Source: Octopus sinensis
Lineage: Eukaryota
DNA: 64,000 nt
NCBI RefSeq assembly: GCF_006345805.1
Contig: NC_043001.1
Span: forward strand, 32,488,001 to 32,552,000
Direction: 5' to 3'
This document shows positions 1 through 64,000 of this stretch, in pieces; within the stretch, counting starts at the first letter, position 1; each line of letters begins with the position of its first letter. A program made the position numbers and the translations under genes. The notes beneath the pieces are model-generated. The model was not told the DNA's origin. It did not search any database and worked only from the letters and a program-made list of their open reading frames with translations.

Positions 1-108
1 AATAGAGATAATAATAAGATTGGAGATATGAATATATATATAATTTAATATTAATATTTAATTATATATATTTATATATTATATATATGTGTGTGTGTGG
101 GTGTGTGG

Positions 109-139
<31 letters not shown>

Positions 140-413
140 TGTGTGTCTGGTCTGTTTTCTCATCCCCACCACCACCACTTGACAACCGGTGCTGATGTGT
201 TTACATTCCAGAAACTTAGCAGCTCGTCAAAACTGACCGTTAGAATAAGTACCAGGCTTTTAAAATTTAAGTACTGGGATCGATACATTCGAATAAAAAT
301 TCTTGAAGACGGTACCCTAGTTTGAATTACCTCAGTCTGATGAGTGAAATAAAAATATAACAACATATACATACACACATACATACATACATAACACATC
401 ATACATACATACA

Positions 414-471
<58 letters not shown>

Positions 472-653
472 TATATTATTATACATACAGACGAACTGAG
501 AAATATAACATAAATGTATCTTCTATTATACACACACATACATTATGAATGTAGGTGTGTATTATTCATGTTATGCATCTATATCTAAATTCAAACGTAT
601 ATGTATGTATACATACACTAGCATATTATACATTATATATATATATATATGTT

Positions 654-692
<39 letters not shown>

Positions 693-832
693 AATATGCA
701 TGTAAATATGCATATATATATATATATATATAAAATATATATATAATATATATATACATATATATATATATATTATATATATATATAACATATATATATA
801 TATATATATAACATATAATATATATAATATAT

Positions 833-864
<32 letters not shown>

Positions 865-898
865 ATATATTATATATATATATATATTATTTATATAC

Positions 899-932
<34 letters not shown>

Positions 933-1315
933 AAGTTTAGCTAGGTAGATGGACAGTTTGATGATAAATACGCAGAGAATCCGGTAGATAAACTAAGATA
1001 ATATCTATATAGAAATGGGGGAGATAGAAAGTGGCAATGTGGGGGTGGGTTAGATAAATACGATTTCGCATGTGATAGGTACGGGTGTCAGGAAGATTTA
1101 AATTGATAAATAAAATGGTGAGGATTTATAAGTGGAATGTGGAAGAGAGCGAGAGTGATATACGTAGATATATAAGTAAACTTATATATAAATATAGTCT
1201 TTCACTTGCACACATAATACATGATTACATACGTACATGCATACATGCATGCATACATACATATATACATACATGTATACCCACATATACACACACACAC
1301 GCATATATATATACC

Positions 1316-1347
<32 letters not shown>

Positions 1348-1418
1348 CGTGTGTGTGTGTGTGGTTTGTACATAGAAAATATTAACGTATGTATGTATAT
1401 ATGTAGTATATTATATAT

Positions 1419-1450
<32 letters not shown>

Positions 1451-1550
1451 NNNNNNNNNNNNNNNNNNNNNNNNNNNNNNNNNNNNNNNNNNNNNNNNNN
1501 NNNNNNNNNNNNNNNNNNNNNNNNNNNNNNNNNNNNNNNNNNNNNNNNNN
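1451..1550. other. Assembly gap (100 N)
   Basis: N run; a second one lies at 59070-59169. Confidence 1.
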
Positions 1551-1580
1551 CTCTCTATATATATATATATATATATATTA

Positions 1581-1620
<40 letters not shown>

Positions 1621-1865
1621 ATATATATATATATATATACGGGTCATTCAAAATGTCATTGGGTCATTCAATGTGACCGCGTGTGTACAGTTGGCGATTT
1701 TTTCCCTCCGTCTTCCCTTCTTTGGATCTTACCTTTCCTATGTTTCTGACGAAGAAACGTTAAACCCTCCTTCTTTCCTGAGCGTCCAATAATACTATAC
1801 TTGTTCCACGTCCTCGCGTTGTTGTGTTTTCTCTTTGTGTTTTCATGTTTGGATTAACTTTATAA

Positions 1866-1908
<43 letters not shown>

Positions 1909-2220
1909 ATATATTGGTATCAATTTGTAATAACTTAATTATCTAAATAGTTAAATGCTAAATCAGTCTGTTTAACGTATAATTCATAAATCCTTAATTA
2001 CTTAAGCAATAATTATAATTTTACTTGGGTTTGAAGTAGATGTTGGCTTTGTAATCTTTAAGGGTAATCGAAGATGAACGCATGACGAAACGGTCTTTTT
2101 AGTTTGGAAACTTGTTCCTTCGCTGCTGTGTTAGTAGTAATGTATGTGATTGAATTGATTTTGTACGTTATTAGCGATGTTGTTTATCACAAATTTGAGC
2201 TATATGGCGGTATTTAGTTC

Positions 2221-2630
2221 TCTTTTACTCTTTTACTTGTTTCAGTCATTTGACTGTGGCCATGCTGGAGCCCCGCCTTTAGTCGAGCAAATCGACCCCA
2301 GGACTTATTCTTTGTAACATAGTACTTATTATATCGGTCTCTTTTGCCGAACTGCTAAGTTACGGGGACGTAAGCACACCACCATCGGGTTGTCAAGCGA
2401 TGTTGGGGAAACAAACACAGACACACAAACATATACACACACATACACATATATATACATATATACGATGGGCTTCTTTCAGTTTCCATCTACCAAATCC
2501 GCACACAAAGCGTTGGTCGGCCCGAGGCTATAGTAGAAGACACTTGCCCAAGGTGCCACGCAGTGGGAATGAACCCGGATCCATGTGGCTGATAAGCAAG
2601 CTACTTACCACACAGCCACTCATACGCCTA
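2221..2630 (-). mobile_element. tRNA-derived SINE, family 1 (about 400 bp, internal TA/TG microsatellite, (GTAAAAGA)n tail)
   Basis: The minus strand reads a head with A-box-like TGGCTGTGTGG and B-box-like GGTTCATTCCC, then the body CCTTGGGCAAGTGTCTTCTACTATAGCCTCGGGCCGACC and the tail CAGTCAAATGACTGAAACAAGTAAAAGAGTAAAAGA. More than ten copies occur in the window. Confidence 0.85.
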
Positions 2631-2644
2631 TAAAAATTAAAAGT

Positions 2645-2729
2645 GTTGGCGGCCAGCTATGAGACTCGAACTCACACCTCCATGATTACGCATCGCGGTG
2701 CTCTGAACCAATTAAGCTAAACTGCCAAC
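2645..2729 (-). pseudogene. tRNA-like sequence (degenerate; identity uncertain)
   Basis: The minus strand reads GTTGGCAGTTTAGCTTAATTGGTTCAGAGC...GAGTTCGAGTCTCATAGCTGGCCGCCAAC, with A box, B box and complementary ends GTTGGC/GCCAAC. The anticodon arm is non-canonical. Confidence 0.45.
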
Positions 2730-3627
2730 ACGTTCGTAAATAATCTACGTTTTGCTACGAATATATGGAACATTGGATTGTTTGTAGGATGTAATGTTAT
2801 TCAATGCGTTTTGAGAATATTTTGTGTTATCATTTAATCTTACCTCGTTCATCGGGTTTTTGGGATCAGATTTGTTGTCTTCAAAGAGCTGAATTTATTT
2901 TCGGGAGCGTTTTTATCTTTTTACTTCTATGCGGTCACCTTAGAAATCCTTTTCTCGTAAAAGGATTTTCCAATGCATGTCCTTTGTTACACTTTTCGTT
3001 TATTCCATGTGACATAATGTAGATCATTTTGGGTCTTACTTTCATACCCTTGGAAAACTAAATCAAAAGATACTTCCTCATTTTCAGGTGTTCATTTTCG
3101 GTTCACAGATAGGGTTAGAGTTTAAGGTTAGGATTAGGGTAAGGATCGATGTGAATATGAATTTATGCTTACAAACAAAAGAAAAACACTCGGTACTAAC
3201 TTCATAGTAGTATTATTTATGGGGAAATATTTGATAATTGAATCTATCTTTACTAGGGGTTTAATACATTGGAAGTATATGTGTGATCAATAAAAAATAT
3301 ATAACGAATAATTGTTCCTTCTCAAGCCATGCCTGGCTCATAGGGCCGGTTTCGCTGACCTCATTGGTCAATTTCAGTCATGTAATCGATTGCATAGTAT
3401 GCTAAGGTACTAAAGGGAGATTACCAAATGCTTTGCTGTCATTAATTTTCTGACCGGTGACTGGTAAAATTTAAGATAAAAGACATTTTTAATTTTATAA
3501 TTAATCCTTTCTTTGACAATAATAGATTTCTAAAGGGTGAGACTGACAGCTTTTGTCACATTTTGTTTAGAGCAAAATTAGCTCTGATCGAGAAAACCAT
3601 TACAAGTGTGACCTTAGTTATTTTTCT

Positions 3628-3814
3628 ATGGCTATGTGGTAAGTAGCTTGCTTACGAACCACATGGTTCCGGGTTCAGTCCCACTGCGTGGCATCTTGGG
3701 CAAGTGTCTTCTACTATAGCCTCGGACCGACCAAAGCCTTGTGAGTGGATTTGGTAGACGGAAACTGAAAGCCAGTCGTATATCATATATATATATATAT
3801 AATATATTATATAT

Positions 3815-3858
<44 letters not shown>

Positions 3859-4040
3859 TCCTCGACATCGCTTGACAACCGATGCTGGTGTGTTTACGTC
3901 CCCGTAACTTAGCGCTTCGGCAAAAGGGACCGACAGAATAAGTACTAGGCTTACAAAGAATAAGTCCTGGGGTCGATTTGCTCGACTAAAGGCGGTGCTC
4001 CAGCATGGCCACAGTCAAATGACTGAAACAAGTAAAAGAG
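3628..4040 (+). mobile_element. SINE family 1 copy
   Basis: Same head, body, microsatellite spacer and tail as the 2221-2630 copy. Confidence 0.85.
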
Positions 4041-4463
4041 AGAGAGAGAGAGAGAGAGAGGAGAGTAAAACAGAGAGTATATCTAAAATTATATTGTCTA
4101 ATCTTACTTCTTTTCAAGATGATTAGGGGCTTTGAGGAAAATTTCATTGTTTTCCTAGAAGATCTGATGGCTGCGCAGGGGCACCCTCATTTTCTCGAGT
4201 GCAGGAAGAGAATATACACATAATTATGTCCCAATGCAACTTATTGGTCTTGTTGATGATGTTAGCGCCATCCTTGATCTAGGAGACTTGACTCATTTTT
4301 TTGGCAGCTATATTGTACATAGCACTGCATGTACTAATGCTGCCTCTGTTTTTAAGATAGAATGATATTTGAGGGAAATTTGGAAGCTATTTCTTGTAGG
4401 TCGGGCAACTGCGTATAGAATCTCCAAGTATTATACGTTATATATTTTATATATTTGTGAGGA

Positions 4464-4889
4464 AAGTGAGAGAGGGAAGTTTTGTCTAGCGAATGTTTCA
4501 AAAAAAGATGGGTGAATGTAGCAAGGATGACATGTATGAATGACGAAGCCACCTTGAGCATAATCCTACGAACCCGGAAAAATATAAAACAGAGAGTTAC
4601 TTACTTGCAAAAAAATGTGTTAACATGTGGCATTATTGACCGAGGTTACCGTGGTCTTTTCCGGAGGCTTTTCTTTCCACGGATAAACCTTATCTGCTTC
4701 CTCCTTTACACTTTACACCATTACATTTCTGTGATACACGATCCCTATTGATCGTTTTTTTTTCTCTTTCCTTTTTACGATCCCTTTTGATCAAAAACTG
4801 ACCTCACCTTTATTTTCTCTCCAAAAAGAAAACCTCTACTTTGTAATTTGTCCCGTCTGTGTTCGGCCCTGTGTGGCTAATAAAGAAAC
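4464..4889 (+). mobile_element. 5'-truncated Tx1/L1-type LINE 3' end (family C) with 14-bp TSD
   Basis: Encodes a CFKKRWVNVARM ORF2 C-terminus, as at 59.3 kb and 61.8 kb, and ends TGTCCCGTCTGTGTTCGGCCCTGTGTGGCTAATAAAGAAAC. It is flanked by the direct repeat ATATTTGTGAGGAA (4451-4464 and 4890-4903). Confidence 0.8.
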
Positions 4890-4915
4890 ATATTTGTGAG
4901 GAATACATACTACAT

Positions 4916-5335
4916 AGGCGCAGGAGTGGCTGTGTGGTAAGTAGCTTGCTAACCAACCACATGGTTCTGGGTTCAGTCCCACTGCGTGGCATCTTAGCAA
5001 GTGTCTTCTACTATAGCCTCGGGCCGACCAAAGCCTTGTGAGTGGATTTGGTAGACGGAAACTGAAAGAAGCCTGTCGTATATATGTATATATATATATG
5101 TGTGTGTGTGTTTGTGTGTCTGTGTTTGTGTGTCTGTGTTTGTCCCCCTAGCATTGCTTGACAACTGATGCTGGTGTGTTTACGTCCCCGTCACTTAGCG
5201 GTTCGGCAAAAGAGACCGATAGAATAAGTACTGGGCTTACAGAGAATAAGTCCCGGGGTCGATTTGCTCGACTAAAGGCGGTGCTCCAGCATGGCCGCAG
5301 TCAAATGACTGAAACAAGTAAAAGAGTAAAAAGAG
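4916..5335 (+). mobile_element. SINE family 1, full-length copy
   Basis: Runs from the head AGGCGCAGGAGTGGCTGTGTGG...GGTTCAGTCCC through the tail GAAACAAGTAAAAGAGTAAAAGAG. Confidence 0.9.
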
Positions 5336-6044
5336 ACCTTTTTGGAAATTACCTAAGTTACACTATTTTCTTAAGCGCACGGATGTTTGTCTCTCATGGG
5401 CTTAAGGTTAGTTAAACGCAGGAGTTTAAGCATACACTGAAAAGATAAATAGCATATTTCAAAACCATCTCCATGGAATATAGACAAACTTTCACCCAAA
5501 CGTTACTCCATTGCACTCTTGATTTCTCGTAGTAATTATTCAGGAAGCAGCGCAGAAGGTATACAGTTCTGGTGCAGAAATATATTAAGCAATAATCAAC
5601 GGCGAAGCTCAAAAGATAGTTCGTGTTGATGACATAAACCGGATTCTTTTTTCTTTTACTTCGATAGTGAAATCCTGCTAATATCTTTAGAATTGGCGTT
5701 CATAGACGTCTTTCAATCACAGCAATATTTCATATGACTTTTAAACGATTCCTGCAAGATCGACGCGCTGATAATGAAGACAAGGATTGTGAAGACGATG
5801 AGGAGGAGGCGTAGGAGGAGGAAGTGGAAGGAAGTATTAGCAGAAGAAGAAGTATTAGAAGAAGAAGAAGAAGGTCGACGACGATGATGATGCATCACTA
5901 ATACCGTTATTATAAAGGCATGAACTTTACACAATTCTACTTCTCCCATCCATTCCGTACTATAAATTTGTGGTTTTGTACCTTTATAGGAAATCAATAT
6001 TAATTCTCCTAATCCCAAATGAGACCAGTATCACACGCTAGAGC

Positions 6045-6122
<78 letters not shown>

Positions 6123-6919
6123 TGTATGTGTGGTGTATACATACACACATATATCACCAATATACACACACATACACACCACATATGCTTTATATGTTGA
6201 TAGTGTGGGTTCATTACTGTGAGTTCAAGCACTGGATTGACTTCGACTTTCGGGGGAGAGAGAGAGAGAGAGAGAGAGAATTCATTTTTGTGATATGGAT
6301 GACACATTTAATAAAAGAAGAATGTTGGTGTTGATTCAAACAATTCTATATCTTTCTCTTAAAATAGTGATATTGTACCTTATGTTGTATGGTCTGATTC
6401 TTCCGAACGAATCACTTATATAACGACGACTTTTGACATTTAATATCACAATTTACCGACTACACCTTCGTCTGCCATCGTCATTTGCAGAATTTACAAC
6501 GAAGAATGAGAAATAAATGGAAAGACTGAGACAGAGAGGGATAAAACGGAGGGGAAGAGTGAGAAAAATAAAACAAGATTAAAAAAAAAAGAGAGACTAG
6601 GTGAAGATTAAAGAATAAATTTGGAGAAAGTCAAAAATTAAAAAGGTAAATGAAGAAAAAGATAATTTACTCTTCTTCCAGTAAAACGTGAAAGAAAATA
6701 TAAAATAAGGTGAAAAAAAACGTAACAAAAATAATTTCAAAAAGGTAGATAGCTTTGTTTAATGATGAAATTTCAAAGACAATTTTGAACAAAAAAATGG
6801 CGCATTATTGGGATTTATTGAACGAAATTTAATGTATGAGAAAGCTGAAAACATCTTTTTTTTTGGATGACAAATATAGCGAGGAAAATTTCAATAGAAA
6901 TTGTGTGTGGTGTGTGTAT

Positions 6920-7778
6920 ATATATATATATATAGTATATATACATATATCTATATAACATATATAGATATACATATAATATATATACCTATACATATAT
7001 ATATAAATAACCATATACATATATATATATACATATAACATATACATATAATATATATTACATACACATATATATATACATATACACATAATATAATACA
7101 TAATACATATACACATATATATATATACATATATATATATGCATATATTATATGCATATATATATACATATACATATATATATGCATATATATATACATA
7201 TAATATAACTATACATATATATATGCATATATATATATACATATATATATACATATATATATATCTGCATATATAATATACATATACATATACATATACA
7301 TATATATATGCATATATATATACATTACATATATATATGCATATATATATAACATATACATATATATATATGCATATATATTACATATACATATATATAT
7401 ATATATGCATATATAATACATATATATATATTCATATATATATATACCTATGTATATATACCTATATATATATATATACATTATATATATATGCATATAT
7501 ATATACATATGTATTATACATATATCTATATTATATACATACACATATATAATATACCTATATATAATCCTATACATATATATATATGCATATATATATA
7601 CATATGTATATATACATATATATATCTGCATATATAAGATTAACATATGTATATATACATATATTATATATACATATATATATATATATGTATATATATT
7701 ATATATATATATATAGTATATAATATATACATATATATATATATATACAGATATATATATATATACATATATATATTA

Positions 7779-7838
<60 letters not shown>

Positions 7839-7930
7839 TATACATATATCTATATATACATAGATATCTAACATATCTATATATATACATATATATATAG
7901 ATATATACATATTATATCCACTATATAATG

Positions 7931-7976
<46 letters not shown>

Positions 7977-8005
7977 TCTAATATATATATACATATATAT
8001 ATAGA

Positions 8006-8071
<66 letters not shown>

Positions 8072-8121
8072 GTACATACATATATCATATACAATATATA
8101 TACGTACATACATACATACAG

Positions 8122-8178
<57 letters not shown>

Positions 8179-8260
8179 TGTATGTATGTACGTAGGTATG
8201 TATGTATGTATGTATGTACGTAGGTATGTCTATGTGTGTCTGTGAGTATGTATACGTTTG
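6920..8260. repeat. Degenerate (TA)n/(CATA)n microsatellite tract
   Basis: About 1.3 kb of interrupted TA repeats; it produces the poly-IY ORFs in the ORF track. Confidence 0.95.
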
Positions 8261-8788
8261 TGTATGCGTACAGTGGACAACGAACGGTGGATTCGGTATC
8301 AGTAGTAGCTGATGCGTAGCGACGCAGAAATGCACGCGTTCTACAGTCCATTGGCGTCATTCATACCTCAGCGGTGTGATTTTCATACATATTGTTTTTA
8401 AGGAAAAGTCTACTCCCGAGACAGTGTCCACAATAAAGGTCACCTCACGTTTGAGAGTGCACAGATGTGTTAAACAGAAGTGTACACGCGCTCACACACA
8501 CGCACGCACATACGCACGCATACACACACACACACACACACATACACACACTCAAATACATAATTATACACATACTCATACACACATAATGCTGTTAATC
8601 TTTTATTTTTTTATTCTTTTACTTGTTTCGGTGATTTGACTGCCGCCTTACTGGAACACCGCCTTGAAGGGGTTTTAGTCGAACAATTCGACACCAGGGT
8701 AGGATTTTTAAAGCCTAGTATTATTCTATCGGTCGCTTTTGCCGATCCACTAAGTTACGGGGACCTAGATATGTATGTATGTATGTAT

Positions 8789-8875
<87 letters not shown>

Positions 8876-8905
8876 ACAGAGAGAGAGAGAGAGAGAGATA
8901 GATAG

Positions 8906-8936
<31 letters not shown>

Positions 8937-8981
8937 AATAGATATAGATACATATGTATGTATATGTGCATTGATATATTG

Positions 8982-9036
<55 letters not shown>

Positions 9037-9513
9037 TGTGTGTATGTATATGTATGTATATATATATATCTATACATACATACGGCGGGTTTTCAGATTC
9101 CGCCTACCAAAGCCACTCGCAAAGCTTTGGTCGGCCCGAGGCCATAGTAGAAGACGCAATGGGACTGAACCCGGAACCATGTGGTTGAGAAGCAAGCTTC
9201 TTACCACACAGCCCTTCTTGTACCTCATACACATACTCATTCACGCACATATATATATATGTAGATAAAGATGGAGGAAATGACTAGATACAAAAATCTT
9301 TTGGGAAATTGAATTACTAAAAATTGCCGAAAGGAATGTTTTCATTTGAAAAATATCGAACGAATTATTTCATCAAATACAGCCTACAATTTGCAGTTAA
9401 AAATATTAGGGTAACTTTCATGTAGGAAACTTTAATGAATGACGTGATAAAATGAAACAATGAGAGATTTGAAACTTAAGGAAAGAATTTTAATTGAGAA
9501 ATAGTACTTGTCA

Positions 9514-9603
9514 GCCCGCAATGCTTGCTCGGTAGAGCATCAGACTTTTAAGAACTGTCGAGTGAGGAAATCTGAGGTCGCGGGTTGATGTCCCTCTGCG
9601 GCT
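9514..9603 (+). pseudogene. tRNA-Lys(UUU)-like pseudogene with a 19-nt insertion at the canonical intron position
   Basis: GCCCG...TCGGTAGAGCATCAGACTTTTA|AGAACTGTCGAGTGAGGAA|ATCTGAGGTCGCGGGTTGATGTCCC matches the eukaryotic tRNA-Lys(UUU) pattern GCCCGGATAGCTCAGTCGGTAGAGCATCAGACTTTTAATCTGAGGGTCCAGGGTTCAAGTCCC. The A and B boxes and the 3' acceptor strand are decayed. Confidence 0.7.
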
Positions 9604-9781
9604 GATAAGATTTTTATAGGCGCAGGAGTGGCTGTGTGGTAAGTAGATTCCTTACCAACTACATGGTTCTGGGTTCAGTTCCACTGCGTGGCAACTTGGG
9701 CAAGTGTCTTCTACTATAGCCACGGACCGACCAAAACCTTGTGAGTAGATTTGGTAGACGGAAACTGAAAGAAGCTCGTCG

Positions 9782-9814
<33 letters not shown>

Positions 9815-9924
9815 TGTGTGTGTGTGCCCCCCCCCCCCGCGAAACACTGCTAAGCATTGTGTCCGGCGTGTTAATAATTCTGCCAGCTTACTGCCTTAGA
9901 TGATGAGATGAGATGAGCAAATAT

Positions 9925-10140
9925 TGCTTTCAAATTTTGGCACAAGGCCTGGAAGCTTAGGAGAAGGGGTAAGAGATTTACATCGACCCCAGTCATCAAC
10001 TGTTACCTATTTTATCGACCCCGAAAGAATGAAAGGCAAAGTCGATTTCGGAAGCATTTGAACTCGGAACGTAAAGAAGGGCGAAATACAGTTAAGTATT
10101 TTGCTCGGCGTGCTAACAATTCTGCCGGCTCACCACCTTA
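9925..10140 (-). mobile_element. tRNA-derived SINE, family 2 (central GCCTTTCATCCTTTCGGGGTCGATAAAATAAGTACCAG domain)
   Basis: The minus strand gives a head GGTGAGCCGGCAGAATTGTTAGCACGCCG and B-box-like GAGTTCAAAT. The central domain resembles the Meta-type SINE core (recalled, not searched). Confidence 0.75.
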
Positions 10141-10339
10141 AATGATAGGCAAATATTAGTACTAATAACAGGAGGGTAAGGAAGAGTAGCAGGTCAAAGT
10201 AGCATTTAGAATGTCCACAGAAACCGAAGCAGTGGCGAGCAGTGGGGTCAAATGCAATCTATTGTCAAAAACTGAGATAGATGAAGATACACACACGCAC
10301 ACGCACACACACGCACACACACATATATATATATAGTCA

Positions 10340-10510
10340 ATCCAAACTTGAACAAGCAAGGAAAAACAACAACGCGAGGACGTGGAATAAGTACAGTGTT
10401 ATTGGACGCTCAAGAAAGGAAAGAGTAGAGGAATCTACGTTTCGAGCGGAGCACTTCATCAGAAATATAGAAAAAGTCCAAAGAAGAGTAGACGAAGAAG
10501 GAAATCGCCA
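10340..10510 (-). repeat. Penelope-like element terminal remnant (dispersed repeat)
   Basis: Carries a CTGA(C/T)GAAG...CGAAACG motif followed by GAGCGTCCAATAA...TTCCACGTCCTCGCGTTGTTG. Related copies lie at about 1690-1860 and 11240-11430, with variants at about 22400-22510 and 50470-50670. Confidence 0.55.
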
Positions 10511-10723
10511 ACGATACACACACGGTCACACACACACACACATACACACACACACATACACATATATATACACACTGTTTTCTTCTATTCTTTTTCTATC
10601 TATCAACTGTCATATTCTTGTATACATTGTGAATTCTCTACATACTCTCCTTGTCTCTGATAACGGAATAGCCAATGTATGGAGATGTTGACCCATCAGC
10701 TGTGATATATCAGAAACAGTTAC

Positions 10724-10948
10724 TCTTTACTCTTTTACTTGTTTCAGTCATTTGACTGTGGCCATGCTGGAGCACTGCCTTTAGTCGAGCAAATCGACCC
10801 CGGCACTTATTCTTTGTAAGCCCAGTACTTATTTTATCGGTCTCTTTTGCCGAACCGCTAAGTGACGGGGACGTAAACACACCAGCATCGGTTGTCAAGC
10901 AATGCTAGAAGGACAAACACAAACACACAAAAAACCACACACAAACAC

Positions 10949-11001
<53 letters not shown>

Positions 11002-11164
11002 GACAGGCTTCTTTCAGTTTCCGTCTACCAAATCCACTCACAAGGCTTTGGTCGGCCCGAAGCTATAGCAGAAGGCACTTGCCCAAGATGCTGCGCAGTG
11101 GGACTGAACCCGGAACCATGTGGTTGGTTAGCAAGCTACTTACCACACAGCCACTCCTGCGCCT
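10724..11164 (-). mobile_element. SINE family 1, full-length copy
   Basis: Same structure as the other family 1 copies. Confidence 0.9.
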
Positions 11165-11453
11165 GTTGTAAGACATTAATTCTACTTTTCCTTTATTGAC
11201 TCACTTTATTCTAATTAAATATTCCAAATAAACTGCGATACTTGCAATTTTTTTCCTCCGTCATCCCTTCCTTGGATCTTTCCTTTTCCTATGTTTCTGA
11301 CGAAGATCTCCGCTCGAAACGTTAAATTCCCCTTCTTTCTTTCCTTTCCTGAGCGTCCAATAACACTATACTTGTTCCACGTCCTTGCGTTGTTGTGTTT
11401 TCTCTTTGTGTTTTCATGTTTGGATTAACTACATATATATATATTTATATATG

Positions 11454-11497
<44 letters not shown>

Positions 11498-11744
11498 GTG
11501 TGTGTGTGTGTGTGTGGTGTGTGTATGTGTGTGTGTGTGTATGAGTATGTACCAACTGGAGACTTTAAGGACACGGGGTTGATGGCAGAAAAGCCTTTGA
11601 TCCACCGTCAACCTTTCTCACCTGCTATACACTGCAATATGCCGAGGTTCTTCGACTCCATCTCCTTTACATGAAAGAAAAAAATATGATAAAATATAAA
11701 ACATGATGTTGTATCTAATTCTTTATTCAAATCTGGAAGCTACA

Positions 11745-12058
11745 GATAATAATAATTATTATAACAACAACAACAATAACGATGATGATGATAGTAATAA
11801 TGATAACAGTAATGCTGATGATAGTAATCAGAAGACGAACAACAACGGCACTAATAATAATAATAAGAAGAAGTAGAAGAAAAAGAAGAAGGAGGAGGAG
11901 GAGGAGAAGGAGGATGATGATGAAGATGAAGGTGAGGATGAGGATGATGATGATGAAGAGGAGGATGGTGATGGTGATGGTGATGATGATGATGGTGATG
12001 ATGATGATGATGATGGTGATGGTGATGATGGTGATGATGATGATGATGATGATGATAA
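11745..12058. repeat. Compound trinucleotide microsatellite (AAT/AAC/GAT/GAA/GAG/GGT)
   Basis: Read directly; consecutive blocks differ by single-base shifts of the repeat unit. Confidence 0.95.
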
Positions 12059-12331
12059 GCTGTTGCAAAATTTAGTGTGTTTATATACATGTAAGCGTTT
12101 GAATACATGGGATTCTGTGTTCATGGTTACATGTTTGTGTGTTGATAGTCATGAATATATTTATGCATGCATGTATGTATGTATGTATGTATGTATGTAT
12201 GTATGTATGTATGTATGTGTGTATGCTTCTTTGTTTGTCTTTGTCTTGGAGAGTTTCATGAAGCCATAACACTAGCGACGGTAGTAATTTTCAGCAGAAA
12301 CGAAATGCCAGCAGTAAAACAAATAAATCTT

Positions 12332-13644
12332 GACTATTATTAACATTTCAGTATAAATATTCACAACCTGACTATGAATATACGGTGTTCTCTTGTTCCT
12401 CTTGGAATTGGGTCAACGTGAAATGCCAAAACGGCACAGCATCAGCAGCACAGTAACAAGGCATCGCTATTTCATAGAGGATCAAAATGCTCAAGAAATA
12501 GCAAATGAAACGAAAACAGAATTGCTCTTGTTTGTGATGATGATGGTAGTGATGAGGTGATGATAGTGATGATGGTGACGGTAGTGATGATGATGGTGGC
12601 GTTGATGGCGACAATGAATGACGATGGTGTAGGTGGCGCTGATGACGTTGATGATACCGATGGGGTTGTTGGTGTATGCTGTAATTGCACTTGGTGATGT
12701 TTTGCATTGTTGTTAGTGGTGTTGGCGGTTGTTCTTGTGGAGTCGGTTGATGGTGATTTTAGTGGTGTCGAAACAGCTCCTTGAGATGAGTTAGTAGGTA
12801 CAAAGTGGTCTCTCAGATTACCTACCTACCTACCTACCTTCCTACTTCCCTACCTACCTACCTTACGTTCTCTCCCCCAAACGTAGCTGTACCTACCGAC
12901 CTACCTACCTACCTACCTTACGTTCTCTACCCCAGAACTCAAGTTCAGCCAGACGTAGCTGTACCTACCTACCTACCTACCTAGTTACCTACCTACCTAC
13001 CTACCTAACTAACTAAGTACCTATCTACAAATATACATAATTACACGCATACATACATATATACGTACAAACATGTATACATACGTACAAACATGTATAC
13101 ATATATGCATGCATATACACACGCATACATAATACTTACATTCAGACACATACATACATACATACATACATACATAACACTTTACAGAAGTTTATCATTT
13201 AAATATGTATGAGCTTGTCTAGATATGCAACTATATGTCCCTTAAAATAGTAAACAGACTTTTGGCTTCACAAAAGCGAAAAAAATGGTAAAAACAGCAT
13301 ACACCAACAACCCCATCGGTATCATCAACGTCATCAGCGCCACCTACACCATCGTCATTCATTGTCGCCATCAACGCCACCATCATCATCACTACCGTCA
13401 CCATCATCACTATCATCACCTCATCACTACCATCATCATCACAAACAAGAGCAATTCTGTTTTCGTTTCATTTGCTATTTCTTGAGCATTTTGATCCTCT
13501 ATGAAATAGCGATGCCTTGTTACTGTGCTGCCGATGCTGTGCCGTTTTGGCATTTCACGTTGACCCAATTCCAAGAGGAACAAGAGAACACCGTATATTT
13601 ATAGTCAGGTTGTGAATATTTATACTGAAATGTTAATAATAGTC
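12332..13644. repeat. About 350-bp near-perfect inverted repeat (12332-12682 / 13294-13644) around an (ACCT)n/(ATAC)n spacer
   Basis: GACTATTATTAACATTTCAG...GGTGTATGCTGT is the reverse complement of ACAGCATACACC...GTTAATAATAGTC. The ORF track shows the same peptide on opposite strands (12372-12707 and 13362-13604). Confidence 0.9.
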
Positions 13645-13759
13645 ACCTCAAATTCTTTGTACACTCCTAAATATATCTCCTTCAGTGTATATATGTACCA
13701 CCAAATATGACCTTTTGGAACTTATAATTTTCTGTGTAGATATATATATATAATATATA

Positions 13760-13807
<48 letters not shown>

Positions 13808-14235
13808 TATAATATTATATATATAGATAGATACTTCCAAACAAACATGATTTTTAATGAAATCCTAATATTTTCAATGAACTTTTTAATGTTTTCTCAA
13901 GATTTTTCCTTGTAAACTGTTTTTAATATTTTTTATTATTATCAAAGAATGTATATATGCATTGTAATATTTTGTGACAACCAGTACCTAACACAACAAA
14001 GCTTTTACAAAGCTTTTTTATTTTACTTTTGACAATCTTTTTCTAAAAAAGTGAAACCGGTCAAGTGAATAAACATCTTTTAAAATTGCATTTTCAAACC
14101 TTCTTTCATATATATTTCCATTCGTGCAGTATCTTACACATTCATTTTGTTTTATATATATATACACACACATATATATCTATATATATACGTGTGTGTG
14201 TGTGTATGGATATATATATTCATATACATACATAC

Positions 14236-14307
<72 letters not shown>

Positions 14308-14987
14308 ATGTGTGTATATATATGTATGTATATATATGAATATATGAACGCATACGTACATAACAATAAAGATGAATATGCCGAGGAAAAGACACCAATA
14401 GCAAACATTGAATAAAACAATCATGTATGAATAGAATATAAAAGATCACACACCAACTGACAGACAATATAGTATTCCTTTATTTGCCACAAGGACATCA
14501 GACAGAGCGGATATGACAGGAAACGTAATGCAAACAAAGACAAACTTATACAATGGGATGTTACAATGATTGCAAATACCGTGCATAATTGTACTCATCT
14601 TGTAGCCGCTGATAATGATAAACATTTGGCTTCGGAACTTCTAAATATGGCCAACACAAATGAAAAAGAATTATAAAATATTCGAACAGAGTTCATAGGC
14701 ATTAGCCTCCATCTCTCTCTCTCTCTCTCTTTCCCAACCAAAGGTGGTATTCAAACACTATAGAAATATTTTACACACTTAGATATTAAATCTTTATGCA
14801 GGCATAACAATACCTACATATTTACCACCAACAACAACAACAATAATAATAATAATAACAAAAAGTAAATAATAATGAATATAATATACATGCATATATA
14901 TTATATATATACTTTATATATACATATGTACAGACTGTGTGTGTATATATATATATACACACATATATATACATATACACACACATT

Positions 14988-15022
<35 letters not shown>

Positions 15023-15309
15023 CATTATATATATTATGTATTATATTTAGTGAACAGAACTACCCATTTCTAAGATGACATCACAAAAACATGCGCGGGA
15101 AAATATCAACAAAGGGATACAATTACTTGTCTCGTGATCAATTTACATATAAATGGAAAGACAACCGTACATTATACGAAAGGATGACATGAACAACTTT
15201 TTTTTGAAACTCTAAATGCAGATAGGTAAACATTAAGAACGAACTAGGTGTAGTATACATAAAAAAAATCCACCCCCAAAAATCTAGATAATATAGAATG
15301 AAAAAATAT

Positions 15310-15709
15310 ATCTTTATATATAAAAGTGAGGTTGGCTGCTGTCTGTCTCCTACGATTTAGATTCCTAATTACTCCCACATTTTGCGGTGCAGTTTAACCA
15401 AAACCGGGTATCTTATAGTCGTGATTCATATCGAGCCCTTCTGGGTATTAGCGCGCGTCTACGATGAGTCTACGATTTAAAAAATATTTACCATCATTTT
15501 TTCCCATTTTTAATGCATTTTTGGCATATATAAGGGAAGTAACTCACTAAAAATGTATTATTAAATCTCAGAACGTAAAAAGCTACAGTAACACCCCCCC
15601 CCCTTTGTGGTTAGCCATATTGAGATGGCTATTATACTTTACATCTCTAAAAATGCTTATATAGTTATTTCCCTTACAAACCCGAGCAACGCCGGGCGAT
15701 ACTGCTAGT
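15310..15709 (+). mobile_element. Non-autonomous Helitron-like element
   Basis: Starts TCTTTATATATAAAAG and ends with the GC-rich sub-terminal motif CCCGAGCAACGCCGGGCG followed by CTAGT. The 3' end is shared with 19405-19786 and 49779-49808. Confidence 0.65.
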
Positions 15710-15811
15710 AAGCTATAAAGTTAAAGCAATGGAACAACAGCACTGGTGCTATTAATTGGTTTAATGTCATATGCAAAAGAAAGTTATGTAAATTTGCCTA
15801 CTTGCATATCT

Positions 15812-16227
15812 CTCTTTTACTCTTTTACTTGTTTCAGTCATTTGACTGTGGCCATGCTGGAGCACCGCCTTTGGTCGAGCAAATCGACCCCAGGACTTAT
15901 TCTTTGTAAGCCTAATACTTATTCAATCGGTCTCTTTCGCCAAACCGCTAAGTTACGGGGACGTAAACACACCAGCATCGGTTGTCAAGCGATGTTGGCG
16001 GGTACAAACACAAACACACACATATACACACACACATACATACATATATATTATACATATATACGACAGGCTTCTTTCAGTTTCCGTCTACCAAATCCAC
16101 TTACAAGGCTTTGGTTGGCCCGATACTATAGTAGAAGATACTTGCCCAAGGTGCCACGCAGTGGAACTGAACCCGGAACCATGTAGTTTGTAAGCAAGCT
16201 ACTTAGCACGTAGCCACTCCTACGCCT
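15812..16227 (-). mobile_element. SINE family 1 copy
   Basis: Same structure as the other family 1 copies. Confidence 0.9.
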
Positions 16228-16604
16228 ATCGTAGATGTCCACTCACTGAAAACTGTTCGTCTCCCCTTAGGGGTGTTGGACTTTGGGGAAGATTTAGTAC
16301 TGCATCACGCCACGAGATATATCAGCACGTTAAGAAGCAATACATTAATACTCTATGATATTATTACATACTGGTTAAAGGTAATGTGACTGGTTCTATA
16401 CACATAAGGCTTTCTATTGGTTACGACCTGACAATAAACTGGTTTCAAATTCTGGCACAGGGACAGAAATATCGGGCGATGGGGATAAGTCAACTGCATC
16501 GACACCAGAGATCGACTACAACTTATTTTATCGGCCACGAAAGGATGAAAGCCAAATTAAACATCGACAGGACTAAAACTCAAAACGCAAAGACGATCGC
16601 ATAG

Positions 16605-16800
16605 CGCCAAAGATCCCAGTACCTCCATTAAAACACAGGACCAGATAGTACAACAGCTTGGGTTTCAAGGGCCCACAGCTCTTCAGTATCCTTCCAAAAT
16701 GCCTGGGAGACCTGCATGGTATGGATATAAGTGTCTTTAAAACAAAACTGGATTTCCTCCTCTCAAGGGTTCCAGATGAGCCTACTTCACGGTAGGCTCA
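16605..16800 (+). mobile_element. CR1/L2-group LINE ORF2 C-terminal fragment
   Basis: Translates NSLGFKGPQLF(S)ILPKCLGDLHGMDISVFKTKLDFLLSRVPDEP, a typical LINE ORF2 C-terminus. Confidence 0.55.
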
Positions 16801-16974
16801 TCTTGGGGCCTACTTCACATTCACCGAATGTCACATATCAGAGTAGGTTTCAAATAATTGTGTAGCACAGTCAACGTTAGTGCCCCAGCATGACCGCAGC
16901 TTTGAAGCTGAAACAATTTTAAGATATTTTCAAAGATTATATGTATGTATGTATGTGTGTGTGTGTATGTGTGT

Positions 16975-17022
<48 letters not shown>

Positions 17023-17487
17023 TATATATATATTTATTATATTGGCATTTATCATATATCCAAGACAAGCACACTCTAAATGTTAGAACAGTAATGCATT
17101 TACAAGCATTTAAACATACGTCCGGTCAAAGAATGACCAATGGTTTTGCATCCACAAGCGGTTAGCTTTATAGATGGCTCGTCAGACTCTAATGAGCGTA
17201 GACATATAACCTCTCTTTAAACTGGAGATACAGTTAATTAATTTGTAAAGAAACGAATTATATACACTGTCTGAGCCTGACCATAATGATTATCTATATC
17301 CAGTTTGAAGAGAGGTTATATGCCCGCAGCTATTGGAATCTGATGAGTCGTCTATAAAGCTAAGCCTTTTATGGATGCGAAAACATTGCTCACTCTATGA
17401 ATTGACATAATTAACCCCCCCTCCACACACACACAGAATTCATCCCTAATATAATAACCTAGAAATATGCCTAGATATTTCTACCGT

Positions 17488-17830
17488 ACTCTCTTTTTTA
17501 CTTGTTTCAGTCATTTGACTGTGGCCTGCTGGAGCACCGCCTTTAGTCGAGCATATCGACTCCAGGACTTATTCTTTGGAAGCTTAGTACTTATTCTATC
17601 GGTCTCTTTTGCCGAACCGCTAAGTTACGGGGACGTAAACACACCAGCATCGGTTGTCAAGCGATGTTGGTGGGACAAACAAATACACACATACATATAT
17701 ATACGACGGGCTTCTAAATCCACTCACAAGGCTTTGGTCGGCCCGAGGCTATAGTAGAAGACACTTGCCCAAGGTGCCACGCAGTGGGAATGAACGCAGA
17801 ACCATGTGGTTGGTAAGCTAGCTACTTACG
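17488..17830 (-). mobile_element. SINE family 1 copy
   Basis: Same structure, with a short internal deletion. Confidence 0.85.
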
Positions 17831-19404
17831 ACACAGCCACTTCTGCGCTATATATATGAATTCATCCCTAAAATGACAACCTAGAAATATGCCTAGATTT
17901 TTCTATCGTAGTTGATGAAAAATTCAAAATTATATTATACAACGACTAAATGTTTTTCTCACCGCAAAACTATTTCGATTTAGTTCATTATACTCCGGCA
18001 TTAAACATGATAACGCTAACCTAACTAATCAAAGCACAGCTAATACATTTTATACACCAACCCATAAGAGCTAGCAAGAAATAATTATCTAATGAGAAAA
18101 AGTCAATATTAATCAAAAACTAAAATGATTTTAATGTATTTTAGCTAAGTGGCAAGTACCAGAATCATAAGCAAGTCGGGCAAAATGCTAAATGGCATTT
18201 CCTCCATCTTTATTGCCTAGGCTCAAATTCAATCGAGGTCGACTTTGCCTTTCATCGTTTCGGCGTTGGTAATATAAGTACCAGCGGAGCATTTGGGTCG
18301 ATGGAATCGACCTAACTGCCCCACCCCACCAACGAAATTTCTGCCCCTGTGCCAGAATTTGAAACCTATATAGTTTGGCTAAGTACTGGCGACAAGTCCG
18401 TATATGGTTTCATCTTATCGTAGTTTCATCCGCGAACCTTATCCAAGACCATTACTAATTAAATACAGTAGACCCTCGCATTATGAGTGCATCGTTGTAT
18501 GGATAATTTACTGTACGAACCGAGACTCGTGCGAATTTTTGTCTTGGAGTACGAGCGGAAACCTGCAGTACGAGCACACAAATCGTCCCACCATTAAGGT
18601 ATTTCAGTTAATAAAACCAGTTTACATATTTCTTTTGCATTCTCTTTTTTACAATTGTCATTTCACTTGTAACTACACCATATCTGTTTTAAACTCCATA
18701 AAAAATTATTTTCGTGTGGTTAAGTAAACTGACGATATAGAAAACTACATTGATTTGAAAAATTCTGAAAAAACAAAAAACAACAGAAATAAGGCTTACG
18801 CAGCAGAGTTTATTGGAAAACGTAGGCAAATACATAAGGTTTTATTTAAAATATCAGAACACTTCCACGTGGGTTCCACTGCATACACGCAGCACATCTA
18901 GACATCAAAACGATAAACTGTGAAAGTTGAAAAGATAATTTATGGAACCCCTGTGATGAATACAAACAGAATTAAAATACTCTGTAGGTATAATTGAGAT
19001 GAGAAAAAAAAATTATTCAATTACTATAATTCTTTTCATATTTTTTCATCGACTCTTAGAGTTTCCTTCGGCTACGTTTCGGTTGTTTTTAGTCCTCGTT
19101 AGTAAAGTATAACCTTCATAGTATTTACCAAAAGTGATGACGATGGAATCTCTAAGTAAATGCACAGAATTGTACATTAACTGACCTATGAAAACACTAG
19201 GAAATTGATGATAGTGTGTGTCGGTAAAACTGAAGCAGAGAATTTTGTGAATTCAAGTAATTTTAAAGGGATATGAAACTAGAATATAAGAATATATCCA
19301 AAATTTCAAATTTGCTTGTAATAAAATTTAGTTATTTACAAAGTAAATATTCTAGACCTACGTGAAACTCTGAACTTATGCAAATATCAAATGAAAAGTT
19401 GTTA

Positions 19405-19786
19405 TATCTCTCTCTATATAAACGGCAGTTTGTCTGTGCGTGTTTCTGTGTGTATGTTTGCTTGTACCCTCACCACGGCTTTCAACCGATTCTGATGAAA
19501 CTTGACACACACATAGCCCAATGTCATAATTCAAAACTAACGCAGCGAAAATTTTGAAAAGTTCCCCCAGTTCTGAAAAAAAAATCGATAAATTCGACAT
19601 GGGGTCGAGAATCAGAAACACAAACCGCAAACTGTCTAGGGGACGCAACTCCACCTTTTTTTACTCTCAAAAAAAATTTACCATCATTTTTTTCCATTTT
19701 TTTACTATTTTTTGGCTATAACTCTAAAAATGCTTTATAGTTATTTCACTTACAAACCTGAGCAACGCCGGGCGATACTGCTAGTA
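19405..19786 (+). mobile_element. Non-autonomous Helitron-like element
   Basis: Starts TCTCTCTCTATATAAAC and ends CCTGAGCAACGCCGGGCGATACTGCTAGT. Its 3' third is shared with 15310-15709. Confidence 0.65.
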
Positions 19787-20104
19787 TATATATATAATAG
19801 AAATAACACACATCTACCTTTTATATCAAGAGTCTAGTAGAAAAGAAAAAAAGAACGCAGGAAATTTTCAGTCGGACTGCACTATGATATGGCAGCCGAC
19901 CGAAAAAGTTTGAGGAAATATCATGGGCTAAAAATAAATAAGCAAACACAAGACCTAGCTATATCATGAACTAAAGAAGAATATTTTATGTCATTGTTTG
20001 ACTTGTAAAAAAAACAGCAGTTAAAATCACGCTCAAATGACACCTTCCTGCCTTAAGGAAATAAAGATTGTTCGGCAGCGTAGTTCTTGACAAACAAAAA
20101 TCAG

Positions 20105-20529
20105 GAGATTCTTTTCTACTCTAGGCACAAGGCCCAAAATTTTGGGGGAGGGGGGGCAGTCGATTAGATCGACCCCTGTTCGCAACTGGTACTTAATTTA
20201 TCGACCCCCGAAAGGATGACAGATAAAATCAACCTCGACAGAATTTGAACTCAGAACGTAGCGACAGACGAAATACCTATTTCTTTACTACCCACAAGAG
20301 GCTGAAAACAGACGACAAACAAGGACAGACAAACGGATTAAGTCGATTATATCTACCCTAGTGCGTAACTGGTACTTATTTAATCGACCTCCAAAGGATG
20401 AAAGGCAAAGTCGACCTCGGCGGAATTTGAACTCAGGACGAAATACCTATTTATTTACTACCCACAAGAGACTAAACAGAGAGGACAAACAAGGACAGAC
20501 AAAGGGATTAAGTCGATTACATCGACTTA
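20105..20529 (-). mobile_element. SINE family 2, nested or tandem copies carrying the Tx1-like 3' tail
   Basis: Two iterations of ACTACCCACAAG...GGACAAACAAGGACAGACAAA...AAGTCGATT are present; the second is cut at 20529, where GC-rich DNA begins. Confidence 0.75.
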
Positions 20530-20961
20530 ATGGATCGCGCGGCAGCCTCCTGGCGACCGCCGCTAGTCTGCCGGTATTGGTCGCGGCTACGTCCACGTTG
20601 ATATGGGCGAGACCGCGAGCTTTCGTTCATTTACGACTGGCGGTTGCCTTTCGCTGGCGGCCACGGCGCATAGACGAGTAGGGAACAGACGTCGGCGTGA
20701 AGGCGGGGGCCACCGGCTATTTATTGACCGACTACTTGCTACTCCGTCAGGCAGAGAGTCAGAGTTACTCCCGCCGATTGACCGCGCGGAATTTCTTATT
20801 CATTGGCGTTGGTGCACTCGTGCTCGATATCGCTGCTGACGACTGAGAACTCGTCGGCCGTCGACCGCCTCATCAATAACACACGGACACACACACTCGT
20901 ACTCTCGATCGCTCCCAACGACCGAGTCTCACTTAGTCTCGCCGTTTGTCCGCGCTTCTTC
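20530..20961 (-). pseudogene. GC-rich mosaic of diverged nuclear 28S rRNA segments (helix 69 region, twice)
   Basis: The minus strand has CGGCGGGAGTAACTCTGACTCTC (20754-20776), 22/23 identical to canonical 28S CGGCGGGAGTAACTATGACTCTC. A second, more diverged AAGCGCGGACAAACGGCGAGACTAAGTGAGACTC lies at 20924-20957. Confidence 0.7.
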
Positions 20962-21840
20962 TGCACGTCTTCTAATTAATAAAACAGAGAGTTAAATTTT
21001 CGTCAAACCATTCATTCTAGCCCCGATTTATAAAGCAAATTATTATGCTACCTTAGTACAGTTATAATACCGCAGCTGTTAAATATTAATCACCGAGCAG
21101 GCCCAACTCTTTATTAAAAAAACTCAGACATGTTTTTGATAAACAGGCGAAATTTACTTTGGCCAAATTCTTTTATTTTACTTAATTAATAACATGTATA
21201 TTTATATCATAAACTTTAAATTTAAACATACTTAAAATAGATAAAACTATTAAATATATACTACACAATAATATTCATTTTAACATTATATTTATTTCAC
21301 TTTAAATAATTCAAAGAAATTTATCTAATAATTATAAAGAAATTTCAACAACATAAAAATATATTAAAAATAACAATAAAGAAAAAATATTAATTTAACT
21401 TTAATCAATCATTTTAACATCCAACTATATTCTTACAAACATGCGTGAAGCTTATCCCCCAATACTTATTGATCCCTATTGATCGTTTTTTCTCTCCCTT
21501 TTGATCGAAAACCTACCCCACGTTTTTTTCCTTTTTCTCCCCAAAAAGAAAATCTCTACTTTATAACCTGTCCCGTCTGTGTGCAGCTCTGTGTGGCTAA
21601 TAAAGAAACATAATTAAGTAAATAAATCTTATTTCGAGAAAACCAAATATATTAAATAATATTATCAAACCATTATGCAAAAGGTACAAAATTTAAATTT
21701 TACTATACTTAAACTATATAATCTTTCTCCTTCTTAGTACAAATAAATAAACTATTTCTATACCCATTACTTTAAAACCAAATTTTTTTATTTATATTAA
21801 TATCATCTCAACTACCTTAAACAATTAAAAATTTAATCTA
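20962..21840 (-). pseudogene. rrnL: NUMT: mitochondrial 16S rRNA, 5' part to domain IV
   Basis: Exact 16Sar primer site (CGCCTGTTTATCAAAAACAT, 21130-21149) and AAGGTAGCATAAT...GAATGAATGGTTTGACG (21001-21054). Interrupted by a LINE tail at about 21445-21612. Confidence 0.9.
21445..21612 (+). mobile_element. Family C LINE 3'-end fragment inserted in the NUMT
   Basis: GATCCCTATTGATCG...TGTCCCGTCTGTGTGCAGCTCTGTGTGGCTAATAAAGAAACATA, homologous to 4740-4890. Confidence 0.8.
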
Positions 21841-21844
21841 AATC

Positions 21845-21905
21845 AAAAATAATTTATACGTAAGTGAGACATAATTGTGTTAATTTTTGTCTATATTCTA
21901 AAATT
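21845..21905 (-). pseudogene. trnV: Probable mitochondrial trnV remnant between rrnS and rrnL
   Basis: Lies between the two rRNAs; the minus strand AGAATATAG...TCTCACTTAC has a TAC anticodon-like loop, but the 3' half is decayed. Confidence 0.4.
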
Positions 21906-22353
21906 ATTCCAGAAACAATTTCCATTACTTCTACTATGTTACGACTTATCTTATTTAAACAACAAGAGTGACAGGCGATATGTACACTTTACAAAACCAT
22001 ATTCAACTACACATACTAATCATCAAGTTTACTATTAAGTCCACCTTACTTACAAAATTTAATTTTCATTATCCAGATACATAAATAATATAAATTATTG
22101 TAGTCCATTAAACCTTCTTTATTAGCTACGTTATGACGACATATCAACCATAAAGTTTTAAAACTGATGTAATACTTACAGTGTTTAATAAAATGAAGTA
22201 GCATGAAACGATTGTACTACGCTACCTTGGATATCGTTGTTGCTTATTTTGATTATAATCACCTCATTTGATTTATATGGATAATATCATACAAAATTCT
22301 GGTGCCTTTAACTTAAGTACCATATTCATCTGAATATAAATTTTGCTGAACTT

Positions 22354-22406
<53 letters not shown>

Positions 22407-23030
22407 ACATTATTGGTGAATTGAAGAAATGGAGCTGAACGCAGATTGAACAGAAATCGTTTTATTTCATTCTACACGTGTTTCGAAACTTTTGATTAAT
22501 CTACTACAAGATTATTCATCTTTCTATTTCACATAATATATATATATATATATATGATTTAAAAAAAGTAAGTTTAAAATGTGGATTATCAAATTATATT
22601 AACAAACTCCCTAACTGGATATGTAATACCGCCAAACCTTTAAAGTTTTAAACAACAATTAATAATTAATTATTTAATCATTTTCATAATACTTAGGTAA
22701 ACAAAAATCAATTTTTACACTAAAAAATAATAGGGTATTCCTTGTGTAGATAATAAAGAAAAACAAAAAAAAACCATATCAATTCTAATAATTTTGCCAA
22801 AAAACTAACCATAAAATTTTCTTTCAATCACAACTACATCTTACTTTACTTTTCACCCAAACCTTTTAACTTTAATTATAGGTATAACCACAGATGCTGG
22901 CACAAATTTATACAATTATAATTTCTATATAAAACTCATTCATTGTATAAATAAATATACTGAAATATTAATTTACATATAAAAAATTATTTAATACTAA
23001 ATTACCAATATTCTCTATGTGATATTTCTA
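21906..23030 (-). pseudogene. rrnS: NUMT: mitochondrial 12S rRNA, interrupted by microsatellite and Penelope-like inserts
   Basis: Contains CTACTATGTTACGACTTATC (about 21931), AAGAGTGACAGGCGATATGT (21964-21983, 17/20 to the 12Sbi primer), GTGGATTATC...AATACCGCCAAA (about 22582-22636) and reverse-complemented GTGCCAGCATCTGTGGTTATA (22883-22903). Confidence 0.85.
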
Positions 23031-23355
23031 TCAAAATTCCCTGTTATTTAGAGTGGGCGGTCCCACTTTGTTTTAGCCAGTACCCTGTCCTTAAAAAGAA
23101 TAGTGAAAATTTTAAAATGATAAAAAATTAACTAAAACAGTCCTAAGGCAGGGTTATTAGAAGTCTAGTCCGGTGTTATTTTTAATAAGGTTTTTATTAT
23201 CTTTATATGTCTCATCCCCACCGAAACAAGGCCTTAGAGCCTTGCTACCCCTCGCAGAAAATATATAAAAATAAAATTTAAAAAAAAATACTTCAGGGTC
23301 TCCAACAAACCAGCCTCTCAGTCTTAAAAAAAAAAAAAAAAAAAATCTGAAGACT

Positions 23356-24257
23356 TCACTGAAGGGGTATTATGTTGGAGTCGGAAGGAAAACTTGCTTT
23401 TATTTGTACAATTTTTGTTATATTATACCTAAGCTCAATGTACCCGGTGTTACTAACCTTATACTGAGGGCTAATCCTCAGCATATTATAGGTACAAATA
23501 AGAGCTGTTCGGCTAAGACGTCGTCGAAATGACTTATCTTTTATGCCCGAGGCGTCCAGTGCCTGACTCGCAGGTCGGCACCAGGCACCGATTGGGAGTC
23601 CATGCACCTCTACCGGCCGGTCGAACTCCTGCAAAAGCAATTGCTCGAGCGGTCGGTATTTGTGCACTTTCTCGAGGGCAGCCTCTTTCAAGGCGTCCCC
23701 CTGCTCCAATCTGACAGTCACGTCGACGACAACCACCTTTTCTGGAGGGCTAAAGACCAGGCCTGAAGCCGCTTATAATATAGGACGGCTCCACACTGAC
23801 ACTCCAACCATGGTCTACAGCTTCCTTCGCCACCAGGTCACATATTTTATTATGCCTGGCGAGTCGTGGCCCTTTAAGAGCACCACATACTCCGCTGACG
23901 TGAGAAAGTCTCTGCTCCTAACCTACATCTCGGACACGTGGAGTCCCCACGGAGACCACGTGTCAGAGTTTCACGGGTAGGAAATACGTTGGAGCGCATC
24001 TTGAGCAGACTCAAGAAGCACCCCTCCGTAATCCTACCCGGCCTACTTATCCAACTATTGCCTATTGCATCCCCACGGTACGCCACCGCACATGCCCCCT
24101 GCACCGGCTGGGCCGCCCATCTATGGGAGTGCACCAGCCGGATGTCAGGGTCGTATTCGGCCGCGCTCGCAGGTAGCAAAGGCAAATCGAAGGAAGCTAT
24201 AAGTTGCTGGTTCTGTTCGGCTAATCCTGCAGAATCAGCAACCTTTCTCAGAGACAT
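23356..24257 (-). pseudogene. R2 CCHC knuckle and restriction-enzyme-like endonuclease
   Basis: Contains NVFPTRETLTRG...CPRCRLGAET and VVVDVTVRLEQGDALKEAALEKVHKYRPL...VEVHGLPIGA. Confidence 0.85.
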
Positions 24258-24464
24258 ACTCTGACGTCAACAGGCGAAGGTTTCGGCGGACGACGGATTT
24301 TGGTATCAGTCTCACCATCTGGTGAAGACTTAACCCTCCGACCCGCCGGCTGCTATATAGGAAGGGAGGGGACGTAGAGTCGGGGAGATGTAGCATTTTT
24401 CTAGCCCCCACGCGGATGGCCGTGTCAAGCCTCTCAAGTATTCCTCTTGACGGCAGTACCTACA

Positions 24465-25595
24465 CTAACCATAAAAGAGTCTGGGCAGGTAGTATCGCTG
24501 GAGCAAGAGGAATTTCTGTCGGGGTTTCAGCGGAGCCCTGCACATTTTACTAATGTCCAGGGACACCTGCTCCACTGAATCTAAATCGAACTCCCGACTT
24601 GAGGTCGAAGTCCACGTGGGGATATTAACACCTAGATAAGATATTCTCTTCCCCGGTTCTACCTTTTTAATAGTGACACCATCGACACTCGGCGGGGTGT
24701 TCTCGTTGACAAGGTAGGACTTGCCCCAGCCGCGGATGGAGAACCACGCGCACTTATCGACATTAAGCCCTTGTCCAACCGTGCGATAAAACTCCAGGCA
24801 TCTGTCTATAAGAGCCTGGAGACCATCGCGCAATTTTGCAACTAGGGCCATGTTGTCAGCGTACGCGATTCCATCCATCCGGATCCCCATAACTTGCAAA
24901 TCCCCACTGCCGGATAACACATTTAGCAGCGGGTTTGTTGCAATGCTGAAGAGGATCGGCGAGAGCGCGTCCCCCTGTCTAACACCTCGACGAATCTCTA
25001 TGGGTTCACTAAGTTGCCCAACGACTGAGAATCTGTTAGTGCTACCTTCGTAGATCCTCTCCACGAGCGCTAAAACATGCTCGTGGAACCCAAGTCTCCG
25101 CAGTCCCGCATAGACCAATGAATGCGAGACTGTCGAAGGCCTTGGAGAGATCCAAGAAGGCAACCTCCAGCCGCGGTATTCTCAGTCGTGCTGGCTTCAC
25201 CATCGCGCGAATGACGAGCTGTCGCAGGAGAAATGAATTCTCACTGCAGCCGTCAGCGCAGATAAAGCCTCTTTGGCTTGGATTGAGGGGAGTTACCTGA
25301 AGCATGCGTTTGGCGACCATTTTCGAAATAAACGATATGCCGCAGAACATATCGTAATTGGTCGCCAAGTTGCAAAATCGTAGGGGTCGTCTGCCCTCTT
25401 TGATACGAGGACAGACCTACCCCGCTTCAGGATGTCGGGTACCTTACCCGCCAGCAACATGCAGTTGCATATATTTGCGAGGATAGCTGGGTCCATTGAT
25501 TTGATTTCACTAATTGTGAGACCAACTGGACCCGCCGCTGAGGAGATCATCTTGCGTCTACTAACTTTAACCTCCTCCACGGAGAACGGTCTCAA
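24465..25595 (-). pseudogene. R2 reverse transcriptase domain (three frames; catalytic YADD reads YADN)
   Basis: ORFs 25293-25595, 25042-25368 and 24465-25163 carry RT motifs 0-7. Confidence 0.9.
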
Positions 25596-25946
25596 AATAG
25601 GGCCGTTCTCAACCTGGGAGGAGGAAGGGTAGTTCGTAAGATCGACCTCAGGACCTGGAGCAGAAAACCTCCCTCTATAGAATTCCTCTATAGCATAGAG
25701 TGGGATTGGGCATTCCTGCTCCTTATCCTCGCCTAAAACAACTGCAAGGAGCCTCTTCCTATCTTTCTTGAATAAGTTCTGGTGGCGGGCGTATGCAAGT
25801 CACCTACCCCGCCGCCGAAAATTGGTATTATTTCTTGAAGTCCTAACTATCATTCCTGGTGGTCTCTTCCCTACGCGATCTGTAGTACTCCACCCAGTCC
25901 TCTACTCTTCTCTCAAAAGAGCCCCAGGCACCCGAGGTCCCGTTTT

Positions 25947-26495
25947 CTACGAGTTCCAATAGGGCCTCGGAGAAGACTGCATACCAACGGGTATGCCCAG
26001 GACATGCAGCATCGAGGAAGCGATCCTTCCAAAGTTAGACTGGGGTCCTCCCTCGATCTGTGGTTGGGAATCGGCAGCGGACCGCTCTGACCCTTGATGA
26101 CTCACAGGAGCCCTTTTGGTCAGAGCAGCCCTCTTGGATCCTACCTGCTTGGCAGTCTTGCCAAGTAGGAACCATGCGATGGCTGCATTTATATGCCTTA
26201 CTCCTGTCTTTACCAGCTCTGCCTCCTTCCCGACGAGGACCGCTACTTCCTCGTCAGACCAACAGCCTCTGCATTTTCGGCCAGATGCCTCGGCAGCGGC
26301 TGCCCGATCGGCACGCTTTTTCGCCACTTGCTCTAGACGAGCAGCAATCCTGCGGGCATTATCCACCGCAGGATGCTTGTGGCGAACGTGCTGCGATCGG
26401 CCTACAGCCGTCAAGAAAAGAACGGCTGCAGTGGTCGCATTAGAAGGAGAATAGAGCAGGACTAGGGGTAGGCGCTCTAGATGCACCACCATCAC
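25947..26495 (-). pseudogene. R2 ORF segment: third zinc-finger remnant and Myb-like domain
   Basis: Contains GRSQHVRHKHPAVDNARR and CWSDEEVAVLVGKEAELVKTGVRHINAAIAWFLLGKTAKQVGSKR. Confidence 0.75.
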
Positions 26496-27111
26496 ACAAG
26501 CCGGCGTGGCACCTCATCGAATGGAGGTGACCACTTTCCCTACCACACTTACTGCATCTGTAGACAGGCCTCGCGCCGTGTCTACTGTCTAAATGTTCTC
26601 CCCATCTAGGGGGAGAAGAGAAGCGTAGAGGACATAGCGGACAGGCTATGGAGCACGACGCGCAGGGAATAGTCAGCGAAAATTCGCTCCCAGCTGGAGT
26701 GAGGCTTGATACCCTCACTACCTCCTCTCGGTCCATTTCTAAATTAAGAGAATGGACGTCATGGGGGAGGTCCCTAGCGACCCCATCTCGGTCCGTCTCT
26801 AAAAAAAGAGAGTGGACGTCATCGACCGGGTCGTGTGCTAGGTCAAGCGGGAGCTGAAAGCCTTTTACCACCAAGGAATGGTTATTGTAGTCTAATCTAA
26901 AAATACCTACTTTATTCCGATTATACGTCAGTGTCGGGCGCAAAAGAGAACGCCCGACACTGGTCTTGTCATGTTCAAGCGAGCCACCAGATATTCCGTG
27001 CAGGGAAGATAGCTCATTGTCCCTTGCAAGGGAGGGTCGTAGTGCGGCCGAACACAACTGGGTAGTGCGTTCAGCCTGACCTGCGGGCCCCATCCCGGAC
27101 CCACAGGCCAC
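26440..27111 (-). pseudogene. R2 ORF N-terminus with two zinc fingers
   Basis: ORF track, 223 aa: CSIACPLCPLRFSSPPRWGEHLDSRH and YRCSKCGRESGHLHSMRCHAGLC. Confidence 0.75.
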
Positions 27112-27168
27112 CAGTTTGGCGGCGCCTGGTTACCGTTTGTTTTCTACCTTGTTATTTTCCATCATTCT

Positions 27169-27895
27169 GAGAGTCGGAATTACTCCCGCCGTTTGCCCGC
27201 GCTTATTCTTTCGCGTTGTGCGCCGACCGACTGGCAGCATTCGTGGACTTCGGATTGCTCCGTCGATTCCCAGTCGTCATGCGGCGACCGCGCTCCTTTA
27301 GGAAGACGTCTCATCGACGGAACGATGCAGTCACTCGCACCAGTCTTACGCATTTGGCTGCGCCGCGCACTCGCCTCTGTAAGGAAACGCGTAACGACGC
27401 ACGCACTCCTGCTCGATACCTCTGCTGAATATGACGACTAGCAACTCGGTTAGTCGCCCGCCGCCGCTGCCGCGTGCCTAACACACAGACACACGAACTC
27501 GCGCTCGATATCGCCGCGGAGGCGCTTCGGATTTCCACCAGAGTTCCCTCTGGCTTCGTCCCGACCGGGTGTGGATCACCATCTTTCGGGTCCCCGACCG
27601 CCTGCTACACCTGAGTCGGAGCGGGAAGGCAACGACGCGCACAAACAAGGTCGCGAACGCGCGGACTCGGCGCGGGAACGATGCTTCGAGGCGCCGCGCG
27701 CGAGCCCGAACGACGCGAGCGTCACTGTCGTCGCGAGCGATGACGTGTCACGTTCTCACTTTCGCTGTGCCGTCGGAGTTCGCGAAGTGAAAGGCTCCAA
27801 CGACTCGCAGTCGACTGGGACACCTGGGTCCGTGTCTCAAGATGGGTCGAGTAGGTTGCCGATGCACGCCGCTGACCGGCGGCAGCGGGCGGTTT
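27169..27895 (-). pseudogene. GC-rich, internally deleted and diverged 28S rRNA mosaic ending at the R2 target site
   Basis: Contains CGACCCATCTTGAGACACGGACCC (27826-27849, 21/24 to canonical 28S), GGGACCCGAAAGATGGTGA (about 27576-27594), GAAGCCAGAGGGAACTCTGGTGGA (about 27533-27557) and AAGCGCGGGCAAACGGCGGGAGTAATTCCGACTCTC (27169-27204, 32/36), in the correct order within about 0.7 kb. Confidence 0.8.
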
Positions 27896-27919
27896 TTCGG
27901 ATATTGTTTTACAAAATAA

Positions 27920-29240
27920 TAGAGGGTGTCCACAAAGTCTGCGTATATGGGGATTAACATACTTTTAAAACAAACCAATTTTATTTAATTATAATGTTAA
28001 TAAATAATATTTTCAAAGTGATTTCCATCATTTTTCAATGCATAACTTAATGCGCCTTGCAAAATTCAGGTGAATTTGATTAAATAAGTCTACATTGCCA
28101 TCAATTTCAACACACTGACTGGTAATGCGTTCTCTCATGTGTTTTAAATCTGTAATCTTTATTGTAATCATTCTCTTTCAACATACCCCAGAAAAAGAAA
28201 TCAACAGGCGAAAGGTCTGGTGAACGAGGGGACCTTTCCATATGAGCCCTTCTTCCAATCCAGTGAGGAAAAGTGTCATTAAGCCAATCTAACTGTTGTA
28301 GCAAAATGGGTAGGGGCCCCATCCTGCTGAAACCAATTCAGAAGGCCCTCGCCTCGGCGCTCAATTTGAGATATTAATTTGTCTCTCAATATGTTTACAC
28401 AAGTCTCATCCGTTACATGTTCAATGAAGAAGGGTCCTAGAACATGAGCTTTCCACAAACCACACCACACCACCTTTTTGCTGCCTTGCTGTTTTGATGG
28501 ATCCATCCAATGTCGATTACCTAGAGACCAGTATAGAAGATTCTGTCTGTTGACCTCACCATTTACATAAAAGGTAGCTTTCTCACTGAACAACAAAGTT
28601 TTTCGTAAAATTGATATTTTCATCCAATTTATTTGAAAACCATTCGCACGTCTACATTCGTCTATTAGGGTCGTCTTCATTTAAGTGATGCAATATCTTT
28701 AGGTTGTATCGATGAAACTTTTCCTCACCAGCTTTTTGTGGATGGTTGGTTTTGGAACACCTAACACCGTGGATGTCCGACGAAGTGATTTCTTTGGGCT
28801 AGCAGAAACTTTAGCTATGACAGCTTCTTTCGATTCATCTGAAGTCTTTGGTCGCCCGGGATGGGCTTATCCAAAACACTGCCTGTTTCTTTAAATTTCT
28901 TGATCAATTTCCCGACGGCAGTAAAAAAAAAAAGTTTACCTATAAGGGTGTCGAAGATCAAATTCTTCCGCAATTTTGCGATAAGACCATCCCTCTCGTC
29001 CACCTAATAATACTAACTCGATTCTTTCTTCTTTAGACAGATCCATCATTCGATCTGGGATTCTTTCTTCTTTAGACAGAGCCATCATTCGATTATCTGT
29101 AGAAAAAATAACAAATAAATTTAGAAAAGTAAAGTATTTTTTTTTATTTAATTTCAACAAAAGTAAAAAAGAAACCTTATTATTTCTTATATTTGTTTAT
29201 GATTTTATTCCATGTACCCAGACTTCGTGGACAACCTAAA
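27920..29240 (-). mobile_element. Tc1/mariner-superfamily DNA transposon, decayed
   Basis: TIRs GGGTGTCCACAAAGTCTGCGTA (27924-27945) and TACCCAGACTTCGTGGACAACC (29215-29236). Transposase motifs SEKATFYVNGEVNRQN, WFQQDGAPTH and RSPDLSPVDFFFWG are split across frames. Confidence 0.88.
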
Positions 29241-29267
29241 ATTGCTTTGATTAAAACCCATTCAACA

Positions 29268-30340
29268 TGGAAGAATCCAAGGAGCATTTAAGGCACATAT
29301 AATTCTTTATGAGTACAATAAAGGTAACTCTGCAGCTGAAGTGACTCGAAACATACACTCAGTTTTTGGGAAAGTGCTGAAATGAAAGAACTTGCAGGAG
29401 ATCGTTTGCAAAATTGAAGATGAAGATCGAATAGGATGTCCAGTTGAGTTTGATAATAAGCTCCTTGAGGCATTACTTGAAGAAAATCAGTCATTATCAG
29501 TTGAAGAATTGGCAATAAAGCTTACTTCAAACCATACAACAGTTCATCGTCATTTTCAACAACGTGGAAAGATTCCTAAACTTGGAAAATAGGTGCCTCA
29601 TGTATTGTCCGAAAGCAACCGCAAATCCCGAGTTGAGATCTGCTCTTCTCTCCATTCTCGCAAACTCATTTCACCCTTTTTCAATAGACTTGTGACGAAA
29701 AATGGATTATCTATCGAAATGTTCAACGCCGTAAATAGTGGCTTGGTAAAAGGGAAAATGCTCAACCACAACCGTGAAGGGAACTTCATGGGGAAAAGGT
29801 TCTACTCTATCTGGTGCGATTGCAAAGGCGTAATTCACTTTATATTGTTACCACCTAATGCAACGATTAATGCTCAAGTCTACTGTCAGCAATTAGAGCG
29901 TTTGAACCAAGCTTTGAAGGAAAAAAGAGCCGCTTTAGTGAGTCGAAAATGAGTGATGTTTCACCAGGACAATGCGCAACCCCACACTGCAAAGATCACA
30001 TCACAGAAGACCGAAGAGGTCGGTTTGGAAAATTTTCATCCAACTTATTCTCCCGACCTTACTCCTTTAGGATACCATTTGTTTCATAGTTCCCAGAATT
30101 ATTAGGGGTACACAACTTTCGCAAGCCAGGAGGAGGTCGAACCTGACATTTCAGAGTTCTTCGCTTTTAAAACCAAAAGAGTTTTACATTGATGGGATTA
30201 AAAAGCTTGTAAATGGATGGAAGTATGTCATAGACAATCAGGGAAAGTACATTGATGATTAACTCTCAATTAAATATAACATTTGATCACTTGGACTCTT
30301 TATCCAAAATTCGGACAGAACTTATGGGATGACCTGAGAT
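29268..30340 (+). mobile_element. mariner-type transposon, decayed
   Basis: Contains MEESKEHLRHIILYEYNKGNSAAEVTRNI, (W)VPHVLSESNRKSR, HQDNAQPHT and YSPDL, with a TIR-like 3' end CAGAACTTATGGGATGACCTG. Confidence 0.85.
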
Positions 30341-30529
30341 ATATACACCGGCGAAAATAGTTAATACCGACGATAAAAGTTTTATTTCTTACAAAATATT
30401 TTGTTACTAACACCATACAAATTATTTATATCTTTTACACCTTATGCAAAATTTATTTCTCTTTCGAATGATGCAAACAATTTTTATACAACTTGAAGAA
30501 TTCTAATGCTAAATTAATATATATTTCTC

Positions 30530-30685
30530 AACTGCCCACAGGGGGCTAAACAGAGGGGACAAACAAGGACCGACAAACGGACTAAGTCGATTACATCGAC
30601 CCCAGTGCGTAACTGGTACTTAATTTATCGACCTCGAAAGGATGAAAGGCAAAGTCGACCTCGGCGGAATTTGGACTCAGAACTT
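30530..30685 (-). mobile_element. SINE family 2 3' half with Tx1-like tail
   Basis: Carries the central domain and the tail GTTTGTCCCCTCTGTTTAGCCCCCTGTGGGCAGT on the minus strand. Confidence 0.75.
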
Positions 30686-31200
30686 AATACAAACGTTTCA
30701 AATTTACCGGCAAAATTAAAGACCATGAAATATGTATGCAATTATTTTTCCCAAAATGGGTGGTCACACAACGAGCCTAAATGCACCATATAAAGTTATA
30801 ATTTAATGTTATTATACAATTTATTAATAATGGGAAAACAACGTAGCCTTAGTCCAGTCACGAGAGCAAAAATCGTATATTACAGCAAAAAGTTTCCTTT
30901 TCGAACATCAGCAAGCAACTGAAGTGCAGTAAACCGCCAGTGTGTATATTATATATATATATATATATATATAATGTATATAATACGAGAATTTTAATAG
31001 AGATAACCTGCAGTATATAGTACAACATTTTTGTCTCCGTATATGAGCTAAGTATTAATAAAATGTGGTATACGATAAAAATTTCGGATATTTGTCTTAA
31101 AACATTCAGACAAGAAAATTCAGATGTAGCACATGAGGTATTATTCCATACGAATATACACATACTTATATTAAGAGTTTCATGATAAAAATATTAAAAA

Positions 31201-31768
31201 ATTGGGTTGTCCGGAAAGTTCATGCCGATTTATAGCAGCTTATCTTTCGACTTATTTTAGAACATGTTTGTGTCCATGAAATAGGATTTGACTACATCTC
31301 CATTTAGAGCACAGTTTAAGCTATCTTTTAGTGGAAGAAGGTTTATGTTCCTATAACCTGTGTTAATTCTGAAACCCTTTAAAATAAAAGAAGAGAAAGT
31401 TCATTTTCGGCACTTGATGCTTTGGGAACCAGACAAAAATTGCTGCAGCTCGGCTAGGATGTGTTACCCCCACCCTCCCAATTCCCTAGATATTGCTCCT
31501 TCGGATTTCCACTTATTCAGGTCTCTGCAGAACAGTTTTAAAGGTAAAAATTTTAATTCCTTAGATGACGTAAAAAGATACCTTGACGAATTATTTGTCT
31601 TGAAACTACCCCAATTCTGGGAAGAGGGTATTTTCAAGGTAAAGGAAAGATAGAGACGTATTGTGCAACGAAATGGTTCATATTTGGTTCATTAAAAATG
31701 TAATGGCAAGTATTTAGTGACCTTTACTTTCCTTTAAAAATCGGAACGAACTTTCCGGACAACCCAAT
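31201..31768 (+). mobile_element. Internally deleted mariner (MITE-like, about 570 bp)
   Basis: TIRs ATTGGGTTGTCCGGAAAGTTC and GAACTTTCCGGACAACCCAAT; remnant HPPNSLDIAPSDFHLFRSLQN. Confidence 0.85.
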
Positions 31769-32221
31769 ATAAACATAACAATAAAATACAAATATAAACA
31801 TAAAAAATAAAAACCTAAATTGAAAGAGGCGATTAAAATTTTTTGCCTACCGTGCAGCCGTTTCAGAAGAGTGGGTGTACGAAGTATTCGAAATACAGCC
31901 TTCCTTCCTCAGGGTTCCTTTCTCGAGGTAAAATCCAGCAAAAATCAGAAAAGAACTACATAGTGATGATTCAGATGATTTTATTACTACCCACAAGGGG
32001 CGAACATAGAGGGGACAATACAATCTGATGTGGGGTCAGACATACGGATGGTTTTTACAAAAAATCGGATTTAAAAATATCATGAAATTACAAGAATACA
32101 CACAAAATCAAATGATGGAATAGACCGGAAGACATTACAGATGGAGTGGGTGCGGATTTAGCTCGGACCCCACGAGCCCCGCCTCCCCACTGATACTTTT
32201 GGTTGCGCTTGGTATTACCAT

Positions 32222-35070
32222 TTATGTTGTATCTTTCACTCGCAACTTCCGTGCCACATCTTTCCATCGTTCTTCATACACTCTCCTAGTCAGGCATATT
32301 CTCTCCAGCCCTATCTTCCTTTTCAGGTGGAAGATGAAATAATTCATCAAACCAGGGCCAGAGATGAACTTGCCTGACTGTAAACCTTTCACTCTCGTCT
32401 TCAATATCACCTCTTTCGCAATTGCTACTACAACGAGAAAACGAAACTTACCTTCATTCACGAGGAAATCCGGTGGGTCAATTTTTGTAATCGACACAGT
32501 CGAAAGCTGTACTCTTCGTGTACCTGACAACAGCTGTTCGGCATAAACCCACACCTCAGACACGTCCGGACAATGAACAATAGCGTGCGGGACGGTTTCC
32601 CTATCCCGCCCGCCATCTTGGACATATCGGACTGTCTCGGCCACCGTGCCTTGCGAGTTATCCCGAACAGGTAGAGCTCCTCTGTAGCATTGCCATGCCA
32701 GAGACTTCTGGAAGTTGTCCAGTGTCCTCGGCTTGAACGTACGTCGGAACAGACTGGCCAGCTGATTATCGTCGAGACCTAGGGTTTCCCCCAAGGTATC
32801 TTCACATTCCGCCTCTACCAACCCTCTATAGAAGAATGTGGTGGAACCCCCACCGCAGGCGTTGCCCGAGCGACGGAATAGCAGGAGAGCCTTCCGACAC
32901 TGACTTTTCGCGACTGACTTTTCGCGATTAACTTTTGCTCCTGTCACCGTCTCGTAAACCTCTATGGCCTTGCCTACTTTACATAGGTGGTTCATTTCGG
33001 TTACGATGATGGTGATGTCATCCGCGTACGCTGACACTGATTTTCCATTACCCGGCTGTCGCGGGATGCCGCTCAGTTTTCGCAGTAATGGCTCTAGAGC
33101 CATCACGTACAAAAGCGGGGAGAGCGGACACCCTTGACGAACCGAGCGTTTGATTTTGAACGGCTTCGACAAGAAGCCGTTCACCCGAACTACCGAGTCG
33201 ATGTTATCATACATTTGGATAATCCACCTGAGGAAGCCAAGGCTCAGCCCGAACTGTGCCAGGGCAGATACCAGGTAACGATGGTCGACCCTATCAAAGG
33301 CTTTAGATTGGTCTAAATGGACCAGTACCCCACCCTTGCCAGAATCATTATTAAACCCCTCTATAGTGTACCGCATTAGATGGAGATTATCCTGAATGGA
33401 TCTGCCCGGAACGGCACATGTCTGTGCCTCTCCGATCAGACCATCCGCGACACGCGCCAATCTTTTCGATAACACTTTGGCCAAAATCTTCAACTCTGTG
33501 TTTAGCAGAGTGATGGGCCTGAAATTATCAATGCACTCCCCTTGCTCGGGTCCTTTCTGACGAGAGTCACTACTCCCCGGCGCACAGATCTGGGTATAAG
33601 CCCGTTCTGCTGCCAGTTCGCATAGACCTCCGCCAGTAGGTGCCCGAACAAGTCTGGCATACTCTTATATAACTCATAGGGTAGACCATCCAAACCCGGC
33701 GCCTTGCCTGCGCCGCAGTCCGCCATTGCCTCAAACACCTCCTCAGGCGTGATTGGCCCTTCACAGCCCTCCGCATCTCGCCCCGATAAGCGCGGCAGCC
33801 CGTCGAGTAGGTCCGTAAAGGCCCTCCTCCTATCCAGTCCGCCGCACTCACCGAAAAGCTGAGCGAAGTGCTCCTGAAAGGCCTCACACATCTCCTCGGG
33901 TTCATTTATCAACTCACCTTGTTGGTTCGTCAAAGATCGAATCGTGGCACCGTTACCATGCTGAGCTTCCACCTCTCGGGCCCATCTCACGGCGTTGATT
34001 CCTTCACATCCCATATGGCGGATTCTAGCCCTGACAATGCAGCCCATGTGTTTGGCCTCGAGGTGCTGGTTTAACACCAGTCTCTTGGACGCCACCTGAG
34101 CCGCAGAGCCAGTTTTCATGGCTTCCTCTAATTCCTTAACTAGAGTATTATCCCCTCTAGCCTCTCTAGCCACTACTCCTATGCTATATCTAATAGACTC
34201 AAACTTGATGGCTCGTTTGAGGGCATACCACCATTTGTTATTAATGATGGTACCGGATAGTGCCCTCTGAATTATGTTCCTAATCCGGTCTTTGTACTCC
34301 TTAATCGCCAATAGGGACGTATTAAGTTTCCAGTAACCGGATCCTCTATTTCTAACCTTATCTATGTCAAGCTTACAAGTGACCATTTTATGATCACTGT
34401 AGCTGATCGGGTAAAACTGTGGACACTTAGCTATTTTACTGTCTACTTTTCTAATTAGAATTCTATCTATATATGACCTGGAAGATCCGTCGCTGTTTGA
34501 CCATGTCCACAATGGAGCGTTCGGAAATTCCAGCCTATACGGATCTGCTAGCTCAAAGCGGCTTAGCAGTTCCATGAAGCCACTGTTACCTCTCCTATCT
34601 GGACACGAGCCAACACAATCTACATCCGCTTTGCAAATTGTGTTAAAGTCTCCTAGCACCACTAATGAATGCGAAGTACCAAGAAATTTTTCTAGATCAC
34701 GAAAATAATCACTTTGCCCTTTTTTACTGTTGGGTGCGTAAATTGCAACCAGTCTGATAACTTTACCATTACTGAACGTCAAATCCATGACGACCAGCCT
34801 ACCTTCTGGATCTGCAAAAATTAACTTTTTCTCAGAAACCCGGTTTCTTTTTAATAGGACCAACACCCCTCTCCCGCCTGTAGGACTGCCAGGAGAGAAA
34901 AAACTCTCGTAGCCGTCAAACAGCGGGAGAAGACCTCTTGGCCCCTCTAACCAGGTTTCTGTAGCAACAATAACATCTAATTACGCGACCTGATATCATG
35001 CAGGAAGCGACCTTGCTTCCAGCCTGCTCCCAGGCCGCGCACATTCAAACAACCAACATAAATGTAATCA
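32222..35070 (-). pseudogene. Family A copy 1 ORF2 (APE endonuclease, RT), frameshifted and deleted
   Basis: ORFs 33502-34866 and 32222-33493. Confidence 0.9.
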
Positions 35071-35384
35071 TTACTTACCTTATATCAGTGGTTCGGTTTT
35101 TTCGTTTTCTTCTTTTTGTGTCTTTTTTCTGGGCCTCGTGGGGGAGTCTGACGCAGGCCCTCGAATATATATGGAGATGTTATATCCATTCTGAGCGGGC
35201 CTACGTCATGAAAAAATTCGGACTTTATCCGTCCGTAATCCTTCCGGCCTATTCTGTACAATACATAGTCATTTTTCCTCCCAATTTTTTCTACTTTGGC
35301 CATCGCTGCCAACACATTACCGAGTCTATTGTTCGTGGCCTTAACGGCCATAAATGAGTTCAACGACTCTTTTTTTTTTTTGGT

Positions 35385-36398
35385 TTACTTTGGGAGGGGT
35401 GGTTTCAGTTTTTCTTTTTTTCTAGTGATTTTTGACCACCCCTCCTCCTTTTTCGTTTCCTCGCTCGTTTTTTCCTCCGCCGTTGGTTCCGCTGCCTCTG
35501 TCACCTCCACACCTTCAGCCGTCCCTCCTGGGCCGACCAGCGCTGTTTCTGATGACACCTCTTCTGCTTTTCCACTTGGCTGAGCTGCTTCCTGCGGTTT
35601 AGGTTGGGGTTGGCATTCTGCCCTTACATGCCCTTTCTTACCGCAGCCGAAGCACCTCGGCTTTCTGCCCTCTACGAAGACTGTGACTCTCTCATCTTCG
35701 CTTATCTTTAGAGTCTCTGGAATCTCCTCCAGGGTTTGTATTTCTGCCTGGATGGCTATTATTATCCGTTGCCCTTTCCAGAATTCTTCCTCCTCTACAG
35801 TGGCCTGGAGGATGTTTATTTTTTCCTCCAGGCCTACCATAACTGCTGCCACCAGAACTTCGGCATCCGCTTCTGGCGGAATATTATTCATTGTGATCTT
35901 GGATGTTCTTTTGCCTTTATACAGGGGTAGGAGAACAATATCCTCCGCTTTTATTGGTTCCATGGATAGCTTCTTCGCTACCTCCTCTGATGTGAATCTC
36001 ACCTCCACTGTGCCGTATTTCTTCCCTCGATTGATATATGTGATTTTATCCATTATCGGCTTTAAGCAATTTTCGATTTTTTTCTCCTCTATTTTTTGTA
36101 TTGATCTGCTTGTTGTATTGAAGGTCTTATAAATTATTCTTCTATTTGTAATTTCCTCCTGTTTTTGGGCGTTTGAAGCCACGGTTACTTCCGTGCCCTC
36201 TTTTGACACACAGTCCGCATGTTTTTTTAGGTTTTCCACATTAATTTTTTAAATTTTCTTGCCAGCTACTTCCGAAAATTTTTTCGCTGGTGCTGGAATC
36301 TTTTTTTTTTTTGGCGACCCCGCCTCTTTTTTCTTTGGCGACACCGCCGGTGATCCTGCATCACTTGTCACAGGTGAATACGAGATGGGTGATTCCAT
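35385..36398 (-). CDS. Family A ORF1 (gag-like, CCHC knuckle); ATG at 36398 with an in-frame TAA at 36249-36251
   Basis: MESPISYSP...SPKKK...FSEVAGKKI* (49 aa) continues in frame into the 284-aa ORF 35385-36239. Confidence 0.75.
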
Positions 36399-36620
36399 CT
36401 CCGATAACTGGCTTTAACAAGCCCTTGGCACAACCAAGATAATGATAGTTTTTCCCCCACGGAGGGGGGAACACCAACACGAAGCCCTCGCACGAAGGCC
36501 GACTTCAATAGTTGTAACAATACAGAAAGACAGCTAGACACACAGTAGATCACCACGGAGAAAATATACACAAGGCAAAAATATAATAACTCACTATACA
36601 CTATGACGAGTATTCAGTTG

Positions 36621-39600
36621 ATTTTATTACTACCCACAAGGGGCGAACATAGAGGGGACAATACAATCTGATGTGGGGTCAGACATACGGATGGTTCTTA
36701 CAAAAAATCGGATTTAAAAATAACATGAAATTACAAGAATATACACAAAATCGAATGATGAAACAGACCGGAAGACATTACAGGTGGAGTGGGTGCGGGT
36801 TTAGCTCGGACCCCACGAGCCCCGCCTCCCCACTGATACTTTTGGTTGCGCTTGGTATTACCATTTATGTTGTATCTTTCACTCGCAACTTCCGTGCCAC
36901 ATCTTTCCATCGTTCTTCATACACTCTCCTAGTCAGGCAAATTCTCTCCAGCTCTATCTTCCTTTTCAGGTGAAAGATGAAATAATTCATCAAACCAGGG
37001 CCAGAGATGAACTTGCCTCCCTGTAAACCTTTCACTCTCGTCTTCCATATCACCTCTTTCGCAATTGCTACTACAACGAGAAAACGAAACTTACCTTCAT
37101 TCACGAGGAAATCCGGTGGGTCAATTTTTGTAATCGACTCAGTCGACAGCTGTACTCTTCGTGTACCTGACAACAGCTGTTCGGCATAAACCCACACCTC
37201 AGACACGTCTGGACAATGAACAATAGCGTGCGGGACGGTTTCCCTATCCCGCCCGCATCTTGGACATATCGGACTGTCTCGGCCACCGTGCCTTGCGAGT
37301 TTATCCCGAACAGGTAGAGCTCCTCTGTAGCATTGCCATGCCAGAGACTTCTGGAAGTTGTCCAGTATCCTCGGCTTGAACGTACGTCGGAACAGACTGG
37401 CCAGCTGATTATCGTCGAGACCTAGGGTTTCCCCCAAGGTATCTTCACATTCCGCCTCTACCAACCCTCTATAGAAGAATGTGGTGGAACCCCCACCGCA
37501 GGCGTTGCCCGAGCGACGGAATAGCAGGAGAGCCTTGTGACACTCCGTGTACCAAGTACCGAGTTTCGATCTACGATTCGACCAGGTTTCCCGTCCACCG
37601 AAACTAGTGAACTTGGGAAACATCAGTTTTGCTAACGGAGACCACACCCGTTCACCATCCAAGTAGAGCCACAGATGTCTTAACCTCAGCGCATGTCTGC
37701 ACATCATCAGCCAAGGCATCCCTAGCCCACCCTTTAACGGTTGTTGACAGCAAGTAGAGCGTTTCACAAGTGGTTTCCTACCCTTCCACAAGAAGTAGAA
37801 GAGCTGTTTTTCCAACTTGGTCAACCACGAATCGGGGCAAGGAACGACGGAAAGGCGGTAGGTGATAACCGATGCGATAAACACATTGGCCACCTCCGCC
37901 CTCCCTTTCAAGGATAGCCACCGCCAAGACCAGGTCTTGGCTACTGCAGCCACCTTGCTCGTTACCTCGCCCCAATTCTTCTCTATTTGGAGGTCTGGAC
38001 CGAACCAGACCCCTAGCAATTTAATCGGACCCTCCGTCCAACGTCCCACGACGCTGTCAGGAGGCATAGACTTGCCTCTCCAGGTGCCGAGTTGCAAGCC
38101 GACTGACTTTTCGCGATTAACTTTTGCTCCTGTCACCGTCTCGTAAACCTCTATGGCCTTGCCTACTTTACATAGGTGGTCCATTTCGGTTACGATGATG
38201 GTGATGTCATCCGCGTACGCTGACACTGATTTTCCATTACCCGGCTGTCTCGGGATGCCGCTCAGTTTTCTTGCAGTAATGGCTCTAGAGCCATCACGTA
38301 CAAAAGCGGGGAGAGCGGACACCCTTGACGAACCGAGCGTTTGATTTTGAACGGCTTCGACAAGAAGCCGTTCACCCGAACTACCGAGTCGATGTTATCA
38401 TACATTTGGATAATCCACCTGAGGAAGCCAAGGCTCAGCCCGAACTGTGCCAGGGCAGATACCAGGTAACGATGGTCGACCCTATCAAAGGCTTTAGATT
38501 GGTCTAAATGGACCAGTACCCCACCCTTGCCAGAATCACTATTAAACCCCTCTATAGTGTACCGCATTAGATGGAGATTATCCTGAATGGATCTGCCCGG
38601 AACGGCACATGTTTGTGCCTCTCCGATCAGACCATCCGCGACACGCGCCAATCTTTTCGATAACACTTTGGCCAAAATCTTCAACTCTGTGTTTAGCAGA
38701 GTGATGGGCCTGAAATTATCAATGCACTCCCCCTTGCTCGGGTCCTTTCTGACGAGAGTCACTACTCCCCGGCGCACAGATCTGGGTATAAGCCCGTTCT
38801 GCTGCCAGTTCGCATAGACCTCCGCCAGTAGGTGCCCGAACAAGTCTGGCATACTCTTATATAACTCATAGGGTAGACCATCCAAACCCGGCGCCTTGCC
38901 TGCGCGCAGTCCGCCATTGCCTCAAACACCTCCTCAGGCGTGATTGGCCCTTCACAGCCCTCCGCATCTCGCCCCGATAAGCGCGGCAGCCCGTCGAGTA
39001 GGTCCGTAAAGGCCCTCCTCCTATCCAGTCCGCCGCACTCACCGAAAAGCTGAGCGAAGTGCTCCTGAAAGGCCTCACACATCTCCTCGGGTTCATTTAT
39101 CAACTCACCTTGTTGGTTCGTCAAAGATCGAATCGTGGCACCGTTACCATGCTGAGCTTCCACCTCTCGGGCCCATCTCACGGCGTTGATTCCTTCACAT
39201 CCCATATGGCGGATTCTAGCCCTGACAATGCAGCCCATGTGTTTGGCCTCGAGGTGCTGGTTTAACACCAGTCTCTTGGACGCCACCTGAGCCGCAGAGC
39301 CAGTTTTCATGGCTTCCTCTAATTCCTTAACTAGAGTATTATCCCCTCTAGCCTCTCTAGCCACTACTCCTATGCTATATCTAATAGACTCAAACTTGAT
39401 GGCTCGTTTGAGGGCATACCACCATTTGTTATTAATGATGGTACCGGATAGTGCCCTCTGAATTATGTTCCTAATCCGGTCTTTGTACTCCTTAATCGCC
39501 AATAGGGACGTATTAAGTTTCCAGTAACCGGATCCTCTATTTCTAACCTTATCTATGTCAAGCTTACAAGTGACCATTTTATGATCACTGTAGCTGATCG

Positions 39601-41811
39601 GGTAAAACTGTGGACACTTAGCTATTTTACTGTCTACTTTTCTAATTAGAATTCTATCTATATATGACCTGGAAGATCCGTCGCTGTTTGACCATGTCCA
39701 CAATGGAGTGTTCGGAAATTCCAGCCTATACGGATCTGCTAGCTCAAAGCGGCTTAGCAGTTCCATGAAGCCACTGTTACCTCTCCTATCTGGACACGAG
39801 CCAACACAATCTACATCCGCTTTGCAAATTGTGTTAAAGTCTCCTAGCACCACTAATGAATGCGAAGTACCAAGAAATTTTCTAGATCACGAAAATAATC
39901 ACTTTGCCCTTTTTTACTGTTGGGTGCGTAAATTGCAACCAGTCTGATAACTTTACCATTACTGAACGTCAAATCCATGACGACCAGCCTACCTTCTGGA
40001 TCTGCAAAAATAACTTTTTCTCAGAAACCGGTTTCTTTTTAATAGGACCAACACCCCTCTCCCGCCTGTAGGACTGCCAGGAGAGAAAAACTCTCGTAGC
40101 GTCGTCAACAGCGGGAGAGACCTCTTGGCCCCTCTAACCAGGTTTCTGTAGCAACAATAACATCTAACGCGACCTGATATCATGCAGGAAGCGCCCTGCT
40201 TCCAGCCTGCTCCCAGGCCGCGCACATTCAAACAACCAACATAAATGTAATCTATTACATACCTTATATCAGTGGTTCGGTTTTTTCGTTTTCTTCTTTT
40301 TTTGTCTCTTTTTCTGGGCCTCGTGGGGGAGTCTGACGCAGGCCCTCGAATATATATGGAGATGTTATATCCATTCTGAGCGGGCCTACGCCATGAAAAA
40401 ATTCGGACTTTATCCGTCCGTAATCCTTCCGGCCTATTCTGTACAATACATAGTCATTTTTCCTCCCAATTTTTTCTACTTTGGCCATCGCTGCCAACAC
40501 ATTACCGAGTCTATTGTTCGTGGCCTTAACGGCCATAAATTAGTTCGACGACTCTCTTTTTTTTTTTTGGTTTACTTTGGGAGGGGTGGTTTCAGTTTTT
40601 CTTTTTTTTTTCTAGTGATTTTTGACCACCCCTCCTCCTTTTTCGTTTCCTCGCTCTTTTTTTCCTCCGCCGTTGGTTCCGCTGCCTCTGTCACCTCCAC
40701 ACCTTCAGCCGTCCCTCCTGGGCCGACCAGCGCTGTTTCTGATGACACCTCTTCTGCTTTTCCACTTGGCTGAGCTGCTTCCTGCGGTTTGGGTTGGGGT
40801 TGGCATTCTGCCCTTACATGCCCTTTCTTACCGCAGCCGAAGCACCTCGGCTTTCTGCCCTCTACGAAGACTGTGACTCTCTCATCTTCGCTTATCTTTA
40901 GGGTCTCTGGAATCTCCTCCAGGGTTTTATTTCTGCCTGGATGGCTATTATTATCCGTTGCCCTTTCCAGAATTCTTCCTCCTCTACAGTGGCCTGGAGG
41001 ATGTTTATTTTTCCTCCAGGCCTACCATAACTGCTGCCACCAGAACTTCGGCATCCGCTTCTGGCGGAATATTATTCATTGTGATCTTGGATGTTCTTTT
41101 GCCTTTATACAGGGGTAGGAGAACAATATCCTCCGCTTTTATTGGTTCCATGGATAGCTTCTTCGCTACCTCCTCTGATGTGAATCTCACCTCCACTGTG
41201 CCGTATTTCTTCCCTCGATTGATATATGTGATTTTATCCATTATCGGCTTTAAGCAATTTTCGATTTTTTTTCCTCTTTATTTTTTGTATTGATCTGCTT
41301 GTTGTATTGAAGGTCTTATAAATTATTCTTCTATTTGTAATTTCCTCCTGTTTTTGGGCGTTTGAAGCCACGGTTACTTCCGTGCCCTCTTTTGACACAC
41401 AGTCCGCATGTTTTTTTAGGTTTTCCACATTAAGTTTTTAAATTTTCTTGCCAGCTACTTCCGAAAATTTTTTCGCTGGTGCTGGAATATCTTTTTTCTT
41501 TGGCGACCCCGCCTCTTTTTTCTTTGGCGACACCGCCGGTGATCCTGCATCACTTGTCACAGGTGAATACGAGATGGGTGATTCCATCTCCGATAACTGG
41601 CTTTAACAAGCCCTTGGCACAACCAAGATAATGATAGTTTTTCCCCCACGGAGGGGGGAACACCAACACGAAGCCCTCGCACGAAGGCCGACTTCAATAG
41701 TTGTACAACAATACAGAAAGACAGCTAGACACACAGTAGATCACCACGGAGAAAATATACACAAGGCAAAAATATAATAACTCACTATACACTATGACGA
41801 GTATTCAGTTG
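36621..41811 (-). mobile_element. Tx1/L1-type LINE, family A copy 2 (full length, about 5.2 kb)
   Basis: Nearly identical to copy 1 but retains the GLQLGTWRGK...WYTECHK segment. Most frameshifts fall in homopolymer runs. Confidence 0.92.
36865..40255 (-). pseudogene. Family A copy 2 ORF2 (APE, RT, C-terminal CCHC), split by 1-bp indels
   Basis: ORFs 39989-40231, 38762-39853, 38262-38885 and 36865-38322; C-terminal CPRCGRDRETVPHAIVHC. Confidence 0.9.
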
Positions 41812-43490
41812 ATTTTATTACTACCCACAAGGGGCGAACATAGAGGGGACAATACAATCGGGGAACTTAAAATAAGAAAGCGAATGACAAGAAAAGGAAA
41901 AAATAAAAGTAAAAAATGACATATGAAAGAATATTTACAATGAGATGTAAATGTCCACTCGATCCCCGGAATCGAGAGGTTACATTTTCGTCACATATAT
42001 TTCACAATATTTTCTTTTCTCTCTTTTTTTTTTCCTCTCACAATTCTATACATATTCCATAATTTTCTTTCAATTCTCTAAAGTCCATCACTGAGCCCTC
42101 AGGCAGCCGCTCTCTCACTCGAACACTCGTGTAAAATATTACACTCTCTCCGGCAGCTCTGAGGAACTCAGCGACTCTTTCTTCGGGGATTAGAGCAGTC
42201 TCCTGCCACTGATCGGTCATCCTGTTGACCCATATATGTCCCTCCGTATTACATGTCAAGTCTTTCATTTCAGGGCAGAAATGGAAGGTTACTAACTTGT
42301 AGAAGCAGTAATCTTGTTTCCGTCCTACGTTTTCCTTCATTTTCTTTTCGGGCTTATTTCTTCCTTGTTCTCCTCTCTTTTTTTCTCTCTTTCTCTCTTT
42401 TTGCCTTCTTTTCTTTCTCCTTCTTTCTCTTGTCTTTTTGGTTCTTTGTCTGTTCTCTCTTTCTCTCGTGTTTTATGTTCCTTTTCTTTTTCTTTTTGTG
42501 TGCCGTCTTTTCTTTTCGTTTGATTCTGATCTCTCTCTTGTTTTTTCCTGTTGTTTCTTTTTCCTTTTTTTTTTCCTGACTCTGTTTTGGTTCTATTTCT
42601 TTCTTTTCTTTTATTTCTTTTTCCTTCATTGACTTATTATTTCCTTTCTCTTGTTGTTTTGTTTCCTTTTCTATGTTTTCTTTTTCATTTACCGTATTCT
42701 TCTTTTCTTCAAGTTCCTGCTCGCACTCCGCTACGAATTCGTATAACGGGCACTCTTTTTTAATGTGCCCCCTTGTCCCACACAAGTAACAGTTTGGTTT
42801 TCTTCCCTCTACAATTACACTGAGGGTTTTTTCATCTTCAATTTCTATTCTGTAGGGGAACCTTTCAATGTCCTCTTTTGTGGCCATCAAAACAGTTCTA
42901 CCCCATATCCTCTCCAGTTTACCGCGTTGGACTCCTTAAAGGATTCCACCTCCACTTCCTCTTCTGCTGCTCCTAGAATAGCTGTTGCCAGCCATTCTGT
43001 TTTCACTTCTGGGGGTATATTCGGGATTTTAACCCGGACCCCTCTTCTTCCTTGTATGAGGGCCACATTGTGAATTTTTCGGCTCTTAGAACGGTGGTAG
43101 CCAGTGAGGCTGCAATTTCTTCCGTTGCACATCTCACCTCCACCGTACCAAATTTCTTGCCTCTACTCACGTAGGTTGTTTTCCCCATTATGTCTCCCAG
43201 ACATTTTTCAATTTCGGCTATCTCCAATCTTGCCAGTTTCTTCGTATTTTTGTCTTGGGTTCTGTATGTCACTGTCTTGCTTTCTTTATCCTCTTTTGCT
43301 TTCGCGGGGGGGATTAGCTTCACGCTATCACCCTCCCTTTTGAACAGCTTTTCATATTCTTTGAGTTTATCCTTCTCAAAGAAAACCTCCTTTATGATCA
43401 TCGACGAATCGTTATTTTTCCCGGTGACCCCCGCGTAAGTCGCCATGACTAGAGGGTCAATTCACCTTTTTCGGAAGGTTTCCACACGTG
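41812..43490 (-). mobile_element. ORF1-only non-autonomous retroelement, family B copy 1 (about 1.7 kb)
   Basis: The ORF starts MATYAGVTG and contains RGKKFGTVEVR and CYLCGTRGHIKKEC, with no EN or RT. It shares the 49-nt 3' tail of family A. Confidence 0.85.
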
Positions 43491-45246
43491 ATTTTATTAT
43501 TACCCACAAGGGGCGAACATAGAGGGGACAATACAATCGGGGAACTTAAAATAAGAAAGCGAATGACAAGAAAAGGAAAAAATAAAAGTAAAAATGACAT
43601 ATGAAAGAATATTTACAATGAGATGTAAATGCCCACTCGATCCCCGGAATCGAGAGGTTACATTTTCGTCACATATATTTCACAATATTTTCTTTTTTCT
43701 CTTCTTTCTTCTCTCTCTTCTCACTATTCTATACGTATTCCATAATAGTTTTCAATTCTCTAAAGTCAATCACTGAGCCCAGGCAGCCGCTCTCTCACTC
43801 GAACACTCGTGTAAAACGTTACACTCTCTCCGGCAGCTCTGAGGAACTCAGCGACTCTTTCTTCGGGGATTAGAGCAGTCTCCTGCCACTGATCGGTCAT
43901 CCTGTTGACCCATATATGTACCTCCGTATTACATGTCAATTCTTTCATTTCAGGGCAGAAATGGAAGGTTACTACTTGTAGAAGCCGCAATCTTGTTTCC
44001 GTCCTACGTTTTCCTTCGTTTTTCTTTTCGGGCTTATTTCTTCCTTGTTCTCCTCTCTTTGTTTCTCTCTTTCTCTCTTTTTGCCTTCTTTTCTTTCTTC
44101 TTCCTTCTCTTGTCTTTTTGGTTCTTTGTCTGTTCTCTCTTTCTCTCGTGTTTTATGTTCCTTTTCTTTTTCTTTTTGTGTGTGCCGTCTTTTCTTTTCG
44201 TTTGATTCTGATCTCTCTCTTGTTTTTTTCCTGTTGTTTCTTTTTCCTTTTTTTTTTCCTGACTCTGTTTTGGTTCTATTTCTTTCTTTTTTTTATTTCT
44301 TTTTCCTTCATTGACTTATTATTTCCTTTCTCTTGTTGTTTTGTTTCCTTTTCTATGTTTTCTTTTTCATTTACCGTATTCTTCTTTTCTTCAAGTTCCT
44401 GCTCGCACTCCGCTACGAATTCGTATAACGGGCACTCTTTTTTAATGTGCCCCCTTGTCCCGCACAAGTAGCAGTTTGGCTTTCTTCCCTCTACAATTAC
44501 ACTGAGGGTTTTCTCATCTTCAATTTCTATTCTGTAGGGGAACCTTTCAATGTCCTCTTTTGTGGCCATCAAACACAGTTCTACCCCATATCCTCTCCAG
44601 TTTACCGCGTTGGACTCCTTAAAGGATTCCACCTCCACTTCCTCTTCTGCTGCTCCTAGAATAGCTGTTGCCAGCCATTCTGTTTTTACTTCTGGGGGTA
44701 TATTCGGGATTTTAACCCGGACCCCTCTTCTTCCTTTGTATGAGGGCCACATTATAAATGTTTCCGCTCTTAGTACAGTGGTAGCCAGTGAGGCCGCAAT
44801 TTCTTCCGTTGCACATCTCACCTCCACCGTACCAAATTTCTTGCCTCTACTCACGTAGGTCGATTTCCCCATTATGTCTCCCAGACATTTTTCGATTTCT
44901 GCTATCTCCACTCTTGCCAGTTTCTTTGTAATTTTGTCTTGGGTTCTATATGTTACAGTCTTGTTTTCTTTGTCCTCTTTTGCTTTCGCGGGGGGGATTA
45001 GCTTCACGCTATCACCCTCCCTTTTGAATAGCTTTTCATATTCTTTGAGTTTACTCTTCTCAAAGAAAACATCCTTCACGATTATCGACGAATCATTATT
45101 TTTCTTTCCCGTGACCCCCGCGTAAGTCGCCATGACTAGAGGGTCAATTCACCTTCTTCAGAAGGTTTCCACACGTGGAGGCAAACGCCTCGCGCGATAT
45201 TAAATCAATTTACACAGAACAAATTTCACTGACGAGTATTCAGTTG
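43491..45246 (-). mobile_element. ORF1-only non-autonomous retroelement, family B copy 2
   Basis: Near-identical to B1 and extends to the CAACTGAATACTCGTCA 5' end (45230-45246). Confidence 0.85.
44276..45133 (-). CDS. Family B ORF1 (gag-like, CCHC knuckle, Lys/Glu-rich C-terminus)
   Basis: 285-aa open ORF, homologous to family A ORF1 (RGKK.GTVEVR...NIPPE...VEGRKP.C..CG..GH...EC). Confidence 0.8.
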   Translation of the reverse strand: MATYAGVTGKKNNDSSIIVKDVFFEKSKLKEYEKLFKREGDSVKLIPPAKAKEDKENKTVTYRTQDKITKKLARVEIAEIEKCLGDIMGKSTYVSRGKKFGTVEVRCATEEIAASLATTVLRAETFIMWPSYKGRRGVRVKIPNIPPEVKTEWLATAILGAAEEEVEVESFKESNAVNWRGYGVELCLMATKEDIERFPYRIEIEDEKTLSVIVEGRKPNCYLCGTRGHIKKECPLYEFVAECEQELEEKKNTVNEKENIEKETKQQEKGNNKSMKEKEIKKRKK

Positions 45247-45702
45247 GTGACAGTTCCGTTTTCTACTTTCTGATTTATTTATGAATAAGTGACAGATTTA
45301 AATAAGAAATGAAATTCATTCATGCAAATAATAGCCAACGGGAATATTCCACTCTCTACTATGAAAAAATAACTTAAGATACAGGTTTGTGCATAAGTGT
45401 TCGTTGTATCTAATCATCAAAAAGCTTTTATATTCCAAAAAATTATATTTTAATGTAAAAGAAAATAATAAGACGCTAAATATTTATGCTTACAACATAC
45501 TAAAATGTCTGTAATTTTTAATATAGGGGTGAATAAATGAATTCTTGTGTCCCCTATATCTAATTTTAAAAATTATATAAATTTTCCTAAGTCCGGAGCG
45601 TGAAACTAATAAACCTGTTTGCTGTTTACACGCCCGTCTTCGTCTTTTGTTCGTTTCTTTCGTAAATTCCAAATATGTATGTATGTGTGTGTATGCATAT
45701 AC

Positions 45703-45921
45703 TCTCTTTACTCTTTTACATTTTTCAGTCATTTGACTGCGGCCATGCTGGAGCACTGCCTTTAATCTAGCAACTCGACCCCGGGACTTATTCTTTTGTA
45801 AGCCCAGTACTTATTCTATCGGTCTCTTTTGCCGAACCGCTAGGTAACGGGGACATAAACGCACCAGCATCGGTTGTCAAGCAATGCTAGGGGGACAAAC
45901 ACAGTCACACAAACACACATA

Positions 45922-45958
<37 letters not shown>

Positions 45959-46126
45959 GTACGACGGGCTTCTTTTCAGTTTCTGTCTACGAAATCCACT
46001 CACAAGGCTTTGGTCGGCCCGAGGCTACAGTAGAAGACACTTGCCCAAGGTGCCACGCAGTGGGACTGAAACCGGAACCATGTGGTTGGTAAACAAGCTA
46101 CTTACCACACAGCCACTCCTGCGCCT
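45703..46126 (-). mobile_element. SINE family 1 copy
   Basis: Same structure as the other family 1 copies. Confidence 0.88.
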
Positions 46127-46137
46127 ATTATATATAA

Positions 46138-46170
<33 letters not shown>

Positions 46171-46234
46171 TTTCGTAGACAGGAACTGAAACAAATCGAT
46201 CGTATATATATGTATGTATATATGTAAGTGTATG

Positions 46235-48340
46235 TGTTTCGGTATTGGCAACATGAATGACAATGGCCAGAGACTACTTGAATTTTGCACCTGTGCATCA
46301 CTAACACATTATTTGCCAACAAGACATACCACAAGGCATCTTGGAGACATCCAAGATCTCACCACTGGCATCAGCTGGATCTCATCATTACACGAAGACC
46401 CTTTCTGAATTCTGTTCAACTGACTCGTAGTTACCACAGCGCGGATTGTGACACAGATCATTCACTAATAAGAAGCAGGGTGAGGATTCTGCCTAAAAAG
46501 TCCATCACTCGAAGAAAATGGGCCGACCACGCATTAACACTGCCAGAACCTCCGACCCTACACTGCGACAATGTTTTGCTCTTTCTATCAAAGTTGCCCT
46601 CAGTAGCTGCTCAACCACCTCTGCTGAAAGTAGGTGGAATTATATCAGGGAAGCTTTGTATACCACATCAATAGATACTTTCGGCATGAGAGAAAGGCAA
46701 AACCCAGATTTTGATCAGTGCTGGGCTCTCAGAGCTGGAAACAGTTATCGAAACAAAGCGTGCAGCTCTTATGTAATACAAGAGTGATTCTTCTATAAAG
46801 TCACTTGAAGAACTCAGAAAGGCAAGAAATAAAACCCAACTGACAGCCAGACGCTGTGCAAATAGGCATTGGCAGGAAATCTGTCAGAGTATCCAGTCAG
46901 CTGCTGACAGTGGCGACACCCGTGGGATGTATGCCGGTTTGAAGAAGGCCCTCGGTCCATCCGCAACCAAGTCAGCCCCTCTGAAATCAACTACTGGGGA
47001 TCTCATCAAGGACCAAAGCAAGCAAATGGATAGATGGGTGGAGTACTACCAGGAACTCTACTCACGAGAGACCACGGTAGCTGAGGCTGCAATCGAGGGT
47101 GTCAAGATCTTGCCAGTCATGTGTGAACTTGACAGTCTGCCATCTATAGCAGAGCTCACCAAGGCTATTAACTCCCTAGCAAGTATCTCCGGGAAAAGAC
47201 GGCATCCCCTTAGAGATCATCAAAACCGGCAAAAACACCATCCTGCTTCGGCACATTCATAAGCTTCTGTGTCAGTGCTGGGAAGAGGGTACAGTCCCTC
47301 GAGATATGCGGGATGCTAACATCATTACGTTTTACAAAAACAAAGGTGAACGTGGTGATTGTAACAATTATCGTGGAATATCTCTTCTAATCACTGTTGG
47401 GAAGGCCTCTGCTTGCATTATCCTATCCAGGCTGCAACTGCTGGCTTCTCGAATTTATCCAGAATCGCAGTGTAGCTTTAGAAGAAGCAGATCAACTATT
47501 CACATGATATTCTCCATACGCCAACTTCAGATGTCCAGAGAGCAGAAAATGCCATTATATATGGCCTTCATTGATCTGACAAAGGCTTGGTAAGTAGAAA
47601 AGGCCTCTTCATCCTGCTCCAAAAAATCGGATGTCCACCAAAGCTGCTGAAGATCATCACATCTTTCCATGATGATATACAAGGCACCATACAGCACAAT
47701 GGTTCAATATCAGCCGCCTTCTAAATAAAAAATGGAGTAAAGCAAGGTTGTGTCCTTGCTCCTACATTATTTGGCATCTTTTTCTCCTGCTGCTATCACA
47801 TGCCTTTGTGACATATAATGATGGAGTGTTTCTGCACAGTAAAAGTGATGGGAAACTGTTCAATCTCTCGCGTCTGCGTGCCAAGACCAAAATCAGAAGC
47901 GTCCTGATCAAGGAGATGCTATTTGCTGATGATGCCGCTCTGGTATCACACACAGAAGAAGCCCTACAAAGGCTCATCAACTGTTTCAAGCAAGCATGTG
48001 GCAACTTTGGCTTATTTATCAGCCTCAAGAAGACCAACATCATGGGTCAGGCTACATCGACCATCCCAAACATACATATTGGAGACCACAGACTACAGGA
48101 GGTGGAGAAGTTTACCTATCTTGGATCTACCGTCACCTAAAACCTATCCCTTGATACAGAGCTCAATATACGCATTGGCAAGGCAGCTGCTGTGATGGCC
48201 TAACTCTCCAAACGGGCATGGGACAACAATAAGCTGACCAAGACCACAAAAATGAAGATTTACCAGGCATGCGTACTTAACATTCTACTGTATGGAAGTG
48301 AGACTTGGACGCCATACACACGCCATACGACGCCATACGT
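46235..48340 (+). mobile_element. RTE-clade (BovB-like) LINE ORF fragment, decayed
   Basis: Contains NDNGQRLLEFC, SWRHPRSHHWHQLDLII, HSADCDTDHSL, NYRGISLL, FIDLTKA, GVKQGCVLAPTLF, LFADDAAL and VEKFTYLGS. Confidence 0.9.
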
Positions 48341-48357
48341 CGCCTAAATATCTTTCA

Positions 48358-48670
48358 TTTGTAAGCCCAGTACTTATTCTATCGGTCTCTTTTGCCGAAC
48401 CGCTAAGTGACGGGGACGTAAACACACCAGCATCGGTTGTCAAGCAATGCTAGGGGGACAAACACAGACACACAAACATATACACACACACTTATATATA
48501 TATACATATATACGACAGGCTTCTTTCAGTTTCTGTCTACCAAATCCACTCACAAAGCATTGGTCGGCCCGGGGCTATAGCAGAAGACACTTACCCAAGA
48601 TGCCACGCAGTGGGACTGAACCCAGAACCATGTGGCTGGTTAGCAAGCTACTTACCACACAGCCACTCCT
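48358..48670 (-). mobile_element. SINE family 1 copy (tail truncated) abutting the RTE fragment
   Basis: Head and body as in the other copies. Confidence 0.85.
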
Positions 48671-48672
48671 GT

Positions 48673-48773
<101 letters not shown>

Positions 48774-50663
48774 CACCCTAATGGGAGCCTTAACTCCCAA
48801 ATTTTAGTCATTTCTTTTATGATCCAAAACTAGGTCAAAAGTACTGAATGGATCTTTATGAAATTTGGAAATTATATTCTAAGCATAAGGGCCATACCCC
48901 CCATGACAATTCATATATTTTTGCTGTTGATGAAATTTTAACCATAGATATTAGACACAAATGAAGTAATATTTATAAAATTTCATCTTCTTACAAAGTT
49001 AGAAAGACCCCTCCATGGGGACTTAACACCCACAATTTTGTCATTTTATCTAAGCAAAAACGAATACAGTTGTGCTCTTGGAAGCTGTAGGGTTACCCGA
49101 GCATAAAAGTTGGGCATTACTTCTAATTCAATGGTGCAACAGTGTAACAGTTTGCTTTGACATACACTTAGATTGTGATTTCTGCAATGTAGTGCATAAA
49201 TTGTGAAGTAAATGAGAGGCATCTTTGTCTCCACTGATTCAGTTGCAAAGTGTTGAGTAAAGTTATTTGATTACAGGCCTCCTTTCAGTCTTTTTATTAT
49301 CACTCGGTCACACATAGTCCCCTGGTGGTAACATTGATTCCCAGATGAGTGACTGGTTATTCAAAGACATTTATAGATTTTAAATTCATTCTGTCCAGTT
49401 ACGTATCAGTATAGTGGTCATTTGCAAACTCCAGATGTGACACTTTAATTTCTCCTAAGCCCTCACGTCACACAGTTGTTAATGTTGATTTCAGTTGGGT
49501 CACGCCCTTCCAATTGCTATAGATTCGTAATGCATCTTACGGCTGTGCCTGTCACCTGGATGGTGAGGAATCCTACATTGGGAGTGGTAACGACTAGGGT
49601 AGGGTTACTGACTGCTTATTGTGATCATTCGTCTTTTGGTTTCCGTGTGGCACGATTACAATTTTTTTAGGGTGTGTAAAGAGGGAAATAACCCTCATCT
49701 GCAATTTTGATGAAATTCGAAACGTAGATATTCCAGTTCATTCAGAATATATAACAGTCTAATTCTTCAATTGAATGTAACCGGGCAACGCCGGGTATCT
49801 CTGCTAGTAATTATATATATATATTATATATATATATATATATATGGTAGTTGTATGTGTCAGAAAAGTTTGTAACTGAAATTACAAAACCATATCTAAT
49901 AGATTAGCACTTACTGACTGGCCGTACGCCCTAATTTTTGTTCTTAGTCACAGTAGTTCTGAGTAGTTGCTCTGTATTTCTCTCTCTCACTCCCTCTCCC
50001 TCTCTCTCTCTCACTCCCTCCCTCCCTCTCCCTCTCCCTCTCTCTCCCTCTCCTTCTCTCTCTCTCTCTCCCAAACACACACACACACACAGAAACACTT
50101 ATACATAAGCACCAGAAAATATATGCGCCTGTTGCGCTCCTTCAGGTAGGTAATTTAGATATCTTCTTTATATGAACGATTCCATGTTTCACATGTATAT
50201 GAAAGATACTAGGAGTTTTCGTCAGGGTGACTCAAATTAATAAGTACGCGCTCTGAGTGTTCAAACTGGTATGCCCTAAAATTCCAATTTGAACTGCAGT
50301 TGAAGATTTGAGTTTGTGATTACATTTTCTAAAGAGACTGGAAGTGTCTTCACATTGAGTCAGTTGGTATAGATTAAAGCAGAAAAGAAAAGGCAATCAG
50401 TTTAGCAAGACTTGACTAGGACAGCTAACATAAATGTCATTACCAAGTATTTTCTGCATGTTGATTCGTTAGCTACTGCACGCATTTTTTTTCTCTCCTT
50501 CTTTCTGTGTTTTTTTTCTCTCTGTGTATCTTTCTGTTGAAGAGCGTAGGCTCGAAACGTTAAAGACTTGTTTTATTTATATTTCCTGAGCGCCATACTA
50601 ATACAATTGTTCGTTTGTTTTCCACCTGCCTTCGTCTTTTGTCTATTTTCATAAAGCTTCCCG

Positions 50664-50703
<40 letters not shown>

Positions 50704-52166
50704 CAGTATGTGCGTGTATAATGACTAGCGCATACATTTCCACAATTCTCAACTGATTTTCTCCAAATGTTACACACGCATAAGTTATGTACCAAGGATA
50801 GTCATGCACTATAACATTTTGCCAAGAACTCCCACGTAATTAGACGTAAATGGACATAGGTTTTGTATGTAGGGTCTTCCATACTTTTTTAATCTGTATA
50901 TATATATATATATATATGTAAAAGGCAGGATGTGTGTGTGTGCGTGAATGTAGTTTATGCACGTCCACAAATTAGCACGCATGTCGCTCCAATTTTAGGA
51001 TGACTTTCGTCACGTCCCTAGCTGTATTTTCGTCAAATTATTTTACCCGGAGGCACCAGCGAATAGCGGTAAAAATAAATTTTCGACCTTATCTTAAAAA
51101 GAGATGTTGCAAGGTATAATATAGCAAGGTATTTCAAAATTGGTGAAAACATATTTGTTAGAAAAACGAAGTTGCGAAGATGGTGTGATTACCGAACGCA
51201 AGGGCAAAATGCTATACTTGGTAAAAGAAAGAAAAAGGTATACAAGAGACACATGAACCAACTAAAAAAAATTCGCGAATCCAAGGGAATGGAAAAAAAC
51301 AATGGATTGGTTATATGGTACTTTTCAAATGCCAACACCGCTACAAATAATTGAACCCAGACGCAGAAGCGAAAGAAAAAGAAAATGTACGGAGTTCCTG
51401 GAAGTGTATACCAAACAAAAAGAATATTAAACGTGTAATTGTATGAAAAAACTAAAAAAATGGAGGTGTGGTGAACTAAAAATTATTGCTTATAAAAAGA
51501 AATAAAATTACAGCTCCTAAGAAGAAAAGGGAGATGTTATGGGGATAATAGTAGTAATGGAACACCTTTCCCACGTAACGAGTGGTATGTGGGGTCGTTA
51601 CAAAGACCGAGACGTCGAGCAGTCGGTGTAATCGGTCATAGATAGTCGTGTCTTATTTGTCTAACTGACTATACTCCTATACTGGGACTTTATAACTGTC
51701 TGACGTTGGATTACTACAGTATGTATGTATGTATGTATGTATGTATGTATGTATGTATGTATGTATGTATGACCGCATGTGCGTGTATGAATGTATGTAT
51801 CTAAATTGTAACCTGATTCACCGGAGCACAATTTCGTCTTTACGATTGGAAAGAAAATTACAAATAATTCATCTCGGTATCATGAGGAACACAGGTTGCA
51901 TACACACATGCACACTTGTATTACACTCGCACACGCGCGCACGCACACATATATATATGCGCACGTGCGTAAATATGTACACACATATACAGACACTCAC
52001 ACAGACATATAGATATGTATTATGTATGGATGGATGGATGCATATAAACTAAATCCAAGAACAAAACAACAAAGTGAAATGCAGCAAAAATCAATTGGAC
52101 GTACATAGTGGATATACATACATACATACAAATACATATATGTTTAATATATGTACATATATACAT

Positions 52167-52235
<69 letters not shown>

Positions 52236-52236
52236 C

Positions 52237-52277
<41 letters not shown>

Positions 52278-52811
52278 GTACACGTGTGTCTACAAACCTA
52301 TATCCCTATATTAAGCAACCACGTATTTATAATATACATACATATGTGTGTTTCTGTATATGTATATATATATATTATATATATATATATATATATTATA
52401 TAATATATATATATATATATCTATATATATATATATATATATACATACATAGTTTGTGTTTTGCATAAAAGGCATAGTTAATGGATGATCAGTTTTATTA
52501 ATTATTGAGAATTCTTGCTGCCGAATTTCTGGCTAATTCCAATAGGTCACTGCTTAGTTTAATATCTAAATTTCTCGACAATGGAGAAACAGCTGGTTTC
52601 TGATCTACATCCAAGACTCCTTCGCTGGAATTTCAAAAGCATCAGTAAATTAGTTCTGCATGCATATGTGTGTATGTGTAAGTATTTGGAGTCTTTGTAT
52701 AAGTAATTCTGTGTTTTATATTTGCTGCATTTATCCTCATATTTAATGTTGCATATCTAGACATGCGTACGTATACGTCACTGTATAGGCCAGACTATCG
52801 GATGTGGTCAT

Positions 52812-53230
52812 ACACTGCTGTGGTATCAAAAAGTTCACGGACTAGTTATGTTTAATAAAAAATAACTCATTTATCTCAATTTTAACGTCACTCTCCTTCG
52901 AAAGAGTCACCTTACACAACAATACACCGGTCTCAGCATTCCTGCTACTTTTGGAATCCAAAGTCGTTTTCAGTGAGTCGAGGACCTTCTGTAATTCGTT
53001 CTGAATGTCGACAATGGTATTAAAATGGCGACTTTTGAGCTGTATTTTGAGAACAGATGGAAGTCCGCAGGTACTACATCTGGCGAATGGATTGGGTGTC
53101 GCTTTGGGCAAGAAACTCACTAGAAGAAATCGGTGACAGAATGCATTGTTGTGAAGAATTTAATTCACAGATCCAGGCGCTTTCACTGAATGCCCTCCAC
53201 CAAGCGATTCAAAACGTCGCAGTAGTACTG
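52812..53230 (-). mobile_element. mariner fragment
   Basis: TIR-like GTGGTATCAAAAAGTTCACGGACT; peptide LKSRHFNTIVDIQNELQKVLDSL. Confidence 0.7.
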
Positions 53231-53273
53231 TCGATTGACGGTCTGGCGTGCTACAGAGCTAGACCTGTATATA

Positions 53274-54070
53274 TACAAGGTGCGGTGAATATATTGTCGT
53301 CTTATTAAAGCAACAATGAAAATAGTACTGACATCACATTTTAACAGATATATTTACCAAAATTACATAAAAATATCTTGAAATGATAACGAGCAAATTT
53401 ATTCAAGAAAATCGCCATTGGATTCAACCATGGCCTCCAGCCAACTTTGGAATCTCTCGTAACTCTTCTGGACGGTCTTTTTAAGTTAGTGAATGCTGCC
53501 ATAATACTTGCCTTCAGTTCATCTTTGGTGTTTTCAAGGAGTTTTGTTGGTCTTTCGCTCAACTGTACTCCACACGTAATAATCAAGGAGGTTATAGTGT
53601 GGGGAGTTAGGTGGCCAGATATTAGTGGTGATATGGTTGCAGAAATTGTCTAACAGTCATGACTGGGTTCTCCTGCTTGTGTGGCATGGTGCAAAGTCAT
53701 GTTGCCAGACATAAGGTCTTCCAACAGCCACCTTCTTGACCCAGGACAGCACTACCTCCTCCAGACACGTGATGTTGACCTCCGTGTTGAGTCTGAGATC
53801 GTATAAGAAGATGAATGGAGACATAACGTAGCCATCACTACTGATCACTCCAGACACCATGATGTTGACTGGATGTTTGATTTTTATCACTCTCGCTACA
53901 TGTCCTCAGACTGCACTGTCCTCAGATCGACATCCGAGTACTCTGAAATGTTCGTATTGGAACTTCCAACGCGAATGCCAAGTAGTACAGCATGTCGTTT
54001 CCAAATTTCAAACGGAGTGAATTGCATCATGGTGCTGTTTTTCTCACAGGCGGTACCCAACTGACCCTAC
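53274..54070 (-). mobile_element. Tc1-like transposon remnant
   Basis: Contains KHPVNIMVSGVISSDG...WQHDFAPCHTSRRTQS and TKDELKASIMAAF. Confidence 0.75.
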
Positions 54071-54159
54071 TATACGTTGTAGTCGACAGAAACAAAAACA
54101 AAATATGCGCATGCACAAAATTGAAAATATAAAATGGCGACAATTTAGCCATCGCATCT

Positions 54160-54191
<32 letters not shown>

Positions 54192-54443
54192 TAATATATT
54201 ATATATATATATATATAATATAATATATATATATATATATATACATATATAAAATATACAACATGGGACAAGAACACAAACATTCGGACAGCTAGGTGAT
54301 ACAAAAAGGGATAACAAAACATCCAGATAGACGAAACAAAGACAAGGACGGGTCATTCGAAGTTTTCTTTCCTCAGTCAGCACCAGATTATCCTCGCAAT
54401 TTCGACTGATTATATATATATATATAAATATATATATATATAA

Positions 54444-54516
<73 letters not shown>

Positions 54517-54531
54517 TTATATATATATATA

Positions 54532-54572
<41 letters not shown>

Positions 54573-55322
54573 CAGAGGGAGGGAGAGAGATAGAAAGGGA
54601 GAGAGAGAACGGGGGAAAAGAGAATGATGGGGGAAGCATAATTGATTGATTCTTAGAGATTTGTGTCAATATGAATGTGAATGTGTGCTACTGTATCTAT
54701 CGTATATATCATGTACACGCACACATACGCGCGCACACACACGCACCACACACACGCACGCGCGCACGCACACACACACACACAGTAGTTTATTGCAATC
54801 ACGTATATTTAGCAACGCATCCACATATCTTATACTTCAAATTCTTGCACCTTGAACGTACGGCCAAAGAATGTAACAGACTGCTACGCATACACACGCA
54901 CTAATAACCATTCATACACATAAAAGCAAGCACAGAGAGAGAGAGAGATAGAGGGAGGGAGGAGGGAGGGAGGGAGGGAGGGAGGGGAGGGAATCGTCGA
55001 CGTTGCCATCGGAAAACTCCGCTTCTCTAAGTGACGTCATGCCAGACTCATGAGTCGGTCTTTCATTCATAATTTACACTTCACCTATTCATGATTACAG
55101 CTGTTCGTTTTCTCACTATTGATTCAAGCGTTCAGGTCACTTTCCCTTGGGAGGCTGACATACATACTCGCATACTTTAATCCGAAGCTCTTCAACACGT
55201 TTCCTTGTAGACATATCATACACAAACACGCACACATACACACGCACGTGTGCACGCGCGCACGCAAAGAGCATAAGCCTACTTTCATTTTAGCGTGCAT
55301 TCATATATGTGAATCCTCATAC

Positions 55323-55765
55323 ACTTTACTCTTTTACTTGTTTCAGTCATTTGACTGCGGCCATGCTGGAGCACCGCCTTTAGTCGAGCAAATCGACCCC
55401 GGGACTTATTCTTTGTAAGCCCATTACTTATTCTATCGGTCTCTTTTGCTGAACCGCTAATTGACGGAGACCTAAACACACCAGCATCGGTTGTCAAGCA
55501 ATGCTAGGGGGACAAACACACACACACAAACACACACACATACACATATACATATATATATATATATGTATATGTATCTATATATATATAATATATATAT
55601 ATATATATACATATATATGACAGGCTTCTTCAGTTTATGTCTACCAAATCCACTCACAAGGCATTGGTTGGCCCGGGGTTATAGCAGAAGACACTTGCTA
55701 AAGATGCCGCAGTGGAACTGAACCCGGAACCATGTGGTTGGTTAGCAAGATACTTACCCACACCC
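55323..55765 (-). mobile_element. SINE family 1 copy
   Basis: Same structure as the other family 1 copies. Confidence 0.85.
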
Positions 55766-55889
55766 ACCACCTACACCTTATGTTCATAACAAGGAAATAA
55801 TAATAATAATAATATAATGATAATATATAATAATAATAATAATTAATAATAATAACAATAATAATAACAATAATAAAAATAATGGTTTC

Positions 55890-56090
55890 AAATTTTGCCT
55901 CAAGAGCTGCACATTGTGGCGAGGGGATGACTCGATTACATCGATCCCAGTATTTCATTGGAACTTAATTTATCGATCCTGAAAAGATGAAAGGCAAAGT
56001 CGACCGCGGCGGAATTTGAACTCAGAACGTAGCGACGGGCGAAATACCGCTAAGCATTTCGTCCAGCGTGCTAACGATTCTGCTAGATTA
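55890..56090 (-). mobile_element. SINE family 2 copy
   Basis: Head, central domain and alternative tail. Confidence 0.75.
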
Positions 56091-56098
56091 ATGATAAC

Positions 56099-56171
<73 letters not shown>

Positions 56172-56220
56172 ATTATTATTATTATTGTTATTATCATTAT
56201 TATTATCATTATTATTATTA

Positions 56221-56610
56221 TGCGTAGCTGTTTAGTAAGAATATTGCTTCCCAACCACATAGTCCCGGGTTCAGTCCCATTGCGTGGCACCTTGGGCAAG
56301 TGATTTCTACTATCGTCTCGAGCCGATCAAAGCCCTGTGAGTGGATTTGGTAGACGGAAACTGGAAGAAGCCTGTCGAATATATATATGTGTATGTGTGT
56401 GTGCGCGCGTGTGTGAGTGTGTGTATTACTGTTTGTTCCTCTGTCACCGGTTGCCAACCGGTGTTGGTGTGTTTACGTTCCCATAACTTAGCGGTACGGC
56501 AAAAGAGACCGATAGAGTAAATACTAAGCTTAAAATATGACTCCTTGGGGCCGATTCATTCGCCTAAAATCCTTTGAAATCGGTGCTCCAGCATGGCCAC
56601 AATCAAAGGA
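56221..56610 (+). mobile_element. SINE family 1 copy (diverged)
   Basis: Head GGGTTCAGTCCC, body and tail are recognisable. Confidence 0.75.
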
Positions 56611-56689
56611 AAGAATAAAAGAAAAAAGAAAAGAATAAAAAAATTGTTCTTGACTGGTTCTTATTTTATTGACCGTGAGAAAATGAAAG

Positions 56690-57315
56690 GTAAAGTTGAA
56701 ATTTGGTCCGTCTTTACGTTCTGAGTTCAAATACCGTCGAGGTCGGCTGTGCCTTTCACCCTTTTGGGGTCGATAAATTAAGTACCAGTCAAGTACTGGG
56801 GTCGATGCGTTCGACTGTCCCCTCCCCACAAAACCCAGGCCTTGTGCCTATTGTAGAAATGATTATTATTACCGAAAATTAACGCGGCGAGGTGGCAGAA
56901 TTGTTGGAGCATTTCGTCCATCTTTACGCTCTGAGTTCAAATCCGGCCGAGGTCGATTTTGCTTTTTTGAGGTCAATGAAATGAGCTACACACTGACGTT
57001 GATATGATTGACTGGCCCTCTTCTTCCCCCAAATTTCAGGCCTTGTGCCTATAGTAGAAAGGGTTATTATTATTATTACCGAAAAGTAAGGCAATGAACT
57101 GGCAGAATCGTTAGCACGCCGGGCGAAATGCTTAGCGGTATTTCGTCTGCGGTTACATTCTGAGTTCAAATTCCGCCGAGGTCGGCTTTGCTTTTCATCC
57201 TTTTGGGGTCGATTAAATAAGTACCAGTTACGCACTGGGGTCGATATAATCGACTTAATCTGTTTGTCTGTCCTTGTTATTCCTCTGTGTTTAGCCCCTT
57301 GTGGGTAGTAAAGGA
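56690..57315 (+). mobile_element. Cluster of three SINE family 2 copies; the last (about 57087-57315) has the Tx1-like tail
   Basis: TTCTGAGTTCAAAT...GGGGTCGA...AGTACCAG is repeated; the last copy ends GCCCCTTGTGGGTAGTAA (57294-57311). Confidence 0.8.
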
Positions 57316-57329
57316 ACAGGTATTCCGTT

Positions 57330-57480
57330 CGTCTTTTACCAAGCAATCGCTCAACATTCGAAGCAAAAATACATAGATTCATACAATCCATAAACCAAGA
57401 ATGTGGGATCATATCGTACGCCTTACGATAATCGATCCATGACATGTCTAAGTTACTTTTCCTCCTCTTGTGGTCTCTAA
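57330..57480 (-). mobile_element. Short RT fragment of an R4/Dong-like non-LTR element
   Basis: Translates [16 protein letters not shown]; clade assignment from motif recall only. Confidence 0.55.
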
Positions 57481-57698
57481 GTACAGTTTTGTCTACCAGG
57501 ATTTGGTACTTGGTACCTCTACACTTACGCTTGCACCCCTTCTGCTAATGTGGCAGGACTCTATGTTTTTCCAGATGTCCGTACATTGACTCTGCAACTA
57601 TTCCAGTCAGTAACTTCCACATAAGTGGCAAGCCGGATACCGGCCTGTAATTGTCTACCGTATTGCTTTATTGCCGTATTGCATTATTATTATTATTA

Positions 57699-57744
<46 letters not shown>

Positions 57745-58076
57745 AAAAGTGCCATTGTTATCTAGTGAACGATATTTTGACATCTTGTGTGTCTTCACTT
57801 GTACAAAAAATAAATTTGCCAATCTATTTCATTTTGTTTAATAAGAAGGATTTCCTCCTGAAGATATAGTCTTTAATTTTGACTCTATATCTTCAGAGGA
57901 GTTACCTCAATCCTTTCTATATTAACCAAAATGAAGTAAATTGACAAATTTAGATTTTGAACCAGTTGAAGACACACGAGATGTCAAAATATCGTTCACT
58001 AGATAACAATGGCACTCTTCTTTTAATTTTGACTCTATATCTTCAGGAAAGAGTTGCCTCAATACTTATTATAATA

Positions 58077-58320
58077 GACACCCTAGTCATAACACCAAGA
58101 AATTCTAACTTGTCTGTTGAGGTTTCTGGGTGAGACTTGGCTCCAATTTGTAAAAATGCAAAACAAAAGTCAAATATAATAATAATAATAATAATTAAAA
58201 AGAATTAATTATTATTATTATGTTTGACTTTTGTTTTGCATTTTTACAATTTGGCGCCAAGTCTCACCCAGAAACCTCAACAGACAAGTTAGAATTTCTT
58301 GGTGTTATGACTAGGGTGTC
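58077..58320. repeat. Near-perfect palindrome with about 115-bp arms and an (AAT)n centre
   Basis: GACACCCTAGTCATAACACCAAGAAATTC... and ...GAATTTCTTGGTGTTATGACTAGGGTGTC are reverse complements. Confidence 0.9.
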
Positions 58321-58434
58321 ATATATTTGGTTTTGCACATAGTCTTGTTCTAGAGAATGCTGAAGAAAACATAAGAAAAAATTATGAGTTTGTTTCAAAA
58401 TTTGATATTACACAAGTCCGGGCAAGATTGTTTT

Positions 58435-58645
58435 TGGAAGACCAGTAGTCGCCCATGCATACCGGTCACCCCTCTCCACGCCACCAATGTTATCCAAGGG
58501 AAAGGTAAAGGCCGATACTGCTTGGCACCTGTGATGTTACAACTCATTTCTACAGCTGAGTGAACTGGAGCAACGTGAACGGGATTCGAGCTCACAACCT
58601 CACGATCGTAAGCTCGACGCTCTAACCACTGAGCCATGCGCCTTC
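58435..58645 (-). mobile_element. tRNA-derived SINE, family 3
   Basis: Head GGCGCATGGCTCAGTGGTTAGAGCG...GCTCGAATCCCG is followed by GCTCCAGTTCACTCAGCTGTAGAAATGAG instead of a tRNA 3' acceptor strand. Confidence 0.75.
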
Positions 58646-59173
58646 ACAAGTGTAATGTGCCTTTCAAGTATAATGTATCAAAAACTATATTATCTGATCG
58701 GCTTCCCCAAACCTTCTTAATATCGCAGAGCTGTGATCTGAAAGACGATTACCTAGTAAAAACCAGCCTATAACTTGGGTGGTCTTGAATTACAGTTTGT
58801 TGTTGTTCTTATTCCTGTGGTTGGAACGTTTATTTCTTTTTCTGTATTTTTCCCTCTGGAGACCTTCAGCCTGGCGCTGTTTGCCAAACGCGACATTCTT
58901 TTTTCTAACAGCATCATTGCTGCTTACAACAGAGAATTACACGAATTAGATCTCTCTCGATATACACGTAATGTCAATGAGGCGTAAGAACTGATAAGCG
59001 TTTCGGTTTCTTTGACGTCTTTATTTCACGTAATGCTGGGTACTACAAGTTATATCATTGAATATTGTANNNNNNNNNNNNNNNNNNNNNNNNNNNNNNN
59101 NNNNNNNNNNNNNNNNNNNNNNNNNNNNNNNNNNNNNNNNNNNNNNNNNNNNNNNNNNNNNNNNNNNNNATCT

Positions 59174-59203
<30 letters not shown>

Positions 59204-59204
<1 letters not shown>

Positions 59205-59776
59205 GAAAGGATTAGAGACAAACACTTTCCTCTCTGGTCAATCTCTCATCAACTTCTTCAAGTATCACTTGAAGAGGAAAGTGAGAGGAGAGTGGCAAGT
59301 TTTGTCTAGTGAATGTTTTAAAAAAAGATGGGTGAATGTAGCAAGGATGGCACGTTGAATGACAGCCACCTTGCTATGATTCTATGAACCGTAAAAATTA
59401 ATACAGAGATTTGCTTATTTGCAAAAAAAAAAAAAAAAGAATATAACATGTGACTTCATTGACCGAGGTTACCGTGGTCTTTTCCGTAGGCTTTTCCTTC
59501 CACGGGTAAACCTCACTGTCCTCCCCTTTACACTTCATATTGACATTCTGTGATTACGATCCCTATTGATCAACTTTTTTTTCCTCCCCCCTTTTCTTTT
59601 TTTTCCCTCTCCCCCACTTTTTTTTAAATCCTCCCTTTTTTGTCCTCTTTCTTTCCTTTTACGATCCCTTTTGATCGATCCAAAACCAACCCCTTTTTTT
59701 ACCCCCAAAAGAAAAGCTCTACCTGTAATTGTTCTTCTGTGTGTGCAGCCCTGTGTGGCTATAAAGAAACATATCT
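59204..59776 (+). mobile_element. Family C LINE, 5'-truncated, embedded in (ATCT)n
   Basis: Encodes KGLETNTFLSGQSLINFFKYHLKRKVR...KKRWVNVARM, with (ATCT)n on both sides. Confidence 0.85.
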
Positions 59777-59829
59777 ATCTATCTATCTATCTATCTACTT
59801 TCTATCTATCTATCTATCTATCTATCTAG

Positions 59830-59892
<63 letters not shown>

Positions 59893-60861
59893 GAGGATTA
59901 AATAAAAAGACAACGACAAGAAAACATGACATAGCTATATATATAATGAAAAGACACGTGTAGTATATAAACAAACATGCTAAATACACGGGCGAATAGA
60001 AAACACAGAATGTCATCAATTTTTCATCAGTTATCGCCCACAGGGTCAAACGCAGTTTCAGCCATTAGCCACCTTCCACTATTAAGTGACCCATGAGGAC
60101 CTAAGCGGCGGTGTCATTCTTTTTCGCATTGCCTTCCACCGCACTGGACATGATTTTCTGAGCTCTTTGCCCTACACATCCCGTATCTAAAGTCCTTTAG
60201 TACAGTTGTCATTTCTCCCTCGCGTTACACACTTATACCTTGTCTTGCAGTCCCAAGGCTTTTTGTTCTATATGTATTATCATTATTAATTGTTGTCTTC
60301 GTGTGGGCCTAAGTCTTTATTCTGTGTATTGTTTTGTCCCTCGTCCGTCTACTAACGGTCTTGTCTCGAACCGGTCTCATTTTATGTTTTGGTTTGATTC
60401 CCGGCAAGTTCCTTGTCGGTGCCTTCAGAGTGGAAGCTATATTATCGATAATGGCAAGGCGGCAAGCTGGCAGAAACGTAAGCACGTCCGTCTTTACGCT
60501 TTGAGTTCAAATTCCGCTGAGGCCGACTTTGCTTCTCATCTTTCGAGGTCGACAAGTTAAGTACCAGTTGTGTACAGGACCCGATCTAATTGACTGGCCC
60601 CCTACCCCAAAACTTCGGGCCTTGTGCTTAGAGTAGAAAAGTATATTATCGACAAAGGCTGAAAATGCGTTTGACCCTCTGGCCGATAACTGATGAAGAT
60701 TTGGTGACCTTCTTTCTGTTCGCCCGTGTATTTAGTGTATGTTCGTTTGTCTATTTACTACGCTATTTTGAATTATGTGTGTGTAATATTTTCCGTTTGT
60801 TGTTTTATAATTTAATCCTGAAGATATTATTTACATAACGCACGCACTCATTAATGTTTTC

Positions 60862-60955
<94 letters not shown>

Positions 60956-62298
60956 TTAAAGGATGCGTCCCGATGGTCAGGCGATCCATTTGCTGTCAAC
61001 ACCCGTTAAAAGGAGGGCTGGGCATGCCGTGGTTGATGATGCGCAGACACGCGCTGAGACTGCGACATCTCTGGCTCTATGTAGACGACGGTGAACAGGT
61101 GTGGTCGCCGTTGTGGAGGCACGCTTTCCCGCAGCTCGTCTCCATGACCGAACTGCAGTCGTGGATCAAAAAGAGGCCGAGAAGGGCGAATGGCACCGCG
61201 CGAGTGTCGCGTTGCTCTCAAGCAACTCTGCCGTCCTGGGTCGACCTTAAGTGACTTCAACACAACCAAAGCATTCTATAGGGGTTTAGTGGAGGGGAGG
61301 TACGACGACGAGCTCGGGGCGAACCTGGACGTCGACGAGGAGTACCTGACCCGCCTGTTCGGGACGACTTTCGGTCGGGCCAGGGCCCATGGACAACTTC
61401 CAGAGATCCCTGGCCTGGCAGTGCTACCGAGAAGCGCTACCCGTCGGGTAACTCTACAGACACGGCTCGAGAAACACGGGGCCGACCTGCCCGAGATGCG
61501 GTCAGAGCGACGAAACCGTTCTGCACGCACTCGTTCAGTGTCCAACAATTTCCGACCTGTGGGCTTATGTCGAACAACTGCTGTCACGTGTGGGACGAGT
61601 CGGTTTATCAGCTGAGTCTATCGTCAATATTGTCACGCCTCCTTCTTCAAACGGGAAGGGAGAGCTATTTTCATCATCCTTGTGGCTATGGCGAAAGAAT
61701 GTATCTGGTGGACGCGTCTGAAAGGATTGGAGACAAACACTTTCCTCTCTGGTCAATCTCTCATCAACTTCTTCAAGTACCACTTGAAAAGAAAGGAGAG
61801 TAGAGAGGCAAGTTTTGTCTAGCGAATGTTTTTAAAAAAAGATGGGTGAATGTAGCAAGAATGGCACGTATGAATGACGAAGCCACCTTGAGCATAGTCC
61901 TATGAACCCAGAAATCGAAAACAGAGAGTTGCTTATTTGCAAAAAAAAAAAAAAAAAAGAAATATAAAATGTGACTTCATTGACCGAGGTTACCGTGGTC
62001 TTTTCCGCAGGCTTTCTTTCCACGGGTAAACCTCACCTGTCCTCCCCTTTACACTTCATATTGACATTTCTGTGATAACGATCCCTATTGATCATTTTTT
62101 TTCCTCTCCCCCCCCCTTTTTTTTTTTTTTAACCCCCCTTATTTTGGTCCTCTTTCTCTCCTTTTACGATCCTTTTGATCGAACCTCCCCTTCCTTTTTT
62201 TTTTTTTTTTTTTTTTTTTAATACCTTCAAAAGAAAAGCTCTACCTTGTAATTTGTTCTATCTGTGTGCAGCCCTGTGTGGCTAATAAAGAAACATAT
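60956..62298 (+). mobile_element. Family C Tx1/L1-type LINE, 5'-truncated (1.35 kb), embedded in (ATCT)n
   Basis: MVRRSICCQHPLKGGLGMPWLMMRRHALRLRHLWLY is homologous to family A ORF2. Flanked by (TCTA)n at about 60862-60955 and ATCTATCC...TCTATC at about 62297-62325. Confidence 0.88.
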
Positions 62299-62321
62299 CT
62301 ATCCATCTACCTATCTATCTA

Positions 62322-62364
<43 letters not shown>

Positions 62365-62367
62365 CGC

Positions 62368-62405
<38 letters not shown>

Positions 62406-62682
62406 AAAATATGAATTATAGATAAAACCACTATTATGCAACTCAACTCAAATTTATAAAAAATTAATTATATATATATTAGTTGTTATTTATGTATTGG
62501 TTTATGTTATCACTGTTTGAGTTGCATAATAATGGTTTTATCTTAATTCATATTTTATATATTTATAGAGAAAATTTGATTTAATACTAAATTGAATTTT
62601 TCCCTATACTCCCAAATATATATATATATATATATATATACTATATATATATATATAGATATATATTAGGGAGTATAGGGAA

Positions 62683-62713
<31 letters not shown>

Positions 62714-62907
62714 ATATTATATATATAGATATCATATATATATTAGGGAGTATAGGGAAAAATTCAATTTAGTATTAAATCAAATTTTACTGTATAAATA
62801 TATGAATTGAATTAAGATAAAAACCATTATTATACAACTCAAACAGTGATAGACATAAACCAATACATAAATAATGTTAAAATAATTGTTAACAAGGTAA
62901 TACACTC

Positions 62908-62940
<33 letters not shown>

Positions 62941-63129
62941 GATATATATATATATATATAATTATATATATAATAGATGTGTGTATTTTACCTTGTTAAC
63001 AATTAACACGGAAAAAAAAAAATAATAAATAGTTACCAGGGCAGCAAAAATAGTATCAGTGGAATTTTCGAACATGTGTCGAAAGTAAAAATATTTTATT
63101 ACACCTGCGTTAACTCCATTTTTTTATTC

Positions 63130-63196
<67 letters not shown>

Positions 63197-63247
63197 CTAT
63201 ATATATTATATATATATATATACAATTATCAAGTACTCACCCTGAAT

Positions 63248-63273
<26 letters not shown>

Positions 63274-63278
<5 letters not shown>

Positions 63279-63678
63279 TGATTGATAAGAAAGATAGAGT
63301 GTAACCAGAAGCTTTATTTAGCACAACAATAGTATCGGTTGCCTTCTGCACTGCTCCCGAGTGGGTGGGGAGCGATGTAATGGCATCACATGCATCACTC
63401 AGTGCATATGAACTCATCAGGTGACGTAATATGCTTCAAAAGTTTTAAGATTTACATTTCCCTCCAAGTTACCACCTGCATCTAACTTGGAGTGAAATGT
63501 AAATCTTATAAATATTGAAATATATTACATCACCTGATGAAACTCTCCACTGCGCGATGCATTTGCTGTCATTACATGGTTCTGTATTCTCCAGAAAGCA
63601 GTGCAGAAGGCAGTCGAAACGATTGTTGTGCTAAATAAAGTCTCTAGTTACACTCCATCTTCCGCATCAATCATTTAA
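63274..63678. repeat. About 400-bp imperfect palindrome (foldback/MITE-like)
   Basis: Arms pair along the whole length, e.g. CTTTATTTAGCACAACAAT/ATTGTTGTGCTAAATAAAG, CATCAGGTGA/TCACCTGATG and AAGATTTACATTTC/GAAATGTAAATCTT, with the centre at CCAAGTT...AACTTGG. Confidence 0.85.
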
Positions 63679-64000
63679 AATAAACCCAACGTTCACTTAG
63701 GAATTCCTTACGTAGATCCAGCAACGAAAGCGCAATAACGTGGATGAGGTCTGGCAGCCATAAGTAGTGAACGTGCTCTACAGGCACACTACCTGAGACT
63801 TACTTGAAACAAGGTTTGGCTACCGCATTTTAATGTCACCCATCTAAACTTTAATCTATAATTTTAAATTTAACTTATATATATATACATCTTATATATA
63901 TATTATATATATTATATTATATATATATATATATACAAAAAAAACACTCATAATTTATGCAAAGAAAAGGCTGACTGTGCCTCCAAAGTTTCAGATTGAT

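What the first reader, a model, noticed from the sequence alone, without database searches (positions are those of the whole stretch)
31978..45246. Head-to-tail array pairing an autonomous Tx1-type LINE with an ORF1-only partner element (HeT-A/TART-like layout)
Seen: four same-strand elements joined with no spacer, A1 (31978-36620), A2 (36621-41811), B1 (41812-43490) and B2 (43491-45246). A carries ORF1 plus APE-RT ORF2. B is about 1.7 kb and encodes only a gag-like ORF1 that is homologous to, but clearly diverged from, A ORF1, so B is not a simple deletion product of A. All four end in the same 49-nt tail (plus strand GATTTTATTACTACCCACAAGGGGCGAACATAGAGGGGACAATACAATC, one substitution in B2). 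A1, A2 and B2 begin with the same 17 nt, CAACTGAATACTCGTCA. Known: ORF1-only non-autonomous L1 relatives (HAL1) exist, Drosophila telomeres are mixed head-to-tail arrays of gag-only HeT-A and gag+pol TART/TAHRE, and Tx1-clade elements are often site-specific. Inference: a two-component retroelement system with shared end signals, in which B is mobilised by A's RT and the two build tandem arrays.
Basis: partly seen in the sequence, partly recalled or inferred. Interest (0 to 1): 0.85.

Follow-up and report, generated by a model that had tools for sequence, protein, structure and literature searches.

The report
Stacked octopus LINEs with gag-only partners
An octopus L1/Tx1-type jumping gene and smaller relatives that keep only the first (RNA-binding) gene share one 3' end signal and insert repeatedly at the same spot, building ordered head-to-tail stacks; the system is real and recurrent, but it works by repeated insertion at one preferred site, not like the Drosophila telomere elements.

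Summary
The sequence facts hold, with corrections. The elements lie on the minus strand and coordinates are off by one. Both A copies and B1 are dead copies. B2's reading frame is cut short.

The window is Octopus DNA. A is an L1-superfamily LINE (APE, RT, zf-RVT), probably Tx1-like. B is a non-autonomous element with one long ORF1 and no ORF2. B shares only A's 48-49-nt 3' tail. Its ORF1 is 34% identical to A's and is under strong purifying selection (dN/dS 0.12-0.20).

Nine further O. vulgaris loci on seven chromosomes show the same layout: one to eight or more ORF1-only elements followed by an A. All are far from chromosome ends. All sit at one site in a dispersed repeat.

The 17-nt "head" is not an element signal. 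It is a locus-specific spacer that differs between arrays, is shared by all elements within an array, and matches the start of the 3' flank. It is a regenerated target-site duplication.

B subfamilies lie in the same order in every array and spacer variants are nested towards the 5' end, which points to growth by serial insertion at the 5' edge.

So the two-component idea is supported, while the shared 5' signal and the telomere analogy are not. This is a new variant of known kinds.

The parts
31977..36620 (-). A1: defective A-type LINE copy (4,644 bp), the 3'-most and inferred oldest element of the array
   Evidence: ORF1 is at 35385-36239. ORF2 pieces are at 33502-34866 (APE plus the RT N-terminus) and 32222-33493 (RT C-terminus). 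There is a ~550-bp deletion relative to A2 (ORF2 aa ~720-902) and frameshifts at ORF2 aa ~31 and ~507.
36621..41811 (-). A2: defective A-type LINE copy (5,191 bp)
   Evidence: ORF2 pieces are at 38762-39853, 38262-38885 and 36865-38322 (RVT_1, zf-RVT), with frameshifts at aa ~453 and ~662. ORF1 (about 40611-41428) has three frameshifts.
41812..43490 (-). B1: ORF1-only element, 5'-truncated by 69 nt, joined directly to the tail of B2 with no spacer
   Evidence: The ORF is broken into 43003-43446, 42887-43132 and 42354-42890. The conserved C-terminal domain is at 42038-42340. Subfamily is gamma-like.
43491..45246 (-). B2: full-length-type ORF1-only element (1,756 bp), the 5'-most and inferred youngest
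   Evidence: The ORF at 44276-45133 (285 aa, with a CCHC knuckle at aa 220-235) is cut short by a frameshift in the K/E-rich region. C-terminal-domain remnants are at 43781-43984. Subfamily is beta.
31977..32025 (-). Shared 3' tail (one of four; the others are at 36620-36668, 41811-41859 and 43490-43538). It is the presumed RT recognition signal and ends in AATAAAAT(C) with no poly(A).
   Evidence: Related tails occur in other ORF1-only families, in a SINE (window 57270-57315) and in an Argonauta relative.
45230..45246 (-). Spacer, a regenerated target-site duplication: CAACTGAATACTCGTC(A). Further copies are at 41795-41811 and 36604-36620.
   Evidence: Spacers are locus-specific in 10 other arrays and match the start of each array's 3' flank.
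31963..31977 (-). 3' flank copy of the target site: C|ATCTGAATCATCAC. The first 9 nt match the spacer at 8 of 9 positions, after which the two diverge.
45256..45263 (-). GAAAACGG motif 9 nt upstream of the insertion point; candidate part of the endonuclease target
   Evidence: The same GAAARCRG motif lies 9-11 nt upstream of the insertion point at the T1 site and the L005 site. The T2 site has GAAAAAAG.
57080..57315 (+). Context: a tRNA-like SINE whose 3' end belongs to the same tail family

Best explanation
This is a stack of retrotransposon insertions made one after another at the same nick site in an Octopus genome.

A is an L1-superfamily, probably Tx1-clade, LINE. Its endonuclease/RT prefers a particular target. 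In O. vulgaris that target is one site in a dispersed repeat of about 1 kb, here called T.

B is one of several non-autonomous families that encode only a long ORF1 protein. The protein has an RRM-like N-terminal part, a CCHC knuckle, a K/E-rich linker and a family-specific C-terminal domain. B carries A's 48-49-nt 3' tail, so an A-type RT recognises its RNA in trans.

Each target-primed insertion duplicates about 12-22 nt of target. The upstream copy, together with the unchanged upstream recognition sequence, remains a good target. The next element therefore lands at the 5' edge, and every element ends up preceded by the same spacer.

Shown:
- the shared tail;
- ORF1-only coding under purifying selection;
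- recurrence of the arrays;
- locus-specific spacers equal to the start of the flank;
- the same subfamily order in every array.

Inferred:
- trans-mobilisation by A's RT;
- recognition of sequence upstream of the nick;
- the B2|B1 junction (no spacer, B1 lacking 69 nt) arising from an RT template jump from one B RNA to the 3' end of another within one event.

Unequal crossing-over probably added some near-identical neighbouring copies.
For: Identity:
- B ORF1 hits are Octopus proteins at 95-98% identity.
- A ORF2 has Exo_endo_phos, RVT_1 and zf-RVT domains.
- The best solved relative is human L1 ORF2p at 3.5e-49, against R2 at 7e-25.
- An intact A is present in L010, with ORF2 of 1129 aa.

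Partnership:
- A and B share the 48-49-nt tail at 98-100% identity, while the rest is unrelated DNA and ORF1 is 34% identical.
- No ORF2 remnant is found in any B.
- B ORF1 dN/dS is 0.12-0.20 over dS 0.03-1.6 among four B-family copies and three copies of the diverged B'/B'' families.

Recurrence:
- L001-L004 and L006-L010 lie on 7 chromosomes and are all C | B-type x1 to 8 or more | A | (E) | D2.
- All lie 12-157 Mb into chromosomes of 74-226 Mb.

Spacer is a TSD:
- Spacers differ between arrays: CAACTGAATACTCGTC in the window, ACATSGAGGAAAT in one group, TTCCAGTCT... in another, and GAAACGTYAGCACGCCG in L005.
- Within an array, different element families share the same spacer.
- Each spacer equals the start of its 3' flank: 15/15 in L006, 15/16 in L008, 12-13 nt in L002/3/9/10, 16/17 in L005, and 8/9 in the window.

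Independent insertions:
- For the L003-L010 pair, the flanks diverge 5.8-8.3% while the A elements differ by 1.0%.
- B copies cluster by subfamily, not by locus. L001_3 and L007_1 are 0.2% apart, yet their neighbours are 6.7% apart.

Directionality:
- Subfamily alpha always lies 5' of beta or gamma (L001, L003, L007).
- A is 3'-most in 10 of 10 arrays.
- Derived spacer variants are nested towards the 5' end.

Target motif: GAAARCRG lies 9-11 nt upstream of the insertion point in three independent site classes. Its frequency in the window is about 8e-5 per position.

Precedent: tandems formed by double insertion with the TSD in the junction (PMC5932611), and Tx1-clade preference for sites inside other transposons (PMC4494074).
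Against: - The window's own flanks are not detectably related to the T repeat. The window array and the L005 array are therefore multiply hit at non-T sites, which a purely T-specific endonuclease does not predict.
- The window's 3' flank matches the spacer only over its first 9 nt.
- Spacers are far more variable than the element bodies, which needs an extra assumption of error-prone fill-in.
- The B2|B1 junction does not fit simple serial TSD regeneration.
- Blocks of near-identical neighbours (L001_5-7, 0.2-0.8% apart) could be DNA-level duplications.
- Loci were sampled through annotated B ORF1 genes, so solo copies and empty T sites were not surveyed.
- Tx1-clade placement was not tested phylogenetically.
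- No expression or activity data are available.
Confidence: 0.72

Rival explanations
1. Telomere-style end addition. Elements attach by their 3' ends to a free DNA end, so arrays grow outwards. The interstitial arrays would then be relics of former chromosome ends or healed breaks.
For: - Head-to-tail, same-strand mixed arrays of a gag-only and a gag+pol element.
- Growth at the 5' side.
- One tail-to-internal junction, B2|B1.
Against: - All 10 O. vulgaris loci are 12 Mb or more from chromosome ends.
- Junctions carry a duplicated target sequence that also starts the 3' flank.
- The same unique 5' flank (C) and 3' flank (D2) bracket arrays on seven chromosomes.
- The RT is L1-like, not jockey-clade.
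Confidence: 0.03
2. DNA-level amplification only. One A+B insertion was expanded by unequal crossing-over or tandem duplication, and whole arrays were then copied to other chromosomes by segmental duplication.
For: - Some neighbouring units are nearly identical, including their tail variants (L001_5-7 at 0.2-0.8%; L007_2-3 at 0.6%).
- Several arrays share flanks and similar spacers.
Against: - Unrelated elements within one array (B', B, B'', A, F) share the same spacer, which unit duplication cannot produce.
- B copies group by subfamily across chromosomes, and in the same 5'-to-3' order.
- For L003 versus L010 the flanks are 6-8 times more diverged than the A elements they bracket.
- A1 and A2 in the window carry different frameshifts.
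Confidence: 0.1
3. Single-event concatemers. Either the RT jumped serially from the 5' end of one RNA to the 3' end of the next, or a read-through transcript of a pre-existing array was retrotransposed. Either way the whole array would enter in one insertion.
For: - The B2|B1 junction is tail-to-internal with 1 nt of microhomology and no spacer, as expected of a template jump.
- The B-to-A order would suit a read-through B-A transcript.
Against: - Template jumps do not place a copy of the target site between units, yet all other junctions have one.
- Spacers match the local 3' flank, not a donor locus.
- Arrays differ in composition, with an age-ordered layout.
- A single cDNA of 13-25 kb would be needed.
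Confidence: 0.08
4. Assembly artefact. Collapsed or mis-joined repeat copies give a false tandem arrangement.
For: Repeats of 1.7-5 kb at 95-99% identity are hard to assemble, and no reads were available for the window.
Against: - Four units with distinct substitutions, indels and truncations, and clean junctions.
- The same architecture is seen at nine loci of an independent chromosome-level assembly (GCA_951406725.2), each with its own variants.
Confidence: 0.02

Closest known systems
Tx1L inserted in Tx1D (Xenopus), and other target-specific Tx1-clade LINEs such as Keno, Kibi/Koshi and the crocodilian Tx1-Mar with their SINEU partners (PMC4494074)
   Same: - An L1-superfamily APE+RT LINE with a CCHC-type ORF1 and no poly(A).
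- Preferential insertion at one site inside another dispersed repeat.
- Non-autonomous partners that share the 3' tail and the same target.
   Different: - The partners here are protein-coding ORF1-only elements rather than SINEs.
- Occupied targets hold ordered stacks of up to nine elements.
- The target repeat T is uncharacterised: no TIRs or RNA gene were found.
- Tx1-clade placement was not tested by phylogeny.
Tandems formed by double insertion with the TSD in the junction: the R1 array with 33-nt rDNA spacers, and tandem dimers of many Drosophila TEs (McGurk and Barbash 2018, PMC5932611)
   Same: - Head-to-tail units separated by a copy of the target-site duplication.
- Tail-to-internal junctions where the downstream unit is 5'-truncated.
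- Possible later expansion by unequal exchange.
   Different: Here the stacking is systematic. It is seen at every sampled locus, mixes several element families, and preserves a consistent temporal order. It is not an occasional dimer of one family.
HeT-A / TART / TAHRE of Drosophila telomeres
   Same: - A gag-only element depends on the RT of a gag+pol relative.
- Mixed head-to-tail arrays that grow at one end.
- The gag-only partner outnumbers the autonomous one.
   Different: - The RT here is not jockey-clade.
- The arrays are not at chromosome ends.
- Junctions carry TSDs, showing endonuclease-dependent insertion.
- The 3' ends are identical between partners here, unlike HeT-A and TART.
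HAL1 (half-L1) of mammals
   Same: A non-autonomous L1 relative that retains ORF1 and lacks ORF2.
   Different: - B is an old, diversified lineage (B, B', B'', B-like; F is a further family).
- Its ORF1 is only 34% identical to A's and has its own conserved C-terminal domain.
- dN/dS is 0.12-0.20.
- It is site-specific and occurs in arrays.
Stringent-type LINE/SINE pairs that share a 3' tail
   Same: The 48-49-nt 3' end is identical between the autonomous and non-autonomous elements. A tRNA-like SINE in the same genome carries a related tail.
   Different: The dependent element encodes a selected protein and has a LINE-like 5' end, not a Pol III head.

Membership tests
L1 superfamily LINE (element A) | ORF2 with an N-terminal APE endonuclease, an RT, and a C-terminal Cys-rich domain | tested here: met
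   Exo_endo_phos 5.6e-9, RVT_1 8.8e-28 and zf-RVT 2.4e-8. The best PDB relatives are human L1 ORF2p at 3.5e-49, against R2 at 7e-25. An intact 1129-aa ORF2 is present in L010.
Tx1 clade (element A) | RT groups with Tx1 references in a phylogeny | not tested
   No reference Tx1 or L1 sequences could be fetched, and database hits carried no informative names. L1-Tx1 families are annotated in O. vulgaris (PMC13282606), but the link to A was not made.
Tx1 clade (element A) | ORF1 with a CCHC zinc knuckle | tested here: inconclusive
   zf-CCHC passes the cut-off in B ORF1 (23.4 bits). It is below the cut-off in A ORF1 (14.1 bits), although the aligned CFGCGKKGHVRAEC motif is visible. The AF2 model was unusable for the RRM.
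Tx1 clade (element A) | Target-sequence preference, often for a site inside another repeat | tested here: met
   Nine arrays on seven chromosomes lie at the same point between C and E/D2. For L003 versus L010 the flanks are older than the inserts.
HeT-A/TART-type telomeric retrotransposon system | Arrays located at chromosome ends | tested here: not met
   All 10 O. vulgaris loci are 12-157 Mb from the record start and 12 Mb or more from either end. Unique sequence lies on both sides of the window array.
HeT-A/TART-type telomeric retrotransposon system | End addition without target-site duplication | tested here: not met
   Junction spacers equal the start of the 3' flank.
HeT-A/TART-type telomeric retrotransposon system | A gag-only element paired with a gag+pol element | tested here: met
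   B has ORF1 only and A has ORF1 plus ORF2. This is a functional resemblance only.
Stringent LINE / non-autonomous partner pair | Partner carries the LINE's 3' tail | tested here: met
   48 of 48 nt identical (B1) and 47 of 48 (B2) against A, with no other DNA similarity beyond a weak 61-85-nt match inside ORF1.
Stringent LINE / non-autonomous partner pair | Partner is mobilised by the LINE's RT in trans | not testable with these tools
   Inferred from the shared tail, shared target site and shared TSD length. It needs a retrotransposition assay.
Double-insertion tandem (R1-type) | A copy of the TSD lies between tandem units | tested here: met
HAL1-type ORF1-only LINE derivative | ORF1 retained under selection and ORF2 absent | tested here: met
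   dN/dS is 0.12-0.20. No RT or APE similarity is found in any of about 35 B-type copies.

The most novel reading that the evidence does not exclude
The ORF1-only families are not passive hitch-hikers. Their own ORF1 protein, with its lineage-specific C-terminal domain, steers RNPs carrying a borrowed A-type RT to sites already occupied by an A element. An autonomous LINE would then seed a 'landing pad' that its gag-only dependants fill from the 5' side. This would be an interstitial, endonuclease-dependent counterpart of Gag-directed targeting in HeT-A/TART. It would explain why A is first in 10 of 10 arrays and why non-T sites (the window and L005) are also multiply hit.
Probability: 0.15. 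Interest if true: 0.8.

Novelty: new variant of a known kind. Interest (0 to 1): 0.62.

Why it matters
This is a natural two-component LINE system outside Drosophila and mammals. A protein-coding, ORF1-only lineage has persisted under selection while depending on another element's RT.

The insertions are stacked in temporal order at defined sites. The arrays therefore act as a readable stratigraphic record of which subfamily was active when. They offer a way to study trans-mobilisation, target recognition and 3'-tail recognition in a Tx1-like LINE.

The system is also relevant to how TE tandems seed satellite DNA, and to TE annotation in octopus genomes: the O. vulgaris annotation calls B ORF1 fragments as genes.

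Tried and rejected
- **Window flanks versus the T repeat.** Local and end-anchored alignments were not significant (z about 1.5-1.8, P = 0.26). I make no claim that the window array sits in T.
- **RNA structure of the tail.** The fold is no better than shuffled sequence (z = 0.44).
- **Rfam.** Nothing in the window array or in a T-bearing locus.
- **AlphaFold of B2 ORF1.** Mean pLDDT was 47.8 from a single sequence, so the model was unusable and no fold search was run.
- **Homologues of the B C-terminal domain.** Only 5 weak or own-family hits in 1.8 billion representatives, and no homology to A.
- **Naming the clade from database names.** The hits are unnamed.
- **Exact look-up of the window's B2 protein to locate the window.** Not on record.
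- **'Insertion right after any related tail' model.** Rejected because in L005 the 5'-most element follows a SINE head, not a tail, and because the youngest subfamily is 5'-most.
- **'C is itself an array member' model.** Rejected because no spacer lies upstream of C.
- **Shared frameshift at codon ~48-59 of B ORF1.** At first this looked like a shared lesion. It is length variation in a poly-C tract.

Full report
**1. Observation**

The 49-nt sequence occurs four times, at 31977, 36620, 41811 and 43490, the last with one substitution. The 17-mer occurs three times on the minus strand, ending at 36620, 41811 and 45246. Neither is expected by chance.

The elements therefore lie on the minus strand. 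Read 5' to 3', the order is B2 (45246-43491), B1 (43490-41812), A2 (41811-36621), A1 (36620-31977).

A1 and A2 are 98.7% identical over 3.7 kb and 97.6% over 0.9 kb, and A1 has a deletion of about 550 bp. B1 and B2 are 95.5% identical, and B1 starts at B2 position 70. A and B share only the last 48 nt, the 17-mer, and a weak 61-85-nt match (73-75%) inside ORF1.

The ORF1 proteins are 34% identical over 206 aa (E = 2e-45). A ORF2 pieces carry Exo_endo_phos, RVT_1 and zf-RVT, and B ORF1 carries a CCHC knuckle.

Both A copies are dead. Their frameshifts are at different places, and A1 lacks ORF2 aa about 720-902. B1's ORF is fragmented and B2's stops early.

**2. Organism and relatives**

B ORF1 finds only Octopus proteins, at 95-98% identity, on several chromosomes of O. 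vulgaris assembly GCA_951406725.2.

The A-type RT (query: the L002 copy) is closest to human L1 ORF2p among solved structures (3.5e-49, against 7e-25 for R2). A recent annotation lists 13 recently active L1-Tx1 families in O. vulgaris (PMC13282606).

A full-length A with an ORF1 of at least 324 aa and an uninterrupted 1129-aa ORF2, 10 nt apart, exists at L010. An Argonauta relative with 52% ORF2 identity ends in a recognisably similar tail. So does a tRNA-like SINE in the window at 57080-57315. The tail is therefore an old, conserved 3' module.

**3. B is a real ORF1-only lineage**

Intact B-type copies (L001 unit 5, and B' and B'' in L004) encode a single 467-493-aa protein that fills most of the 1.75-kb element. 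It has an N-terminal region, a CCHC knuckle, a K/E-rich linker of about 130 aa and a conserved C-terminal domain of about 95 aa.

The C-terminal domain is conserved among B families but has no detectable counterpart in A. It has almost no homologues in 1.8 billion representative proteins.

Over the first 245 codons, dN/dS is 0.12-0.20 for every comparison except B'' (L004) versus B'' (L006), which gives 0.69 at dS 0.04. The range covers dS from 0.03 to 1.6, both within the B family and between B, B' and B''.

No B-type copy shows any APE or RT similarity. A third ORF1-only family, F, is about 34% identical to both A and B ORF1 and has a related tail.

Many copies carry a frameshift at codon about 48. 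This is length variation of a poly-C run (C7 is in frame; C6, C10, C13 and C14 are also seen), not one shared lesion.

**4. The arrays recur**

Every B ORF1 protein hit led to an array. The table shows nine loci with the same layout: C | ORF1-only elements | A | (E) | D2, all on one strand.

| Locus | Record and position | Layout |
|---|---|---|
| L001 | OX597814.1, 64.2 Mb | 8 B then A |
| L002 | OX597820.1, 100.1 Mb | at least 7 full B units (plus a partial unit cut by the locus end) then A |
| L003 | OX597816.1, 85.7 Mb | 4 B then A |
| L004 | OX597833.1, 32.9 Mb | B', B, B'' then A |
| L006 | OX597820.1, 39.2 Mb | 2 B'' then A |
| L007 | OX597814.1, 115.8 Mb | 3 B then A |
| L008 | OX597821.1, 12.6 Mb | B'' then A |
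| L009 | OX597830.1, 57.3 Mb | F, B, truncated B'' then A |
| L010 | OX597816.1, 52.2 Mb | B then A |

C is a 570-bp non-coding sequence. E is 310 bp and is present in one group of loci. D2 is about 190 bp. The whole unit is bounded by (TA)n.

L005 (OX597815.1, 157 Mb) is different. There, F and a B-like element sit at a single site inside a SINE head.

None of these loci is near a chromosome end.

**5. The 17-nt 'head' is a regenerated target-site duplication**

The sequence between a tail and the next element differs between arrays.

| Array(s) | Spacer |
|---|---|
| Window | CAACTGAATACTCGTC(A) |
| L001-3, 7, 9, 10 | variants of (C)ACATGGAGGAAAT |
| L004, 6, 8 | TTCCAGTCT... |
| L005 | GAAACGTYAGCACGCCG |

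Within one array the spacer is shared by unrelated elements. In L004, for example, B', B, B'' and A all have it.

In each array the spacer equals the first nucleotides of the 3' flank:
- 15/15 in L006;
- 15/16 in L008;
- 12-13 nt in L002/3/9/10;
- 16/17 in L005;
- in the window, 8 of the first 9 nt (CAACTGAAT against CATCTGAAT), followed by divergence.

The conserved element bodies start after the spacer. A starts at about (T/G)AGTGT(A/G)TAGTGAGTYATT. B starts at AGTGAAATTT, or 22 nt earlier in the longer B versions.

So the 17-mer is not a shared 5' signal. 'Joined with no spacer' should read 'joined through a TSD copy'.

**6. Independent, directional insertions**

For L003 versus L010, the flanks are much more diverged than the A elements they bracket: C 8.3% and E+D2 5.8%, against 1.0% for A. 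For L002 versus L003 the figures are 9.2% for the flank and 4.4% for A. For L009 versus L010 the two are equal, at 4.1% and 4.2%. At least some A insertions are therefore independent hits into old copies of a dispersed repeat, T.

B units cluster by subfamily, not by locus. L001 unit 3 and L007 unit 1 differ by 0.2%, while their 3' neighbours differ by 6.7%.

Read 5' to 3', the arrays give the following subfamily order.

| Array | Order, 5' to 3' |
|---|---|
| L001 | alpha x3, beta x5, A |
| L002 | alpha x7, A |
| L003 | alpha x2, singleton cluster 6 (L003_3), beta, A |
| L007 | alpha, gamma x2, A |
| L010 | beta, A |
| L009 | F, gamma, B'', A |
| Window | beta (B2), gamma-like (B1), A2, A1 |

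Alpha is always 5' of beta or gamma, and A is always last.

Derived spacer variants are nested towards the 5' end:
- L007: ACATGTCTG at A, then ACGTGTCTG at B3 and B2, then ACGTGTCGG at B1.
- L002: ACATGG at A, then ACATCG at three of the next four spacers (B7, B6, B4), then ACAGCG at the two 5'-most.

In the window all three spacers are identical to each other but not to the 3' flank.

These patterns fit serial copying of the 5'-most spacer. New elements land between the unchanged upstream sequence and the spacer.

The motif GAAARCRG lies 9-11 nt upstream of the insertion point at the T1 site, the window site (45256-45263) and the L005 site. The T2 site has GAAAAAAG. The motif occurs 10 times in 128 kb of strand in the window. 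I treat this as a candidate recognition element, not as shown.

**7. Mechanism, and what is inferred**

Shown:
- a shared 3' tail;
- ORF1-only coding under selection;
- the same target, and TSDs of 9-22 nt, for A and its partners;
- recurrent ordered stacks.

Inferred:
- A-type RT copies B RNA in trans through the tail.
- The endonuclease recognises sequence upstream of the nick, so the site survives each insertion.
- The spacer-less, tail-to-internal B2|B1 junction (1 nt of microhomology) is a template jump between two B RNAs that differ by 3.5%, or else a TSD-less insertion.
- Unequal exchange added some near-identical neighbours (L001 units 5-7).

**8. Comparison with known systems**

Tx1-clade LINEs are known for target preference, including sites inside other transposons. 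Their partner SINEs follow them (PMC4494074).

Tandems formed by double insertion with the TSD in the junction are known for R1 and many Drosophila TEs (PMC5932611).

ORF1-only dependants are known as HAL1 and, functionally, HeT-A.

What appears new is the combination:
- several selected ORF1-only families with their own C-terminal domain, which ride on a Tx1-like LINE's tail;
- systematic, temporally ordered stacks at a defined site of a dispersed repeat.

I found no description of this in the searched literature, though that library is incomplete. The telomere analogy fails on location, TSDs and RT clade.

**9. Open points**

- Why A is first in 10 of 10 arrays.
- Why the spacers are hypervariable.
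- Why the window site and the L005 site, which are not T, are also multiply hit.
- What the B C-terminal domain does.
- Whether the window array sits in an unrecognised target family.

Sampling went through annotated B ORF1 genes, so the proportions of solo copies and empty T sites are unknown.

**10. Verdict**

This is a real, recurrent and mechanistically informative retroelement system. The '5' end signal' and the HeT-A/TART-like mechanism do not.

I rate it a new variant of known kinds, with interest 0.62.

Noticed in passing
window 57080-57315 (+) and 20180-20540 (-): A tRNA-like SINE has a 3' end (…tctgtgtttagccccttgtgggtagtaaagg) in the same tail family as A/B. At 20180-20540, three SINE pieces are themselves joined tail-to-internal in tandem.
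   Followed up: partly
window 60847-61878 (+), 62271-62288 (+), 4866-4883 (+): A fragment of a second LINE is about 50% identical to A ORF2's C-terminal part. It has a probable variant tail, GCCCTGTGTGGCTAATAA, which also occurs at 4866-4883.
   Followed up: no
window 47186-47494 (+), 24921-25130 (-), 59203-59355 (+): Short RT-like scraps, 28-43% aa identity to A ORF2, from other LINE families.
   Followed up: no
window 6917-8187: A 1.27-kb (TA)n microsatellite. The window is very rich in (TA)n, (TG)n and tetranucleotide repeats. The T repeat that hosts the O. vulgaris arrays is bounded by (TA)n on both sides.
   Followed up: partly
window 44990-45000 region of B2 and the equivalent in B1; L001-L010 B copies: A poly-C tract in B ORF1 (codon ~48) varies in length. 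C7 is in frame, and C6, C10, C13 and C14 are seen in other copies. It is a recurrent frameshift hot spot that mimics a shared lesion.
   Followed up: yes
window 36303-36348 and 41490-41537: 24-nt tandem repeats lie in the N-terminal coding part of A ORF1 (KKEALSP-like repeats in the L002 copy).
   Followed up: no
L001 3693-4270; L002 18112-18604; L006 16221-16410; L007 8436-8563: The target repeat T consists of C (570 bp), an optional E (310 bp) and D2. D2's outer ~130 nt is a separate small repeat with the hairpin GACCCGGCAACGACGGGTC, which also occurs inverted upstream of C in L007. No TIRs, ORFs or Rfam hits were found. The two T forms are hit at different but similar sequences (…TTTGAAC|ACATGG and …GCTAAC|ATTCCAG).
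   Followed up: partly
L005 8619-10262; L009 8585-10265: F is a third ORF1-only family. Its ORF1 is about 34% identical to both A and B, and its tail is SINE-like (…gtgggtaataaagaaat). It shares arrays with B-type elements.
   Followed up: partly
L010 11082-16299: An apparently intact A element in O. vulgaris. ORF1 is at least 324 aa and ORF2 is 1129 aa, separated by 10 nt. It is a candidate active RT source.
   Followed up: partly
L001-L010 gene calls: The O. vulgaris annotation calls fragments of B ORF1 as 216-380-aa 'uncharacterized' or 'NA' protein genes, several per array. These are transposon ORFs.
   Followed up: yes
L011 (Argonauta hians BAAFZT010000001.1, 9.78 Mb): A solo A-like LINE with 52% ORF2 identity and a conserved tail (…cggcccttgtggctaataaagaaatc). 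No upstream ORF1-only stack lies within 7 kb.
   Followed up: partly
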